Below are positions 1 to 64,000 of a stretch of DNA of 64,000 nucleotides, in pieces. Below the pieces are notes generated by a model. It was not told the DNA's origin. It saw nothing but the letters and a program-made list of their open reading frames with translations, and did not search any database. The stretch lies in the NCBI RefSeq assembly GCF_006345805.1, contig NC_043012.1, positions 35,464,001 through 35,528,000 of the forward strand, given 5' to 3'. Source of the stretch: Octopus sinensis (lineage: Eukaryota). Made by a program: the position numbers and the translations under genes. Each line of letters begins with the position of its first letter. Within the stretch, counting starts at the first letter, position 1.

Positions 1-389
1 AGATCGTTTGCCAACATAACATGGCAGTCCTGGTTTAGGACAAATGTTGCTGTAATTTAGCCCCAGGAGACATCGTCTCCAGCTGGTTATATGACATGAT
101 CTGTGTCCTTATATTTTCAAACAAGGGAATCTAGCACCCCCACTCAGCTCAAAACAATATCTGTGTATCGCGATTTCCAAGTTACTCTGTGCTAATGAAA
201 GGAAATAACCCGGAAATCACGATTCCCGGATATTGTTTTGAGCTGAGTGGGGGTGCTAGATTCCTTTGTTTGAAAATATAAGGACACAGATCATGTCATA
301 TAACCAGCTGGAGACGATGTCTCCTGGGGCTAAATTACAGCAACATTAGTCCTAAACCAAGACTGCCATGTTATGTTGGCAAACAATCT
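1..389. repeat. Foldback / long inverted repeat (arms about 1-161 and 229-389)
   Basis: Left arm AGATCGTTTGCCAACATAAC...CAAAACAATATC is the reverse complement of GATATTGTTTTG...GTTATGTTGGCAAACAATCT with only a few mismatches. The left arm may extend beyond the window. Confidence 0.93.
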
Positions 390-842
390 CTGAACTTTCT
401 CCATCCTCTTCTTATTCTAATAACTATACTTTCAGAACATTCTCCTTCACTGCTAATTAGGTCTCTTAGGGAACCTCCTGGACATTTGAGAAAATCTATT
501 TTCTGTATGTCTTTAGCATGAATTACTCCTGTGTGTCTCCCACATCCAAAGACTGCTTCTCTCTGTTAAGCTTCCTGTGATTCCATTGTATCTCTTGTGT
601 GTCCATAGTTTGCACTGAATATGGAACTCGGAGTTCCCAGTGCTAGCTATGGACACACGAGATATAGTGGGATCACAGGAAGGTTACTTACACACACAGA
701 GAGATCAGTGTCCTTGTGTGTGTGGTCAGTGTTTGAAAGAATGTGGTCAGGGTCATTGGAGTCAGAAATGTTTGTAGTTGTGATGTGTGTGTGATTGTGA
801 AATATTCGTGGCTGTTGTGAGGTGTGTTTCTTGTTGACTTTT

Positions 843-1177
843 CATCAACATCGTTTAACGTCCGCTTTCTATGCTAGCACGGGTTGGACGGTTCGACTGG
901 GGTCTGGGAAGCCAGGAGGCTGCACCAGGCCCAGTCAGATCTGGCAGTGTTTCTACAGCTGGATGCCCTTCCTCACGCCAACCACTCCATGAGTGTAGTG
1001 GGTGCTTTTTACGTGCCACCAGCACAGGTGCCAGGCGAGGCTGGCAACGGCCACGATCGGATGGTGCTTTTTATGTGCCACTGGCACGGAGGCCAGTCGA
1101 GGCGGCGCTGGCAACTGCCACGTTCGGATGGTTCTTTTACGTGCCACCGGCACAGGTATCACAACTACAATTTCCAT
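843..1177 (-). mobile_element. SINE/LINE-tail family with (GAT)n 3' end and modular gtgccggtggcacgtaaaaagcacc units
   Basis: Many copies. Sense at about 1721-1910, 3985-4115, 6020-6300, 18665-18990, 50510-50752. Antisense at about 25230-25455, 36795-37060, 47695-48100, 55710-55935, 61141-61450. It produces the recurrent spurious ORFs MLARVG.../[13 protein letters not shown]. Confidence 0.85.
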
Positions 1178-1289
1178 TGATTTTTTATCGATTTTGATTA
1201 CTTTTTGATAACTTTTGAATATGTATTTGAAATGTATTTCATGTGGTCATGAAATGTGAGTTCAAAATGGTTGCTGTTATCTGTTCCAG

Positions 1290-1446
1290 TTGAATGTCCA
1301 TCAAAGGATCCTGTTGACAGGGACACCAGTCCAGAATAATCTCCAAGAACTATTTTCCTTGTTAAATTTTGTCTCTGAACTCATATTTCCCATGAAACTG
1401 AAGAATTATTTTGTTGAGAAATTTCAAACGCAAACCGACAAAAAAG
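1290..1446 (+). CDS. CHD1L: CHD1L exon (helicase motif III, LLTGTP)
   Basis: ttccag|TTG ... AAAG|gtaaac; [29 protein letters not shown]; phase 0 to 1. Confidence 0.93.
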
Positions 1447-4400
1447 GTAAACCCTTATCTACCTTATCTATCCATATCCATTTGTCTGTTTATCTTGCTA
1501 GCTATATTGACCCATCCATCTGCACACACACACACACACACAGTGCCAATCATTTGAAGTGGATGGAACTTGTGCAAGGGGGAGACCAGGAAGTCATGGG
1601 ACAAAATATTGAAGGCTAATCTCAGACACTGAGCCTTAGAAAAGAGATGGCTGACGACAAACATGTCCGGTGCATTGTTGTACTCAAGAAGATGTGTCCG
1701 TCATAGCAGAATTGGTACCAGTGCTGGTGCCACATTAAAAGCACCCTGTATGCTCAATAGAGTGGCTGGCATTAGGAAGGGCATCCAAATGTAGAAACAA
1801 TGCCAGAACAGATGATGGAACCTGGTGCAGCCCCTCACCTTACCGGCTTCAGTCAAACCATCCAACCCATGCCAGCTTGGAAAACAGACTTTAAATCACG
1901 ATGATGATGTGGTGATGAAGAAGCCGCCGCCACCCTGAAATCACTTAGTAGCTTCTGCCATTTAAAGAAAATCAAATACGCATATGCTCCTGTTTTCACT
2001 TCTATTCCCCCCCCCCCATCCTTAGTTGAATCAATTTTAGTTTCTGATTCAATAACATGGACGTTTCTAGTTCCCATGAAGAAAACTCTAAAATGCTACA
2101 TGCACCAGAATGCTCCATATTGTTCTCAATATCTCTTGGCATCAACACAAAATGATCCTAGAGCTTTATTAAAATGCATCCCCTATATCAGAGAGGGACA
2201 ATGTGAAAGCACAGGCTGGCAGTTATTGGTCACTGCTGGTGTCACTTCTGTGGAAAATTTTTTATGGTAAACTGGGGAGATTTAGATCAACAAAGAACTC
2301 CTTAAATTAATTATTCAGAATGTAAAGAACGAGAATATTGCAAAGTATTTTGTCCAATGTTCTGACAATTCTTGTATTCTTCTTCTTTATCCATTCTCAT
2401 TTACCAAAGTACTGGCCCCTTAAAACATCAACAAAAAAGCCAGACTGAAATTTTACCTGGTAATATGACCTGCTAGAAATAACTGGTGATGTCCTTCAGA
2501 TTAACCCTTACTGTCTTCAACAAAGAAAAGACCTAAGATACTTTATGTCCGTGTACCCCTAAACAAACAATGGCAAGGTTATAGCTTGAATGTCTTTCAA
2601 TCATAGAATAACAGCAACGACCCCTATAAAAATATAAACTGAAATAAACCCCTTCATGAAATTCCTTGTTTGATTTTTCAGCCACGTCTGAGTTGCATCA
2701 GATATTGAAACCATTCCTGCTGCGCCGGGTGAAGGAATCCGTCCTTGACCTCCCCAACAAATCTGAAGTTGTTCTCTTTCATGGACTCTCGGCATTACAG
2801 AAGAAACTCTACAAAGCCATTCTCACCAAGGATCACAGTAAGGGGCTGTTTTTTGTCTTGATTTGAGGTTTGGAGAGGCTGCTTGTCTATCTGGTTCCTT
2901 ACCAGTCTGTCTGTCTGTTTAACTGATGGTATGCCTGCCTGCCTGTCTGTCTGTGTTACAGTCTATGCGCATCAACTCATAGGACACCAGGATTGGCTAG
3001 GTACCATAACTTTGAGTTCGTAGTGAGGTAAAAACAACTGCAAGGTGTTGTGTTGGTAGTGTACTGCAGGTAATTATGCATATATATATGTGTGTGTGTG
3101 TATAGATAGATAGATACGAAATCCAACTTATTCATTATGTTGGTTGTTGGTTAAATCATTATCAAGGTTTTTACCTTTCTTGTTTTACCTGTTTAAAATT
3201 TTACCTGAAGACTAGAATTTTGTTGTGATATGATCTATGAATATATACAATTCTTCCAAAACAGAAGTAGTAAATTTGAAACCCTATTTGTGTTCTTTAT
3301 ATATATACATATATGCCTTTGATGTCTGTGTGCAAACAGCTATGCTGCATGGCAGTGGAGTATGGGTTAAAACAGCATGCATGTTCAACAGAGTATAAGC
3401 ATCTTGAGAGAAAAGTTAGGCATAGGAGGCATCAGATGTGGTGTGCAAGAGAGACGACTGCACTGGTATGGTCATGTGCTGCGTATGGACGAGGACAGCT
3501 GTGTAAAGAAGTGCTGATCATTAACTGTAAGAGGGAACCTGTGGTAGAAGTAGACCCAGGAAGACATGAGACGAGGTGGTGAGGCATGATCTTTGAACTA
3601 TGAACCTCACAGAGGCAATGACTAGTGACTGAGACCTTTGGTGATATGCTCTGCTTAAGAGGACCCTTCAAGCCAAGTGCACCCATGCTGTTAGCATGTA
3701 AAAAGTCAACCTTTGAACGTTGAGCCTCACAGAGGCAAAGTGGTTGAATTCCTTTTGAGCATTGGACTTCGTGGAGGCATAGTGGCTGAGTTTGTTTCAA
3801 GTATTGGGCCTGACGGAGGTAAAATGGCCAAGTTCCTTTTGAGTGTTGGGCTTCATACAGGCAAATAGCCGAGTTCCTTTCAAGTGTTGGGCCTCATGGA
3901 GGCAAACAGCCGAGTTCCTTTCGAGTGTTGGACCTTATGGAGGCAATAACCAAGACCTTTGGAATTATTGGAGTAGTTGACATTAGGAAGGGCATCCAGT
4001 GGCAGAAAACCATGCCAAATCAGAGTGGAGTCTGGTGCCACCTTCCAGCGTGCCAGCCCAGTCAAACTGTCCAACCCATGCTAGCATGGACATTAAATGA
4101 TGATGATGATGATGATGTAGCACAAACATGGCTGTGTAGTAAGAAGTTTTGTTTCCAACCATATAGTGTGTGGCCACCTCCCCAGTTTTCTATGTATGTC
4201 TACCTATCTACCTGTACATCTTTGTTTGTCTACCTCTATGATGGTCTGTCACTCTCTCTCCCTCTGTCTGACAAACCCCCTATTGTCCTTCTCCTTCACA
4301 AATACACTAAAATCTGCCTGTTTTATTTCCCTATTTGCAGTGGCATTCCTCAACAGCAGCTGTGCAACTGGTGATCGCAGCCAACACAACATGATGAATA

Positions 4401-7400
4401 TTTTTATACAGCTTCGCAAATGTGTTAACCATCCTTACTTGTTTGATGGTGAGTGTATATATATATATAACGTTACTCTGACATTTCTTCTTTTCTCTCC
4501 CCCTCTCTCTCTCCTTTTTTCTTCTTCCTCTCTTTCTATTCCTTCCTTAACTGTTTGCTGAAGTCACATGATTGAACTTGATCCCTTCCAACCAAAATGA
4601 CAGGATGGGGGTCAGGTCTGGTATTCTAAAGGAAGCATGTCCCAAGGTCAGCATACTTAATTCTATCTCACCTCAGTCCACCTGGCTGTTAAGAATACAA
4701 ACTGGGATTGCTACCTTTTATAATTGCTAAAATGTTGACCCTTAGACAAGATACACCACTCTATACAGATACCAAACTTACCTAACACCATCAGTATTAT
4801 GATAACAAGAGTCTTAAACCTTAGACAAGACACACCACTCTACATATAGATACATCAACATATCGTAGGTGCAGGCAGAGTCCTGTAATAAGAGGTTTGC
4901 TTCCCAATCATGTGATTCTAAGTTCAGTCCCACTGTGTGGCACTTTGGGTAAGTGTCTTCTGTTGTCTCAGGCCAAGCAAAGCCTTGTGAGTGGATTTGC
5001 TAGATGGGAAACTAAAAGAAGCCTGTCGTGTATATAATGTGTGTTTGTCTCTCACCACCACTTGACAGCTGGTGTTAGTGTTTACATTCTCATAACTTAG
5101 CAGTTCAGCAAAAGAGACCAATAAGTACAAGGCTTAAAATAATGAAGCGCTGGGGTTGATTCATTAGACTAAGATTCTTCAAAGCAGTGCTCCAGCATGG
5201 CCACAGTCAAATGACTGAAACAAATAAAAGCCTAAAAGAATATCTAGGCCCTGCAACACAAAGACCTTCCCATTTAGTTGATGTTATGAGAACTTCAGAC
5301 CCTGACCATGTCGATGATCTCACCCTCGCAGCTTCTTAATTGTGCCATGTGCCAAGACTTGTTAACAACCCTTCAGAATGGTGCCACCAGAGTCAGTCTG
5401 TTTCTCAGTGCCGTGCAGTGGCTGTCAATGAGAATGTAAGCTGCCAACCAGTTGGTTCCTGCAGTGGCCCACAACTCGAACAAGTCAGTGACCTCAGTCA
5501 AGTACCTTGCGTTTAACAATGAGAGAGATTTCCTGTCTCACAATAAACAAGCCGGAGTGTTTGCTACAAGTTTCCGAGCGTCTGGCAATTATTTCAAAAT
5601 CAACAAGCCTAGCCTTCTTCAATGAATTTATCAAGAACATTTTTCTGTATGGAGCCTACAATCTGGATTGGGAAGAAGGAGCTTCCAGATCACTTTGATT
5701 GTGTGTTTAACTCTTTCAATACCAACCCGGCGGAAACCACCTCTGGCTCTGTAGTACGAACGTCTTGTTTCCAAAAGTTCTGAATTAAAATCTTCCACCA
5801 AACCTTAGTCTCAGTTTATGTTCCTAACACCAGCTTAATGATAACAAAGTTATTTTACTAAATTCTTTGTTGTATTTAAAATTGATTGAAAGAAACACAA
5901 AAGAGAATAACGAAAGGGTTAACATCTGTAGACAACAATTCAAGATTTAAAATTAATTGAAAGAAACAGAGCATCTCAACAGAAATATGGTAACAAAAGG
6001 GTTCATGGGGGTTCGAAATATTGCAAGGTACGCCTCGACTGGCCTCCGTGCTGGTGACACGTAAAAAGCACCAACCGATCGTGGTCGTTGCCAGCCTCAC
6101 CTGGCACCTGTGCCTGTGGCACGTAAAAAGCACCCACTACACTCACTGAGTGGTTGGCATTAGGAAGGGCATTCAGCTGTAGAAACCTTGCAAGATCAGA
6201 CTGGAGCCTGGTGCAGCCTTCTGGCTTCCCAGACCCCAGTCGAACCGTCCAACCCATGCTAGCATGGAAAACGGACGTTAAACGATGATGATGATGATGA
6301 GCACAAGACTAAAAGAAGAGATTTATTGACACATTCCACTCAACCCTACTACTACTATTCACTACAGGGTAGGTTTCGTATAATTCTACTCCCTAATAAA
6401 GGATGAAGACCAGTGAACTTGAAATTGAGGATCTGATGGGGGACAGACATTCTTGGAGTGGTATGGGTAAATGCATTTCGGTTGTGATTGCTCCAAGAAG
6501 AAATGTAGCGCCATCAGTGTTACAATGTCTCAATTACTAAACCTTAGACAGAAGGCACCCCCCCCACTCTACATATAAATATATGAGCATATCTAATTCC
6601 ATCTGTATTGTGATATCTAGGCATTTAAGGCTTAGGCAAGACACACCACTCTATATAACTACATCAACAATATCTGACGTCAATTAAGACAGTGAGCTGG
6701 CAGAAACGTTAGTACGCCAGGCAAAATCTTAGTGGTATTTCGTCCGTCTTTACGTTCTGAGGTCGATAAATTAAGTACCAGTTGTGTACTGGGGTCGATG
6801 TAATCGACTGGCTCCCTCCCCCCAAATTTCAGGCCTTGTGCCTAGAGTAGAACAGAATATCTGAAGTCAACAACATTATTATTATTACTGAAGTGTACCT
6901 TAGACAAGACACTCCATTTTATATGAATTCATTTAACACTTCTGAAACTAACCTGTCCTAAACCATTCTTGGTTCTATGATTCAAACCTGATGTTTTAAA
7001 ATGATTTTAGCTAAAGTTTTCCATCAAAATTTCATTTTAAGTTCACGTTCCAAATCCTAGCTTAGTTTATTTCACTAAATTCTTTGTTCTTTTCAAAATG
7101 AATAAAAAGTTGGTTTACTTCAACAGAAATTTGGTAACCTAGGGATTGAAATTACAAAATAGCTTTGTACTTTGCTGGATTAAAAATATTGGATCATCAG
7201 TTCTGTGGAATTCTGAAAGAGACGATCCAATTAATTATTTTCAATTGACAAATTCTTTAGGTATTGAAGAGGAACCATTTGAAATTGGAGAGCATCTGGT
7301 TAATGCTAGCGGCAAGTTGGAGCTAATTGATCAGTTACTGCAACATCTGAAGAATGCTGGACATAAAGTGTTGATGTTTTCGCAGATGACACGCATGCTG

Positions 7401-9563
7401 GACATCCTGCAGGATTATCTCACTTACAGAGGTAAAACAATTTCTCTAAAATACAGTGTATTGTGTGTGTGGATTTATGTTTGCGTGTTTGTGGAGTGAA
7501 TGCATATATATGTGTGTGTATATGTATGTATGCCTATATGTATGTTTTACTTTGAGTTTTTGTTCTGTTGGTGTAGGCATTATCATTCTGCCATTATTAT
7601 TCTTTCCAATGTTGCACCAGCACATATTTACCTTGTTTGTAGTTGAAACCTGTCTTTCAAAATGAATTTGTTCTGGTATCTGCAACAAGATGTCACCACA
7701 TCTGTTTTGTTGCTTAGTTATTTTGTAGTCTTCTACACAGCACAACATGTCCCAGTACCACTTAAGTAAGGAGTGGCACTCAACTTCTATTTTTCTTGCC
7801 TCCCTTAAATTCCAAATGTACTTTGAGATGATGCATTTTTTCCATAAATGTTGTGAAATGAGTGTTTATGTTGTGAATATCTGACTTTAAACATCCTAGC
7901 TGTTACTCTGTAGTTTTTGTTGGATTCATCCCCCATCTCTTTTAGTAGTGTTATTTTGTAGATTACTTCAGTTTTTAGGCAATTTTCACTTAACAAACAT
8001 TGCTTTGATCTGTTGCAGTTCTCATCAATATCATTTTACATCTGCTTTCCATGCTGGATAGCCAGGATTGATCATCACAAAACAAGTCAGTTTCTGTTTG
8101 AAGTTATTGCCTTTCCTAAGAGTGTTTGGCGAATCATACCTTGCTTGTATGTTTCAGTTTAGCACTGTGTTTATGGCTAGATACCTTCCCTGCCACCAAC
8201 TACTCATCAGCATGCACCAGTTCATTGTATTGAGTGTCTGGCTATGATTTTGGCTTGGAGACCATGTTTTTGGTTTCATTTATAGTGATAGTTGACTTTG
8301 TTGTTGTTACTGTTGAATAGCTTGCCGTCTCTACAGTCAGATAGGTTTTTATAGACGTTTGTTTGCACATCAGTGTGTGTGTGTGTGTGTGTATGCTTAT
8401 ACTGAGGAGGTTAGATGTCTGCTTGAAGCAGTCGCAACCAAGATGCATTCCACCATGCTGTGCCAGAAATCTCTGTCTCCTGTAAAAGGTACATAATATA
8501 TGTGTATGTATATTATGTTTGTATATTGGTGCAAGTGTGACTTTGTGGTAAGAAGTTTACTTTTGAATCACATTGTTCCAGGTTCAGACCCACTGCATGG
8601 CACCTTGGGCAAGTGTCTTTTATTATAGCCTCAGGCTGACCAAATCCTTTTAAGTGGATTTGATAGACAGAAACTGAAAGAAGTCCATTGTGTGCGCGCG
8701 CGCGTGTGTCTCCGCTGCTTGACAACCAGTGTTGGTGTGTTTACATCCCCATGGCTTAGCAGTTCAGCAACAGGGACTGATAGAATAAGTACCAGGTTTA
8801 CAAGAGCAAAAAGAATCAGTCCTGGGCTCAATTCATTCAACTAAAAAATTCTTCAAGGTAATGCCCCAGCATGGCCGCAGTTTAATGACTGGAACAAGTA
8901 AACGATAAAAGCCGAAAGGATGCTATTATGTACTGCAAACCATATCTAGATTTTTAGCCATGACCAAACCTTGTCTTCTTGGACAAATAAGGTCTCAGCC
9001 AGATTAGTTTCAAATCCTTTATTGGGATTTCATTGGTAACTGAGTCCCCTCTTTAATTGTTTGCACAGCTCCTGCTTATGTCAGAGGGGGACCCCCTGTG
9101 ACTAAAGGTTAATTGAGTCTGATAATTACGACTTATTATCATTCATTGAGGTTGTCTTACATGAGAGAAAATTTTGTTCAGCAGCAACACTGATAGGTTT
9201 CTCCTTTGCCAAGAGGGAGCTGGCAGAAACGTTAGCACGCCGGGCGAAAATGCTTAGCGGAATTTCAGCTGTCTTTACATTCTAAGTTCAAATTCCGCCA
9301 AGGTTGACTTTGCCTTTCATCCTTTCGGGGTCGATAAATTAAGTACCAGTTACGCACTGGGATCGATGTAATCGACTTGATCCGTTTGTCTGTCCTCGTT
9401 TGTCCCCTTTGTGTTTAACCCCTTGTGGGTAGTAAAGAAATAGGTATTCTCCTTTGCCAGAAAAACCATCTCTCTCTCCCTCCTTCCTCTCTGTCTCTCC
9501 CTCTTACCTCTTTCTCTCTCTCTCCCTCCTACCTCTTTCTCTCTCTCTCCCTCCTACCTCTTT

Positions 9564-9602
<39 letters not shown>

Positions 9603-10013
9603 GGGTCAGTTCTCAGACAAGGGGCGTTATATTGTACCCCTATCACATCATGTCACAGAGACACTGTGTTTGTGCCTATTAAAGTACCTCTCTGACTTGT
9701 ACTTTATAGAAGTGTTTTAATGTACTTATTATACACACCAGTACATCGTACCTGTGTGCGTGCCTAAAAGTAGCTCTTGTATTTTTATAGTACACTTGTG
9801 GATATAAAATGACTTGTATACACCATATGTCACCTAGATATACACTCAAAATATTATATTTTATTGTCACTTGACTAAAATAGCTTAATTATTGTCATAC
9901 TAACACACTTACATACACGCACTTCTCACACATAAACACACACCTCCTAAACACTCACACATATATCCATATAGACACTATACATACATAGACAAGCTGT
10001 CTACACATGTACA

Positions 10014-10052
<39 letters not shown>

Positions 10053-10140
10053 TATATACACCTCCTACACAATCACTTCATATAGAAACATGCGCATATA
10101 TATACCTATGTCTATGCACACATACATATGTACTTATATA

Positions 10141-10201
<61 letters not shown>

Positions 10202-10718
10202 AAATATATACACACACACATGCATACCTACTCTCACATCCAAGACACCTGCTCTGTACACACACCTCTTAGATAACCAATTAATCTGACACACACACAT
10301 ACTTCCGCAAAACCTGATACATATATATACATATTTATATATATGTGTGTGTGTGTGTGTGGTTTTATATATATATATAATATCACTATATATCTATTCA
10401 TTCATCATCATCATATATATATATATATATATACACACACATACTTATATATGTATGTGTCTTGTTTTTGTTCCCAACTATGACCCTCCATAAATCCCAA
10501 ATTTTATTTTCATACTTATGGGAGCAACTGTCTTCGAAGACTCATAGTTCAATGCTCAGAATGAGGAGTAGATGGACAGCCGACAACTGATGAAGGGTCG
10601 TTCTTTATGTTACTTGTCCTGTTTTCTATTTGTTTCTCTCGTTGTTTGCATATTGAACTCAATTTGTTTTCATATTTCATGTTGTTTACTGTTGGTGACG
10701 TCCTGTACCCATATGTGC

Positions 10719-10753
<35 letters not shown>

Positions 10754-11660
10754 CTTATCTTTCCATGCACTCTATAATCATGCCATATATAAATGTGTGT
10801 GTATACACACACACACAAAGTCTCATTTGATCAACTTTCCAGTTGGTTGCAGCCTGTTTCATTAGGTTTTAATTGATGTTGTTGTTGTTGTTGTTGCCTT
10901 TGTTTAGCTCCAAATCTGGGGCACATCAATACTCAGACATTCCAGCTCCAATCGCCCTGTTTTTTTAGACTTCTGCCTCAGACTACAGTACTCAATATAC
11001 CCTTAACATTTTTGAAGATAGTAAAATATGACTTGAGGGTGATTTGACTGTTGTTTCTAGCATATCAAGCTACCATGTAGAGGTTCCCTGGTTGGTTTTG
11101 TTTCTCTTGTTGTTGTTGTTGTTTATCAGTTTTGATAACAGTTTCTGCTGGATCCACAGATGTTCCAAATGTGTCACACACGAATACTTTTCAGTGTTTT
11201 GGAAGTTGATCAATGAAGTCTGGATTTAGGGCAGCAGATGAGTGGGGGTCGTTAAAGCTCTGCATGAGACATCTTGTGTGTGCTGTATTCTGAGTTCAAA
11301 TCTCACCATAGTCTACTTGTTTGGTATTCTTAATCCATCACCCAGCCAAACACCACCACCCGGTCCCTGGGTACCTTTAGCAGAATCCATTCCGCTGCAA
11401 GCATTTGGACCGGGTCTTCTTTTTCTGGATGCCTTTTTCCCCTCCCTCCTTCCTACAAGTGTCAGAGACCCTTTAATAAGGTCGTGAATGAATCCCTTTC
11501 TCACTTGGTGTAACCCAGCTACAGCCATTTTGAGAGTTTTGATGCTCAAAAGTTTCTGTTTGTGTTTCTGTCGCAATGGCTTTGTCGGTTCCACTCAAGA
11601 TTCAATGACATACTTTGATGAAACGTTCTTCAGTTATACACTGGCCTTGCAGCTGTTAAC

Positions 11661-11711
<51 letters not shown>

Positions 11712-14700
11712 GTTTCCATGGTGTCTGTGTGTTTACCGATATGGATTTGTGTTTGCATGGGCCTTTTATGCATTTTCCTTTCCTTTGTTGAGGCTTCAAC
11801 ATCTGCTGGAGTCCTTGGATATGTTGTTGTGAAATATGGCATGCCTTGGTTATTTAAACTTGGCAGAGGTTTAACCCTCTCCGGATCTAAGCACAATCGG
11901 GTTACCTCCACAGAAAGAGTGAGAAAGTCAAAAGGGAAGAGGAATCAACCCCAGTTCATGACTGGTATTTTATTGACTCTAAAGAGAAGAAAAGCAAAAT
12001 TGGCATCAGCCTGAGTACATATTTCAACCTCAAAGATTTCAAAGCTTTGATGTCCATCCAACTATTTCTGTTAATATATGGTGCCATGCTAGAAACAACA
12101 GCCATGTCATTTCGTTGCATTCCTTCTTTTTGTCTTATATTATCACATGATTAAGCCAGACCAGTTGACACCTCTCACTCTCTACATCTTCTCATATTTT
12201 GGTGTAATATATATATAACTTTTGTTTTATCCCCATCTGACTTAACTCAGGGAGTTAAGTCAATATTGGAGGTAATGCGGTAATCCAAAAACCTAGTTTT
12301 CAACGATGCAACAATGATTATTTGTCATTTCATGTGTCCACTGTTGTTTAGGCTACACTTACGAGAGACTTGATGGTTCCACACGAGGAGATGAACGCTT
12401 TCTTGCCGTCCAGAACTTCAATCGTGATGAAGGGACCTTCATATTTCTGTTGAGCACCCGTGCAGGTGAGTCTTAAGTCCTGACCTTTTTTTGCCTTCGT
12501 AACTCTCCCCATCATCATCATCAACATCCATCCTTCATGCTGGCATTGGTTGGGCAGTTTGACAGGATCCGATGGCTCCAAAGACTGCATCAGGCTCCAA
12601 TGTCTACCTTAGCATGGTTCCAATGGTTTAATGTCCTTCCTAATGCCAACCATTTCACAGCATGTACTAGGTGCTTTTCTTTTTTGTGTCACTGGTACTA
12701 GTGGAGTGACCATGTGGCTCACAAGACTATGACCCCCATGGTGGAGTGGGGTCTGCTTTATGCTAGGAGATGGGTTAAAGTAAGACAGGAGAGGCAGGGT
12801 ACAGAGCAGGTTCTTGTGAAGGTGTTACATGGTTACATTTAGAAAAAGCAGGGAGAAAATGATCTGGTGTTGGTGCAATGGGATAAATATAGATAGTGGT
12901 GATAAGGTACCCAAATAGCCCCTCAAGATATGAGGTGGATACAAAGGACAAAGGAACTAGGAGCATGGGTGGGGGAACATATGCAAGAGTGTAAGGGGTC
13001 TGGGTAAGAAATAGGTGTATAAGGGGTGGGAATGACCAGTGACCCCTAGAATTTAACCAAACTCTCCAACCTTAGTTTGCAGCTTCTAACATTCACCCAT
13101 TCATAAAACGTGTTAGTGTATATCTCATGATGGGGGATATTCCTGGACAATACCCTATACCTTGCATAGGGTATCTCCTCTCACTTGGTACATGTCAGTA
13201 TGGTTAAAACAAGCTGGTATTTCTAGGATGACCTTTTCCATTTTTGTCTTACTTGTTAGTAATTAGATTGGGGTGACTTTTGATTATAAAATCTGAAGAA
13301 GTGTTTAGTGGAAGGAAATTTGGTGCCCCACATGGAATTATAAAGACAGTTACGGGAGACAGGATGACTGCGAGATGTTGACCATGTCATTTATTACAAG
13401 ATGGGGCACAAAACGAGCTAAGAAAGTGGAGAGACATTAAAAAACAATTTCATGTCATCAGTTTAATGACCACTTTTCCATGGTTGCATGGATCGGAGAG
13501 AATTTCATTGAGGCAGATTTTCTTCAGCAGGGTGCCCTCGCTGTCATCAATCCTCACCTGTTTCCAAACAAGGTGATATTTCCCCCATGGCTGGATGTGT
13601 TTCTATGGATGATTGGACATGAAGGGCACTGCTTTCACAGTGGTGATATTTCTTTATAAGTGTCATGTGATGTCAAGACAAGGAGACGCGTGCACACACA
13701 CACACACAATGGCTCCTGTCAGTTTCTCTCAGCCAAATCCACTGACTTAACTTTGATCAGTTTGAGTCTGTAGTCGAAGGCACCACACACTAGGACTGAA
13801 CCTGAAACCATGTGGTTGGAAGTGAACTCCTTAACCCCACAGCCATACCTGTCCCATGTTAGTGTAGATATATGCTGTGTGCGATGGCCGATGAGGGCTC
13901 AGTGGCGAAGGACCCTAAATGGACAATGTAAGGGTGTAGAGATGTATGCCACAACTACCACATCAACATCTGTTTCTAAGAGCAGGGGTAGATAAGGATG
14001 AACTCTGGACCCAGGATGGGTGTGCTGTTGTTGTTAAGGGTGGGGAGAGAGGGGAAGATGAATGACACACTGGGGTGGGGGTGGGGGGTTCTGAATTTCA
14101 TTTCAGTTGACATTAAATGAAAAATGTCTTGAAGAAGGAGATGCGGGGGAGTTTGTAGTGAGGTTGGCTCTTGGGATGTAAGGGGTGGGGTGTTACAACA
14201 GAGATGATTCAGGATCGAGACAAGCGGTTGGTTGGACTGTTGCTCCATTGAAGAAATTAGGGCACTAAAGCATTGGTCGGAGATGGGTGTGCTGATGGAC
14301 GGGGTCAGTAGTGGTGGTAATGATGTTCGATGGCAGGGGAGGTGGGGAAGTAGATGTGGGTGAGAGAGGTAATAGGTTGCAGCAAAGATGATGGGGAGTG
14401 TGTGGGGTTTGGGGGCAGGAGAGATGCACAGTGCCAGGGACAAAGTGAGGTGCATAAGGGTGGAAACAAAGTGAGATGAACAGAGGTAATGGTGGGTAGG
14501 GCTGCTGTTGGCAAAATGATGGGGGGGGTGTACTGGAGAAAGGGGGGATGAAAGGGGCATTCAGTGAATGCTGTATGCAAAATAAAATTTCTTAGAACGT
14601 AGCTCCACATTGAGAACCCTTTGCTGTTGTTGTTGTTACTAACACACATAAGTATTACTGTAGCATTTACAATATCAAAATTGTTGTAGTTTAAATATTG

Positions 14701-17700
14701 CTGATGATGGTAATGGTATTGTTGTTGTTACTGTTGTGACCATTCTCTCCAACCAGGTGGTCAAGGACTAAACCTGACAGCAGCTGATACTGTGATATTT
14801 GTTGATAGTGACCTCAACCCACAGATGGACCTCCAGGCTGTGGCCAGGTCACACCGTTTTGGTCAATCTCGGTATGTTACTAATCTCTCACTATTCATGT
14901 CTTTCCTGCCATCTCTCATTCATTTTCATTGATATCTTCTTTCTCTCTCTTTCCCTCCCCCTCCCCCCATCTCTCTCTCTCTATATATATATATATCACC
15001 TTGATCGCCTTGACCGACCAGGCTATCAGATGTTGCTACATATCGCTGGTCACAATGCGCTTTGCATTGTTTTAGCCATCAAATGACGCCACCCCGCTGG
15101 CTAAGGAAGCAGGCCAACAGAAGAGAGAGTGAGAGAAAGTTGTGGTGAAAGAGTACAGCAGGGATTGCCACCAACCCCTGCTGGAGCCTCATGGAGCTTT
15201 TTTAGGTGTTTTCGCTCAATAAACACTCACAACGCCCGGTCTGGGAATCGAAACCGCGATCCTCCGACTGCGAGTCTGCTGCCCTAACCACTGGGCCATT
15301 GCGCTTCCATATATATATAAAAAATTATTATTATAATTTGAAACCGTTTGATTTGGCTCAGTGCAATTTAATGTTTAGCAACTTTCTGACAGAAACCCAG
15401 TTCATTCATTCTCAGATTACTGAATGAAGAAACACAGCAAGTCCAAAATGGGCTGCTATTGGGTCACAGTGGGTCACATGGTATTGAAAGAGCCAGGTTT
15501 CTGTTAGAAGCCGGTGAAACTTCAAGTCACATTGAGCCGAATCTACTAATTTAAATAATAACATATGTAACTCCTATTAAATGTGTTGAATGCCTTTGAA
15601 GGGCACTGTCCATGGACTGATAACAGACGAACTGTAGACAGGAATTACACTGTGGGCTGACTAGTGAGCTGGTTTGCAGAGAAGGGACTTCTGGTTAGGT
15701 GGGAGAGGAGCCTGGGGATTCAGATGGCTGATCGGATTCACCCTCCCAGTGTGTCGCTGGTTGAAGCAAATTAAACAATACACTGACACACTTTGGTTTT
15801 GGATTATTCTTTATACCTTTTCCTTCTGTTTGTCCACTCACCTGTACATCCTTTTCCGTGCTTGCATGGGGCAGACAGAATTAGTTGGGGGCAGACTTCC
15901 CTATTGCTGGATGCTCTTCCTGTCATCAACACTAACCTGTTTCCAAATAAGGTAATATTTCTCCATGACCAGACATGTTTTTCATGACAGACTAGAAACA
16001 TGTAGCATCCCTTATATAACAGCCATGTGTGTCTACAACCATCACATCATGTCCAGACCAGGTTACATGCAGACACACACACACACATTACGATGGACTT
16101 CTTTCAGTTTCTGCTTACCAAATCCACTGAGAACACTTTGGTTGGCCTGCAGCTATAGTAGAAGACACCCAAGGTGATGCACAGAGGGACGGAACTCAAA
16201 ACCACATGGTTGGGGAACAAACTTCTTAACCACTCTGCCACTCTTCTGCTTATCTATTTGTCTATATGCATGTTTGTGTGTGTGTGGTGCCTGTTTTGTT
16301 TCCATTTCCCCTTTTCTGCAAGTCACGTTCTACAAGCAGAGTCGTTGTCGTCGCTTCTCCTGTCAACAATTCGTCTGTTTGTCTCATGTTTTTGAACAGA
16401 TATGAAATAAGAGACATGTTCTTATCTAACAATGCATCGATGATGCAAAGCTAACAATACACACACACACACACACATCTGTAATTTTGCTTGTTGTAAG
16501 GGCCGACTAAGAGATGGCGTCACGAAGAACCTCCAGCCATGAAACACTGCCTCAAAAAATCCCAACCAACTTATGACAGCATAGAAAACGATTATGATGA
16601 GGATGCTGATGTTGCAATTAAACCGTTGCCGCCATTAAGAATCGCTTGTAAATACTCATGCCTGCCTGAGTTATCTCCCTTTAAACTAAAGGCCTAAATG
16701 ACTTGAGTTTTTCTTGAGATCGGTGAAATGCAAAGTGGTGCTGGGGTTGGTGTATTTGATTATAAATAACCACCTTGGTAGAATGTAGTGTTCCAGCATG
16801 GCCACGGCCAACTGACTGAAATCATTAAAAAAAAAAAAGGAGAGTGACGGATAAGGTCAGGGTTGGGGGTTGATGTTCAATATCAGATGGTTTTCAATAA
16901 TGGTATGGAACGATATTGAGAATGTGAGGCAGGTGCCATGGGGAGGTGACTCCGAGGAGAAGGGAAACTGATGGCACAGAAGTGTTGGGGATGAAATATG
17001 TGGAGATGGAAGAGTGAGTGCTAGGAAGATGGGTTATGGGGGGGGGGGTCTGGCTTAAATGCAGAGCCTTACACAGACTGCTGATGACTGGATGCCCTTC
17101 CTAATGCCAACCACTCGAGGGTAAATGTGTGCTTTTACATGCCACCAGCACAGGAGCCATTTGCATGATGCTGGTGTATATACTCTATAAGGCGGTGAGC
17201 TGGCAGAGACGTTAGCATACTCAGCGGTATTTTGTCTGCCGCTATGTTATGAGTTCAAATTCTGCTGAGGTCGACTTTGCTTTTCATCCCTTCGGGGTCG
17301 ATTAAATAAGTACCAGTTATGCACTGGGATCGATGTAATCGACTTAATCCGTTTGTCTGTCCTTGTTTGTCCCCTCTGTGTTTAGTCCCTTGTGGGTAGT
17401 AAAGAAATAGGTATATATACTCTACTCACCACCACCACTGTATATATCTCCCTGTCTCTCTCTCTCTTCCATATCTACTTGCTCCCACATCTCCATCTCT
17501 CTCTCTCACCTCTACTCACCACCACTATATATATATATATATATCCCTATCTCTTTCTCTCTCCCAGTTCCCCCTCTCAACCATATACTTATATACCTGT
17601 CTGGTTGACTCTCTCTCTCTGTTTTTCACCTGTTAACCAGCCCAGTGAAAATTATACGCCTCATCGGTGCTGACACAGTTGAAGACATCATCTTCCAACG

Positions 17701-20700
17701 AAGTGCAGTGAAACTGAAATTAACCAAGCGTGTCATTGAGGACGGAAACTTTTCATTGAAAACTCAGAAAGCTTCACAGATTTCTTCCATCACTGACGAT
17801 AAAGTCAAGGTAAGGGCCTCTGGTCAAAGGGTTTGTATTTTAAAATACATTCTTAAAAGGACCTTTCCTTGGTTAACCCTTTTTGATGTCAACCCCCTTG
17901 GGACCTCCCCCCCTGCTTCTGTGATTCAAACTTTCTTTTAAAGGGATCAAAATTCAGCCTTCCATCAATATTCTGTCTAAATTTAAGGGTCCAAACCCCA
18001 GCTTAATTATGACTAAGTTATTTTACTAAATTCTTCAGGTGCAGGAATGGCAGTGTGGTTAAGAGGCCCCTTTTTTCAACCATGTGGTTTTGGGTTCAGT
18101 CCCAACACATGGCACATTGGGCTTGTCTCTTCTGCTAACCACCCTGGGCTTGGCTAATGCCTTCTCAGTGAATTTGGCCGACAAAATTTGTGTAGAAGTC
18201 CTTCATGGGTGTGTGCCTTTATGTTGGTATTTCTTCTTCCACTGTTTCGTATTCGGTGTTGGTTTGTTTATGTCTCTGTGACTTAGCAGTTTGGCAGAAA
18301 AAAAAAAAGACTTAGAATATGTCCCAGGTTAAAAATAAGTCCTGGGGTCGATTTGTTCAACCCTTTGAGGTGGTGCTCCAGCATGGCTGCTGTCTAAAAA
18401 GCTGAAACAAGTAAAAGAATTAAGAGATCATTTTCAAAATTAATTAAAATAAAAGCAGAATATTCTAACAGAATTCTGGGAAACAAAAGGTCTAAGATAA
18501 AAAGATGGTATTTGAGGGAGATTCAGATGCTTCTTTCTAATATGTCTAGAAAATAGAGAAGCCTTCTCATTGGCTCATATTTAGTACATAATATATAGCT
18601 TATTAGTGTTGTTTAACCCTAGGTCAAGCCTGATCCAACCGATGAGAGATGTTACAACTGTTAGAGCGGCTAACTGGCTTCTGTGCTGGTGGCATGTAAG
18701 AGGCACCATTCAAGCGTGATTGTTACCAGCATCGCCTTACTGGCACCTGTGCCGTTGGCATGTGTAAAATGATTCGAGCGAGGTCGTTGCCAGTACCGCC
18801 TGACTGGCCCCCGTGCCGGTGGCATGTAAAAGCACCCCCTACACTCTCGGAGTGGTTGGCATTAGGAAGGGCATCCAGCTGTAGAAACTCTGCCAGATCA
18901 AGACTGGAGCCTGGTGCAACCATCTGGTTCGCCAGCCCTTAGTCAAATTGTCCAACCCATGCTAGCATGGAAAGCAGACGTTAAACGATGTTGATATATT
19001 ATTCACTGTGTCCTTCCTTTTATAAAGCACTGCGTTTAGCTGATATTTCTAGCAGTTTGTATGATTGCCTAGAGGCTTTTTCATTAATTCATCTGTTCTG
19101 TTTAAGGGGTGGCAGTAGCCTGGGCTTGGTGGTGGGTTTGATGATGATGATGATGGTGATAATGTTGATGATGATGTTTGTGTTTCATTTTGCAGCTGCA
19201 AGATATTCTGAAGTTTGGGGTTGACAAACTGCTGCAGAACCCTTCTGGGGACACTCCCTTGTCCATTGACTTCACTGCTGTATTGGGCAGCTCGGACGAC
19301 AATCAGTGGACAGTAAGTGACCAAGAAGAAGCAACAGATTTGGTGGGACAGCAGGTAAGTGACCAGTGTGTTACTGTAGTCTTAGTTGGAGATGACAATT
19401 ATGATGATGGGTACTGTTTGGTACTGGGTCACTCTATTTGAACATTTGGTCACCCTATCTGAATTTAGGGTTTCCATATTTGCATATTACTGAAGATGAC
19501 TTTAGAACCTCCACACCACCCTGAAACTTGCCACTTTTCAAAGCAAACATGAAATGATCATGATTTTTGAATACAGGGTTAATCTGTCTGAATTGTGGGT
19601 TGCTATGTCCAGTTGGGCATACACCTGGGCATCAGTGGGTTACCATAATTGACTCTGAATCTTTGTATGACTGTGTAATCACGAAAGACGTGTGTATGAC
19701 AGCAGGTAACATGCCTATCTAACGAGGTAACATGCCTATCTCCAGCAATCCATCATATACGACCAAATTTTACCTTTCCTCAACTCACAATGTGGTTGTA
19801 TGGTCAGTTATATCACAGACCAATGGCCTACCAAATGCTCAATGTATGGCCATAGCTGTATTGTAGTGTAATTAGATATAGCATTATATCACTGTATGAC
19901 CATATCTGGTTGTGACTTATATGTGATTTAACCCTTTCGTTACTATATTTCTGACCAAATTACACCCCTTATGTGTTTCAATTAATTTCTAACGTAATCA
20001 TAAATTTAGTCTGGTTTCATTAAACAACTATAACTTTTTTATTTATCGATATATTAATCTGATTTTTGGAAGATAATTTAATGAAATATTCTCAACCAAT
20101 TCTATACTATAATTTTTGTCACTAAGTGACTCTAATTGCAGGTAGATACAGGTAAATTCAACAAAATATAAAATTATTAAAATTTTGTTCAAACATCGCT
20201 ATAGAAAATGGGTTATTAGCTAATATTCAATTGGGTATACAACAAAATTTTACGATAGAATTTGTTATTCTGGGTAACTTTCTGATACCCATAATAATAT
20301 TTATGGCAAAATAGTCTTAATTTCATTTAAGGTTTGGTTGGAAACCACAAACTATCCTTTCTTTCGCTTTGTTTACGTTTAGCGTAACGGTTCGTTTTCG
20401 CCGTAATGATTTCAAATAGGCTCATTCGAAGAAGTAAAAAGAAATAGTCTAAGGCTTTACTCCTCTGGGAAAGTCTGTGGCTTGGTCCAGTTTCTTCAGA
20501 AAAATCACCGAAAGAAACAGTTTTTAAATTTTCACTCCATTCAGGTGCCAATTCGTTTTCTTTATCGCTGTCGGAGCTCTAAGATTCAGTTTTCACTTTC
20601 GGAAAATGAAACATCAGATTCATTATCAAATACCACATGCTTTTTTTTTTCAGTCATAGAGTTAGATTTATGAAGGTCTTCAGTAGAAAATCCTTCGAAT

Positions 20701-23700
20701 TCTGACTCGCTGCTTGATATAATGAAATTCGTATCCATTTTTTGTCAGAATTACAAATTTTGAAAACACAAAAGGAACAAATTTCGGAAAAAAATCTCCC
20801 AAAATTCACGGAATTAAAATTACACTTCGATTATTGTACAAAACTGTAGTTGAACTGTTTACGAAGTATAATACGTGTTTTCACGAATGTACTAAAGAGA
20901 TTTGCTCTGATATTCTCATTTAAATATGAATAGGTAAATTCGGGCGGTTTGGTCACATTAACCAAAATTTTTTTCGGGCGGCTTTGGGCGGTTTGGTAAC
21001 GAAAGGGTTAACCATATATGGTTATGATGCATTGTACATCACTGTATGACCATATTTGGTTGTGACTTATATGTGATTTAACCATATATGGTTATGATGC
21101 ATTGCACATCACTGTATGACCATATTTGGTTGTGACTTATATGTGATTTAACCATATATGGTTATGATGCATTGCACATCACTATGACCATATTTGGTTG
21201 TGACTTATATGTGATTTAACCATATATGGTTATGATGCATTGCACATCACTGTATGACCATATTTGGTTGTGACTTATATGTGATTTAACCATATATGGT
21301 TATGATGCATTGCACATCACTGTATGACCATATTTGGTTGTGACTTATATGTGATTTAACCATATATGGTTATGATGCATTGCACATCACTGTATGACCA
21401 TATTTGGTTGTGACTTATATGTGATTTAACCATATATGGTTATGATGCATTGCACATCACTGTATGACCATATTTGGTTGTGACTTATATGTGATTTAAC
21501 CTTATATGGTTATGATGCATTGCACATCACTGTATGACCATATTTGGTAAAGCTGTATTACAGTATTTCACTGTGTGGCCATATTTGCTTGTGATGTATT
21601 GCAACATCATATGGCAATATAAACTTGTGTCAGTATGCCCATATATGGTAAAATTCACGCACACACACACACCTCTACCTTCCCCTCTATATACCATTGT
21701 TGTTGCTCTTTTCTGTCAGTGTTTCAAAACCAATGATGACGCAGAAGATCAACCATCCACGATTTACCAATTTGAAGGTTTGGACTATTCTAAAGCGCCG
21801 TCCTCAGCTGATCTTGATGCCTTTGACACACTCGGAGAAGGTAAGTCGAAACGGTTTCAATTCTCAGATTGTCTTTGTCTTTCATTATTTTTGTCTTTTC
21901 TTTCTACCAATCCTTTGTCTTCAAAATTTCTCCCTCTGGAACTCCTTACAGTCTCGAATAGGCTTGTATATAGGGGAGTGGTAGAAATGATGTAGGCATG
22001 GACCCCTCCTCCTCTTCAACCTAAATAGTCATAAATTATGTTAATGATGTAAGATTTGTAACATTGAAACAAGCAACTAATTTGACATCAAATTCGAGAA
22101 ACCCTTTAAATGGTTGATTAACATGCTAGAAACAACAGCCAAAAATCTCCCTCAAATTACATCCCACCATTCCATTTTAAAAGACTTTAAAGAAATATGA
22201 GATGATGATATGGGAGGTTAAATCATGTTGTTGCAGAATGTATACCTGCTTTAGTAGTTGTGATGGGAGTGGTAATAAGGACATGTGCAGGGTGTAGTGT
22301 GGAGAACAGAGCATTGTGCAAACAGGGTGGTGCATATGGGGGGCAGTGCAGAGCACAGTATATTGCAGTGGAAATGATTCTTTGCCTGTAACCCTTGCAG
22401 TTCCTTCCAGACCAGTTTTTGTCACACAGCGTCCTTACTATATTTGTATGTCTACACACACACATACACACGTGTGTGTGTGTGTTACTTTGTAGCCTAA
22501 CTCGGTACTAAAAAGTTTCTGTTCCCTGTGTTTATGTTGTGTAGAAACACCAGAAATTGAGGTTGGTAAAAGAAGAAATGTCTCTGAGGCGATGCCATCC
22601 ACTTCTCGTACCAAACTGACTCCAGAACAAATTGAAGAACGAGAAAAGAAGGTGAGGAACTCTGGAATTTTTCTGAATTATATTTCGATGTGGATGGCAG
22701 AACTGGAAGGACTTGTCTTGTCGTATGATGTTATGTCCTGTAATGTTCTCAGTTCAAATCATCTTTGGATCCTGTTTACCTTTTACCTTTCTGACACAAA
22801 TAAAATAAATAATCAGGGCCTGATAGAAATCATCTAAACCAATGTTCCTCAACCATTTTTCTGCTGTGGACCCTTCTGCTTCCTATTTTACTCAGCTGGA
22901 CCCTTATAGCCATTCAATGTTCAAAAAAAAATCCTTTTATATTTTTATGATGAAATATTCTTGGGAATAGTATAAAAAAAATTTTAATATACTGTGTATT
23001 GTAGAAATATGATCAGTTTATTGCAAATAAATTTTAACAACAAAATTTTATAGGGACCCCAGTTGAGAACCCCTGATCTAAACTAGTCTCTTACGCTAAA
23101 TTACATTGCTATTGTGTTACCTGTATGGCCTTTAAAAACTGTAGGGACAGTGTGTTGCATCATAGCAAGAAGGCATTGATAAAATGTTGCCAAAAAGATG
23201 GGTGAAAGTTGAAAATTTGTTTAAAGAATCCCTTTTTATGATGTCTCAGTGATTCTTGACAACCTTTGGAAAGGTTTCACATTACATGATCCCTGGTCTT
23301 CCTCCATCTTCTCCTTCCAGTTGGTGCCTTTCTCAATGCTGTTTCTGCATACTCATGCTTTTGTTTGCACTATTGTCATCAGCCAATCAGATTCTTCATT
23401 CCACGTCTTGGAGTCTTTGCAATGATTCTTCATTTTTGATATCTTCGTCAGTGTTTTAACGTCCACTTCTCCGTGCTTGCATGGGTCAGATGGAATTTGT
23501 TGCACCAGAGTGTCTATTGCTGGCTGCCTATTCTGTCACCAACCCTCACCTCTGTTTCCCAGCAAGGTGGTATTTCCTCATGGTTGGACATGTTTTTTAT
23601 GGACAATTGGAATGAAGGACATTACCTGTATGATGATGATGGTGATGATGATGCTCATTTCCAGCTGTCATGTGATGTCAAGACAAACAGACACAAACAC

Positions 23701-26700
23701 ACACATGGCCAAAAGTTTACAACATTCTTTTACAAAATCAAAATTCTTATGGCCAAGTTCAATTCAATTCAAATATATAAAATCTTAATATTTGGACATT
23801 TGGTATAAAAATTCTAATTTTTAAACCTACATTCCAATCTTTTGTCCTTGACTCTATATATAATGGACTCTATCCTATCCAGTGTCACAGCATGGAACTG
23901 AACTCAAAACCTTGTGGTTGGGAAGTAAGCTTCTTTACCACTCAGCCATGCCTGCACCTGACATGAAATCCTCAGGTTTTTTCCTTTAAGCACCTTTACA
24001 GAAAACGCATCCAATGTTCTGGTGACTTTTTACAGTTTTCCCCCCTATTCTGCTTGCAATAGTGCCATTGGTCATCTTGTGGTGTTGGACTGGTGACTCT
24101 TGGTGTTGATGTCCAGTGTATTCATGGACCAGATTTTGTACTTCCATAGAAATCCTGCCGTTGTCTTTGAGATTTTGTATCTGGCATCAATTTCAGCATC
24201 TCCATCATCGCAGAGAACACTGCCAAAGTGTACAAATCAACTCATGTCTTCATCAATCTGATTAATACAGACTAATCTGAGACTAAACAACAATAGGTTT
24301 TTGGTGTCGTCCCTTGCTCCCTCCCTACACATCTCTGGGTGTGTTTCAGATGTTATTGTTACACTCTAACTAATGTTGGTTCCATGTTCTTCCAAAATAG
24401 CGCAAGGAGACTTTAGAACGGAAACTGAAGGAACGAGAGGCCTTGGCCAGAAAAAGGGCTGCTGAGAAGGAAGAAAAGAAGTGAGTGACTTTTACATCGA
24501 GAGACTTTAGACTCAGTCATTGAATACTATACATGCATCCATGCACCATTTCACATCCACTTTTCCATGCTTGCATGGGTTGGATGGAGTTTAATGGGGC
24601 AGATTTTTCTATTGCAGAATGCCCTTCCTGTCACCAACCCTCACCTGTTTCCAAGCAACGTAATGTCCACCCCTTCCATGGACAAACATGTTTTTCATGG
24701 AAGAATGAAAATAAACAACCTTGCTTGTATGATTCTTGTTTACACCCATCACCAGATGTCTAGATCTTGTTTACAACCATCACCAGATGTCTAGACAAAG
24801 ACACACACACATATATATATACACACGACGGGCTTCTTTCAGTTCCCATCTACCAAATCCATTCAACATGCTTTGTAGAAGACTCTTGCCCAAAATTCCA
24901 TACAGTGGGATTGATCCCAAGACCGCATGGTTGAAAAGCAAGCTTCTTTACCACACAATCACACCTGTGCCTATATGTATATAGTGTTATTTAACACAAT
25001 ATGTCTATAAGAGATATTATTTCAGGCTGAATACTGCAGTTAATTTGGCTTTTCGTAATATATTTGCATTGAGTATGATACACAGGTGATAAATGAAAAG
25101 GAGTTGGTGACAGTGACATACCTGTGTACAATTAATATTATATATATATATGTACACAGGTATGTCATATTTTCTGTTGTCTTTTTATTTAATCCTGAAA
25201 ATATATATAAACACACACACACTCTATCATCATCATCATTTAACGTCCGTTCTCCATGCTAGCATGGGTTGGACAGTTCGACCAGGGTCTGGGAAGCCAG
25301 AAGGCTGCACCAGACTCCAATCTGATCTGGCAGTGTTTCTACAGTTGGATGCCCTTCCTAACGCCAACCACTCCGTGAGTGTAGTGGGTGCATTTTACGT
25401 GCCAGGGGAGGCTGGCAATGGCCACGATCGGTTGGTGCTTTTTACGTGCCACTGGCCATTGACTCTATGTATTATACATAGTAACTCACCAAAGCTGTGA
25501 GTAAAACCTTTGTCATTTCCATCTTCAGAGCAGTTTTAGTGTCACCTAGAGACCAGTGCTTCTCAAACTATCTGATGTGACCAACCAGCAGGTTTTTTTT
25601 TCTTCCAATGTACCAGGGACCAGTAATATTTCTTAGTAATATCAATTTATACCGGAAACAATATATATAATGAATATAATAAAAGTTGACAATTTTTCTG
25701 TCTTATATTTATTTTGTAAACAAATAAATACAAATATTACATCAGCATTTTATAAGCAATTTATTATGTTTCTTTCTTTTCTGGAAACTCACTGCAGACC
25801 AGCTCTGGTCTGCAGACCACCACTTTGAGTAGCACTGGCCAAGACAACATTTATGTACACTACATAGTTATTAGTTATGATGTGTGTGTGAACCTTAAAT
25901 GCTCATTAAAATAATTATATTTATTGACTAATATTGACCTTTCCATACTAGGTAATTATTTCTAATTACATTTCTAATGAGTTCTGTGTAAAAAACTTCA
26001 AAATTAACGACTTAACTATTGTTTTTCATGAGGATGGCACCTCTGGGTACTTTTCTCAAAGCGATTTCTATTTTGTTTCCAGGGCTGCTCTGTGGAAAGA
26101 AAATGGTTATGTTTCATGTAAACTGACATCAGATGGCTCTGAAGAAGACAGTGATGAGGAAGACAACTCTATAGACCCTGTGGACATTTCCTATGTGAGA
26201 GGGGACGTGACACGTCCTGTGTCCGTGCCACAGACTGACCAAAGCTTTGTCATCCATTGTATTGGTAAGCTATTGATCTCTATCTGTTTTTTGTGACCCT
26301 GTGAGGAAAGATGAGGGGAGGTGGCTTATAAAAGAGGTTTTGGCTTTCTTGATGTCCTCCATGGTTATTAGTGAGACGCAAATAAGGTGAAGAGGTGTAG
26401 TGGCTCTTAAAGGGAGTGGACTAATAACCTCATGGTTGTGAGTTCAAATCTTACCTTGGCTGCCTCCTCCTGATTGCTTCACTGGACAAATAATACATGC
26501 TTCCTTGCTTGCTTGATGGCGCTGGGGTCATGGCCAGGTTAATTGTCCCAGAGGATGCCAGCCACTCTGCATCCTCCAGGATGACATTGAGCCCCTGGAG
26601 ATCTTGCTTAATCGCTTCCAACCCCTGCTGTGTCAAATGAGAGTAAGGCTCTGTTAGGATAATCTAACAGGAGGTGGAGGACATGTTCGTGCCAGCATAT

Positions 26701-29700
26701 GCAGTGGATGGCTATGAGGTGGGAAGCTGGATAGGCACTCACAGTCCTTTGTTGGAAACATGCTACCATCTGATGTTCTTGATGGTTCTCAGGGCTCTGC
26801 TATCAAAGCCATTGATCCTTTTTGCCAGGGTCTTTGTGAGAGGCTATGTTTCTTCTCCATAGAAGAGAACAGAAGACCGAGTTGTGGCAGATGCAGAGCT
26901 TTGTCTTCTGAGAGATAAATCAATGGCGCAAAAGGGGGCTTCTATAGGGAATACATGACCATGACATCCAGACCCCCATCTGTGGTTCATATCCAGGGTT
27001 AGGTCTCTGTTGTTGGTGGACTTTAAAAAAATGTTGGAAACACATCACCATCTTACAATCAGAAATGCTTGTTTTGCAATCTTCCATGCAAATATGTCCG
27101 GACTAAGAGAAAATATTTCCCTTCCTTGGAAACAGGTGATGGTTGGCAACAGGGAGAGCCTCCAGCCATAGGAAATCTGCCTCAATGAATTCTTTCTGAT
27201 CCATGCAAGCATAGAAAAGTAGGCTTTTCCCTGCAATGACGATGTATTGATATGGTGTATCTGCAATAATAATTCTTGTCTTTTCATCAGACGATTCCGG
27301 CCAGTGGGGTGTAGGAGGGGTATTTACTGCCATCACAACAAGATCAGCGATTCCAAAGACACAGTATGAATTGGCCAAAGAGATGAAAGGTAAGTGGAGG
27401 GGGCTGGTTGGTGGTTATCTTTTGTGGAGGAAATAAGGGTTTTAGCACTGCTGTGTGTGTGTGTATATACATGTGTTTGGTGCTGCCGGACCACTTCCAT
27501 GTTTATTCAACTCTGGTATGCTGTCACATGACACTGAAACAACCAATGAAATGTGATATTTGATTCACTTCTCTCATCATGGTTGTGTATTAGAAATACC
27601 TATTTCTTTACTACCCACAAGGGGCTAAACACAGAGGAGACAAACAAGGACAGACACACGGATTAAGTTGATTATATCGACCCCAGTGTGTAACTGGTAC
27701 TTATTTAATCGACCCCGAAAGGATGAAAGGCAAAATCGACCTCAGCGGAATTTGAACTCAGAACATAGCGACAGACGAAATACGCTTAGCATTTTGCCCG
27801 TCGCGCTAACGATTCACCAGTTTATGGAGAGTGAAGAGTAGTGTGAAAATGAACGATACAAGTAGGAGGGGCAGAAAGGCTCAATGTTCTGCAGACCTGC
27901 AGTTTGTACCCTTGTTATATAGGCTCGTGTGTGTGTTCTGATGTAGACATGATTGTGTGTCACCTTATCTTGACACAGCTGTGTCTCCCCCCTCTTGTTA
28001 TGTAGACAAATCCATGAGCAGATGTCATGTGAACCTAATTGTGTGCCTGTTTGTCATGTAGACACAACTGTCTGTTGTTGATAATCCTAACATGCCCACC
28101 TCTCCATTGTCCACTTTCAGATATAAACCTTGGCGACTGTCATTTAATTACTCTGAATGACGACGAACAGTGTTGGGTAAGTAAAAACTCCCACTCACTG
28201 CCACCACTCAGTGTTGCCTTCACTCACACTCACTAATTTATTTCTCTATATTCTGATATTTTCTGATGCTTTAGTTTCTATTGTGCCACACCTCTGTAGT
28301 CCCTATTGTGCCACCATCTATATATAGTTCCCTGCTAACACACCTGACATTCTCCACCGTTTCCTTTCCAGCTGGCCCTTATTGTAGCCCAACATCGAAC
28401 TAAAAGTAATAATTTATCTGGGATCAAGATGGAGGCTTTAAAAGATGGACTGAAGAAGGTTTCTGTTGTGGCAAGACAAAGAAATGGTAAATTAGCATTA
28501 TCTTTCCTTTTTATATGTGTCCCCTATAGGGGCAGCACCATAGCTGATTGACTGGTATCAACCAATTGTGAGATTCCATCCATTCACGTTTGGATAATGT
28601 TTTATAGATCAAGACTGGAGCATCATCACTTGGACATTTATGAGTCTTTGGACATAAGTTTACTAATCATGACTGACCCGGGGCTAAACAGTAGCAATGA
28701 CATTATGATCACTAGTTAAGTGGGCAGCAGTATAGCTGATATTTGGACCTTTGAACATCTAAAACTGAATCAAATATGAAGTGAAAGGAATAAACAAACA
28801 AAACAGAATTTTAGTCAGTGGTTATTAATAATTTTCCAGTAAATAATAGGGGAGACAACTGTTAAGTGTTTCTACCTTATTGAACATCATTAGCATGAGT
28901 GTAATCAAACTATAAGCTACTTGAATCTACAGGTTTATAAACTGAAGTGTATCTAGGGCAAATAAAAGTACAAGATTTCCCCACTACAAAGGATACATTG
29001 CAGGGTTAACTCTCAAAAGTTATCACTGGTAATGCTTATTAGCTGAGTAAACCTGAGCAATGTGAAGTGAAGTACGTTGTTCAAGGAAACAACTCTGTCC
29101 AGTCCAAAAATTGAACCCACAATTATGAACTCACTCAGCTGTACACCATCTAACTTGCCAAAGTTACAAGAAATCAACACTCCAAGAATTCATTTGTTTT
29201 TGTTTGGTTTCTATGTCTGCTTTCCCATGCTGGCATGGGTTAGAAGAATACATTATTATGACATTGTTTTACAGTTGGATGCGCTTTGTGTTGCTAACCC
29301 TTGATAATTGCTCACATGAGAAGTCACTTATTTCACGTTTTTGAAGGCATGAAACCAGCAGATGATTTGTCGACAGAAGAAATAACAATAATATCACTAT
29401 TTATAGCTCAGCTGTTTTTGGACAAGTACAAATCATCATCATTTAATGTCCATGTTGGCATGGGTTGGACAGTTTGACCAGGGCTGACAGACTGGATGCT
29501 CTTCGTAATGTCAACCAATCCAAGTGTGTAATGGGTGTTTTTACGTGCCACCGACACGGGTGCCATTTGTATGACACCAATATCTGCCACAACTGCGGTT
29601 TTTCTTGGCTTGATGTGTCTTCTTCTCAAGCTTAGCAAATGAACTTGGTCATTGCCTCCATGAGACCCAATGCCTGAAGGCCAGCATAATGCCAAATGGT

Positions 29701-32700
29701 CCCAGTCCTTGCCTCCATGAGGCCCAATGCTCAGAAGGTGCTTTTACGTGCCATGGGCACGAGTGCCATTTGCGTGACACCAGTATCTGCCACAACTGTG
29801 ATTTTTCTCGGCTTGATGGATCTTCTTCACAAGCATAACATAATGCCAAAGGTCTCAGCTGTTACCTCTCTGGGGAGGCCTAAATCTCAGCCATTGCCTC
29901 TGTAAACAAAAATACACATGCATATATGCATCCACCCACTACCCATACATACCTCCCCCACACACACACCCGCATGCACACACACGCACACATATAGTTT
30001 ATTGCAGATCTATGAGCCTGACAAAATATATTTCTAAACTTTGGATGGGGATATATTTGAGTCCAGATCTCATGTCCAGAAGCTCTTCTTGTGGCCAACC
30101 CTTAGCTGTTTTTCAAGTAAGATATTTTTTAATTCCATTCTTTGAATGACTGGTCATAATGGCAACAAGAAGTGTAAACCTCATTCAATGTTTTGCTCAT
30201 GCAAAGCCCATGGGATGTCAACACACACACTCACATGCACACACACTTATACAACAGGCTTCCCTACAGCTCCCATTTACCAAAATTCACTCACAAAGCA
30301 GTGATTGACCCAGGGTTATAATAGAAGTCACATACCAGGTGCCACATATTGGAATTGAACCCTGAGACCACATGATTTCTTATCACACACACACACACAC
30401 TCTCGTGTATATTCTGAAAGAGAATGCAATCCTCTGCTGTATGGTGCCTTATGTAATTAATCTCTCTCACTTCTTGTCTCTGCAGCCAGTGTTCACTTAC
30501 CCAGAATAGGCCATGATACACCTTCCTTTAACTGGTATGGAACCGAGAGACTCATCCGAAAACATCTGGCAGTGAAAGGAATTCCAACTTACATGTATCC
30601 TTTGCCAAAATCTTGTTTTGTATTCAATTATTTGGAATTTGGATTGATTGATGACATTCTTATGACAGTGCTAATGTTATGACAATCTTAGAACTCATCT
30701 TGTACTATCGGAATAATGTCTGAATACTTCTAATGTTACGGTAGTTGTAATGTTACGATAGTCCTTGAGTTTTGACGGTTACTAATATTATGACAGTTGT
30801 AACTTTATGATGGTACTCTTTTAATGACTACGGTTATCTGTTACAAGAGTACTGCTCTTATGACAGTTGTAATATGATGGTACTAGTGATATGACAGTTC
30901 TTATCTTATGGTGATGCTAATGTTATGATAGTATTATGATGTTAGAGCACTTCTAATAGTTATGACAAAGCTAAATTACTGCTAGAAGAGTATTAATATT
31001 GTGACAGCTTTAATATAATTAGTACTGCACTATAGTTATAATAATTTTAATGTTATGACTGTTAATATTTTAACAATCATTTATAGATTAGATGAGTCTC
31101 TATGTTATGGAAGCATTAATTTTATAAGTATAATTAAGATACTCCTAATGTTATGATAATTCTACCATTGTCACAGCACCATTGTTCTGACAGTAATAAG
31201 TGTTTAAGATGTTCCTATATATCAGTGTGAATATTATGATATAACTTAAGACATATAACCACCATAGCAATAATTAATATACAACTAAGTATTATTATGA
31301 TTGTAGTAGTAGTAGTAGTAATGTCTAATTATTATTAGATTTTTTTTTTTTTTTACCATAAAAGAGGGAATACAAAGGAGTGACAGAGAGAGAGAGGAGA
31401 AAAGGAAAGACAAGAAACTATGGCACTACAACCAGCCAGGAACAGTCTTCGCTACATTTGCGGTACCTGCCAGAGGGAGTGTTTGTCCAGGATAGGACTA
31501 CACAGCCACAGCAGGAAATGTATCAGGACATGAAATATAAAAGCCGGACTAGACTACTTCATGCGCAACTCCATTGTCTCCCGAGACAGAAAGGATGCCA
31601 ATACAATACAAGTAGTAGTAGTAGTGGTAGTCTTCTTGTAACCAATGAATGTCACATACAAAGAGTGATTGTTTGATAATTATTGGAATTGGCTGGGACC
31701 AACCTTATGGAAACCTATTTCCAACATGGAGACAAACCTTCCAATGGCCATTCCAAGGGAGATGCAGGCATGGCAAACCAACAACAACAACATGGAGAGA
31801 AGTTCCACAGAAACTGAAGCCTTGATAAATGGCTACACTTTGTGACAACTGCAATCAGTCGCCAACAGTTGAGGAGGATGGAGACCTCTTGTTGGTGCGT
31901 TAGGCTCAACGGGGAATTAAAGGAATAAAAAGATTAATGATTTCAAATTTTGGCACAATACCAGGATGTTCAGGGGAGGGCGTAAGTTGACTACATCATC
32001 CCCAATATGCAACTGGTATTTATTTTATCAACCCCGAAATGATGAAAGGTGAAGTTGATCTCAACGAAATTTGAACTCAGAATGCAAAAGCAGATGAAAT
32101 ACTGTCAAGCATTTTGCCTGGTGTGCTAACAATTCTGTCAGTTAACAATCTTAGTAAAAAGAATACTCAGAGAGTGCAAACCTCCGCCAAGGCAGCACCA
32201 ACGTCGTCTCAAAGATTAGCCAGAGACAATTTTCAAAATGAGAATATCTGAAATAAACTCGATTGCTCTCACAAACAAGAATACTAAAAATTAACCTGAC
32301 CACTCTCAAAAATTTTTTAAAAATCAAAAAAAAAACCCAAAAATAATCCAGAAACCTTGCCTGGTACCTTATCGATCCCAAAATCTAATCAGTTGGTGCC
32401 AGTCACGAGACCAAACATCCCTGAAAGTTTCATCTGAATCCATCCTGCGGTTCTTGAGATATTTTGTCCACAGACAAACAAACACAACTGAAAACAATAC
32501 CTCCATGTTCGCTAAGGAGAAGGTAATAAGTAGTAGTAGTAGTAGTTTATAAGATGTTAATGTTGCTATGACACTGTTTTATAGGATGACATCCTCACAG
32601 CACAACTGTGGTGGCATTAGCATAGTTAATGCCATTGTGGTAGCATTGTGCTATGACACTTGTTGTGAGGTGGTTTTAAGATAATGCTAAGACTCTTCGT

Positions 32701-35337
32701 TATGACACTCACCTAAACAAACACTGTGTCTCACAAGTTCACAAACCTTCACTCAAGTTTAACTTAACTCTCACTCCAGATATTATTACCCTCGACGTGG
32801 ACATTTAAAGCGGAGAAGGTCATCACAAGAAGCTGGACCATCAACCAAAGGTCAGTTATCTGGTGGTGGTGGTGGTGGTGGTGTGGTGGTGGTGGTGGTG
32901 GTGGTCAGCATCACATCGTTTTGTTGTTGACTGTAGTAGTAGTAGTGGTGGTTGTAGAGATTGTCATAGTTTGACAGTGATTGTCATTATGTATGTGTCT
33001 GATAATATAGTGGTGGTTGCTTGTGTGGTGTTACCTTCACATTGTCCAACCATGACCACCACTAACATCACCTTTTAACCAAGTCTGTAAGTGACTGTTC
33101 ATTTTGCAGTCAAATCTCATTTAAATCACAGTTTTAAAATATCGAAAAAAAAAAGATACATTGGTTGATGTAGTCCTAGATAGACTGAACAAAAGACAAG
33201 AAATTAATTGTTAACATGTCTTTCATCATAGATTTGCCATCTCAAGGCTAGCCTTGGGCTAAACAACGATGACCATAATTTAACTCCCTTTAGTTAACCT
33301 CTCTAACTAATTCTTCAATTTTTTTCTCATGTCCAGATGATGTACCATCCCCTGTTGCATCGCCAGGCCCTGCATCGCCAGGCCCTGCATCACCTGTTTG
33401 CTCTACGTCTCAAGGAGGAACCAAAAAGCAAAATGGATTGCTGGAAACATTCCAAGGACTTTCTCTTCATCTCTGGAAGTGCAACCCGGAAGACAGCAAG
33501 ATGTACAAACGCTACATTATTGCATATCCTTTTGGTTTTTTTGTTTGTTTGGCCGTGTGGACTGACCAGTGTTGACCATTCCACATTCAGATTTCTCTGT
33601 CAGTTGTAATACTTATTTGTTGGCATTTTATAAAGGAGTCCTGCATTATCTTGTAGCTTTGAGACTTTGATGATGTAGGGCAGGTGTAAGAGGCCTGATC
33701 TGGTCAGTTGCAACATAAGAGTCTTTGGCCTGGTCTGGCCAGTTTAAATGCTAAAATGTTAAACATAGTCTTCACATCTGTTTCCTTATAAACACAGATA
33801 TGAGGGAATATGATGGATTCTGCTATGGCTTTGTGAGTGAGTTTGGTTGATGGAAACTATAAGAAGCCCATCATATATTTGTTTGTGTCTCCTCGTATGA
33901 GGGTAATGCTCGTTTGCAAGTATCACACAGTCCTTCTGGAAACATGTTTGACCTCGGGGAAAGATTTATCTTGGAAACAGGTACGGGTCGGCAACAAGAA
34001 AGGCATCCAACTGTGGAAAATCTGTTTCAATGAATTCCATCTGTGTGACCCATGCATCATCATCGTCATCATTATTTAACGTCCACTTTCCATGCTGGCA
34101 TGGGTTGGACAGTTTGACATGAAGCAGTCCAGACTCCAACTGTCTGTTGTGGCATAGTTTCTACAGCTGGAAGCCCTTCCTAATGCCAACCACTCAACGG
34201 GGTGTGCTGGGTGCTTTCTACATGTCACTATCCTTTTCCATGCAAACATGGAAAAGTTGATGCCAAAAGAATGGCGCTGGCGATCATGATATTTGTTTTT
34301 TGCCGTTTTGTTTTTGGTTCCCTGGTTCCAGTCCTTAACTCTGTTCACTTACGATGGAGAGTTTCATTCAGAAATAACAGAAAGTACAACCCATGTTGTT
34401 GTCTGCGTCAACAGTGACATAGAGGTGAGTACAAGATCTGTGACAACACTAGTGCCAAGAAATTATCAATCCAGTTCTGGAGATGATTTAACCAGTTAAC
34501 ATCATCTCCCCTTAAAGTTTCTGACCTTGTGCCTTATTTAAAAACTATTTGCTTTTTAGGGTTGATAAAATAAGTACCAGTCATGTACTGAGGGTCGATG
34601 TAATCGACCAAATCCTTCTCTCTAAATCTTGCTGGCCTTGTGCCAAAGTTTGATACCATTGTTATTGTGTTACTCACAAAAGATACTCATTTACTCCAAT
34701 CTAATTTCTATTGAAAATCTGTAGAGAAAACTTTAAAAGTAACTGAATTGCACTGCTAACACAGGCAGGACAGAGTATTGACTGGTAAGCCCTTAATATT
34801 CTTGGTAATAGAGTTGCATAATGAAAGAGTGTCCCCACCAGAAGTTAATTGTAACAAACAGTTTGCATAGTTTCTTGCATAATCTTTTGAAGATTTTAAT
34901 TAAAATATGAAGATTGAGAGTGTTTCCGTTAAATAACCAGGGCTAGTTTCAAACAGGTTGGGATCAAAATGAGTTACACTTGCCTTCCCCCTGGTCCTCG
35001 TTGGTTTAACTCCTTCAAATACTTGTCATCATTCTCTACAATCAACCACACAACAGCAGAACTAGGCATTTCCCCCTCTCACACACTCACTACAGTCAAC
35101 CCTGGATTCAATAGATGTGCACACCCTTTCTCTATTCCACCCCAGTGTAAGATACCCACATTATTCTATCTATCTATAATTTACTAAGGTATTTCCTCCT
35201 TAATATTTCAGGATCTTGCCTCGACCATGCGCTATGCCTCGTCTACTGCGTTTGTGGTGAGCGTAAAATGGCTGCGGAAATGTCTGAAGACGGGTCAGTG
35301 TTGTCCAGTCGAGCCTTTTGAAGTAGACATTCAGTAA
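1290..35337 (+). CDS. CHD1L: CHD1L/ALC1 chromatin remodeller, 5'-partial, 20 coding exons (SNF2 ATPase, linker, macrodomain, C-terminal BRCT-like domain)
   Basis: Exon phases all match and give 2478 nt ending in TAA at 35335-35337. Peptides match CHD1L as recalled: [118 protein letters not shown]. Confidence 0.97.
2682..2837 (+). CDS. CHD1L: CHD1L exon
   Basis: tttcag|CC ... CACA|gtaagg; [50 protein letters not shown]; phase 1 to 1. Confidence 0.95.
3747..3965. repeat. Degenerate 41-bp tandem repeat (about 5 copies)
   Basis: Unit close to TTCCTTTCAAGTGTTGGGCCTCATGGAGGCAAATAGCCGAG; related units on the opposite strand near 29645-29735. Confidence 0.8.
4341..4448 (+). CDS. CHD1L: CHD1L exon
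   Basis: ttgcag|TG ... GATG|gtgagt; [19 protein letters not shown]. Confidence 0.95.
4868..5232 (+). mobile_element. tRNA-derived SINE with CORE-like domain (ggcaccttgggcaagtgtcttct)
   Basis: Copies at about 8555-8915, 18038-18420, 50345-50490, and antisense at about 16090-16240 and 24825-24970. Consistent with the CORE-containing octopus SINEs (OR type); exact family not assigned. Confidence 0.75.
5711..6001. mobile_element. piggyBac-type MITE (about 290 bp), same terminal family as 19932-21007
   Basis: TTAA at 5707-10, ends GGTAACAAAAGGG followed by degraded TTCA. Related degraded copies near 6935-7145 and 17875-18500 (the latter split by a SINE). Confidence 0.7.
7261..7431 (+). CDS. CHD1L: CHD1L exon
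   Basis: ctttag|GT ... AGAG|gtaaaa; [26 protein letters not shown]...[18 protein letters not shown]. Confidence 0.96.
9217..9443 (+). mobile_element. tRNA-derived SINE (central motif tttcatcctttcggggtcgataaattaagtaccag)
   Basis: Pol III box-like head (gagctggcagaaacgttagc...gttcaaattcc). Further copies at about 6694-6860, 17191-17412, 27599-27820 (-), 31915-32145 (-), 44718-44890 (-), 51058-51272, 60500-60890. Confidence 0.85.
9470..9601. repeat. (CT)n-rich compound microsatellite
   Basis: Direct inspection. Other simple repeats include (TA)n 10018-10060 and 10154-10192, (CT)n 11665-11712, (GGT)n 32861-32902, (CA)/(GT)n at many sites. Confidence 0.95.
12352..12465 (+). CDS. CHD1L: CHD1L exon
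   Basis: gtttag|GC ... GCAG|gtgagt; [37 protein letters not shown]. Confidence 0.96.
14757..14871 (+). CDS. CHD1L: CHD1L exon (helicase motifs V-VI)
   Basis: aaccag|GT ... TCTCG|gtatgt; [38 protein letters not shown]; phase 1 to 2. Confidence 0.96.
17641..17809 (+). CDS. CHD1L: CHD1L exon
   Basis: aaccag|C ... AAG|gtaagg; [39 protein letters not shown]; phase 2 to 0. Confidence 0.95.
19196..19354 (+). CDS. CHD1L: CHD1L exon (alternative in-frame donor at 19312)
   Basis: ttgcag|CTG ... CAG|gtaagt; [13 protein letters not shown]...[19 protein letters not shown]. Confidence 0.88.
19932..21007. mobile_element. Non-autonomous piggyBac-type element (1076 bp)
   Basis: TTAA at 19928-31 and 21008-11; 12-bp perfect TIR CCCTTTCGTTAC/GTAACGAAAGGG; three GGGCGG(T/C)TT repeats near the right end; no transposase ORF. 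Confidence 0.88.
21012..21547. repeat. 70-bp minisatellite, about 7.7 near-identical copies
   Basis: Unit CCATATATGGTTATGATGCATTGCACATCACTGTATGACCATATTTGGTTGTGACTTATATGTGATTTAA; copy 3 has a 2-nt deletion; a partial unit lies left of the piggyBac element (about 19881-19931). Confidence 0.97.
21720..21840 (+). CDS. CHD1L: CHD1L exon
   Basis: tgtcag|TGT ... GAAG|gtaagt; [22 protein letters not shown] (human recalled as MYLFEGKDYSKEPS). Confidence 0.9.
22545..22651 (+). CDS. CHD1L: CHD1L exon (linker)
   Basis: gtgtag|AA ... AAG|gtgagg; [13 protein letters not shown] (human recalled as VLSPEELEDRQKK). Confidence 0.85.
23990..24300 (-). mobile_element. Degraded RTE-like LINE fragment
   Basis: Minus-strand frame [24 protein letters not shown] resembles the RTE motif F.YLGS.I..DG....DI..RI.KA. 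Confidence 0.55.
24401..24480 (+). CDS. CHD1L: CHD1L exon (charged helical linker)
   Basis: aaatag|CGC ... AAGAA|gtgagt; [26 protein letters not shown]; phase 0 to 2 fits both neighbours. Confidence 0.85.
26083..26264 (+). CDS. CHD1L: CHD1L exon (regulatory linker and start of macrodomain)
   Basis: ttccag|G ... ATTG|gtaagc; [13 protein letters not shown]...[11 protein letters not shown]...FVIHCI. Confidence 0.94.
26430..26960 (-). mobile_element. Degraded RTE-clade LINE fragment (3' part of ORF2)
   Basis: Minus-strand frame reads [39 protein letters not shown], resembling the post-RT RTE motif VLLYGxETWxL...FD.RCLR.I. Confidence 0.75.
27291..27389 (+). CDS. CHD1L: CHD1L exon (macrodomain)
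   Basis: catcag|AC ... AAAG|gtaagt; [33 protein letters not shown]. Confidence 0.95.
28121..28176 (+). CDS. CHD1L: CHD1L exon (macrodomain)
   Basis: tttcag|AT ... TGG|gtaagt; [19 protein letters not shown]. Confidence 0.88.
28372..28486 (+). CDS. CHD1L: CHD1L exon (macrodomain)
   Basis: ttccag|CTG ... AATG|gtaaat; [30 protein letters not shown]. Confidence 0.96.
30486..30594 (+). CDS. CHD1L: CHD1L exon (end of macrodomain), followed by U12-type donor
   Basis: ctgcag|CC ... TACAT|gtatcctttg; [35 protein letters not shown]. Confidence 0.95.
30595..32779 (+). other. U12-type (minor spliceosome) GT-AG intron
   Basis: 5' end GTATCCTTT (U12 consensus RTATCCTTT). CTTAAC at 32763-32768 lies shortly before the AG at 32778-32779, with no long polypyrimidine tract. 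Splicing restores GIPTY-I-YYYPR (human recalled as GIPTYIYYFPR). Confidence 0.85.
32157..32527 (+). mobile_element. Putative non-autonomous Helentron-like (HINE-type) element inside the U12 GT-AG intron
   Basis: 5' subterminal CCTCCGCCAAGG (32181-32192) and degenerate complementary 3' end CCTCC...GGAGAAGGTAA; layout recalled from similar elements, not confirmed. Confidence 0.45.
32780..32850 (+). CDS. CHD1L: CHD1L exon
   Basis: ctccag|A TAT TAT TAC CCT CGA ... AAAG|gtcagt; [23 protein letters not shown]; phase 2 to 1. Confidence 0.88.
33337..33523 (+). CDS. CHD1L: CHD1L exon (SP-rich linker and start of BRCT-like domain), followed by AT-AC donor
   Basis: gtccag|AT ... ATTGC|atatcctttt; [29 protein letters not shown]; phase 1 to 2. 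Confidence 0.85.
33524..34348 (+). other. U12-type AT-AC intron (825 nt)
   Basis: Starts ATATCCTTT (33524-33532). TCCTTAAC branch site at 34332-34339, ends AC at 34347-34348. Joining gives RYIIA-YDGE in frame. Confidence 0.92.
34349..34424 (+). CDS. CHD1L: CHD1L exon (BRCT-like domain)
   Basis: gttcac|T TAC GAT GGA ... GAG|gtgagt; [25 protein letters not shown]. Confidence 0.88.
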
Positions 35338-36086
35338 AGTGACCACAGCAGTACCCAACTCATTGCAGCAGGCTTCGTATTTCCTTCATTGTTACTGGCA
35401 ACAGACCAGTAGATCATCGAACAAATGCCTTGTGAATTATTGACATTTTTTTTTTGTGTGTTTTAAAACTCCACCGATTGAACCTTAATTTTATCAACCC
35501 TGGATTGACGAAATGCCATGTCCCAGTGATTTGCTGAGGGAGCCTATATAAATCGACTTTGATTACCTCCCACCAATATGAGGTTTTGTGCCTCTTAGAA
35601 ATCATTATAATCATCATTATGGTGGTAAACTGGCAGAATGGTTAGCACATCAGGCGAAATGCTTTGTGGCACTTCATGTCTTTACATTCTGTGTTCAAAT
35701 TCCACCGAGGATGACTTAGCCTTTCATCCTTTTGTGGTTGATAAATCAACTGGGGTTATTATTATTATTATTATTATTAATAGCTCAAATCCCAGCAAAT
35801 CAATTTTGTCTTTCATCTGTTCGTCCTTCCACGGTTGATAAATTATCAATCCAGTTCTGGAGATGATTTAACCAGTTAACATCGTCTCCCCTTAAAGTTT
35901 CTGGCCTTGTGCCTTATTTAAAAACTATTTGCTTTTCAGGGTTGATAAAATAAGTACCAGTCACGTACTGAGGGTTGATATAATCGACCAAATCCTTTTC
36001 TCTAAATCTTGCTGGCCTTGTGCCAAAGTTTGATACCATTGTTATTGTGTTACTCACAAAAGATACTCATTTACTCCAATCTAATT
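34460..36086. repeat. Dispersed direct repeat of about 247 bp (34460-34706 and 35840-36086) flanking the CHD1L terminal exon
   Basis: Copies are 1380 bp apart with about 7 substitutions by eye. Confidence 0.93.
35212..35337 (+). CDS. CHD1L: CHD1L terminal coding exon (BRCT W-x-x-x-C helix)
   Basis: tttcag|GAT; [41 protein letters not shown]. Confidence 0.88.
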   Translation, partial: DLASTMRYASSTAFVVSVKWLRKCLKTGQCCPVEPFEVDIQ

Positions 36087-36437
36087 AAAAGTCTTTGGCT
36101 GTGAAGTTAAATATATCTGTTACTGTTCCACAAGGTTAGAAGATCAAATCGAACGTTTGTTCTCTCTTTTAAACAAGGTACATAACTCTTCTTATTGCAG
36201 CTTCTTTTCCTGACAACAGCTGCTAGAAATAGCAGCTAAATTTCCTCAGATCACAACTTGCTGTCTTAAATGTAGTCTCCCATATTCCTGCTGTGACCAT
36301 TTCATCTTTCTGGATGTATTTCAAAGGTGTCAACGGTAGGAAGAATATCTTTTTATCATCTAAGCTATATTACTCGTTATGTAAATGAATTTACATATAT
36401 TCAACCTTGCCATAGAATCAGGTCCCATTGATAACCA

Positions 36438-36471
<34 letters not shown>

Positions 36472-39400
36472 TAGCAGAACAGGTTAAACACTCACTCAGC
36501 AAATTTTACCAGTCATTATCAGTTCATCAGGTGTGTTTGTGACTAATTTGTGAATGACCATAATGTTATGTAGATGAGAAAAGACGGTGCCGCTTGGATC
36601 TATAGATCCAATGAAGTAAATTTTCCTGGTGAGCTGGTAATGACCAGTGAAACTAGTTCTTTAATACCCTCTTCAGAGAGGCCCCTGTGATTTAAACAAG
36701 AGGTGCACATAGCCTCCCTCCACAAACAGGGTATTAAATGCATACATTTAAATTTACCTACAAACACACTCACTCACTACTATGTATATATATCATTATC
36801 ATCATTTAACGTCCGTTTTCCATGCTAGCATGGGTTGGATGGTTCGACCAGGGTCTGGGAAGCCAGGAGGCTGCACCAGGCTCCAGTCTGATCTGGCAGT
36901 GTTTCTACAGCCTGGTTCCTAACGCCAACCACTCCATGAGTGTAGTAGGTGCTTTTTACGTGCCACCGGCACAGAAGCTAGTCAAGGCAGCACTGGCATC
37001 GGCCACGTTCAAATGGTGCATTTTACGTGCCACCGGCACAGGTATCACAACTACAATTTCCAGTTGATATTTATTTTGATGTTGATGTACTTGACTCAAT
37101 AGGTCTCAAGCACAGCAGGTCACCCTACAATCCATATATATATTAAATACACACATTTTTTTCTTTTGCACTGTGTCAAACTCCTTTGGTACCATTCACA
37201 ACTTCACTGCAGCTATTGTGGTGGTTGACCGGTGACTCCAATGAAATATCAAAATTAATAAATGACCAACAAAGTTTATGTCAACTTAAAAAAAACAAAC
37301 AAACAAAAACATTTATTGAACAAAAATAAATTTATGTACAGAAAGGAATTATCTTAAATAACTGACTTAATTGGTCCACTTAGTGAAAGGGGGGTGGGGG
37401 ACATAGGTGTATATATATATACACACACACACACTGCATGCTGTATACATATAATAGGTGCCCTCAAATATGCACACACAGGACGTACTTAAATACACAC
37501 TTGTTGATTAAAACACACACACATATTCACGCAGATTTGTCTCAAAGAGGGAGTTCTGTTTCAAAGATGGTGTGTATAGTTGTGCTCCTCTTTTCAGATG
37601 TCATCTCCCCTGTTTTGGTTACTAATGACAACAGGGGCTGGGAAAAGTGTTAGGTCTGTTCTCTCTTCTACATACCAAATAACAACAGACAACACACTAT
37701 TTGATATGTGTTAGAAAAACAGCCTGAATCTTGTCTTAGAGCCACACACGTACGTACATGTGTGGCTGTCAACTTGCAAATGTAACAAAACAATATCATT
37801 ATTCTATTTACAAAGTAGGATGTCAGTTTTTATTTCTTTATTGGAGCCAGTTGACACCTTTCACTTGCAAGTTGAGATTTAAGCAACAAAAAACATGCCC
37901 TGCTCAGTCCCTAAAGAATGGAACCCTTAACTAGAACTAACAGAAGTTCCTGAAATGGGAATCAATGGGCCCAAAAACTATAAGAGGTAAATATTATCTC
38001 ACTAATCCCTCTCTCTCTCCAAAAAAAAAAAAAAATCTGGAAATACGGTTTTCTAAACAAAAAAAGAAGTGCAACAGATCCATGGCTGAGGGGGGGGGGG
38101 TTTAAGCAGTTTTGTGGTTCCAAGTTCTATCTCCACAGTAAGTTGGGTATCTGTTTTATTTGAGGGTTTCTGATCCCCAAGAATTGTGAATGAAATATTT
38201 AATTGATGTTAAAGTTTGTGAAACTTTATTAGTGATTGGGAGGTACAGAATTGAGAGGGAGTGTTGAACAAAAATACTGCACACAGTATTGAGTTATGCC
38301 CAGGTAAACTTTGCCTTCCCTTCTACTCAGGTCACTAATATAAGAACCAGACAAAAGATTGAGATGGATGTAATGAGCAAAAAAAAATTTTGTGCCACTG
38401 TTGTGCTCCAGCATGGCCACAATCTAAAGACTGACACTAAGTAGATGAGTAACAACCCACTTCTCCATGCTGGCATGGATGGGTTGGATGGTTTTTCTGA
38501 GGCAGTGTTTTTTACAGCTGGATGCCCTTCTTGTAGCCAACCCCTTGAGTTGCCCCCTTACATGTGTGTATCCTAGAACTGAAATGATGAACCAATTTTG
38601 GATTTTTCAGTTGAAATCATTACACTTTTCAAGGAGGAAGAGAAAGGCATGAATGTTACACAATCTCATCACCTCTATACATATTATTAGTCTGGTTACA
38701 GAGGTGGGAGGGAGGATTCCCCTACCACTTTCTAGCAAATCGTCCTTTAAACCAGTGATATCTTAGGTTGACACAATGCCCTTAATATTGAAACCCTAGT
38801 GCATGACTGGTATATTTATAAATATTGAACCCAGAGGAATAAAAGGCAATAAGGATTTCTAACATTGGCACAAGGCCCCACAGGGGGGAGGGGCAGGTAG
38901 AGGTAGCATTAAATGAACTTAGTCCTTCATTGGTAATTAGTGGACCTGTAAGGCAAAATTAATTTTGGCAAGATAAACTCAGTTTCAAGGGGCACAACTT
39001 AATACCACAAGGTATTTACTTCAAACCTAAATATTCTGCTCAATGGACCATGGGGCCTATTACATAAAAAAAAACTAGTGTTATATTGGTAACTCATTAA
39101 GAATGTCTTATTTGTTGAGAGAGGTTTGGTGGTCTGATTTCACATGTGTGCATTGTAAAATGTATGTGGGTGTGTGGTTTGTTGTCTGATTGGATCGTGT
39201 GCTCTCAATGTGTGTCTGTCTGTCTGATATGCAAAATGTGTTTGTACCTGTGATCTGTGTTCTTTGAGGCATGTTGTCTGCTGTGAGATGTTTTTGTTTT
39301 TGATAATTGGTCCCAGAAACTGGCTTTTGATTTCCAGACATTAGTGTTAGAGTAACTGCATTTACCATATTGTATAATACTATACAATGCAGTGTTACAA

Positions 39401-39887
39401 GGTATTGTACAGTTGTGTTGTCATCGTCTCACCTGGAATCTGAGTCCTGATGGACAGTTCAACTGATCAACATTAGGAAATAAAAATGTATTTCAATGAA
39501 ACATTTAAACACACACACACACAGACTCACAAGTGTGTGTGTATGTATATATATATATTAGAAGGTTTGGAGATGATGTATATTAGAAGAAATGAGGTAC
39601 TCAGAAATTCAGATGGTTTTATATTTACAGATATTTATTTATATATTACGTTTTTATACATGTAATATACAAATATATATCTGTAAATATAAAACCATCC
39701 GAATTTCTGAGTACCTCATTTCTTCTAATATATATATATATATACACACACCTGTTAATGTTTTAAGGGTGTTTTCTACACTATTAACTATGACATATAC
39801 ATTCTTCTCAGATCATATTTTTTCCTCACATAAAAACGTACATGGCCACCACCACCACCACTATAATGATTATCACTATCGTCATCA

Positions 39888-40001
39888 TCATCTCCTTGTT
39901 TTGTCAAACTCCTCCACCATGTTCACCAATCGTTGCCGTGCTTTACGGTTAATGTGGTCCACTGATGTGATCAAAGCCAACAGCTGCTTGTTTGAGTATT
40001 C
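39888..40001 (-). CDS. VPS50: VPS50 terminal coding exon
   Basis: tcccag|GAA; [37 protein letters not shown], followed by further in-frame TGA TGA. Confidence 0.95.
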   Translation of the reverse strand, partial: EYSNKQLLALITSVDHINRKARQRLVNMVEEFDKTRR

Positions 40002-43000
40002 CTGGGAGAGAGAGAAAGAGTGACAAAGAGACACTAAAGTGAGAGTATTTTTGTGGAAACTGAATAAAAGACATCTGAATACAACTTATTAGGGGCATTG
40101 GGCTCACAATCATGAGGTAGTGAGTTCGATTCTTGGACCAGGCTGTGTTGTGTTTGCTCTAGTTCACTCAGCTTTAGCAACGTCACTGGTGCCAAGCCGT
40201 ATCAACCCCTTTGCCGTTCCTTCGGATAAATCGGTGGCATGGAGAGGGGAGGCTGGTATGTATGGATGACTGCTGGTCATCCATAAACAACCTTGCCTGG
40301 ACTTCCTCAGAGGTTAACTTTCTAGGTGCAATCCCATGGTCATTCATGACCAAAGGGGGTCCTTTATGCTTCTGCAGAGAGAAAAGGGCACACACATGGG
40401 TATATATACTCCTCTGGAAAAAATCTACTTGGAGAAAGAAATGAGTACTCAAAGGGGAACAGTGACACACAGACATGTGAATAATCCTCTGGAAAGATAC
40501 ACTGACCCCTGAATACCCTTGTAGAGATGCAGACACATGCACACAGCCTGAAACCAATCATTAACTTCATAAGACTAAATTGTGTAGGGTTCACTGGTCA
40601 GTCAGTGGCCATATCAACTTATAACTCTACATTTCTGGACTGACCACATGGATTAGATAAGTTTATAACACCCATGCTGACCACAGTCCAACCAATAAAC
40701 TGTAGCCATCAGTGTTGTGTTGTGATAATACTTTACACTCATTTGTCATGTTAAACATTTTTTAACTGACCATGCCTTACTTTGTGATCCTTCTAACCAA
40801 CCAGAGGAGTACAATGGACAGTGTACCATACTATGTAGAGACACAGACCACACGGATTCAAAGTTATGCATAAAACTCATTCTGTTGTCTTAAATAGCCA
40901 GAGGTGGTCAGCCCTGGCTGCAGTATTCACCTTGTGGCCCTTTTTAACCACAGGAGCAAAGCAACTGTCACAATAGCCACTGAAATAAGTCTCTGATGCC
41001 TACTCACCTTGTGGTCTTGTAACCAAATCTCAAGTTGTGCTTCAGGTAAATAATAAGCCTTGATGTAAGTCTCGACATATTCTCTCTCAGGAATCGGTCT
41101 GGAAATTACAAGAGCAAAACAGGAGAATGAATATCATCAGTATGATAGACTGGGCCCCTGGGCAGTGGCTTCATTCAATCATCATTGTATGCAGGAAGAC
41201 GACGTATGTGTATGGATGAGGGGTAAATGTAAAGACTTGTATGTATAAATATGAGTGGGAGATGTGTTTACAATATATGTATTTATGTGTGTATTTGTAA
41301 GGTGTACATATTGATCTTACTGTGTGCGTATACATGTGAATGTATACATAATTATATATAAAGGTATGTGTACACATGTATATACAGTTGCAACCAAAAT
41401 GTTCAGAACGGCATTATTTTCGCCAGAAAAATAGGTATAAGTTTTTATCAAATTTGTTTTATATTCTATAATTTTCACAGACAATAAATACGATATTAAT
41501 TGTTATTGTCTGAGATTTTGGTGTAATTTGAGAGGATAATACAAAAGTTATAGGTGATTTAGTGATTTACTGCAAAACCCATGGCGGCCAAAATGATCAG
41601 AACGGTTGCTTTTACTCCGTGTTTTAGTATATTTAACCGGCAAACTCTAATGTTTTGAATTTGTTTACGTGATGGTTCATTTACTAAACATTAGTAAGAG
41701 TATCTGCAGTGTACTTTGTTAATATAATGCCACTTACTCCATTACCAATTCGTCAGCAGATTATTAAGCTTCGAAAGAAGGATAATTTAACCCTTTAGTG
41801 TTCAGATTATTCTATCAAACATAATGCTTATTGATTCCCATTAATCGTGCATTATCTCATATCTTCAAGATCTTGATGGTGTAATTACTTAATGTAGAAT
41901 AACATTGTAGGGTAGGTATGAGAGCCTGGATCTGGTCAGTTTGAACATAAAACAGATTAACTATTTTGACCGGATATGGCCGGTTTAAATACTAAAGGGT
42001 TAAGTATTGGGTCTATTTCAAAGATTGTTAACAAGTCAAAAAAATGTTGTTCACAGTATTCTTAAGGTCTTTGATGATTGTGGTTCGTGTGAAGCAAGAA
42101 AAACGACCAAGAGAGAAGATCATGCTATGGTAAAGTTGGTTAAAAAGGACAGATTTAAAACTGCTGCTGCTGTTTCTCGGAAAATGAGCATTGTATTGAA
42201 GAAAACTTTATCTCGAAAAACTGTGTCTCGTCGTTTAGTTGAACATGACCTACAAGCAAGATCACCTGCAGTGAAGCCACTGATCAGCTCCAAGAATAAA
42301 AAGTGTCGTCTTACCTTTGCAACCAAACATGTGTTGTGGTCTCAAGAAAAATGGCAAACGGTGCATTTCAGTGATGAATCTAAATTTATGTTATTTGGCT
42401 CAGATGGGAAAAGTAGGTGAAAAATTGTCGCTTAAATGCCTTAAGACTAGTGTTAAATTCGGTGGAGGAAGTGTCATGGTTTGGGGAATATCTGGAGATG
42501 GTGTGGGCTCTTTGGTGTGATTACACAGAAAGGTAAATGCAGGAGTTTATAAACAACTTGTAAAAGATCATGTCTTGCCTGTGCTGAGAAATTCAACTAA
42601 GCGACCACCCATATTCATGCAGGACAATGCCCCATGTCACAAGGCTAACGTGGTCATGAACTTCCTCAAGGCTGAAAAGGTTATTATTATGGATTGGCCT
42701 GCTCAAAGCCCAGATCTCAATCCTATTGAAAATGTGTGGAATATTCTAGGAGAACGTTCGAAAGCCAGAAATCCTAAAACAACCGAGCAATTATGGAATG
42801 CCCTTCAGGAAGAATGGAATAAGATCACCCAGCAAGAAATTGAAAATTTAATTTCCTCATGCAGTTGAAGATGTCAAAGTGTGATTGAAGCTAAAGGGCT
42901 TCACACTAAATATTAAATAATTCCAGTATTCTCTGTCATTTTTGATTATTTTGTTATTTTTTCAACCGTTCTGATCATTTTGGCCACCATGGGTTTTGCA

Positions 43001-46000
43001 GTAAATCACTAAATCATCCATAACTTTTGTATTATCCTCTCAAATTACACCAAAATCTCAGACAATAACAATTAATATCGTATTTATTGTCTGTGAAAAT
43101 TATAGAACACAAAACAACTTTGATAAAAACTTATACCTACTTTTCTGGTGAAAACAATGCCGTTCTGAACATTTTGGCCGCAACTGTATATATATATACT
43201 GGGCCATCCCATAAATAAAGCAGTTTTTCAATACTACGAACTAAAGGTCGGAAGGGGACGGAATAAACTACCTGCATCAATTTGCTATAAAAGCAGGTAG
43301 TAATGTTACCTTGTACTTATTCTTAGTGCAAGTTTTGAAGAGTGCAGTTCGATTTTAACAGTTATTGTTTCAAAGCTGTAATGCAAGTGACAGAGGAGCA
43401 TATTTGGCATATTTTGCTTTATATGTTCAATAAAGTTAACAACGCAATAGAAAGTGCAAGGAATATTAATGCAGTATATGGGGGTCAGACAATAGGCTTA
43501 AGCCTGTGTCAATGGTGGTTCCAGAAATTCTGAGACGGAAACTACAGCCTTAGAAGACGAGTCTTATACTGGAAGATCTGTAGAGCTCAACGAGGATGTC
43601 CTGCAAACGCTGGTGGAACAAAATCCCATCGTAACTGTTGAACTAGTAGAGAAGCTTGGATTTGGTCATTCAACCATTCATCAACACCTGCGTGCCATCA
43701 GAAAAGTCATAAGTTCCTCACAAACTTTCCAAGTCTAATCACCTGCAGAGAGTGAATATGTGCTCTTTGCTATAATGTCTCACGAATGAACCTTTTTGGG
43801 ACCGAACAGTGACTGGTGACGAGAAATGGGTTCCCTATAAAAATGTCAAGCACTGAAGACAGTGGGTAGAGAAAGGAGAAACACTGGCACCCCAGGCTAA
43901 AGAAGGTCTTCACCCAGGTAAGGTGTTGTTATCTGTTTGGTGGGATATGAAAGGTTTAGTTCACTTTGAACTTTTAAGCCCAAACCAAATGATAGCAAAG
44001 GAGATCTACTGCGAGCAGCTTAAGTCAGCGTTAGAAGGAAAACAACTGTCTTTGGTTTCAAGACAAAAGGTTTTTATGGTAATGTGTGGATATGTATAAA
44101 TACACGTATGCATATGTTAGATGCTAGAGTTTATTTCCATATATATATATGAAATGGAATGAGTGGGGAAGAAGAGAGAGAGAGAGAGACAGGTTACAAG
44201 TGGTGGGGAAAATTCAAAAAGGTGAAAGAGAAAAAGAAATTAAGGTAAAAAGTTATTCAGAGTGGTTTGTTTGTTGGAAAAAGAGAAAGGAAAAGAATTT
44301 GACTTTGCGGGTATAGAAGTGTTTATTCACAGTAAAGAAAGAAATAAGTACAAGAGAAGAAACAGTACCTGGTTAGGGGCATGTGAGCAGGTGGGTGCAA
44401 ATGCAGGTATATATAATATTAAGAGGTGTGAACAGAAAGAGTGTATAGAAGAGGAAGTAGGAGTTTTGGAAGCAGCTTTTACCTGATGTCAGCAAACTTC
44501 TCAAGTTTGGTGAGGAATTGTTGGAAGTCCAGCTGCATCCATGCACGACCTTCATTGGTGCACTTCTTGGCGTTGGCATAGCTGCAACAAAAACACCAAT
44601 GCATCAGCTGCTGCACAGCTTAATGTTATAGTACAACTACCACAATAGCACAACATTTAACACCACCACAGCCATCACCATACTACATTCATAACATCAC
44701 CACAACACACAGTATATATTTCTTTGTTGCCCACAAGGGGCTACACACAGAGGGGACAGACAAAGGGATTAAGTCGATTCCAGTGCGTAACTAGTACTTA
44801 ATTTATCAACCCCGAAATGATGAGAGGCAAAGTCGACCTCAGCGGAATTTGAACTCAGAATGTAAAGACAGACGAAATACGGCTATGCACCTTCCACAAC
44901 ACACAGTATAGCTAACTAGGATCTTCCAGCCAACGGATCACTACAATCTTCTCTCTAATCCCATAGGGTACCAAAAAAGCAGGGAGTTTCTCTGCCGTAT
45001 CACACACAATTATCAAATTAACAAGAGTGCCCTGCTCCTCAGCAGGGTCCATACTTACCCCTCAACAAACATACGATTGGCCAACGATATGCAGTGTTCC
45101 CAGATGATGTCATGGACAACCTTGGAGACCGGGACATGACGACTAACTTCATGAAGACGATTACGAAAGTCTTGGAAACTCTGCAAAAGACAAAGAGGCA
45201 TCGAGTTATCCAGGTGACGACACAGCATCACAATGATGATGAGACATCATTTGATAAGGTATTACTGAATTTCATCTTTCAAGGAAAGCTGACTCCAATA
45301 AATCTGTCAAGCATCAATGTCACAACATCACAGTAATGTTATCACAATATTACACAAGAACGTTTTTCCCTCCACAAATTCTATAATTGCTTGGGTTGAT
45401 GAGATCTGACTACTATGATGCTCTCAGTGGAGGTACTGTCCATCTAGCAGTAAATATGTACCACGTGGAGGTACAGTTCACCTTGAATGGGTACTTCACA
45501 AAAGTACAGTCCACCTAGCTCTAAATAAGTACTTTGTGAAGATACAGATACCCGCCAGCAGTAAATAGGTACTATGTTGAGGTACACTCCATCTGAAATA
45601 GGTACCATATTACATTCCGTTTCATTGTAAATTGGAACCGTGAGGAGGTACAGTTCAGCTGTATGTAGGTATTTTGTTGAAGAATAGTTTTAGGTGAACA
45701 ATACCATATAAAGGTACATTTCATGTGATTTTAAATTGGTCCCTTGTGGAGCCAAAGTACATCAACCAATAAATAGAGGTCACATCAAGGTACAGCACAT
45801 AGGGAATGGGTACCATATGAAGGGTTCGTTTAGTTGTAAATGTGATAAAGAATGATTTTATGTATTACTCAGATGCCCTGTAACTCCTCAGAAGAAAAGG
45901 GTTAGAAAAGAGGACAGAGGGTAGACATGTTAGTCAAATAAAGAAAGACATGTACAATACACAGCATGAAACCAACGACAGAAAAGGGATCAGTAAAACG

Positions 46001-49000
46001 GGGATAAAGAGGAAAGGGTTGGATAGGTTATGATTTTGCAGTTAAGAAGTTCACTTCTCGATCACCCAGCTCCAGGTTCAATCTCATCGTGGAAGAGCTT
46101 GGCCAAGGGTCTTCTGTAACAGCCCCAAGCTAACCAATGCCTTGCAATTTCACAGACAGAAACTGAAAGAAGCCCATTGTAGTTGTGTGTGTGTACATCT
46201 GTGTCAGTGAATGTTTACAAAACTACACAAAGTGCTATGAAGCATGAAGTTACCATTAGCAACTCTGCTACGATTGGTGACGTCACCATTTGTGGCTGGG
46301 CTGCAACTGGTGATGCTTGTTGACAAATCACCCAATAACGAACTCTTCTGTGCTTTCAGATTCCTCTGGAATCAAAAAAAGCAATCCTCCCTTACTTGAA
46401 AAGCAGATATGGGTTGGTAACGAAAAGTGCATCTGGCCATAAAAATCCTGCCTCTGTAGTCTCTCACTTAAGCAGTGTTTGTATGAAATACATCATTACC
46501 ATCATCATTTAATATCAATTTTCCAAGCTGGCATGGGTTGAACAGTTAGACAGGGGTTGGAGAGCAACATCGGATCCATTGGGTGTTTTGGCATGGTTTC
46601 TAAGGCTGGACGCCCTTCCTAATGCCAACCACTTTACTGATCGTAGACTGGGTGCTTTTTGAATGGCACCAGCAGGGTCAACATGTAGCTTATAAGACAA
46701 AGACCACTCAGACGAGAGAGGGAACCAAGGGAAGTGGCTGTGAGCCAGGTGAGAGGCTAGAGTACAAATAAGGGCACAGAGACGGGACACTTGGAATACA
46801 GACATTAATAGCAAAGCTGTCAGACTGTTATGATAAGAGAAGTTGAGATGAAAAGTAAGAATCTTACTTCCAGGATGCTGTCAACGTAAGTGTTGTGTTG
46901 GGACATGATGTCCTTCACATCCCACTTCACTGCTGACATCTGCTGGACAAGGTTTCCGTAATCAATCACTTGCGACGACACAACACGGTAGATTGGTTTA
47001 CGCAGTTCACTTGCCATCTTCACAGTCTGCAACAGAAAAAGGAGGAGGAGAGATGTTAACGGTGACAACATTAAAGGGTTTTGGGGGAGAAAAGAAGTGG
47101 GTTTTTTTTTAAGAAATGAAGACACCTGCTTGATTGGTTCATATTCATAAGGTGTTAATTAACATTTACGTCAGCCTAGCTGTGGGGAAGGGGAATTAGT
47201 CCATACCATGGAACTCCGTAATTGACCGATAGTCTTACTGAGCCCTGATGGACAAAAATCAAAGCTGACTTCAACGGAATTTGAAATCAAAATGTAAAGT
47301 GCTAGATCAAATACTGCACAAGGCATTTTTTTCTTGGCACCCTAATGATTCTACTAACAATAACAATGAGAAGAATTGTCTCCAACAGAGGTTCATGGCC
47401 AGAAATTAAGGGAAGGACTCAGTGGATCTGACTGCAAGCAATAATGATAATCCCTTCAAATTTTGGCATAAGGCCAGTAGTTTTAGAGGACGGGGGGAGT
47501 CAGTTGGTTACACCAACCCCACCACCGTGCTCAACTGGTATTTCATTTATTGACCTACAAAAGAATGAAAGGCAAAACTGATCTCGGCAGAATTTGAACT
47601 CAGAACATAGAGAGCCAGAAGAAAAGCCACAAAACACTTTGTCCAGTGCTCTAACGATTCTGCCAGCTTACCACCTTAATAATGATTTTTCATCATCATC
47701 ATTAAACGTCTGCTTTCCATGCTGGCATGGGTTGGACGGTTTGGCTGAGAGCTGGCGAACCAGATGGCTGCACCGGGCTCCAGTCTTGATCTGGCAGAGT
47801 TTCTACAGCTGGATGCCCTTCCTAACGCCAACCACTCAGAGAGTGTAGTGGGTGCATTTACGTGCCACTGGCACATGGGCCAGTCGGGCGGTTCTGGCAA
47901 CGACCACGCTCAAAAGGTGTTTTTACATGCCACTTGCATGGGAGCCAGTCCGGCAGCACTGGCAACAACCGTGCTCAAATGTTGTTTTTCACATGCCACC
48001 AGTACACGTCCTAGTAAGGCAATGCTGGCAATAATCATGCCCGAATGATGCTTTTCACATGTCACTGGCACGAGAGCCATTCCGTGACCCTGGCAACGAT
48101 TTTTATCTCTGAATAATTATTTTCTAATTTAGGAACATAACCAACAATTTTTGAGATGATGGGGTTACCAGATACCACTGACCACAGAACTCAACTGGTA
48201 CTTTATTTTATTGACCCCCAAGAAAAAATTAACGGCAGGTGGGATTTGAAATCAGAACATATACAGCAAAGTATTTTGTGTGATGCTTTAATAATTTGGC
48301 CAGTTTGCAAACTAATGAGGTCTTATAAGTGCCACCACCCTCCACACGCACACATTTGTAGGGGAGGGGCATATTAGTCTCACTTAAATCTGACCCTCAA
48401 ACTGCAACAAAACAGGAAACATTTTGTCTTTACAAAATTTTTAAAAAATGGTATTTTTTACTTGTGAATAAAACTGTTGGAGAAATGCTTTCTTGTTGAC
48501 TGGAATCATACTGTCCAGGTATGGCTGCAGGAATTCAAATTGTTCGGCCAGAAACACACTGTCAATTAAAGACAAAAACAATCATAAACAACATATACCA
48601 ATATAATTAACACAATTAAAATATACTTTAATTTGTCGAGAGTAGACCTAACAGACTGCCCACAGCTATTCTCAAGCAGTTTCTATGACAACACAATCAT
48701 TTATACAGGTTACTATGACAACACAACCATCACACAGATTGCTATGGTAACACAAACATCAGTTGGGTTACTGTGGCAACACAACCATCACACAGGTTGC
48801 TATGGCAGCACTGTCACAGCAATGCGGGGTCAACACCGTCATCACATGACAACATTGATAAATTAACAACTGGGCCTGATCAATCAAGTCAATAATTAAT
48901 TAATCAATTAATGGAGTTGATTAACACATAGCATCTCTCAAACAATCAATCAATCAGTCAATAAATATCAGTCAATAGAAGGCACCAGGGGCCAGGGGCC

Positions 49001-51007
49001 AACGTACAGTGATTCAGCAGCAACGATTCTCTCTGAAAGACCAAATAGTTTTTGAGGATTGGTGAGGTTGACGGTTGGTGAGAGGTAGGCCTGGCGGATC
49101 TTGTCCTGTAACAAAGAGAAGAACACGATTAATGGCAAACAGAGACTGGTAGAGGAGGGGTGGGTGGTGGTGGTTGCTAGTGGACATATAGTGTGGTGGG
49201 TGATGTGTGCCTTCTCAGTCAAAGATACCCTGCTGGACTGAGGAATCTAACAAGAGGACAGACTCTACTTTATAGGAATTGGTTTTAAAGAACTTACCGT
49301 TTTCTCGGGTGGCACCAATCCATTGCCAACTGACACAGAACCATCAGCAATTAAACTTTCACCAACTCTTTGTAACGTGATTTTCAGTCGGTTCTTCATT
49401 GTGACGTCATTGATTTCTGGCTGTAAGGTAGAGAGGAGGGGGGTGAGAGAGATATATATCAGTGAATAGGGAGGTGGTGGTGGTGGATTGAATGCCAAGT
49501 GTGGGGATGGTAGTCAGAATGGTAATTGTGATAGTGAAGGTAAATATGATAAGGTGTGTACTTACCCCATCAGAACTGAAGAAAATGTAGACCTAGAAAA
49601 AGAAAAGCAAAGGGTTAAATCAATGAAATCATCAGGGGCAATTGACATTCACAAGGAGAGGGTAATATGGGGGAGAAACATAATGGATGAAGGGGGCAAC
49701 ATAGTGGGGAAATGGTGGGAAAACACAACGGGGAAATGAGAGGGAGAATAAGAATAAAGGGTGAAACAGGGTGGGGAAATATGACTGGACAAACAAGACA
49801 GGGAGATTATGAAAATAGGGAAACACAAGGAGAGGGTCACATAACAGGAAGGTGCAGCACAACAAAAGGGCGCGACACATGACATCGAAGACACAGACAA
49901 GGTAGAGGGCATAATATTACGCAACAACATATTTGGTTTTTGTAGTTAGTGATGTAGTAGCTGTGGTATACAGAGTGCTGTATAGTAACAGAACAGGATG
50001 TAGTATGTGCTTGGTGTGTAGTAGTTGCACCTAATGCAACAGTAGTACATGGCATAGTAGCAATGCTTAGTATGTGATGCATAGTATTGGTGGTGGAGTT
50101 AGTACTTACCGAGTACATGTAGTAGTCAAACAGCTGAGACATGCAGCTGATCACATCAAAGGCAATCGGCTTCAAAATGTTCATCATTTTCATGTATCTC
50201 CCTTTAATTAAAATATAATTAAATTATTTTACTAACTTAATACAGAGATTAGACTAATGGCTAACCATAATAATATAATAAATACATTAGACTAACTTTA
50301 TATCATCATCATCATTTATTGTCCGCATTATATATATATATATATGTTAAAAAGTTTCCCAACCACATGGTTCTGGGTTCGGTCCCACTGTCTGGCACCT
50401 TGGGCAAGTATCTTCTACTATGGCCTTGGGCCAGCCAAAGCCTTGTGAGTGAATTTGGTAGATGGAAACTGAAAGAAGCCTGTTTTATATATATATATGT
50501 ATATATTCCATGCCGGTGGCACGTAAAAAGCACCTACCGATTGTGACCGTTGCCAGCCTCCTCTGGCCCCCGTGCTGGTGGCACATAAAAAGCACCCACT
50601 ACACTCGCAGAGTGGTTGGCGTTAGGAAGGGCATCCAGCTGTAGAAACACTGCCAGATCAGACTGGAGCCTGATGCAGCCTCCTGGCTTCCCAGACCCTG
50701 GTCAAACTGTCCAACTCATGCCAGCATAGAAAACGGACGTTAAATGATGATGTCGTTTGTGCCAAATGAGCTGCACAAATGATTTGTTTCTGGTGATCAA
50801 ATGTATGTGTTGTACATTAGTTCACTCTCTCCATCAAATGGACGATGTCCGAACAGGTGCCATGGTGTACCACCTGCCAGGTAAGGAAGTGATCACAGGG
50901 CAAAGTGAGGTGAAGTGTTTTGCCCCAGAACACAATGCACCACCCGGTCTAGGAAATGAATCAGGAGTACAACACCCTAACAACTAGGCTATGCACACTC
51001 GTATATA

Positions 51008-51050
<43 letters not shown>

Positions 51051-54000
51051 GTATAAAAGGTGGCGAGCTGGCAGAATTGTTAGCACGCCAGGGAAAATGT
51101 TTAGCGGTATTTCATCTGCCGCTATGTTCTGAGTTCAAATTCCACCGAGGTCGACTACCTTTCATCCTTTCAGGGTCGATTAAATAAGTACCAGTTACAC
51201 ACTGGGGTTGATGTTATCGACTTAATCCCTTTGTTTGTCCCCTCTATGTTTAGCTCCGTGGGCGATAAAGAAATATATATATATATATATTTATTAGCCT
51301 CTTAACTGCTATTATAAAGCCATATGGCCCTTCTTAAATACCCTCTCCACCACCACTTAATCAAGGGAGCCCTTGTCCTGTCCTGCAAGCCACTTGATGA
51401 CCTCACCAGTTTCAGAAGCACACAAAAAGTACTCAGTATACATTACAATGTGGTTTGCATTAGGAAGGGCATCGAAGGAAACCATGTCAAAGCCGACATT
51501 GGAGCTCAATGTGTTCCTGGAACTTGTGTGGGAAACAGACCTTAAATGGTGATGATAATTTGAACATGTATTAGTAACTTAGTGTACAGAGTGACTGTAA
51601 CCTTGTAATAACTATTATAAACTTGGTACATATATTTGTAACACAGCCCACAGGTTTGACTAACTACTGAAATATTACACATGCTATTGGCCATTCAATA
51701 TACTTATTAACTTAGTATACACATTACTGAATGACTTATATAACTGAGCAATTACTTACATAGGTGAAACACACAAATAATAAAAAGAGTCACTGGTATG
51801 AAGAGGACTTACCTATAACTCGGAGTATATTCAGAGAAGTGTTGGTAACAATGGCTACAGATTTCAATCCACTTCTGCTCCGTGCACGAGGTCGATGACT
51901 GGCGAAGGAGAAACACAAGGACAGCTTGTTAGTTGGGTTAAATACGGACATTTTCGATCTAATGGTCACACTAGTGTAACATCTTGTGAGCAAGAGGGGG
52001 GGGGGCTAAGGGCTCTGTTTACACATTTGCTGAGTTAACAATGCTATGTTGGCCCCTTAAATACAGCTAAGAACCAAATCGTTGCACCATTTTGATTAAA
52101 GGTAGGGGTGAAGGTGTTAGGGGCTCTTTCTGTACAAATGTGGATTTAATAATTCTCTATTGTCCCCTTTAAACACAGCTTAGGGTCACGGTGTACCATC
52201 TTGATAGGAAGAAATATTAGGGGTCAGTTACTAAGGGGTCTGATTTAACTAATCTATTTTGTTCCCTTAAACTAATGCACTATTTAAGCTGTAACAGTGT
52301 GAGGTGTCAGTAAGGGGCAGTGATGCTTGCCCCCTAATCACACAACACTGAGAAATGTGATGTGAGGTCATGTGACAATATACATACATACACTTTATGG
52401 ACACCCTATATATTTTGTCTAACCATATTATTTGTAATAAAAAAAAATAGCATGGTTAGACAAAAAAGATTTTCACAAAATATATGTAATAAAACAGGCA
52501 AATCAATTCTGTTTTTTACAGTTATGAGAAATGTTCAAATTGTAAGCCATTAGCTTCAGTGCATTCCCGACAGCACAAAAGCAGACTATGACAAACATCT
52601 GTAAGCAAGTCTGGATCAAGGTTAGCAAATGCATCAATAATGAATTAGCAAAGTTCTTCAATATTTCTTGGCTTCCTTGACTTACAAACTGTTTGCAAAA
52701 TTGAGACCTGTGATCAGGGCTAACCTCCAGAAGTCTGTGAATTAGGCACAGAATGTGAGGTTTCTTTTTCAGTTTGGTATTTACACAGTGATGTTCGTTT
52801 GATACCAATTTCTGAACCACCACAGCAAATTGATTTCTTTGGATGTCTTACAGATGCCTCAGCAACCGTATCCTAGAGTTGTTTTCAGCCTTACTGTATG
52901 GTAACTTTACAGACACCCTGTAACGACTAAGGAACGACTAAAATTATTTAAACTCACCACCACAACTACTGCCAATACAAATGACATCCCAGCCACCACA
53001 AATACAACTATTACCTATACAACACAGTACAACAACTTGTACCTCTTCCACCACCAGACTACTGAAACAATCTCACAACTACCACCACCACCACCACAGT
53101 CATACAAAAACTACCGCCAACGCAACCCTCACAACAGCAACACCCCCACCCATACCGCGACAGTTCCACTCACTTGTGTGACTGCATGTCGCCAGTGTGT
53201 TCATCGACAAATTCCTGCTTCAGTTCATCCGCAACATCAGAGTCACTGTCACTGCCAATGCTGCCGTCGAGATCATCTCGGTCCTGAAAAGATAGAGACA
53301 CACGGACAGACAGGTGAGTGGAATATGGTAGGGGAGAGAGAGAGAGAGATGAAACAAGCACGGAAAAGTGGATGTTAAATAAGTGATTGGCAAGTGATCT
53401 ATTATTGGTTTTGACAAAATGTATTTAGTTGTTTAATCAACAGAATCCCCAAATTGCTAGATTTACATGTAAATGGCTGAGTATTCCTAAGCATGAATTA
53501 ACAGTCATGAGGGCATTGGGTAGAATATCTTGTATTTTTTTTTTTCTGACTTTCTGTACACAGAGTTCAAATTCTGCCAAGGTAAACTTAGCTATTCTTC
53601 CCTTCAGGATAAATGAAAAAGAAGGCACCAACTGCAAGCAGTAAATTGACAGGGACCAGCAAGATACCTTGTGGTGTCTCTCCTGGTTCTTTGTGTTCTG
53701 GCAGTAATGTCTGCAATAACACTGGTTCTCATTGTGTCAACCCAAATCAGTGACCTTCCCCATGGATAAACATTGATGGTGTGGAGAGCAGGGAGAATCC
53801 CATACAATGGCCAGTCTTCCTGAAACAGTCTCCCTAACACTTGCAAAAATAAAACATGCTGATGTAGGACCAATGTTGAGAAATGGAGACCCTACATAAC
53901 TTTTGAAATGCACCATCTATGCTGAAAGTCTTCTTCTAAAGATCCTACTTGAGGTTCCACAACAACATAAGGGTAGCAGAGCACTCACCCGATTGATATT

Positions 54001-57000
54001 CAATCACTAACAGACGACCCACCCCAGCCTCCCACCCACAAGTGAGCTGTCTCCTCTATCTTTTCTATTGCTTCTATAATGACCCCTGTTCCTTCAAACA
54101 ATAAAGCTGACTGGTCTTAGACCTCTTCCACACAGGCACTGCCACCCCTGTCACTAATCCCTGTCCAGTCCTTTCCTCCCCAGTAGATCATCCCACTGGA
54201 ATGTTCTTTCTGCTCATGTCTTTCCTGCATATGTCGACCAGTAAGTTTAAACAGTACCTCAACAGCATCCACCTCCCTTGGTCTTGAAGGAGCTGCTAGG
54301 GTCATGGCACTGCTCCTACCCTCAGACTCAGCAAATAATAAAAAGAAAATGATGGGAAGAACATCAAGGAATGGTAGACTCAGACGACCATGTGGGAGAG
54401 TGGGTTATAGGAGTGATGGTGTAGTGTTGATGGTGATGGTGTGGTGTAAGTGGTAATGATGACGACGGTGGTGGTGGTGGTGGTATTGGTGATGGTGTAA
54501 GTGGTAATGATGATGATGATGGTGGTGGTGAGTGTAAGCAGGAACTCTCACTGACCAGTGTTCGAGCAAAGACATCTTCTTGTTCATCCTCTTCAAGCTG
54601 AAGATCAAATGGGTTTCGTTTTTCTTCTAAATTGCTGAAGTAACCACCTACTTCTTCCTTCGTGTCAAACTGATTGCCGCTACACATCGAGGAATTGCTG
54701 GAAGTGTTTAAATTCCAGTTCTGCATAAATCGGAATTCCTGTAAGAACCAAAACAAATGAAGCCTATAGCATAATTTCCTGAAAGTCCAAGACATGTAAA
54801 TTGGAGAAAATGGTACAATTTACTGAAATTCTAAGACAGGGAATAAAATTTTAAATCTTAAATCGGGTTTCAAAAAGAGAATGAATTTACAAGGTTTTTA
54901 AATTATAGACAGAGATTATTTACTACATGAGGTTAAAAAGACGTGGGTTAACATGGAAGAAATGTAAGCTAACAAGGAGAGTATTTGTGGTCAACAGATG
55001 GAACCGAATCCACAAGGAGTCCCTGAAACCAACAGGAGTAGGTGAGATCAAGAAGGGTCTCTATAGAGAAAGAACTTGCTGCTGCTTATTGAAATGCCTC
55101 GGTTTAAAAGGGTAGGGAATGCAGGTACAGGGTGGGTTGTGATGTGGGTGCATACAGGATAAAAAGAACTTATATATGTCATGCTGGTTTCACTGAAGTT
55201 AAAGTTAGCGGAGATTTAAGATGGAATTAATTAAGATAATGAGTAAGGATTAGCAAAGATTTGAGTGAAGGCTTGAGTTGAGATTAATGAAGAACTTGAG
55301 TAGGGATCAGTGAAACCTTGATAACTGACTGACATAAGTGTAATTAAGCAGTGAGTGTTGAGGAGACGAGGAAGTTGGTCAGTGAATACATTAAACACAC
55401 TCTTTCTCCTTCTTTCTTTCCCTCTCTCTCTCTCTCTCCAATGAAGAGCTTTTATTGAAGAATCACAATTGACTGACATTTCTCTCTCAACATCAACATA
55501 TCCAATGTTTACAAACTTTTCAACCTGCTTCATTGCAGATAGAGGACTACTGCTAACACTTCCTCAAACTCCATTATCTATTTCATTAAAAACCCTAACA
55601 AAACAAATAATAAATGCTTTAAAACCATTTATTTACACTGAAAACAAAAGAGAGAAGATTAAGGTTCAAGAGTCCTATAACATTTTTTTTTAGCTTTTAA
55701 TTGTATTCTTCATCATCATCATCGTTTAACGTCCGTTTTCCATGCTAGCATGGGTTGGACGATTTTGACTGAGGGCTGGCAACCAGATGGCTGCACCAGG
55801 CTCCAATCTTGATTTGGCAGAGTTTCTACAGCTGGATGCCCTTCCTAATGCCAACCACTCCGAGAAAGTAGTGGGCGCTTTTTACGTGCCACCAGCACGG
55901 GGCCAGTCAGGCGGTACTGGCAACGACCTCACTCGAATCTTCATGATTCCTTTTATTTTGGTGGGGATGTCTTATGGCTGGAGACCAACCCAGATGCCCA
56001 CCCCTTAAGCCTTTTAATTATCTCTTACAGCACACGAGGGTATGGTGTCCTTAATTCTATAATCAGGATGCAAACAGCAATTATTAAATATTCTTATCTA
56101 TTGATTAATTAGTAAAACAAAAATACAGTAATTAGCTCAATCATCAAAGATGGAACTGCTCATAATTTCTGAGAAAGAACAATAACGAGATTCTTACCAA
56201 AAGCTGAAGTAGGTTGAAGTTGGATCGCACCGGACATAACTCCCAGCCTTCGTTCTCCAGGAACATCCGTAGCTCATCCATTCTGGATCTACAAAACAAG
56301 AATTATCATCAAGACAATGATGATGATGATGAAACCAACACAATGTTTAGACAAACATTAATACACGAAAGTTTCAATGTCTAGCAGCTGACCATGAGAT
56401 TATCCACCGGCCTTCCAGCAACAAATTTGGCCACTGTCTTTACTTTTCGTCCTTTCGGGATCGATAAATTAAGTACCAGTTGTGTACTGGGATCAATCTA
56501 ATCAACTGACCCCATCCCCCAGAATCTCAGGCCTTGTGCCTAGAGCAGAAAAGAATACTCGAGGCTATTTGTCATCTAGTTTGTGAGGTTCAGCTTCTGG
56601 AGATCCCCCTTCACCAATTCTTTCACATCCTCAGGCTCCTCTTTCCACCTGGATAGCATGACCCATCTTTCTGAGCCGATCAGATTTCAAACCTGGGGAT
56701 CAAACCTAGGCATTAAACTAACATTAGGCCATACATGAGTCTGTTGGATCAGGATGGTGGACTCAGGGCTACACAACAACAACAGTGACAATAACAAGAA
56801 CACAGGAAACAACGAGAAGCTGGTGATTTCAACCTGACGCAGAGTAAGACAATATTAACGAACCTGTGATGGTTGCGGAAATAATTAAGACTTTGTTGTC
56901 GAAGGACATCTTGCAGACTCTCAGACTTGCTGCCACAAAACTCTTCACCAATTTCTATTAATCTGAAATAATTAAAATATTGAAGTTTTATACAATGGCA

Positions 57001-58411
57001 ACAAGGCAGACACTACATACCTGTCAGGTAAGAGGTGAGACACACTTGTCACCTGACCTACACTTGCACACCTGTCACAGAGTGACACTAAACATAAGTC
57101 AGGTGACTTTTACTCTGCACACAGAAGACACTAAACACAAATTCCATGCAATTACTTACCTGTTAACGAGATCCAATACCAGAATGAATTCCTCGAATTT
57201 AAAGAAAGACAAATCAGTTCCCAGGATGAAGGTCTTCACCTTCTGTTGAACATCCTGCCAGATACGCAACATGCCATGCTGGAGCTTCTGCTGAACATAA
57301 CGTTGGTTGAATGATAGTTCCTCGTTGTTGGACGGTGGCTCTGAGAGGAATAGACATACAATAAAGAAAGGGGTGGTCAGAGTTAGGTAGGGAGGGAGAT
57401 GCACACATGTAGGGATGGAGAGAGAGAGAGAGAGAGTGTGTGTGTGCGTGATAGATGGTTGAGTGGATTGATGGGTAGACATACAGACAGACTGCCAACT
57501 AAGTAGACATGTGGTACTGGACATGGGTAGTTAGAGAAGTAGATATATGGTAGTGGGGGGGTTACATTATTTATTGAAATATCGAATGGTAACTGAAGTG
57601 AGGGTTTGAGGAAGGGGTTAGGGTGTTAAGGGGACAGGAAGAGATTCAGCAATAAAGACTCAACAGATTTCAACCAATTACGACCAATGGGCAGGAAGGG
57701 AGAATATCGTGGGGAGGTGAGGGTAATAGCAAGACTATCGCAATTAGCATCATTGTGAAACCCCCTTTCCACCCCCTTACAAAAAAACAGGGGAATCTAA
57801 ACCAAAGAAGGAGCCACTATGTGATCAGTTGACTTGCTACACATAGCAGTCAAATCACCCTCAATTCACATCCTATGGTTTTAAAAAATGAAGGACATAT
57901 AGGATAATTTGATGAAATGATACAAAAGTAAAATGTCTTTGATCATAGGTCTACTGGATCAAAGTTGACCTGGGGTTAAACGATAGCATCATAGAATGAG
58001 CTGCTATATAGCTGGAAATAGCAAGCAAATGATCAGTTTCTTAAAAACAGAAGGTCACAGAGAATAATGTAGTTCTAGACAAACAATATACGTGAATATA
58101 ACAAAGGATGGTCACAGTTGGCATAGTGTGGATCATAGGTTTGCTGGATCAGGACTTACCTTGGGCTAAACCACAAAAATAAAAAAGAGGGGGAGAGTAC
58201 AACAAATGTCTGTAAGTCAAACAAAAGGGTGGAGGGGCTGGGGAGAGGGGGTTATACAAAACACCAATGGGGGGCGGCACTTACCGGTGTCTGGTGTGTC
58301 GGCATTGTGTTGTTTGTGCCACAACATTGTCTTGTAGTGGCACTTCATCACTTCCCATAATGCTTTGCAGAGGTCAGTGAGGCACGGAGTAAAACTCTCC
58401 ACGGTGATGTG
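39888..58411 (-). CDS. VPS50: VPS50/syndetin (EARP complex subunit, CCDC132), 5'-partial, 17 coding exons
   Basis: Exon phases all match and give 1899 nt ending in TGA at 39888-39890. Peptides match VPS50 as recalled: [95 protein letters not shown]. Confidence 0.97.
41008..41098 (-). CDS. VPS50: VPS50 exon
   Basis: ttccag|A ... AAG|gtgagt; [30 protein letters not shown]. Confidence 0.96.
41727..42916 (+). pseudogene. Tc1 transposase pseudogene (DD34E)
   Basis: ATG 41727 ([21 protein letters not shown]), interrupted by a MITE at 41791-41999 and a +1 frameshift in an A7 run near 42038. Motifs [19 protein letters not shown] and FMQDNAPCH-(34 aa spacing)-SPDLNPIE; internal stops; ends KGLHTKY*. 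Confidence 0.93.
41791..41999. mobile_element. piggyBac-type MITE nested in the Tc1 transposase ORF
   Basis: TTAA at 41787-90 and 42000-03; terminal inverted repeats CCCTTTAGT...ACTAAAGGG. Removing it plus one TTAA restores the frame ([14 protein letters not shown]). Confidence 0.9.
43199..44070 (+). pseudogene. mariner-family transposon relic (5' part, 3'-truncated)
   Basis: Degraded frames give [14 protein letters not shown]...NINAVYG...[16 protein letters not shown] and [19 protein letters not shown], which are mariner motifs. Starts right after the (TA)n tract next to the Tc1 right end. The catalytic C-terminal part is missing. Confidence 0.88.
44483..44581 (-). CDS. VPS50: VPS50 exon
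   Basis: ttgcag|C ... ATCAG|gtaaaa; [28 protein letters not shown]. Confidence 0.96.
45059..45180 (-). CDS. VPS50: VPS50 exon
   Basis: ttgcag|AGT ... GAGGG|gtaagt; [14 protein letters not shown]...[16 protein letters not shown]. Confidence 0.95.
46868..47026 (-). CDS. VPS50: VPS50 exon
   Basis: ttgcag|ACT ... GAA|gtaaga; ASELRKPIY...[21 protein letters not shown]. Confidence 0.96.
48462..48558 (-). CDS. VPS50: VPS50 exon
   Basis: tgacag|T ... CAA|gtaaaa; [32 protein letters not shown]. Confidence 0.96.
49008..49105 (-). CDS. VPS50: VPS50 exon
   Basis: ttacag|GAC ... TCACT|gtacgt; [14 protein letters not shown]. Confidence 0.93.
49298..49420 (-). CDS. VPS50: VPS50 exon
   Basis: ttacag|CCA ... 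ACG|gtaagt; [15 protein letters not shown]. Confidence 0.92.
49566..49592 (-). CDS. VPS50: VPS50 27-nt microexon
   Basis: ttctag|GTC TAC ATT TTC TTC AGT TCT GAT GGG|gtaagt; VYIFFSSDG (human recalled as IYTFFG). Confidence 0.85.
50110..50201 (-). CDS. VPS50: VPS50 exon
   Basis: ttaaag|GG ... TCG|gtaagt; [30 protein letters not shown]. Confidence 0.95.
51813..51898 (-). CDS. VPS50: VPS50 exon
   Basis: cgccag|T ... ATAG|gtaagt; [15 protein letters not shown]. Confidence 0.92.
53174..53283 (-). CDS. VPS50: VPS50 exon
   Basis: tttcag|GAC ... CACAA|gtgagt; [22 protein letters not shown]. Confidence 0.93.
54556..54738 (-). CDS. VPS50: VPS50 exon
   Basis: ttacag|GAA ... CTG|gtcagt; EFRFMQ...[16 protein letters not shown]. 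Confidence 0.9.
56198..56288 (-). CDS. VPS50: VPS50 exon
   Basis: ttgtag|A ... TTG|gtaaga; [30 protein letters not shown]. Confidence 0.96.
56864..56962 (-). CDS. VPS50: VPS50 exon
   Basis: tttcag|A ... CACAG|gttcgt; [32 protein letters not shown]. Confidence 0.95.
57160..57340 (-). CDS. VPS50: VPS50 exon
   Basis: ctcag|AG ... AACAG|gtaagt; [46 protein letters not shown]. Confidence 0.96.
58285..58411 (-). CDS. VPS50: VPS50 exon (most 5' exon found in the window)
   Basis: cag|CAC ... ACCG|gtaagt; [32 protein letters not shown]. Confidence 0.94.
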
Positions 58412-60435
58412 CTGGGCAGAAGAGGAAGAGGCAGAAGATGAGACACAAACATAAAGAGACTGCACAGTAATGAAAGCAGTTTGGTCAAACGAACGTATTG
58501 ATTAGAATCTAACGAGATTAAAGGGACCGGAGCACAAGACTGTAGATGATGGGCAGTGGAGTGGCACAGAAGGAGAGGGAGCCATATGTTGTTGTGTGGT
58601 TGCCTCAATGGAAGGTCAACATTCATTGCTAGGGTAGCTTCAACTGGGCTCGGCCTGTGATTTGAAACTTTGAAGGGAAACCTTGGCCAGATTTCCATTC
58701 ATACTCCACCCTCACTCTCTGCCAATCCACCCTTTTATTGACTCTCACACTTATAACTGCTACTACACTCTCTACTGACTTCCACACACACCCTATTGAG
58801 TGCTTCACACACCCTTCTAACAACCACGTCATAGCTATGTTACCCTGCATCGCAGTGTCACCCCCACAATCGTCCTTGTCATCTCCACCCCCTTTTCAAC
58901 CCCACTTCCTTCATTCCGCCATCCGTGACCTGGCTCTGTCTGCTCTCCAATGCCATTCCTCTGAGCCCTGTATTGTATTATCTGTGAGAAACCTGCAACA
59001 TCCCAAAACCGGATCTGACCAGTTCTTTCTTCCTTTCTTTCTTTCTTCTGGCCTTGGTCCCTTCCACGCAACAACTTCTCACATCCAGCAGGTGAACCTT
59101 TCTACCAATGAACCAATGAGGGAAACCTTTACATGCTCCACCTGCTAGAAATAGCAGTCAAATCTGTCATGAATCGTACTCATCCATCTTAACAGAAGGA
59201 TACATAAAGTAATGTAGTCCTAGAAACATTATGCTTGAATACAGAACAGGATGGCCACGACTGGAATGTCACTTTGAACAGATGTGAACCTGGTACTAAA
59301 CAAGAGCAACTAAGATGTCAGACACCCAAGTTATGCAAACTTACAGAAAGTGATCCCCATGACATGGTAAGTAGGCAAGGGAGATAACTTTAGACAGCAA
59401 AAACAAATCCCTGGATCGACATCCATTGCATAACAACATCACATGCACAACAACAACAATAAATCCATACAACACCATCACTACATGCAATATGAAGGGT
59501 CAACTTAATCTACCACCTGGTCCTTGAGCACCTTTACAGGTAGGCTTAATCAATCACCCAGCTTCACCACCATCACCTGTTCCTTGGGTACATTTAGTGA
59601 AGTTCGTTACGTTAAGCATTTGGATCAGGCCCCTGATCCTTGGATACCTTCGCCCCAGGTTTGCAGCAGATTTTATGAGAACCCAATAATAAGTGGACCT
59701 ACCTTCAAAAGATCTCTAATCAAATGGGAACTTGGCAACATAAAACCATTCTAACCATATTTCAGACAACTGTTCTTGAGGCTGGCAAACACAGAAAGAC
59801 ATCTTCACACCCATACACATCCTCAAACATCCACACACGCACGCACAAAAGTACACTGGATTTAGCATTGCCAGTTAATCCAGCATGGTTTATTGGTGTA
59901 GGATCTCTTACTGTTGTTTTATTGGATCTATACATGTTCGATTTAACGAGAGGTCAGCCTAGAATGAACACACAGATATATATGGTATATATATCTGTCA
60001 TTAGTCTAATTGTTGTTGTTGTTGCCACTATTGTATCCCTGAACGTACGGATATTCAGCTGTACGACTGTGTCTTTGTTTCGGATGTAGTAGGACTCTGT
60101 TGGACAAATCCAGAATGATTACACACTGGATGCAGTAAAGTTCTGTTGTTGCAACACTGGACATAGTTTACACACACATCCTCACATATATCCTCATATA
60201 TACACATAGAGGTAAGTACTAGCAAGAACTAGAAACATGCACAATATGTCTAAAACAGCCCAAATATGTGTATGAACATGGCCATGCAGCAGCTAACTGC
60301 ATAAACTGGTGCAGAGAACAAAAAATAAAATGGTTAATTAAATTAGTTAATAAAACAAACATTAAATAAAATCTTTCAAGACTGTATTATAAAGGAAGAG
60401 TCATGGAACAATGAAGCTAAGTGATGATGATGATG

Positions 60436-60467
<32 letters not shown>

Positions 60468-62047
60468 GGCTGGCAGAATCATTAGCATGCCAGGCCAAGG
60501 GCTCTGCAGCTTTTCGACTAGCTTTACATTCTGTGATCAAACTCTGCCAAAGTGGACTTATTTTACCTTTCATCCGTTCATAAGTACCAGTTGCACACTG
60601 GGGGTCGATGCGACCATTATTACCCTCTCCCCTGAAATTGCTGGGTTTGGGCCAAAATTTGAAACCGTTGTTGTTGTTAATGTGGTCAGCTGGCAGAATT
60701 GCTCCTGCACTGGACAAAATGCTGAGCAGCATTCCTTCTGCTTTAACATTCTGAGTTCAAAATCGGTCAAGGTCGATTTTGTCTTTCATCTTTTCAGGAT
60801 CAGTGATATAAGCACTAGACAGGTACTCGGGTCCACGTAATTGACTAGTCCCCTCACCCAAAATTTAGGAGTTTGTGCCTATAGGAGAAAGGAGTATTAT
60901 TATTATCATTAATAATAATAATATTAAGTTAGAGAGTTGCTAGATTTGTTGGTAAGTTGGACAAAATAGTGAGAGGGATGTCCTCTCTCCACACACACAC
61001 ACAGCTTGTCTTGGATATTTTAACCTGGCAGAGATCATCCCTCCTCTTCAGGTCTGTCCACACCTTCTTTCTATCCATGGGAAAGAGAGAAATGAGCCTA
61101 GTTTATGACAGGTACTTTGAATGGAAATAGTAGTTAAGACACCTGTGCCGGTGACACGTTAAAAGAAAAGCACCATCCGAACGTGGCAGATGCCAGCGCC
61201 ACCTAACTGGCGTCCGTGTCGGTGACATGTAAAAGCACCAACCGATTGTGGCCGTTTGCCAGTCTCCTCTGGTCCCTGTGCCGGTGGCACATAAAAAGCA
61301 CCCACTACACTCACAGAGTGGTTGGTGTTAGGAAGATCAGACTGGTGCCTGGTGCAGCCTCCTGGCTTCCCAGACCCCGACCGAACCGTCCAACCCACGC
61401 TAGCATGGAAAACCGACGTTAAACAATGATGATGATGATGATGATGACGACCACGAATGTGTGTGTGTGTGCTTCTATTGATATAGGAGAGGAACGAAAA
61501 CCAGTGCATTGGAAACGAAATACCGTCGAGTCCTTCATAACTAATCGAGTTATCTCCCCTCATATCAACACCCAATTAACATTTTTGTGTCTCACCAGAA
61601 TTGATCCACAGATAATCCTTAATCTAAGCTGCTTGACATGTTCATTCCTACATCCCACACCAATGCTTAATAATATTAACAAGTTGGCAGCTGATCAGAA
61701 AACACTTGTCCCAACAATTCATATGCCAACGAGCTAAAGAATGTGTGCAAACAAGGTCACACGATCTGTTAGAAATAGCAGCTGAATCTCCCTGTAAATT
61801 ACATGCTCCATCTTAAAAACTGGATAAATTGGTTATAATGTAGTGCTAGATATATTTTGTCTGGAAAAATAAAAATGTTATAGTTACAGAAATAATACTT
61901 TATAGGTCTGCTGGATTGGATGACAACAACAAGGTGTGATATGCAAATTTTTAAAAAATACAACAAACAAAAACCGATTCATTAAAAAAACTAACAAAGA
62001 CTATAAAAGACTGGTGTATAAGCTTTCACTTTCTCTCTATGTACATC

Positions 62048-62778
62048 TGTGTGTGTGTGTGTGTGTGTGTGTTCACGATAGATAGTACTAAACAATGTGA
62101 GTATTCAACACCTTTTTTGGTGATAAATATTCTTCTCCAAAATGGCTACCAACATTTTTAAGCAGATTGCTTGGAAATTGTGGAAAATCCTTCAAAATGA
62201 AACCATCACTAATATTGTGTGTGTGTGTATGTATGTATATATATATATATATATATACCTGTCTCTATATCTATATAGCTAACTATATAATATATATATA
62301 TATACCTGTCTCCTGTCTCTGGGGTCTTAAACCCAAACTACAAAGAAAAGACAAACTAGCTTTTCTTGTAGTTATCATTCATTTTCAGAACTAAACAATG
62401 TGTAGGGGTGTGTGTGTGTGTGTGTGTGTGTTCACGATAGATAGTACTAAACAATGTGAGTATTCAACACCTTTTTTGGTGATAAATATTCTTCTCCAAA
62501 ATGGCTACCAACATTTTTAAGCAGATTGCTTGGAAATTGTGGAAATTCCTTCAAAATGAAACCATCACTAATATTGTGTGTGTGTGTGTATGTATATATA
62601 TATATATATACCTGTCTCTATATCTATATAGCTAACTATATAATATATATATATATACCTGTCTCCTGTCTCTGGGGTCTTAAACCCAAACTACAAAGAA
62701 AAGACAAACTAGCTTTTCTTGTAGTTATCATTCATTTTCAGAACTAAACAATGTGTAGGGGTGTGTGTGTGTGTGTGT
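62048..62778. repeat. Tandem duplication of a unit of about 355-359 bp (2 copies)
   Basis: Both copies read GTTCACGATAGATAGTACTAAAC...CTAAACAATGTGTAGGGG. They differ in microsatellite length and one substitution (aaaatcc/aaattcc). ORFs at 62167 and 62526 are offset by 359. Confidence 0.95.
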
Positions 62779-63620
62779 GGAGAGAGAGAGAGAGGAATTG
62801 GTATATCTGCATATGTTACACTTGTGTACTTCACCTGACCACCATATATGGAGGAGAAAGCGGATGATATCGTGTCAGAAGCTAAGGGAGATAATTGGGT
62901 TACGAAATGTCAATTAGGAATTCTTTTACTTCTTTCAGTCATTTGACTACGGCCATGCTGGAGCACCGCCTTGAAGAAAATAATTTTTTAAAATTATTAT
63001 TTGTTATTTTCTGATAGTACACCAACAATTTCATAAATAATGGGAACGAGGCAGTGAAAATTCGACAGACAAAATCCAAAGAAGAGAATCAGAAAAAAAG
63101 TGGTAAGACTTATAGCAAAAAGGAAACATTTATTTTCAAAAATAACGACACTAAAACAACGATTACTAACATCAATGTATTGTTAATGTGAGCAAAATGA
63201 GTTTCTAAGACTACGTATGGTGTCACAACGATTGTAGCTATGAAAAGAGAATAGAGCTAAGAATAATTATAGAGACAACATGGCAAAGCAATAAAGACAT
63301 GAGAAGAACAACAGAAAAAAACAGGCAAATAATATATAAAGATCTAAAATATAAATACACTAATTATTTGATGAGGCTGGGTAGACAAGATGTACAATTC
63401 TATAAAATACTACATGCACGACATAATATACAATAAATGTGAAGAAAAATTCATAAAATTAGGTAAATATATAAGGAGAGGTGAGTTCTAACGTTACACA
63501 GCTATAGCTTCTTTAATGAACTTGTCTCATTTTACAAATCTTATTAACAGGGTTTTTATTTTTTCATTGTAACCGACAATTATTAGCTCCGACAGTCTTA
63601 AATTAATACTTTTATATATA

Positions 63621-64000
63621 TACTAGAAGTATCGCCTGGCATTGCTCGGGTTTGTTTCAACCCTTTAGAATTGGAATTTTTGAAAAGTAAAAAATTTTGC
63701 ATTATGTAGCTTGTTATTCTCTCTAAGTGAACATTTTTCTGGTTGAAATACACCGAAAAATGGTGACACAGCTGTCAAAAAATCGTAAAATATAGAGATT
63801 ACCATAGACAAAAAGCACCTTTTTGATGTAAATAATTTTTGGTGTTAACATGGTCCGATTTGAATTTTATCTTCTACAGAATGAAGAGCAAGCCTTCTAT
63901 CATACTCTTAATTTTGGTCAACTTGCACCACAGGGTCTTGGAATAAATAGTGTTGGTTGAAGGCTACCAAACCTGCCACACATAGACAACTTCAGCTTTA
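63621..64000 (+). mobile_element. Possible non-autonomous Helitron-like element, running off the window end
   Basis: Starts TACTAGAAGTATCGCCTGGCATTGCTCGGG after a (TA)n tract, similar to ACTAG-starting rolling-circle elements; the other end is not visible. Confidence 0.35.

What the first reader, a model, noticed from the sequence alone, without database searches (positions are those of the whole stretch)
33524..34348. AT-AC minor-spliceosome intron inside a BRCT-like domain of CHD1L
Seen: a textbook U12 intron, with ATATCCTTT donor, TCCTTAAC branch site about 10 nt from an AC acceptor, and an in-frame join RYIIA|YDGE. Established: AT-AC introns are a small minority of the already rare U12 class. 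Inference: GT-AG-only gene predictors are likely to mis-model or truncate this gene end, so the full protein may be missing from annotations.
Basis: partly seen in the sequence, partly recalled or inferred. Interest (0 to 1): 0.7.

Follow-up and report, generated by a model that had tools for sequence, protein, structure and literature searches.

The report
Conserved AT-AC minor intron in CHD1L
The flagged 825 bases are very probably a real minor-spliceosome (U12, AT-AC) intron that splits the C-terminal BRCT domain of a CHD1L/ALC1 chromatin-remodeller gene.

Summary
The donor ATATCCTTTT starts at 33524, the branch site TCCTTAAC is at 34332-34339, and the AC acceptor ends at 34348. The intron is phase 2 (GC|T = Ala) and the join reads RYIIA-YDGE.

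Motifs alone are not significant: about half of simulated 64-kb sequences contain such a motif pair. The context is what decides it:
- Joining exons A, B and C gives a complete LIG3/XRCC1-type BRCT domain (Pfam E = 7e-13; AlphaFold pLDDT 92).
- A profile built from 27 relatives scores this join best of 217 possible joins.
- The fish Trematomus bernacchii has an AT-AC U12 intron at the same codon and phase.

The BRCT domain belongs to CHD1L. A 71-nt linking exon (32780-32850) is reached through a second U12 intron of the GT-AG type (30595-32779, donor GTATCCTTT). That intron is conserved at the same codon in fish and two unnamed relatives, and its donor reads through at that codon in a primate model. 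Macro-plus-BRCT CHD1L proteins occur in a sponge, in fishes and in unnamed invertebrates, but not in human.

No RNA data could be used, and no gene model for this locus was available, so the claim that annotations miss this gene end is untested here. A coral model is truncated at this intron, and a primate and a killifish model at the upstream one. Verdict: real, a new member of a known kind, of modest interest.

The parts
1260..30594 (+). Upstream part of the CHD1L/ALC1 gene; its 5' end lies outside the window. SNF2 ATPase exons are near 1260-1400, 4480-4558, 7230-7400, 14714-14830 and 17640-17740. Macro-domain exons are near 26090-26263, 27290-27388, 28114-28164, 28372-28485 and 30486-30594.
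   Evidence: Pfam SNF2-rel_dom and Helicase_C on exon peptides. The last macro exon aligns to human CHD1L residues 836-878. tblastn of relatives maps the macro exons. Boundaries other than 30486-30594 are approximate.
30486..30594 (+). Last macro-domain exon (...[36 protein letters not shown] + AT)
   Evidence: Acceptor ctgcag|CC; the exon ends ...TAC AT before GTATCC.
30595..32779 (+). U12-type GT-AG intron (2185 nt, phase 2). Donor GTATCCTTT at 30595-30603. Near-consensus branch site AACTTAAC at 32761-32768, with its A 12 nt before the AG at 32778-32779.
   Evidence: The spliced product GIPTY-I-YYYPRR matches human GIPTYIYYFPRS better than the read-through [12 protein letters not shown] (70.5 against 65.7 bits). 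The same donor at the same codon is seen in fish DNA and in L002/L003 DNA. It is also implied by read-through models of Saguinus and Nematolebias. Human CHD1L is reported to have a 3'-end U12 intron (PMC4066798).
32780..32850 (+). Linker exon X (71 nt): (I)[23 protein letters not shown](D). It enters in phase 2 and leaves in phase 1.
   Evidence: ORF continuity. tblastn matches to YYYPRKHNLLKRK, YYYPRRQKGVKRK and YYFPRHGHHK of relatives.
32851..33336 (+). U2-type intron (GTCAGT ... tttttttctcatgtccag)
33337..33523 (+). Exon A: Pro/Ser-rich linker and the first third of the BRCT domain (...[29 protein letters not shown])
33524..34348 (+). The finding: a U12-type AT-AC intron (825 nt, phase 2). 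Donor ATATCCTTTT at 33524-33533. Branch site TCCTTAAC at 34332-34339. AC at 34347-34348.
34349..34424 (+). Exon B: middle of the BRCT domain ([25 protein letters not shown])
34425..35211 (+). U2-type intron (GTGAGT ... ttaatatttcag). A U12-like motif TCCTTAAT lies at 35197-35204, just upstream of the AG.
   Evidence: The equivalent fish intron is plain U2-type.
35212..35337 (+). Last coding exon C: end of the BRCT domain ([41 protein letters not shown]) and the stop codon TAA at 35335-35337

Best explanation
Positions 33524-34348 are a U12-dependent (minor-spliceosome) intron of the AT-AC subtype in the 3' part of a CHD1L/ALC1 orthologue.

Mechanism, from established knowledge of minor splicing rather than from tests here: U11 snRNP pairs with the ATATCCTTT 5' splice site. 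U12 snRNP pairs with TCCTTAAC and bulges the branch adenosine 10-11 nt upstream of the AC. U4atac/U6atac.U5 then catalyse removal.

Splicing fuses GC|T into an Ala codon and recreates the conserved RY[IV][IV]AYDG[DE] core of a single C-terminal BRCT domain of the LIG3/XRCC1-BRCT2 class.

The gene has a second minor intron (GT-AG, 30595-32779) between the macro domain and a 71-nt linker exon. Production of the macro-plus-BRCT protein therefore needs two minor-spliceosome events.

Both introns are old. The GT-AG intron is shared with fish and two unnamed animals, and its donor reads through at the same codon in a primate model. The AT-AC intron is shared with a teleost and, judging from a read-through model, with a coral. 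The BRCT domain and its AT-AC intron are absent from human CHD1L, which ends about 20 residues after YYFPRS.
For: Shown directly:
- Motifs, spacing, phase and the in-frame join.
- Exon A alone or exon B alone gives only marginal Pfam hits (E = 0.17 and 0.075). A+B+C gives LIG3_BRCT E = 7.4e-13 over positions 2-77 of 78 and BRCT_2 over 3-86 of 86.
- The joined sequence aligns without a gap across the junction to 12 and to 23 relatives.
- An HMM built from 27 relatives, without this sequence, scores the AT-AC join 81.4 bits, the maximum of 217 joins. The best GT/GC-AG alternative scores 69.7 bits and read-through 21.2 bits.
- AlphaFold2 gives mean pLDDT 92.2 and pTM 0.84, with pLDDT 97 over the junction and a canonical BRCT topology. 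The top PDB neighbours are XRCC1 BRCT2 and LIG3 BRCT.
- In Trematomus bernacchii genomic DNA the same codon is split AC|ATATCCTTC ... TCCTTAGC-9 nt-AC|G TAT GAC GGA (phase 2). The upstream intron there is CAT|GTATCCTTT ... TCCTTAAC-11 nt-CAG|A TAC TAT.
- The coral Pocillopora model ends RYLVA-YPLIS, which is the translation of GC|ATATCC... read through.
- One ORF runs from the macro exon to the BRCT stop codon.
- Relatives have macro plus BRCT in one polypeptide (P0005, P0017, P0023, P0042, P0046, P0047, fish, and sponge proteins that NCBI names CHD1L).

From the literature:
- Human CHD1L has a U12 intron near its 3' end (PMC4066798).
- Molluscs are comparatively rich in minor introns (PMC10639083).
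Against: - No transcript evidence for this organism could be consulted.
- Motif pairs of this kind arise by chance in about half of simulated 64-kb sequences, so the motifs add little on their own.
- Protein-level evidence cannot distinguish junctions shifted by 1-4 nt, because they encode the same peptide. The exact boundaries rest on the AT-AC/U12 motifs and the fish parallel.
- A T-rich tract followed by AG at 34330-34331, just upstream of the branch site, could act as a cryptic U2-type acceptor.
- Two unnamed relatives (L002, L003) have no intron at this position, so the intron is not universal.
- The coral evidence is protein-level only, because the locus could not be fetched.
- Presence of minor-spliceosome snRNAs in this genome was not tested.
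Confidence: 0.9

Rival explanations
1. The gap between exons A and B is removed by the major spliceosome at nearby GT/GC-AG sites, for example donor 33543 (TTT|GTTTGT) or 33535 with acceptor 34332 (after ...ggttccag) or 34360. The U12-like motifs would then be coincidental.
For: Twenty in-frame, stop-free GT/GC-AG combinations exist. A pyrimidine-rich tract precedes the AG at 34330-34331. Motif pairs alone are common by chance.
Against: All 20 alternatives insert or delete residues inside the invariant RYxxAYDG core. They score 12 bits or more below the AT-AC join (69.7 bits or less, against 81.4). None of the alternative donors resembles GTRAGT. No relative has an insertion there. The fish orthologue uses AT-AC at the same codon.
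Confidence: 0.04
2. The BRCT exons (32780-35337) are not part of the CHD1L mRNA. They would be a separate downstream gene, or a decaying and unexpressed remnant, with CHD1L ending in the read-through tail ...[34 protein letters not shown] as a human-like macro-terminal protein.
For: Read-through of the 30595 donor reaches a stop after 27 further codons, giving a protein that ends where human CHD1L ends. No RNA data are available. No database protein contains this BRCT.
Against: Exon A has no in-frame start codon before the domain and needs one base from an upstream exon. The only frame-compatible chain found runs from the macro exon through exon X. The spliced GIPTYIYYYPRR matches human and other CHD1L proteins better than the read-through does. 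All five exons are intact with no stops, and the domain folds at pLDDT 92, so nothing suggests decay. Macro plus BRCT in one protein is found in a sponge, in fishes and in several unnamed taxa.
Confidence: 0.04
3. The intron is real, but the BRCT-containing 3' end is only one of two regulated isoforms. Inefficient minor splicing or retention of intron 1 or intron 2, possibly with polyadenylation inside intron 1, would give a macro-terminal or BRCT-truncated protein. The two minor introns would then act as a switch rather than as constitutive introns.
For: Retention of either intron gives a short in-frame tail and a stop: TYMYPLPKS...VLML* and [21 protein letters not shown]. AATAAA/ATTAAA signals lie inside intron 1 at 31916, 31924 and 32252. 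In human cells the CHD1L transcript with its U12 intron unspliced is stabilised by exosome (RRP41) knockdown (PMC4066798). Minor introns have been proposed as switches (PMC3728624, abstract listed).
Against: This is purely inferential here. The poly(A)-like hexamers lie in a transposon-rich, AT-rich intron and are expected by chance. Transcripts with retained introns are more likely to be degraded than translated.
Confidence: 0.15

Closest known systems
U12-type (minor-spliceosome) introns, AT-AC subtype
   Same: 5' splice site ATATCCTTT. Branch site TCCTTAAC 10-11 nt from the 3' end. AC terminus. One or two such introns among many U2-type introns in a long, intron-rich gene. Position conserved across phyla.
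   Different: Nothing unusual. The only mildly notable points are that the gene has two minor introns close together, and that a pyrimidine-rich stretch and an AG lie just upstream of the branch site.
[quoted passage not shown]
   Same: Same codon (the residue before YDG of the BRCT motif), same phase 2, AT-AC termini, ATATCCTT donor, branch-like motif 9-11 nt from AC. It is preceded by the same GT-AG U12 intron after GI(P/H)T(Y/F).
   Different: The split codon is Thr (AC|G) rather than Ala (GC|T). The branch motif is TCCTTAGC. The intron is 956 nt against 825 nt. The fish has no separate 71-nt linker exon; its linker and first BRCT part are one exon.
U12 intron near the 3' end of human CHD1L (PMC4066798)
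   Same: It is probably the orthologue of the upstream GT-AG U12 intron at 30595-32779. A primate model (Saguinus, P0067) reads through AT|GTATCCTTT at the same GIPTY codon.
   Different: It is not the flagged intron. Human CHD1L (897 aa) has no BRCT domain and therefore no counterpart of the AT-AC intron. The position of the human intron was not checked on human DNA here.
BRCT domains of DNA ligase III-alpha and XRCC1 (BRCT2), PDB 3pc8, 6wh1, 3pc6
   Same: Best Pfam family (LIG3_BRCT) and best structural neighbours (TM about 0.75-0.8). A single C-terminal BRCT with the RYxxA[YF]DG motif.
   Different: Only about 20-27% identical. It is attached to an SNF2-macro remodeller instead of a ligase or scaffold. 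Dimerisation or partner binding is untested.

Membership tests
U12-type intron (AT-AC subtype) | 5' splice site matching /[AG]TATCCTT immediately after the exon | tested here: met
   ATATCCTTTT at 33524-33533.
U12-type intron (AT-AC subtype) | Branch-site motif TCCTTRAY close to the 3' splice site (about 8-15 nt) | tested here: met
   TCCTTAAC at 34332-34339. The A at 34338 is 10 nt from the last intron base, 34348.
U12-type intron (AT-AC subtype) | Terminal dinucleotides AT...AC, giving an in-frame and biologically sensible join | tested here: met
   AT at 33524-33525 and AC at 34347-34348. The join restores the BRCT core and is the best of 217 joins.
U12-type intron (AT-AC subtype) | No dependence on a polypyrimidine tract | tested here: inconclusive
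   The last 20 nt are 75% pyrimidine and a T-rich stretch lies upstream of the branch site. This neither supports nor excludes U12 splicing.
U12-type intron (AT-AC subtype) | A U12-type intron at the homologous position in orthologues | tested here: met
   AT-AC U12 intron at the same codon and phase in Trematomus. A coral model reads through the same donor. The intron is absent in L002 and L003.
U12-type intron (AT-AC subtype) | Actual removal by the U11/U12-U4atac/U6atac spliceosome (spliced reads, sensitivity to minor-spliceosome depletion), and presence of those snRNAs in the genome | not testable with these tools
   No RNA data or whole genome of this organism was available. The literature reports minor introns in molluscs (PMC10639083).
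CHD1L / ALC1 | SNF2-family ATPase (SNF2_N plus Helicase_C) | tested here: met
   Exon peptides hit SNF2-rel_dom (1.2e-8) and Helicase_C (1.2e-7). The N-terminal part lies outside the window.
CHD1L / ALC1 | C-terminal macro domain orthologous to that of human CHD1L | tested here: met
   The last macro exon matches human CHD1L 836-881 with E = 1.5e-18. The other macro exons were mapped with relatives. The best database hits are proteins named CHD1L.
CHD1L / ALC1 | BRCT exons belong to the same transcript as the SNF2/macro exons | tested here: inconclusive
   Supported by a single continuous ORF and by macro plus BRCT in one protein in many relatives. No RNA of this organism was examined.
BRCT domain, LIG3/XRCC1-BRCT2 class | Full-length match above the Pfam gathering score | tested here: met
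   LIG3_BRCT 49.1 bits (cut-off 27), BRCT_2 36.2 bits (27.3), BRCT 26.1 bits (21.3).
BRCT domain, LIG3/XRCC1-BRCT2 class | BRCT fold (beta1-alpha1-beta2-beta3-alpha2-beta4-alpha3) | tested here: met
   AlphaFold2 pLDDT 92.2. The top Foldseek hits are 6wh1, 3pc8 and 3pc6, with probability 1.00 and TM 0.75-0.79.
BRCT domain, LIG3/XRCC1-BRCT2 class | BRCT-BRCT dimerisation with XRCC1/LIG3, or poly(ADP-ribose) or phosphopeptide binding | not testable with these tools
   Function is inferred from family resemblance only.

The most novel reading that the evidence does not exclude
The ancestral metazoan CHD1L/ALC1 carried a C-terminal LIG3/XRCC1-type BRCT domain, lost in tetrapods. Access to that domain is gated by two tandem minor introns (GT-AG, then AT-AC). 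Minor-spliceosome activity would then decide whether the cell makes a macro-only, human-like remodeller or a macro-plus-BRCT form that can dock on XRCC1/LIG3-type partners at DNA breaks. I found no paper describing a CHD1L BRCT domain.
Probability: 0.12. Interest if true: 0.5.

Novelty: new member of a known kind. Interest (0 to 1): 0.3.

Why it matters
There are three reasons, all modest.

- **Annotation.** The correct 3' end of this CHD1L gene needs two minor introns to be recognised. A coral CHD1L model is truncated by reading through the AT-AC donor, and a primate and a killifish model by reading through the upstream GT-AG U12 donor. The gene end is therefore a realistic trap for gene predictors, and domain catalogues may under-report the BRCT.
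- **Evolution.** An AT-AC intron at one codon is shared between a mollusc-like genome and a teleost, and probably a coral. This adds a clean example of deep positional conservation of minor introns. It also shows that macro plus BRCT is an old CHD1L architecture that mammals lost.
- **Function.** A LIG3/XRCC1-class BRCT on a poly(ADP-ribose)-activated remodeller suggests a direct link to the XRCC1/LIG3 single-strand-break repair scaffold outside tetrapods. That would be worth one experiment.

None of this changes what is known about how minor introns work.

Tried and rejected
- **Word-index search with the joined BRCT peptide.** It returned nothing. This shows only that no close copy is in that database, not that the peptide is unreal.
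- **Looking for an existing gene model of this locus.** I queried with the macro-domain region. No protein above 63% identity appeared apart from short genomic read-through fragments (P0071, 84%). The 'missing from annotations' claim therefore stays untested.
- **Joining the 30595 donor to other acceptors.**
  - Directly to the exon A acceptor at 33337: the phases are incompatible.
  - To the AG at 33292-33293, which has a TTTAAC 10 nt upstream: gives an immediate stop.
  - To the TCCTTAAT/AG acceptor at 35211: causes a frameshift.
  - All were rejected in favour of exon X.
- **Significance from motifs alone.** Rejected after simulation.
- **U2-type alternatives.** Enumerated and rejected on profile score.
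- **Sponge and coral loci.** Fetching the Amphimedon and Pocillopora loci failed because they are not on record.
- **Hosted RNAs.** An Rfam scan of 30400-35600 found no hosted snoRNA or other RNA family.
- **Literature.** Searches for a described CHD1L BRCT domain, and for the SRA/ENA accessions of the relatives, found nothing useful.
- **Transposon in intron 1.** Pfam on the transposon-like ORF in intron 1 (31362-31673) gave no hit.

Full report
**Observation.** The upstream exon ends ...AAG ATG TAC AAA CGC TAC ATT ATT GC at 33523. The next bases are ATATCCTTTT (33524-33533). TCCTTAAC lies at 34332-34339. The intron ends ...TCTGTTCAC at 34348, and the next exon begins T TAC GAT GGA GAG. The intron is 825 nt and phase 2. 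GC|T makes Ala, and the product reads ...[35 protein letters not shown]. The second A of the branch motif is 10 nt from the last intron base.

**Is it more than chance?** The motifs alone are not. Strict [AG]TATCCTT occurs twice on each strand, close to the 2.4 expected from simulation. In 400 first-order Markov simulations of the window, about 50% of strands had at least one strict donor paired within 10 kb with TCCTTRAY followed by AC/AG at 8-15 nt and matching termini. The case rests on context, set out below.

**The exons form a BRCT domain only when joined this way.**
- Exon A (33337-33523) or exon B (34349-34424) alone gives marginal Pfam hits (E = 0.17 and 0.075). Exons A+B+C (C = 35212-35337, ending in TAA) give LIG3_BRCT E = 7.4e-13 over profile positions 2-77 of 78, BRCT_2 over 3-86 of 86, and BRCT 1e-5.
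- In alignments with 12 and with 23 relatives there is no gap at the junction, which falls inside the most conserved motif, RY[IV][IV]AYDG[DE].
- I built an HMM from 27 relatives, without this sequence, and scored every in-frame, stop-free join. These were all GT/GC-AG pairs in a broad range plus every pair of cut points within about 12 nt of the proposed boundaries, 217 in all. The AT-AC join scores highest at 81.4 bits. The best GT/GC-AG alternative scores 69.7 bits with a poor donor, and read-through of exon A scores 21.2 bits.
- Cut points shifted together by 1-4 nt encode the same peptide, so the protein evidence fixes the junction only to within a few bases. Among those, only 33524/34348 has recognised termini and the U12 motifs.
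- AlphaFold2 with the alignment gives mean pLDDT 92.2 and pTM 0.84, a canonical BRCT topology, and pLDDT 97 over the junction. The nearest solved structures are XRCC1 BRCT2 and DNA ligase III BRCT.

**The domain belongs to CHD1L, through a second U12 intron.**
- On the + strand upstream lie exons with SNF2 and Helicase_C motifs and macro-domain exons that align to human CHD1L. The 5' end of the gene is outside the window.
- Exon A has no start codon of its own and needs one base from an upstream exon.
- Homology to human CHD1L appears to break at ...GIPTYM, and there the DNA reads CAT|GTATCCTTT (30595). This is the only other strict U12 donor on the strand.
- A 71-nt exon X (32780-32850) is preceded by TTTAACTTAAC-11 nt-AG, with the branch A 12 nt from the 3' end, and is followed by GTCAGT. 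It accepts phase 2 and delivers phase 1, exactly what the two flanks require.
- The chain 30486-30594 / 32780-32850 / 33337-33523 / 34349-34424 / 35212-35337 is one ORF.
- The spliced product [14 protein letters not shown] matches human GIPTYIYYFPRS better than the unspliced [12 protein letters not shown] does (70.5 against 65.7 bits). Exon X aligns to YYYPRKHNLLKRK, YYYPRRQKGVKRK and YYFPRHGHHK of relatives.

**Relatives.**
- The exhaustive HMMER search with the BRCT peptide gave 29 hits, the best at E = 1e-7. The long ones are DNA ligase III. P0005, P0017 and P0023 contain the end of the CHD1L macro domain and this BRCT in one polypeptide.
- A profile search added 26 proteins. [quoted passage not shown]
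- Macro plus BRCT is therefore an old and widespread CHD1L architecture. The human protein (897 aa) ends about 20 residues after YYFPRS.
- I found no paper that mentions a BRCT domain in CHD1L.

**Conservation of the introns.**
- In Trematomus genomic DNA (L001) both introns are present at the same codons and phases:
  - ACC TTC AT|GTATCCTTTCAT ... TCCTTAAC-11 nt-CAG|A TAC TAT CAC
  - CTC GTC AC|ATATCCTTCATC ... TCCTTAGC-9 nt-AC|G TAT GAC GGA GAC
- The third intron is ordinary U2-type in both species.
- Two unnamed relatives (L002, L003) keep a U12-like first intron (GTATCCTTT and GTATCCCTC, with branch-like motifs about 11 nt from CAG). They have uninterrupted DNA across RY[IL]VAY[GD]GD, so the AT-AC intron has been lost or was never gained there.
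- Read-through gene models give protein-level evidence for further species:
  - Saguinus oedipus ends ...[13 protein letters not shown] and Nematolebias whitei ends ...GVPTFMYPISIS. Both read through the first U12 donor.
  - Pocillopora verrucosa ends ...RYLVAYPLISIF, reading through the AT-AC donor.
- Human CHD1L is reported to have a U12 intron at the 3' end of its transcript (PMC4066798). Taken with the Saguinus model, I infer that it is the orthologue of the 30595 intron. I did not check human DNA.

**Mechanism.** That the intron is removed by the U11/U12-dependent spliceosome follows from the established rules for this intron class. It is inferred here, not shown. The two minor introns make the BRCT-bearing form dependent on minor splicing. 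Retention of either intron gives a short tail and a stop. Whether this is used for regulation is speculation. The BRCT class suggests BRCT-BRCT pairing with XRCC1/LIG3-type partners, or poly(ADP-ribose) binding. This too is inference.

**What could not be settled.**
- No RNA data were available.
- The organism could not be named. The closest fragment, P0071, is 84% identical and comes from unnamed SRA runs.
- No gene model of this locus was in the databases.
The literature I read says only that most minor introns are GT-AG (PMC10639083).

**Verdict.** This is a real feature, correctly interpreted. It is a new (or possibly already annotated) member of a well-known intron class, orthologous to an AT-AC intron annotated in fish CHD1L. 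Interest is modest. The useful additions are the second U12 intron, the linker exon, the deep conservation, and the observation that CHD1L outside tetrapods carries a BRCT domain.

Noticed in passing
window 30595-32779 (+): A second U12-type intron (GT-AG; donor GTATCCTTT, branch-like AACTTAAC 12 nt from the AG) lies between the macro domain and a 71-nt linker exon. It is conserved at the same codon in fish and two unnamed taxa, and its donor reads through at that codon in a primate model.
   Followed up: yes
P0072 (Pocillopora verrucosa), P0067 (Saguinus oedipus), P0063 (Nematolebias whitei): Three published 'CHD1L' gene models end by translating straight through a U12 donor: [20 protein letters not shown] and GVPTF-MYPIS. 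They are apparently truncated at the AT-AC intron (coral) or at the GT-AG U12 intron (primate, killifish).
   Followed up: partly
window 34055-34229, with copies at about 842-1019, 1738-1909, 3971-4117, 6116-6300, 12512-12677, 18819-18994, 25226-25404, 36792-36966, 46491-46669, 47690-47869, 50578-50755 and 55707-55892: A ~170-180-nt interspersed repeat (67-76% identical copies, both orientations) has one copy inside the AT-AC intron. It looks SINE-like, and no Rfam family matched within 30400-35600.
   Followed up: partly
window 35197-35204 (+): A U12-like branch motif, TCCTTAAT, sits 6 nt upstream of the AG of the last intron, whose donor (GTGAGT at 34425) is clearly U2-type. The equivalent fish intron has no such motif. 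It is probably coincidence, but it would allow the 30595 donor to pair with it, giving a frameshifted product.
   Followed up: partly
window 42004-42865 (+) and 43857-44096 (+): Transposase remnants lie downstream of the gene: a Tc1-like element (HTH_Tnp_Tc3_2 E = 1e-18 and DDE_3 E = 2e-13, in different frames, so degraded) and a mariner fragment (Transposase_1 E = 6e-19).
   Followed up: partly
window 46823-47158 (-): An exon-like ORF on the minus strand matches the Syndetin C-terminal domain (VPS50/CCDC132-like, E = 2e-17). The neighbouring gene is therefore convergent with CHD1L. Other minus-strand ORFs between 49 and 59 kb had no Pfam hit.
   Followed up: no
window 31384-31530 (+), inside intron 1: An ORF with a Cys/His-rich tail ([21 protein letters not shown]) resembles the C-terminal end of LINE ORF2 proteins, by my recollection only. 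Pfam gave no hit.
   Followed up: partly
window 30690-31160 (+): An AT-rich stretch just after the read-through stop codon is full of degenerate repeats of ...TTATGACAGT.../...ATGTTATGA.... It was not analysed.
   Followed up: no
L002 (ENA ERZ19489075 contig_3110) and L003 (Logan SRR17504025): Two unnamed eukaryotic contigs carry CHD1L macro-plus-BRCT genes with very short introns (about 130-260 nt). Their first intron is U12-like and translates in frame, so ORF callers fused the exons. Adenylosuccinate-synthetase exons lie next to the gene in L002.
   Followed up: partly
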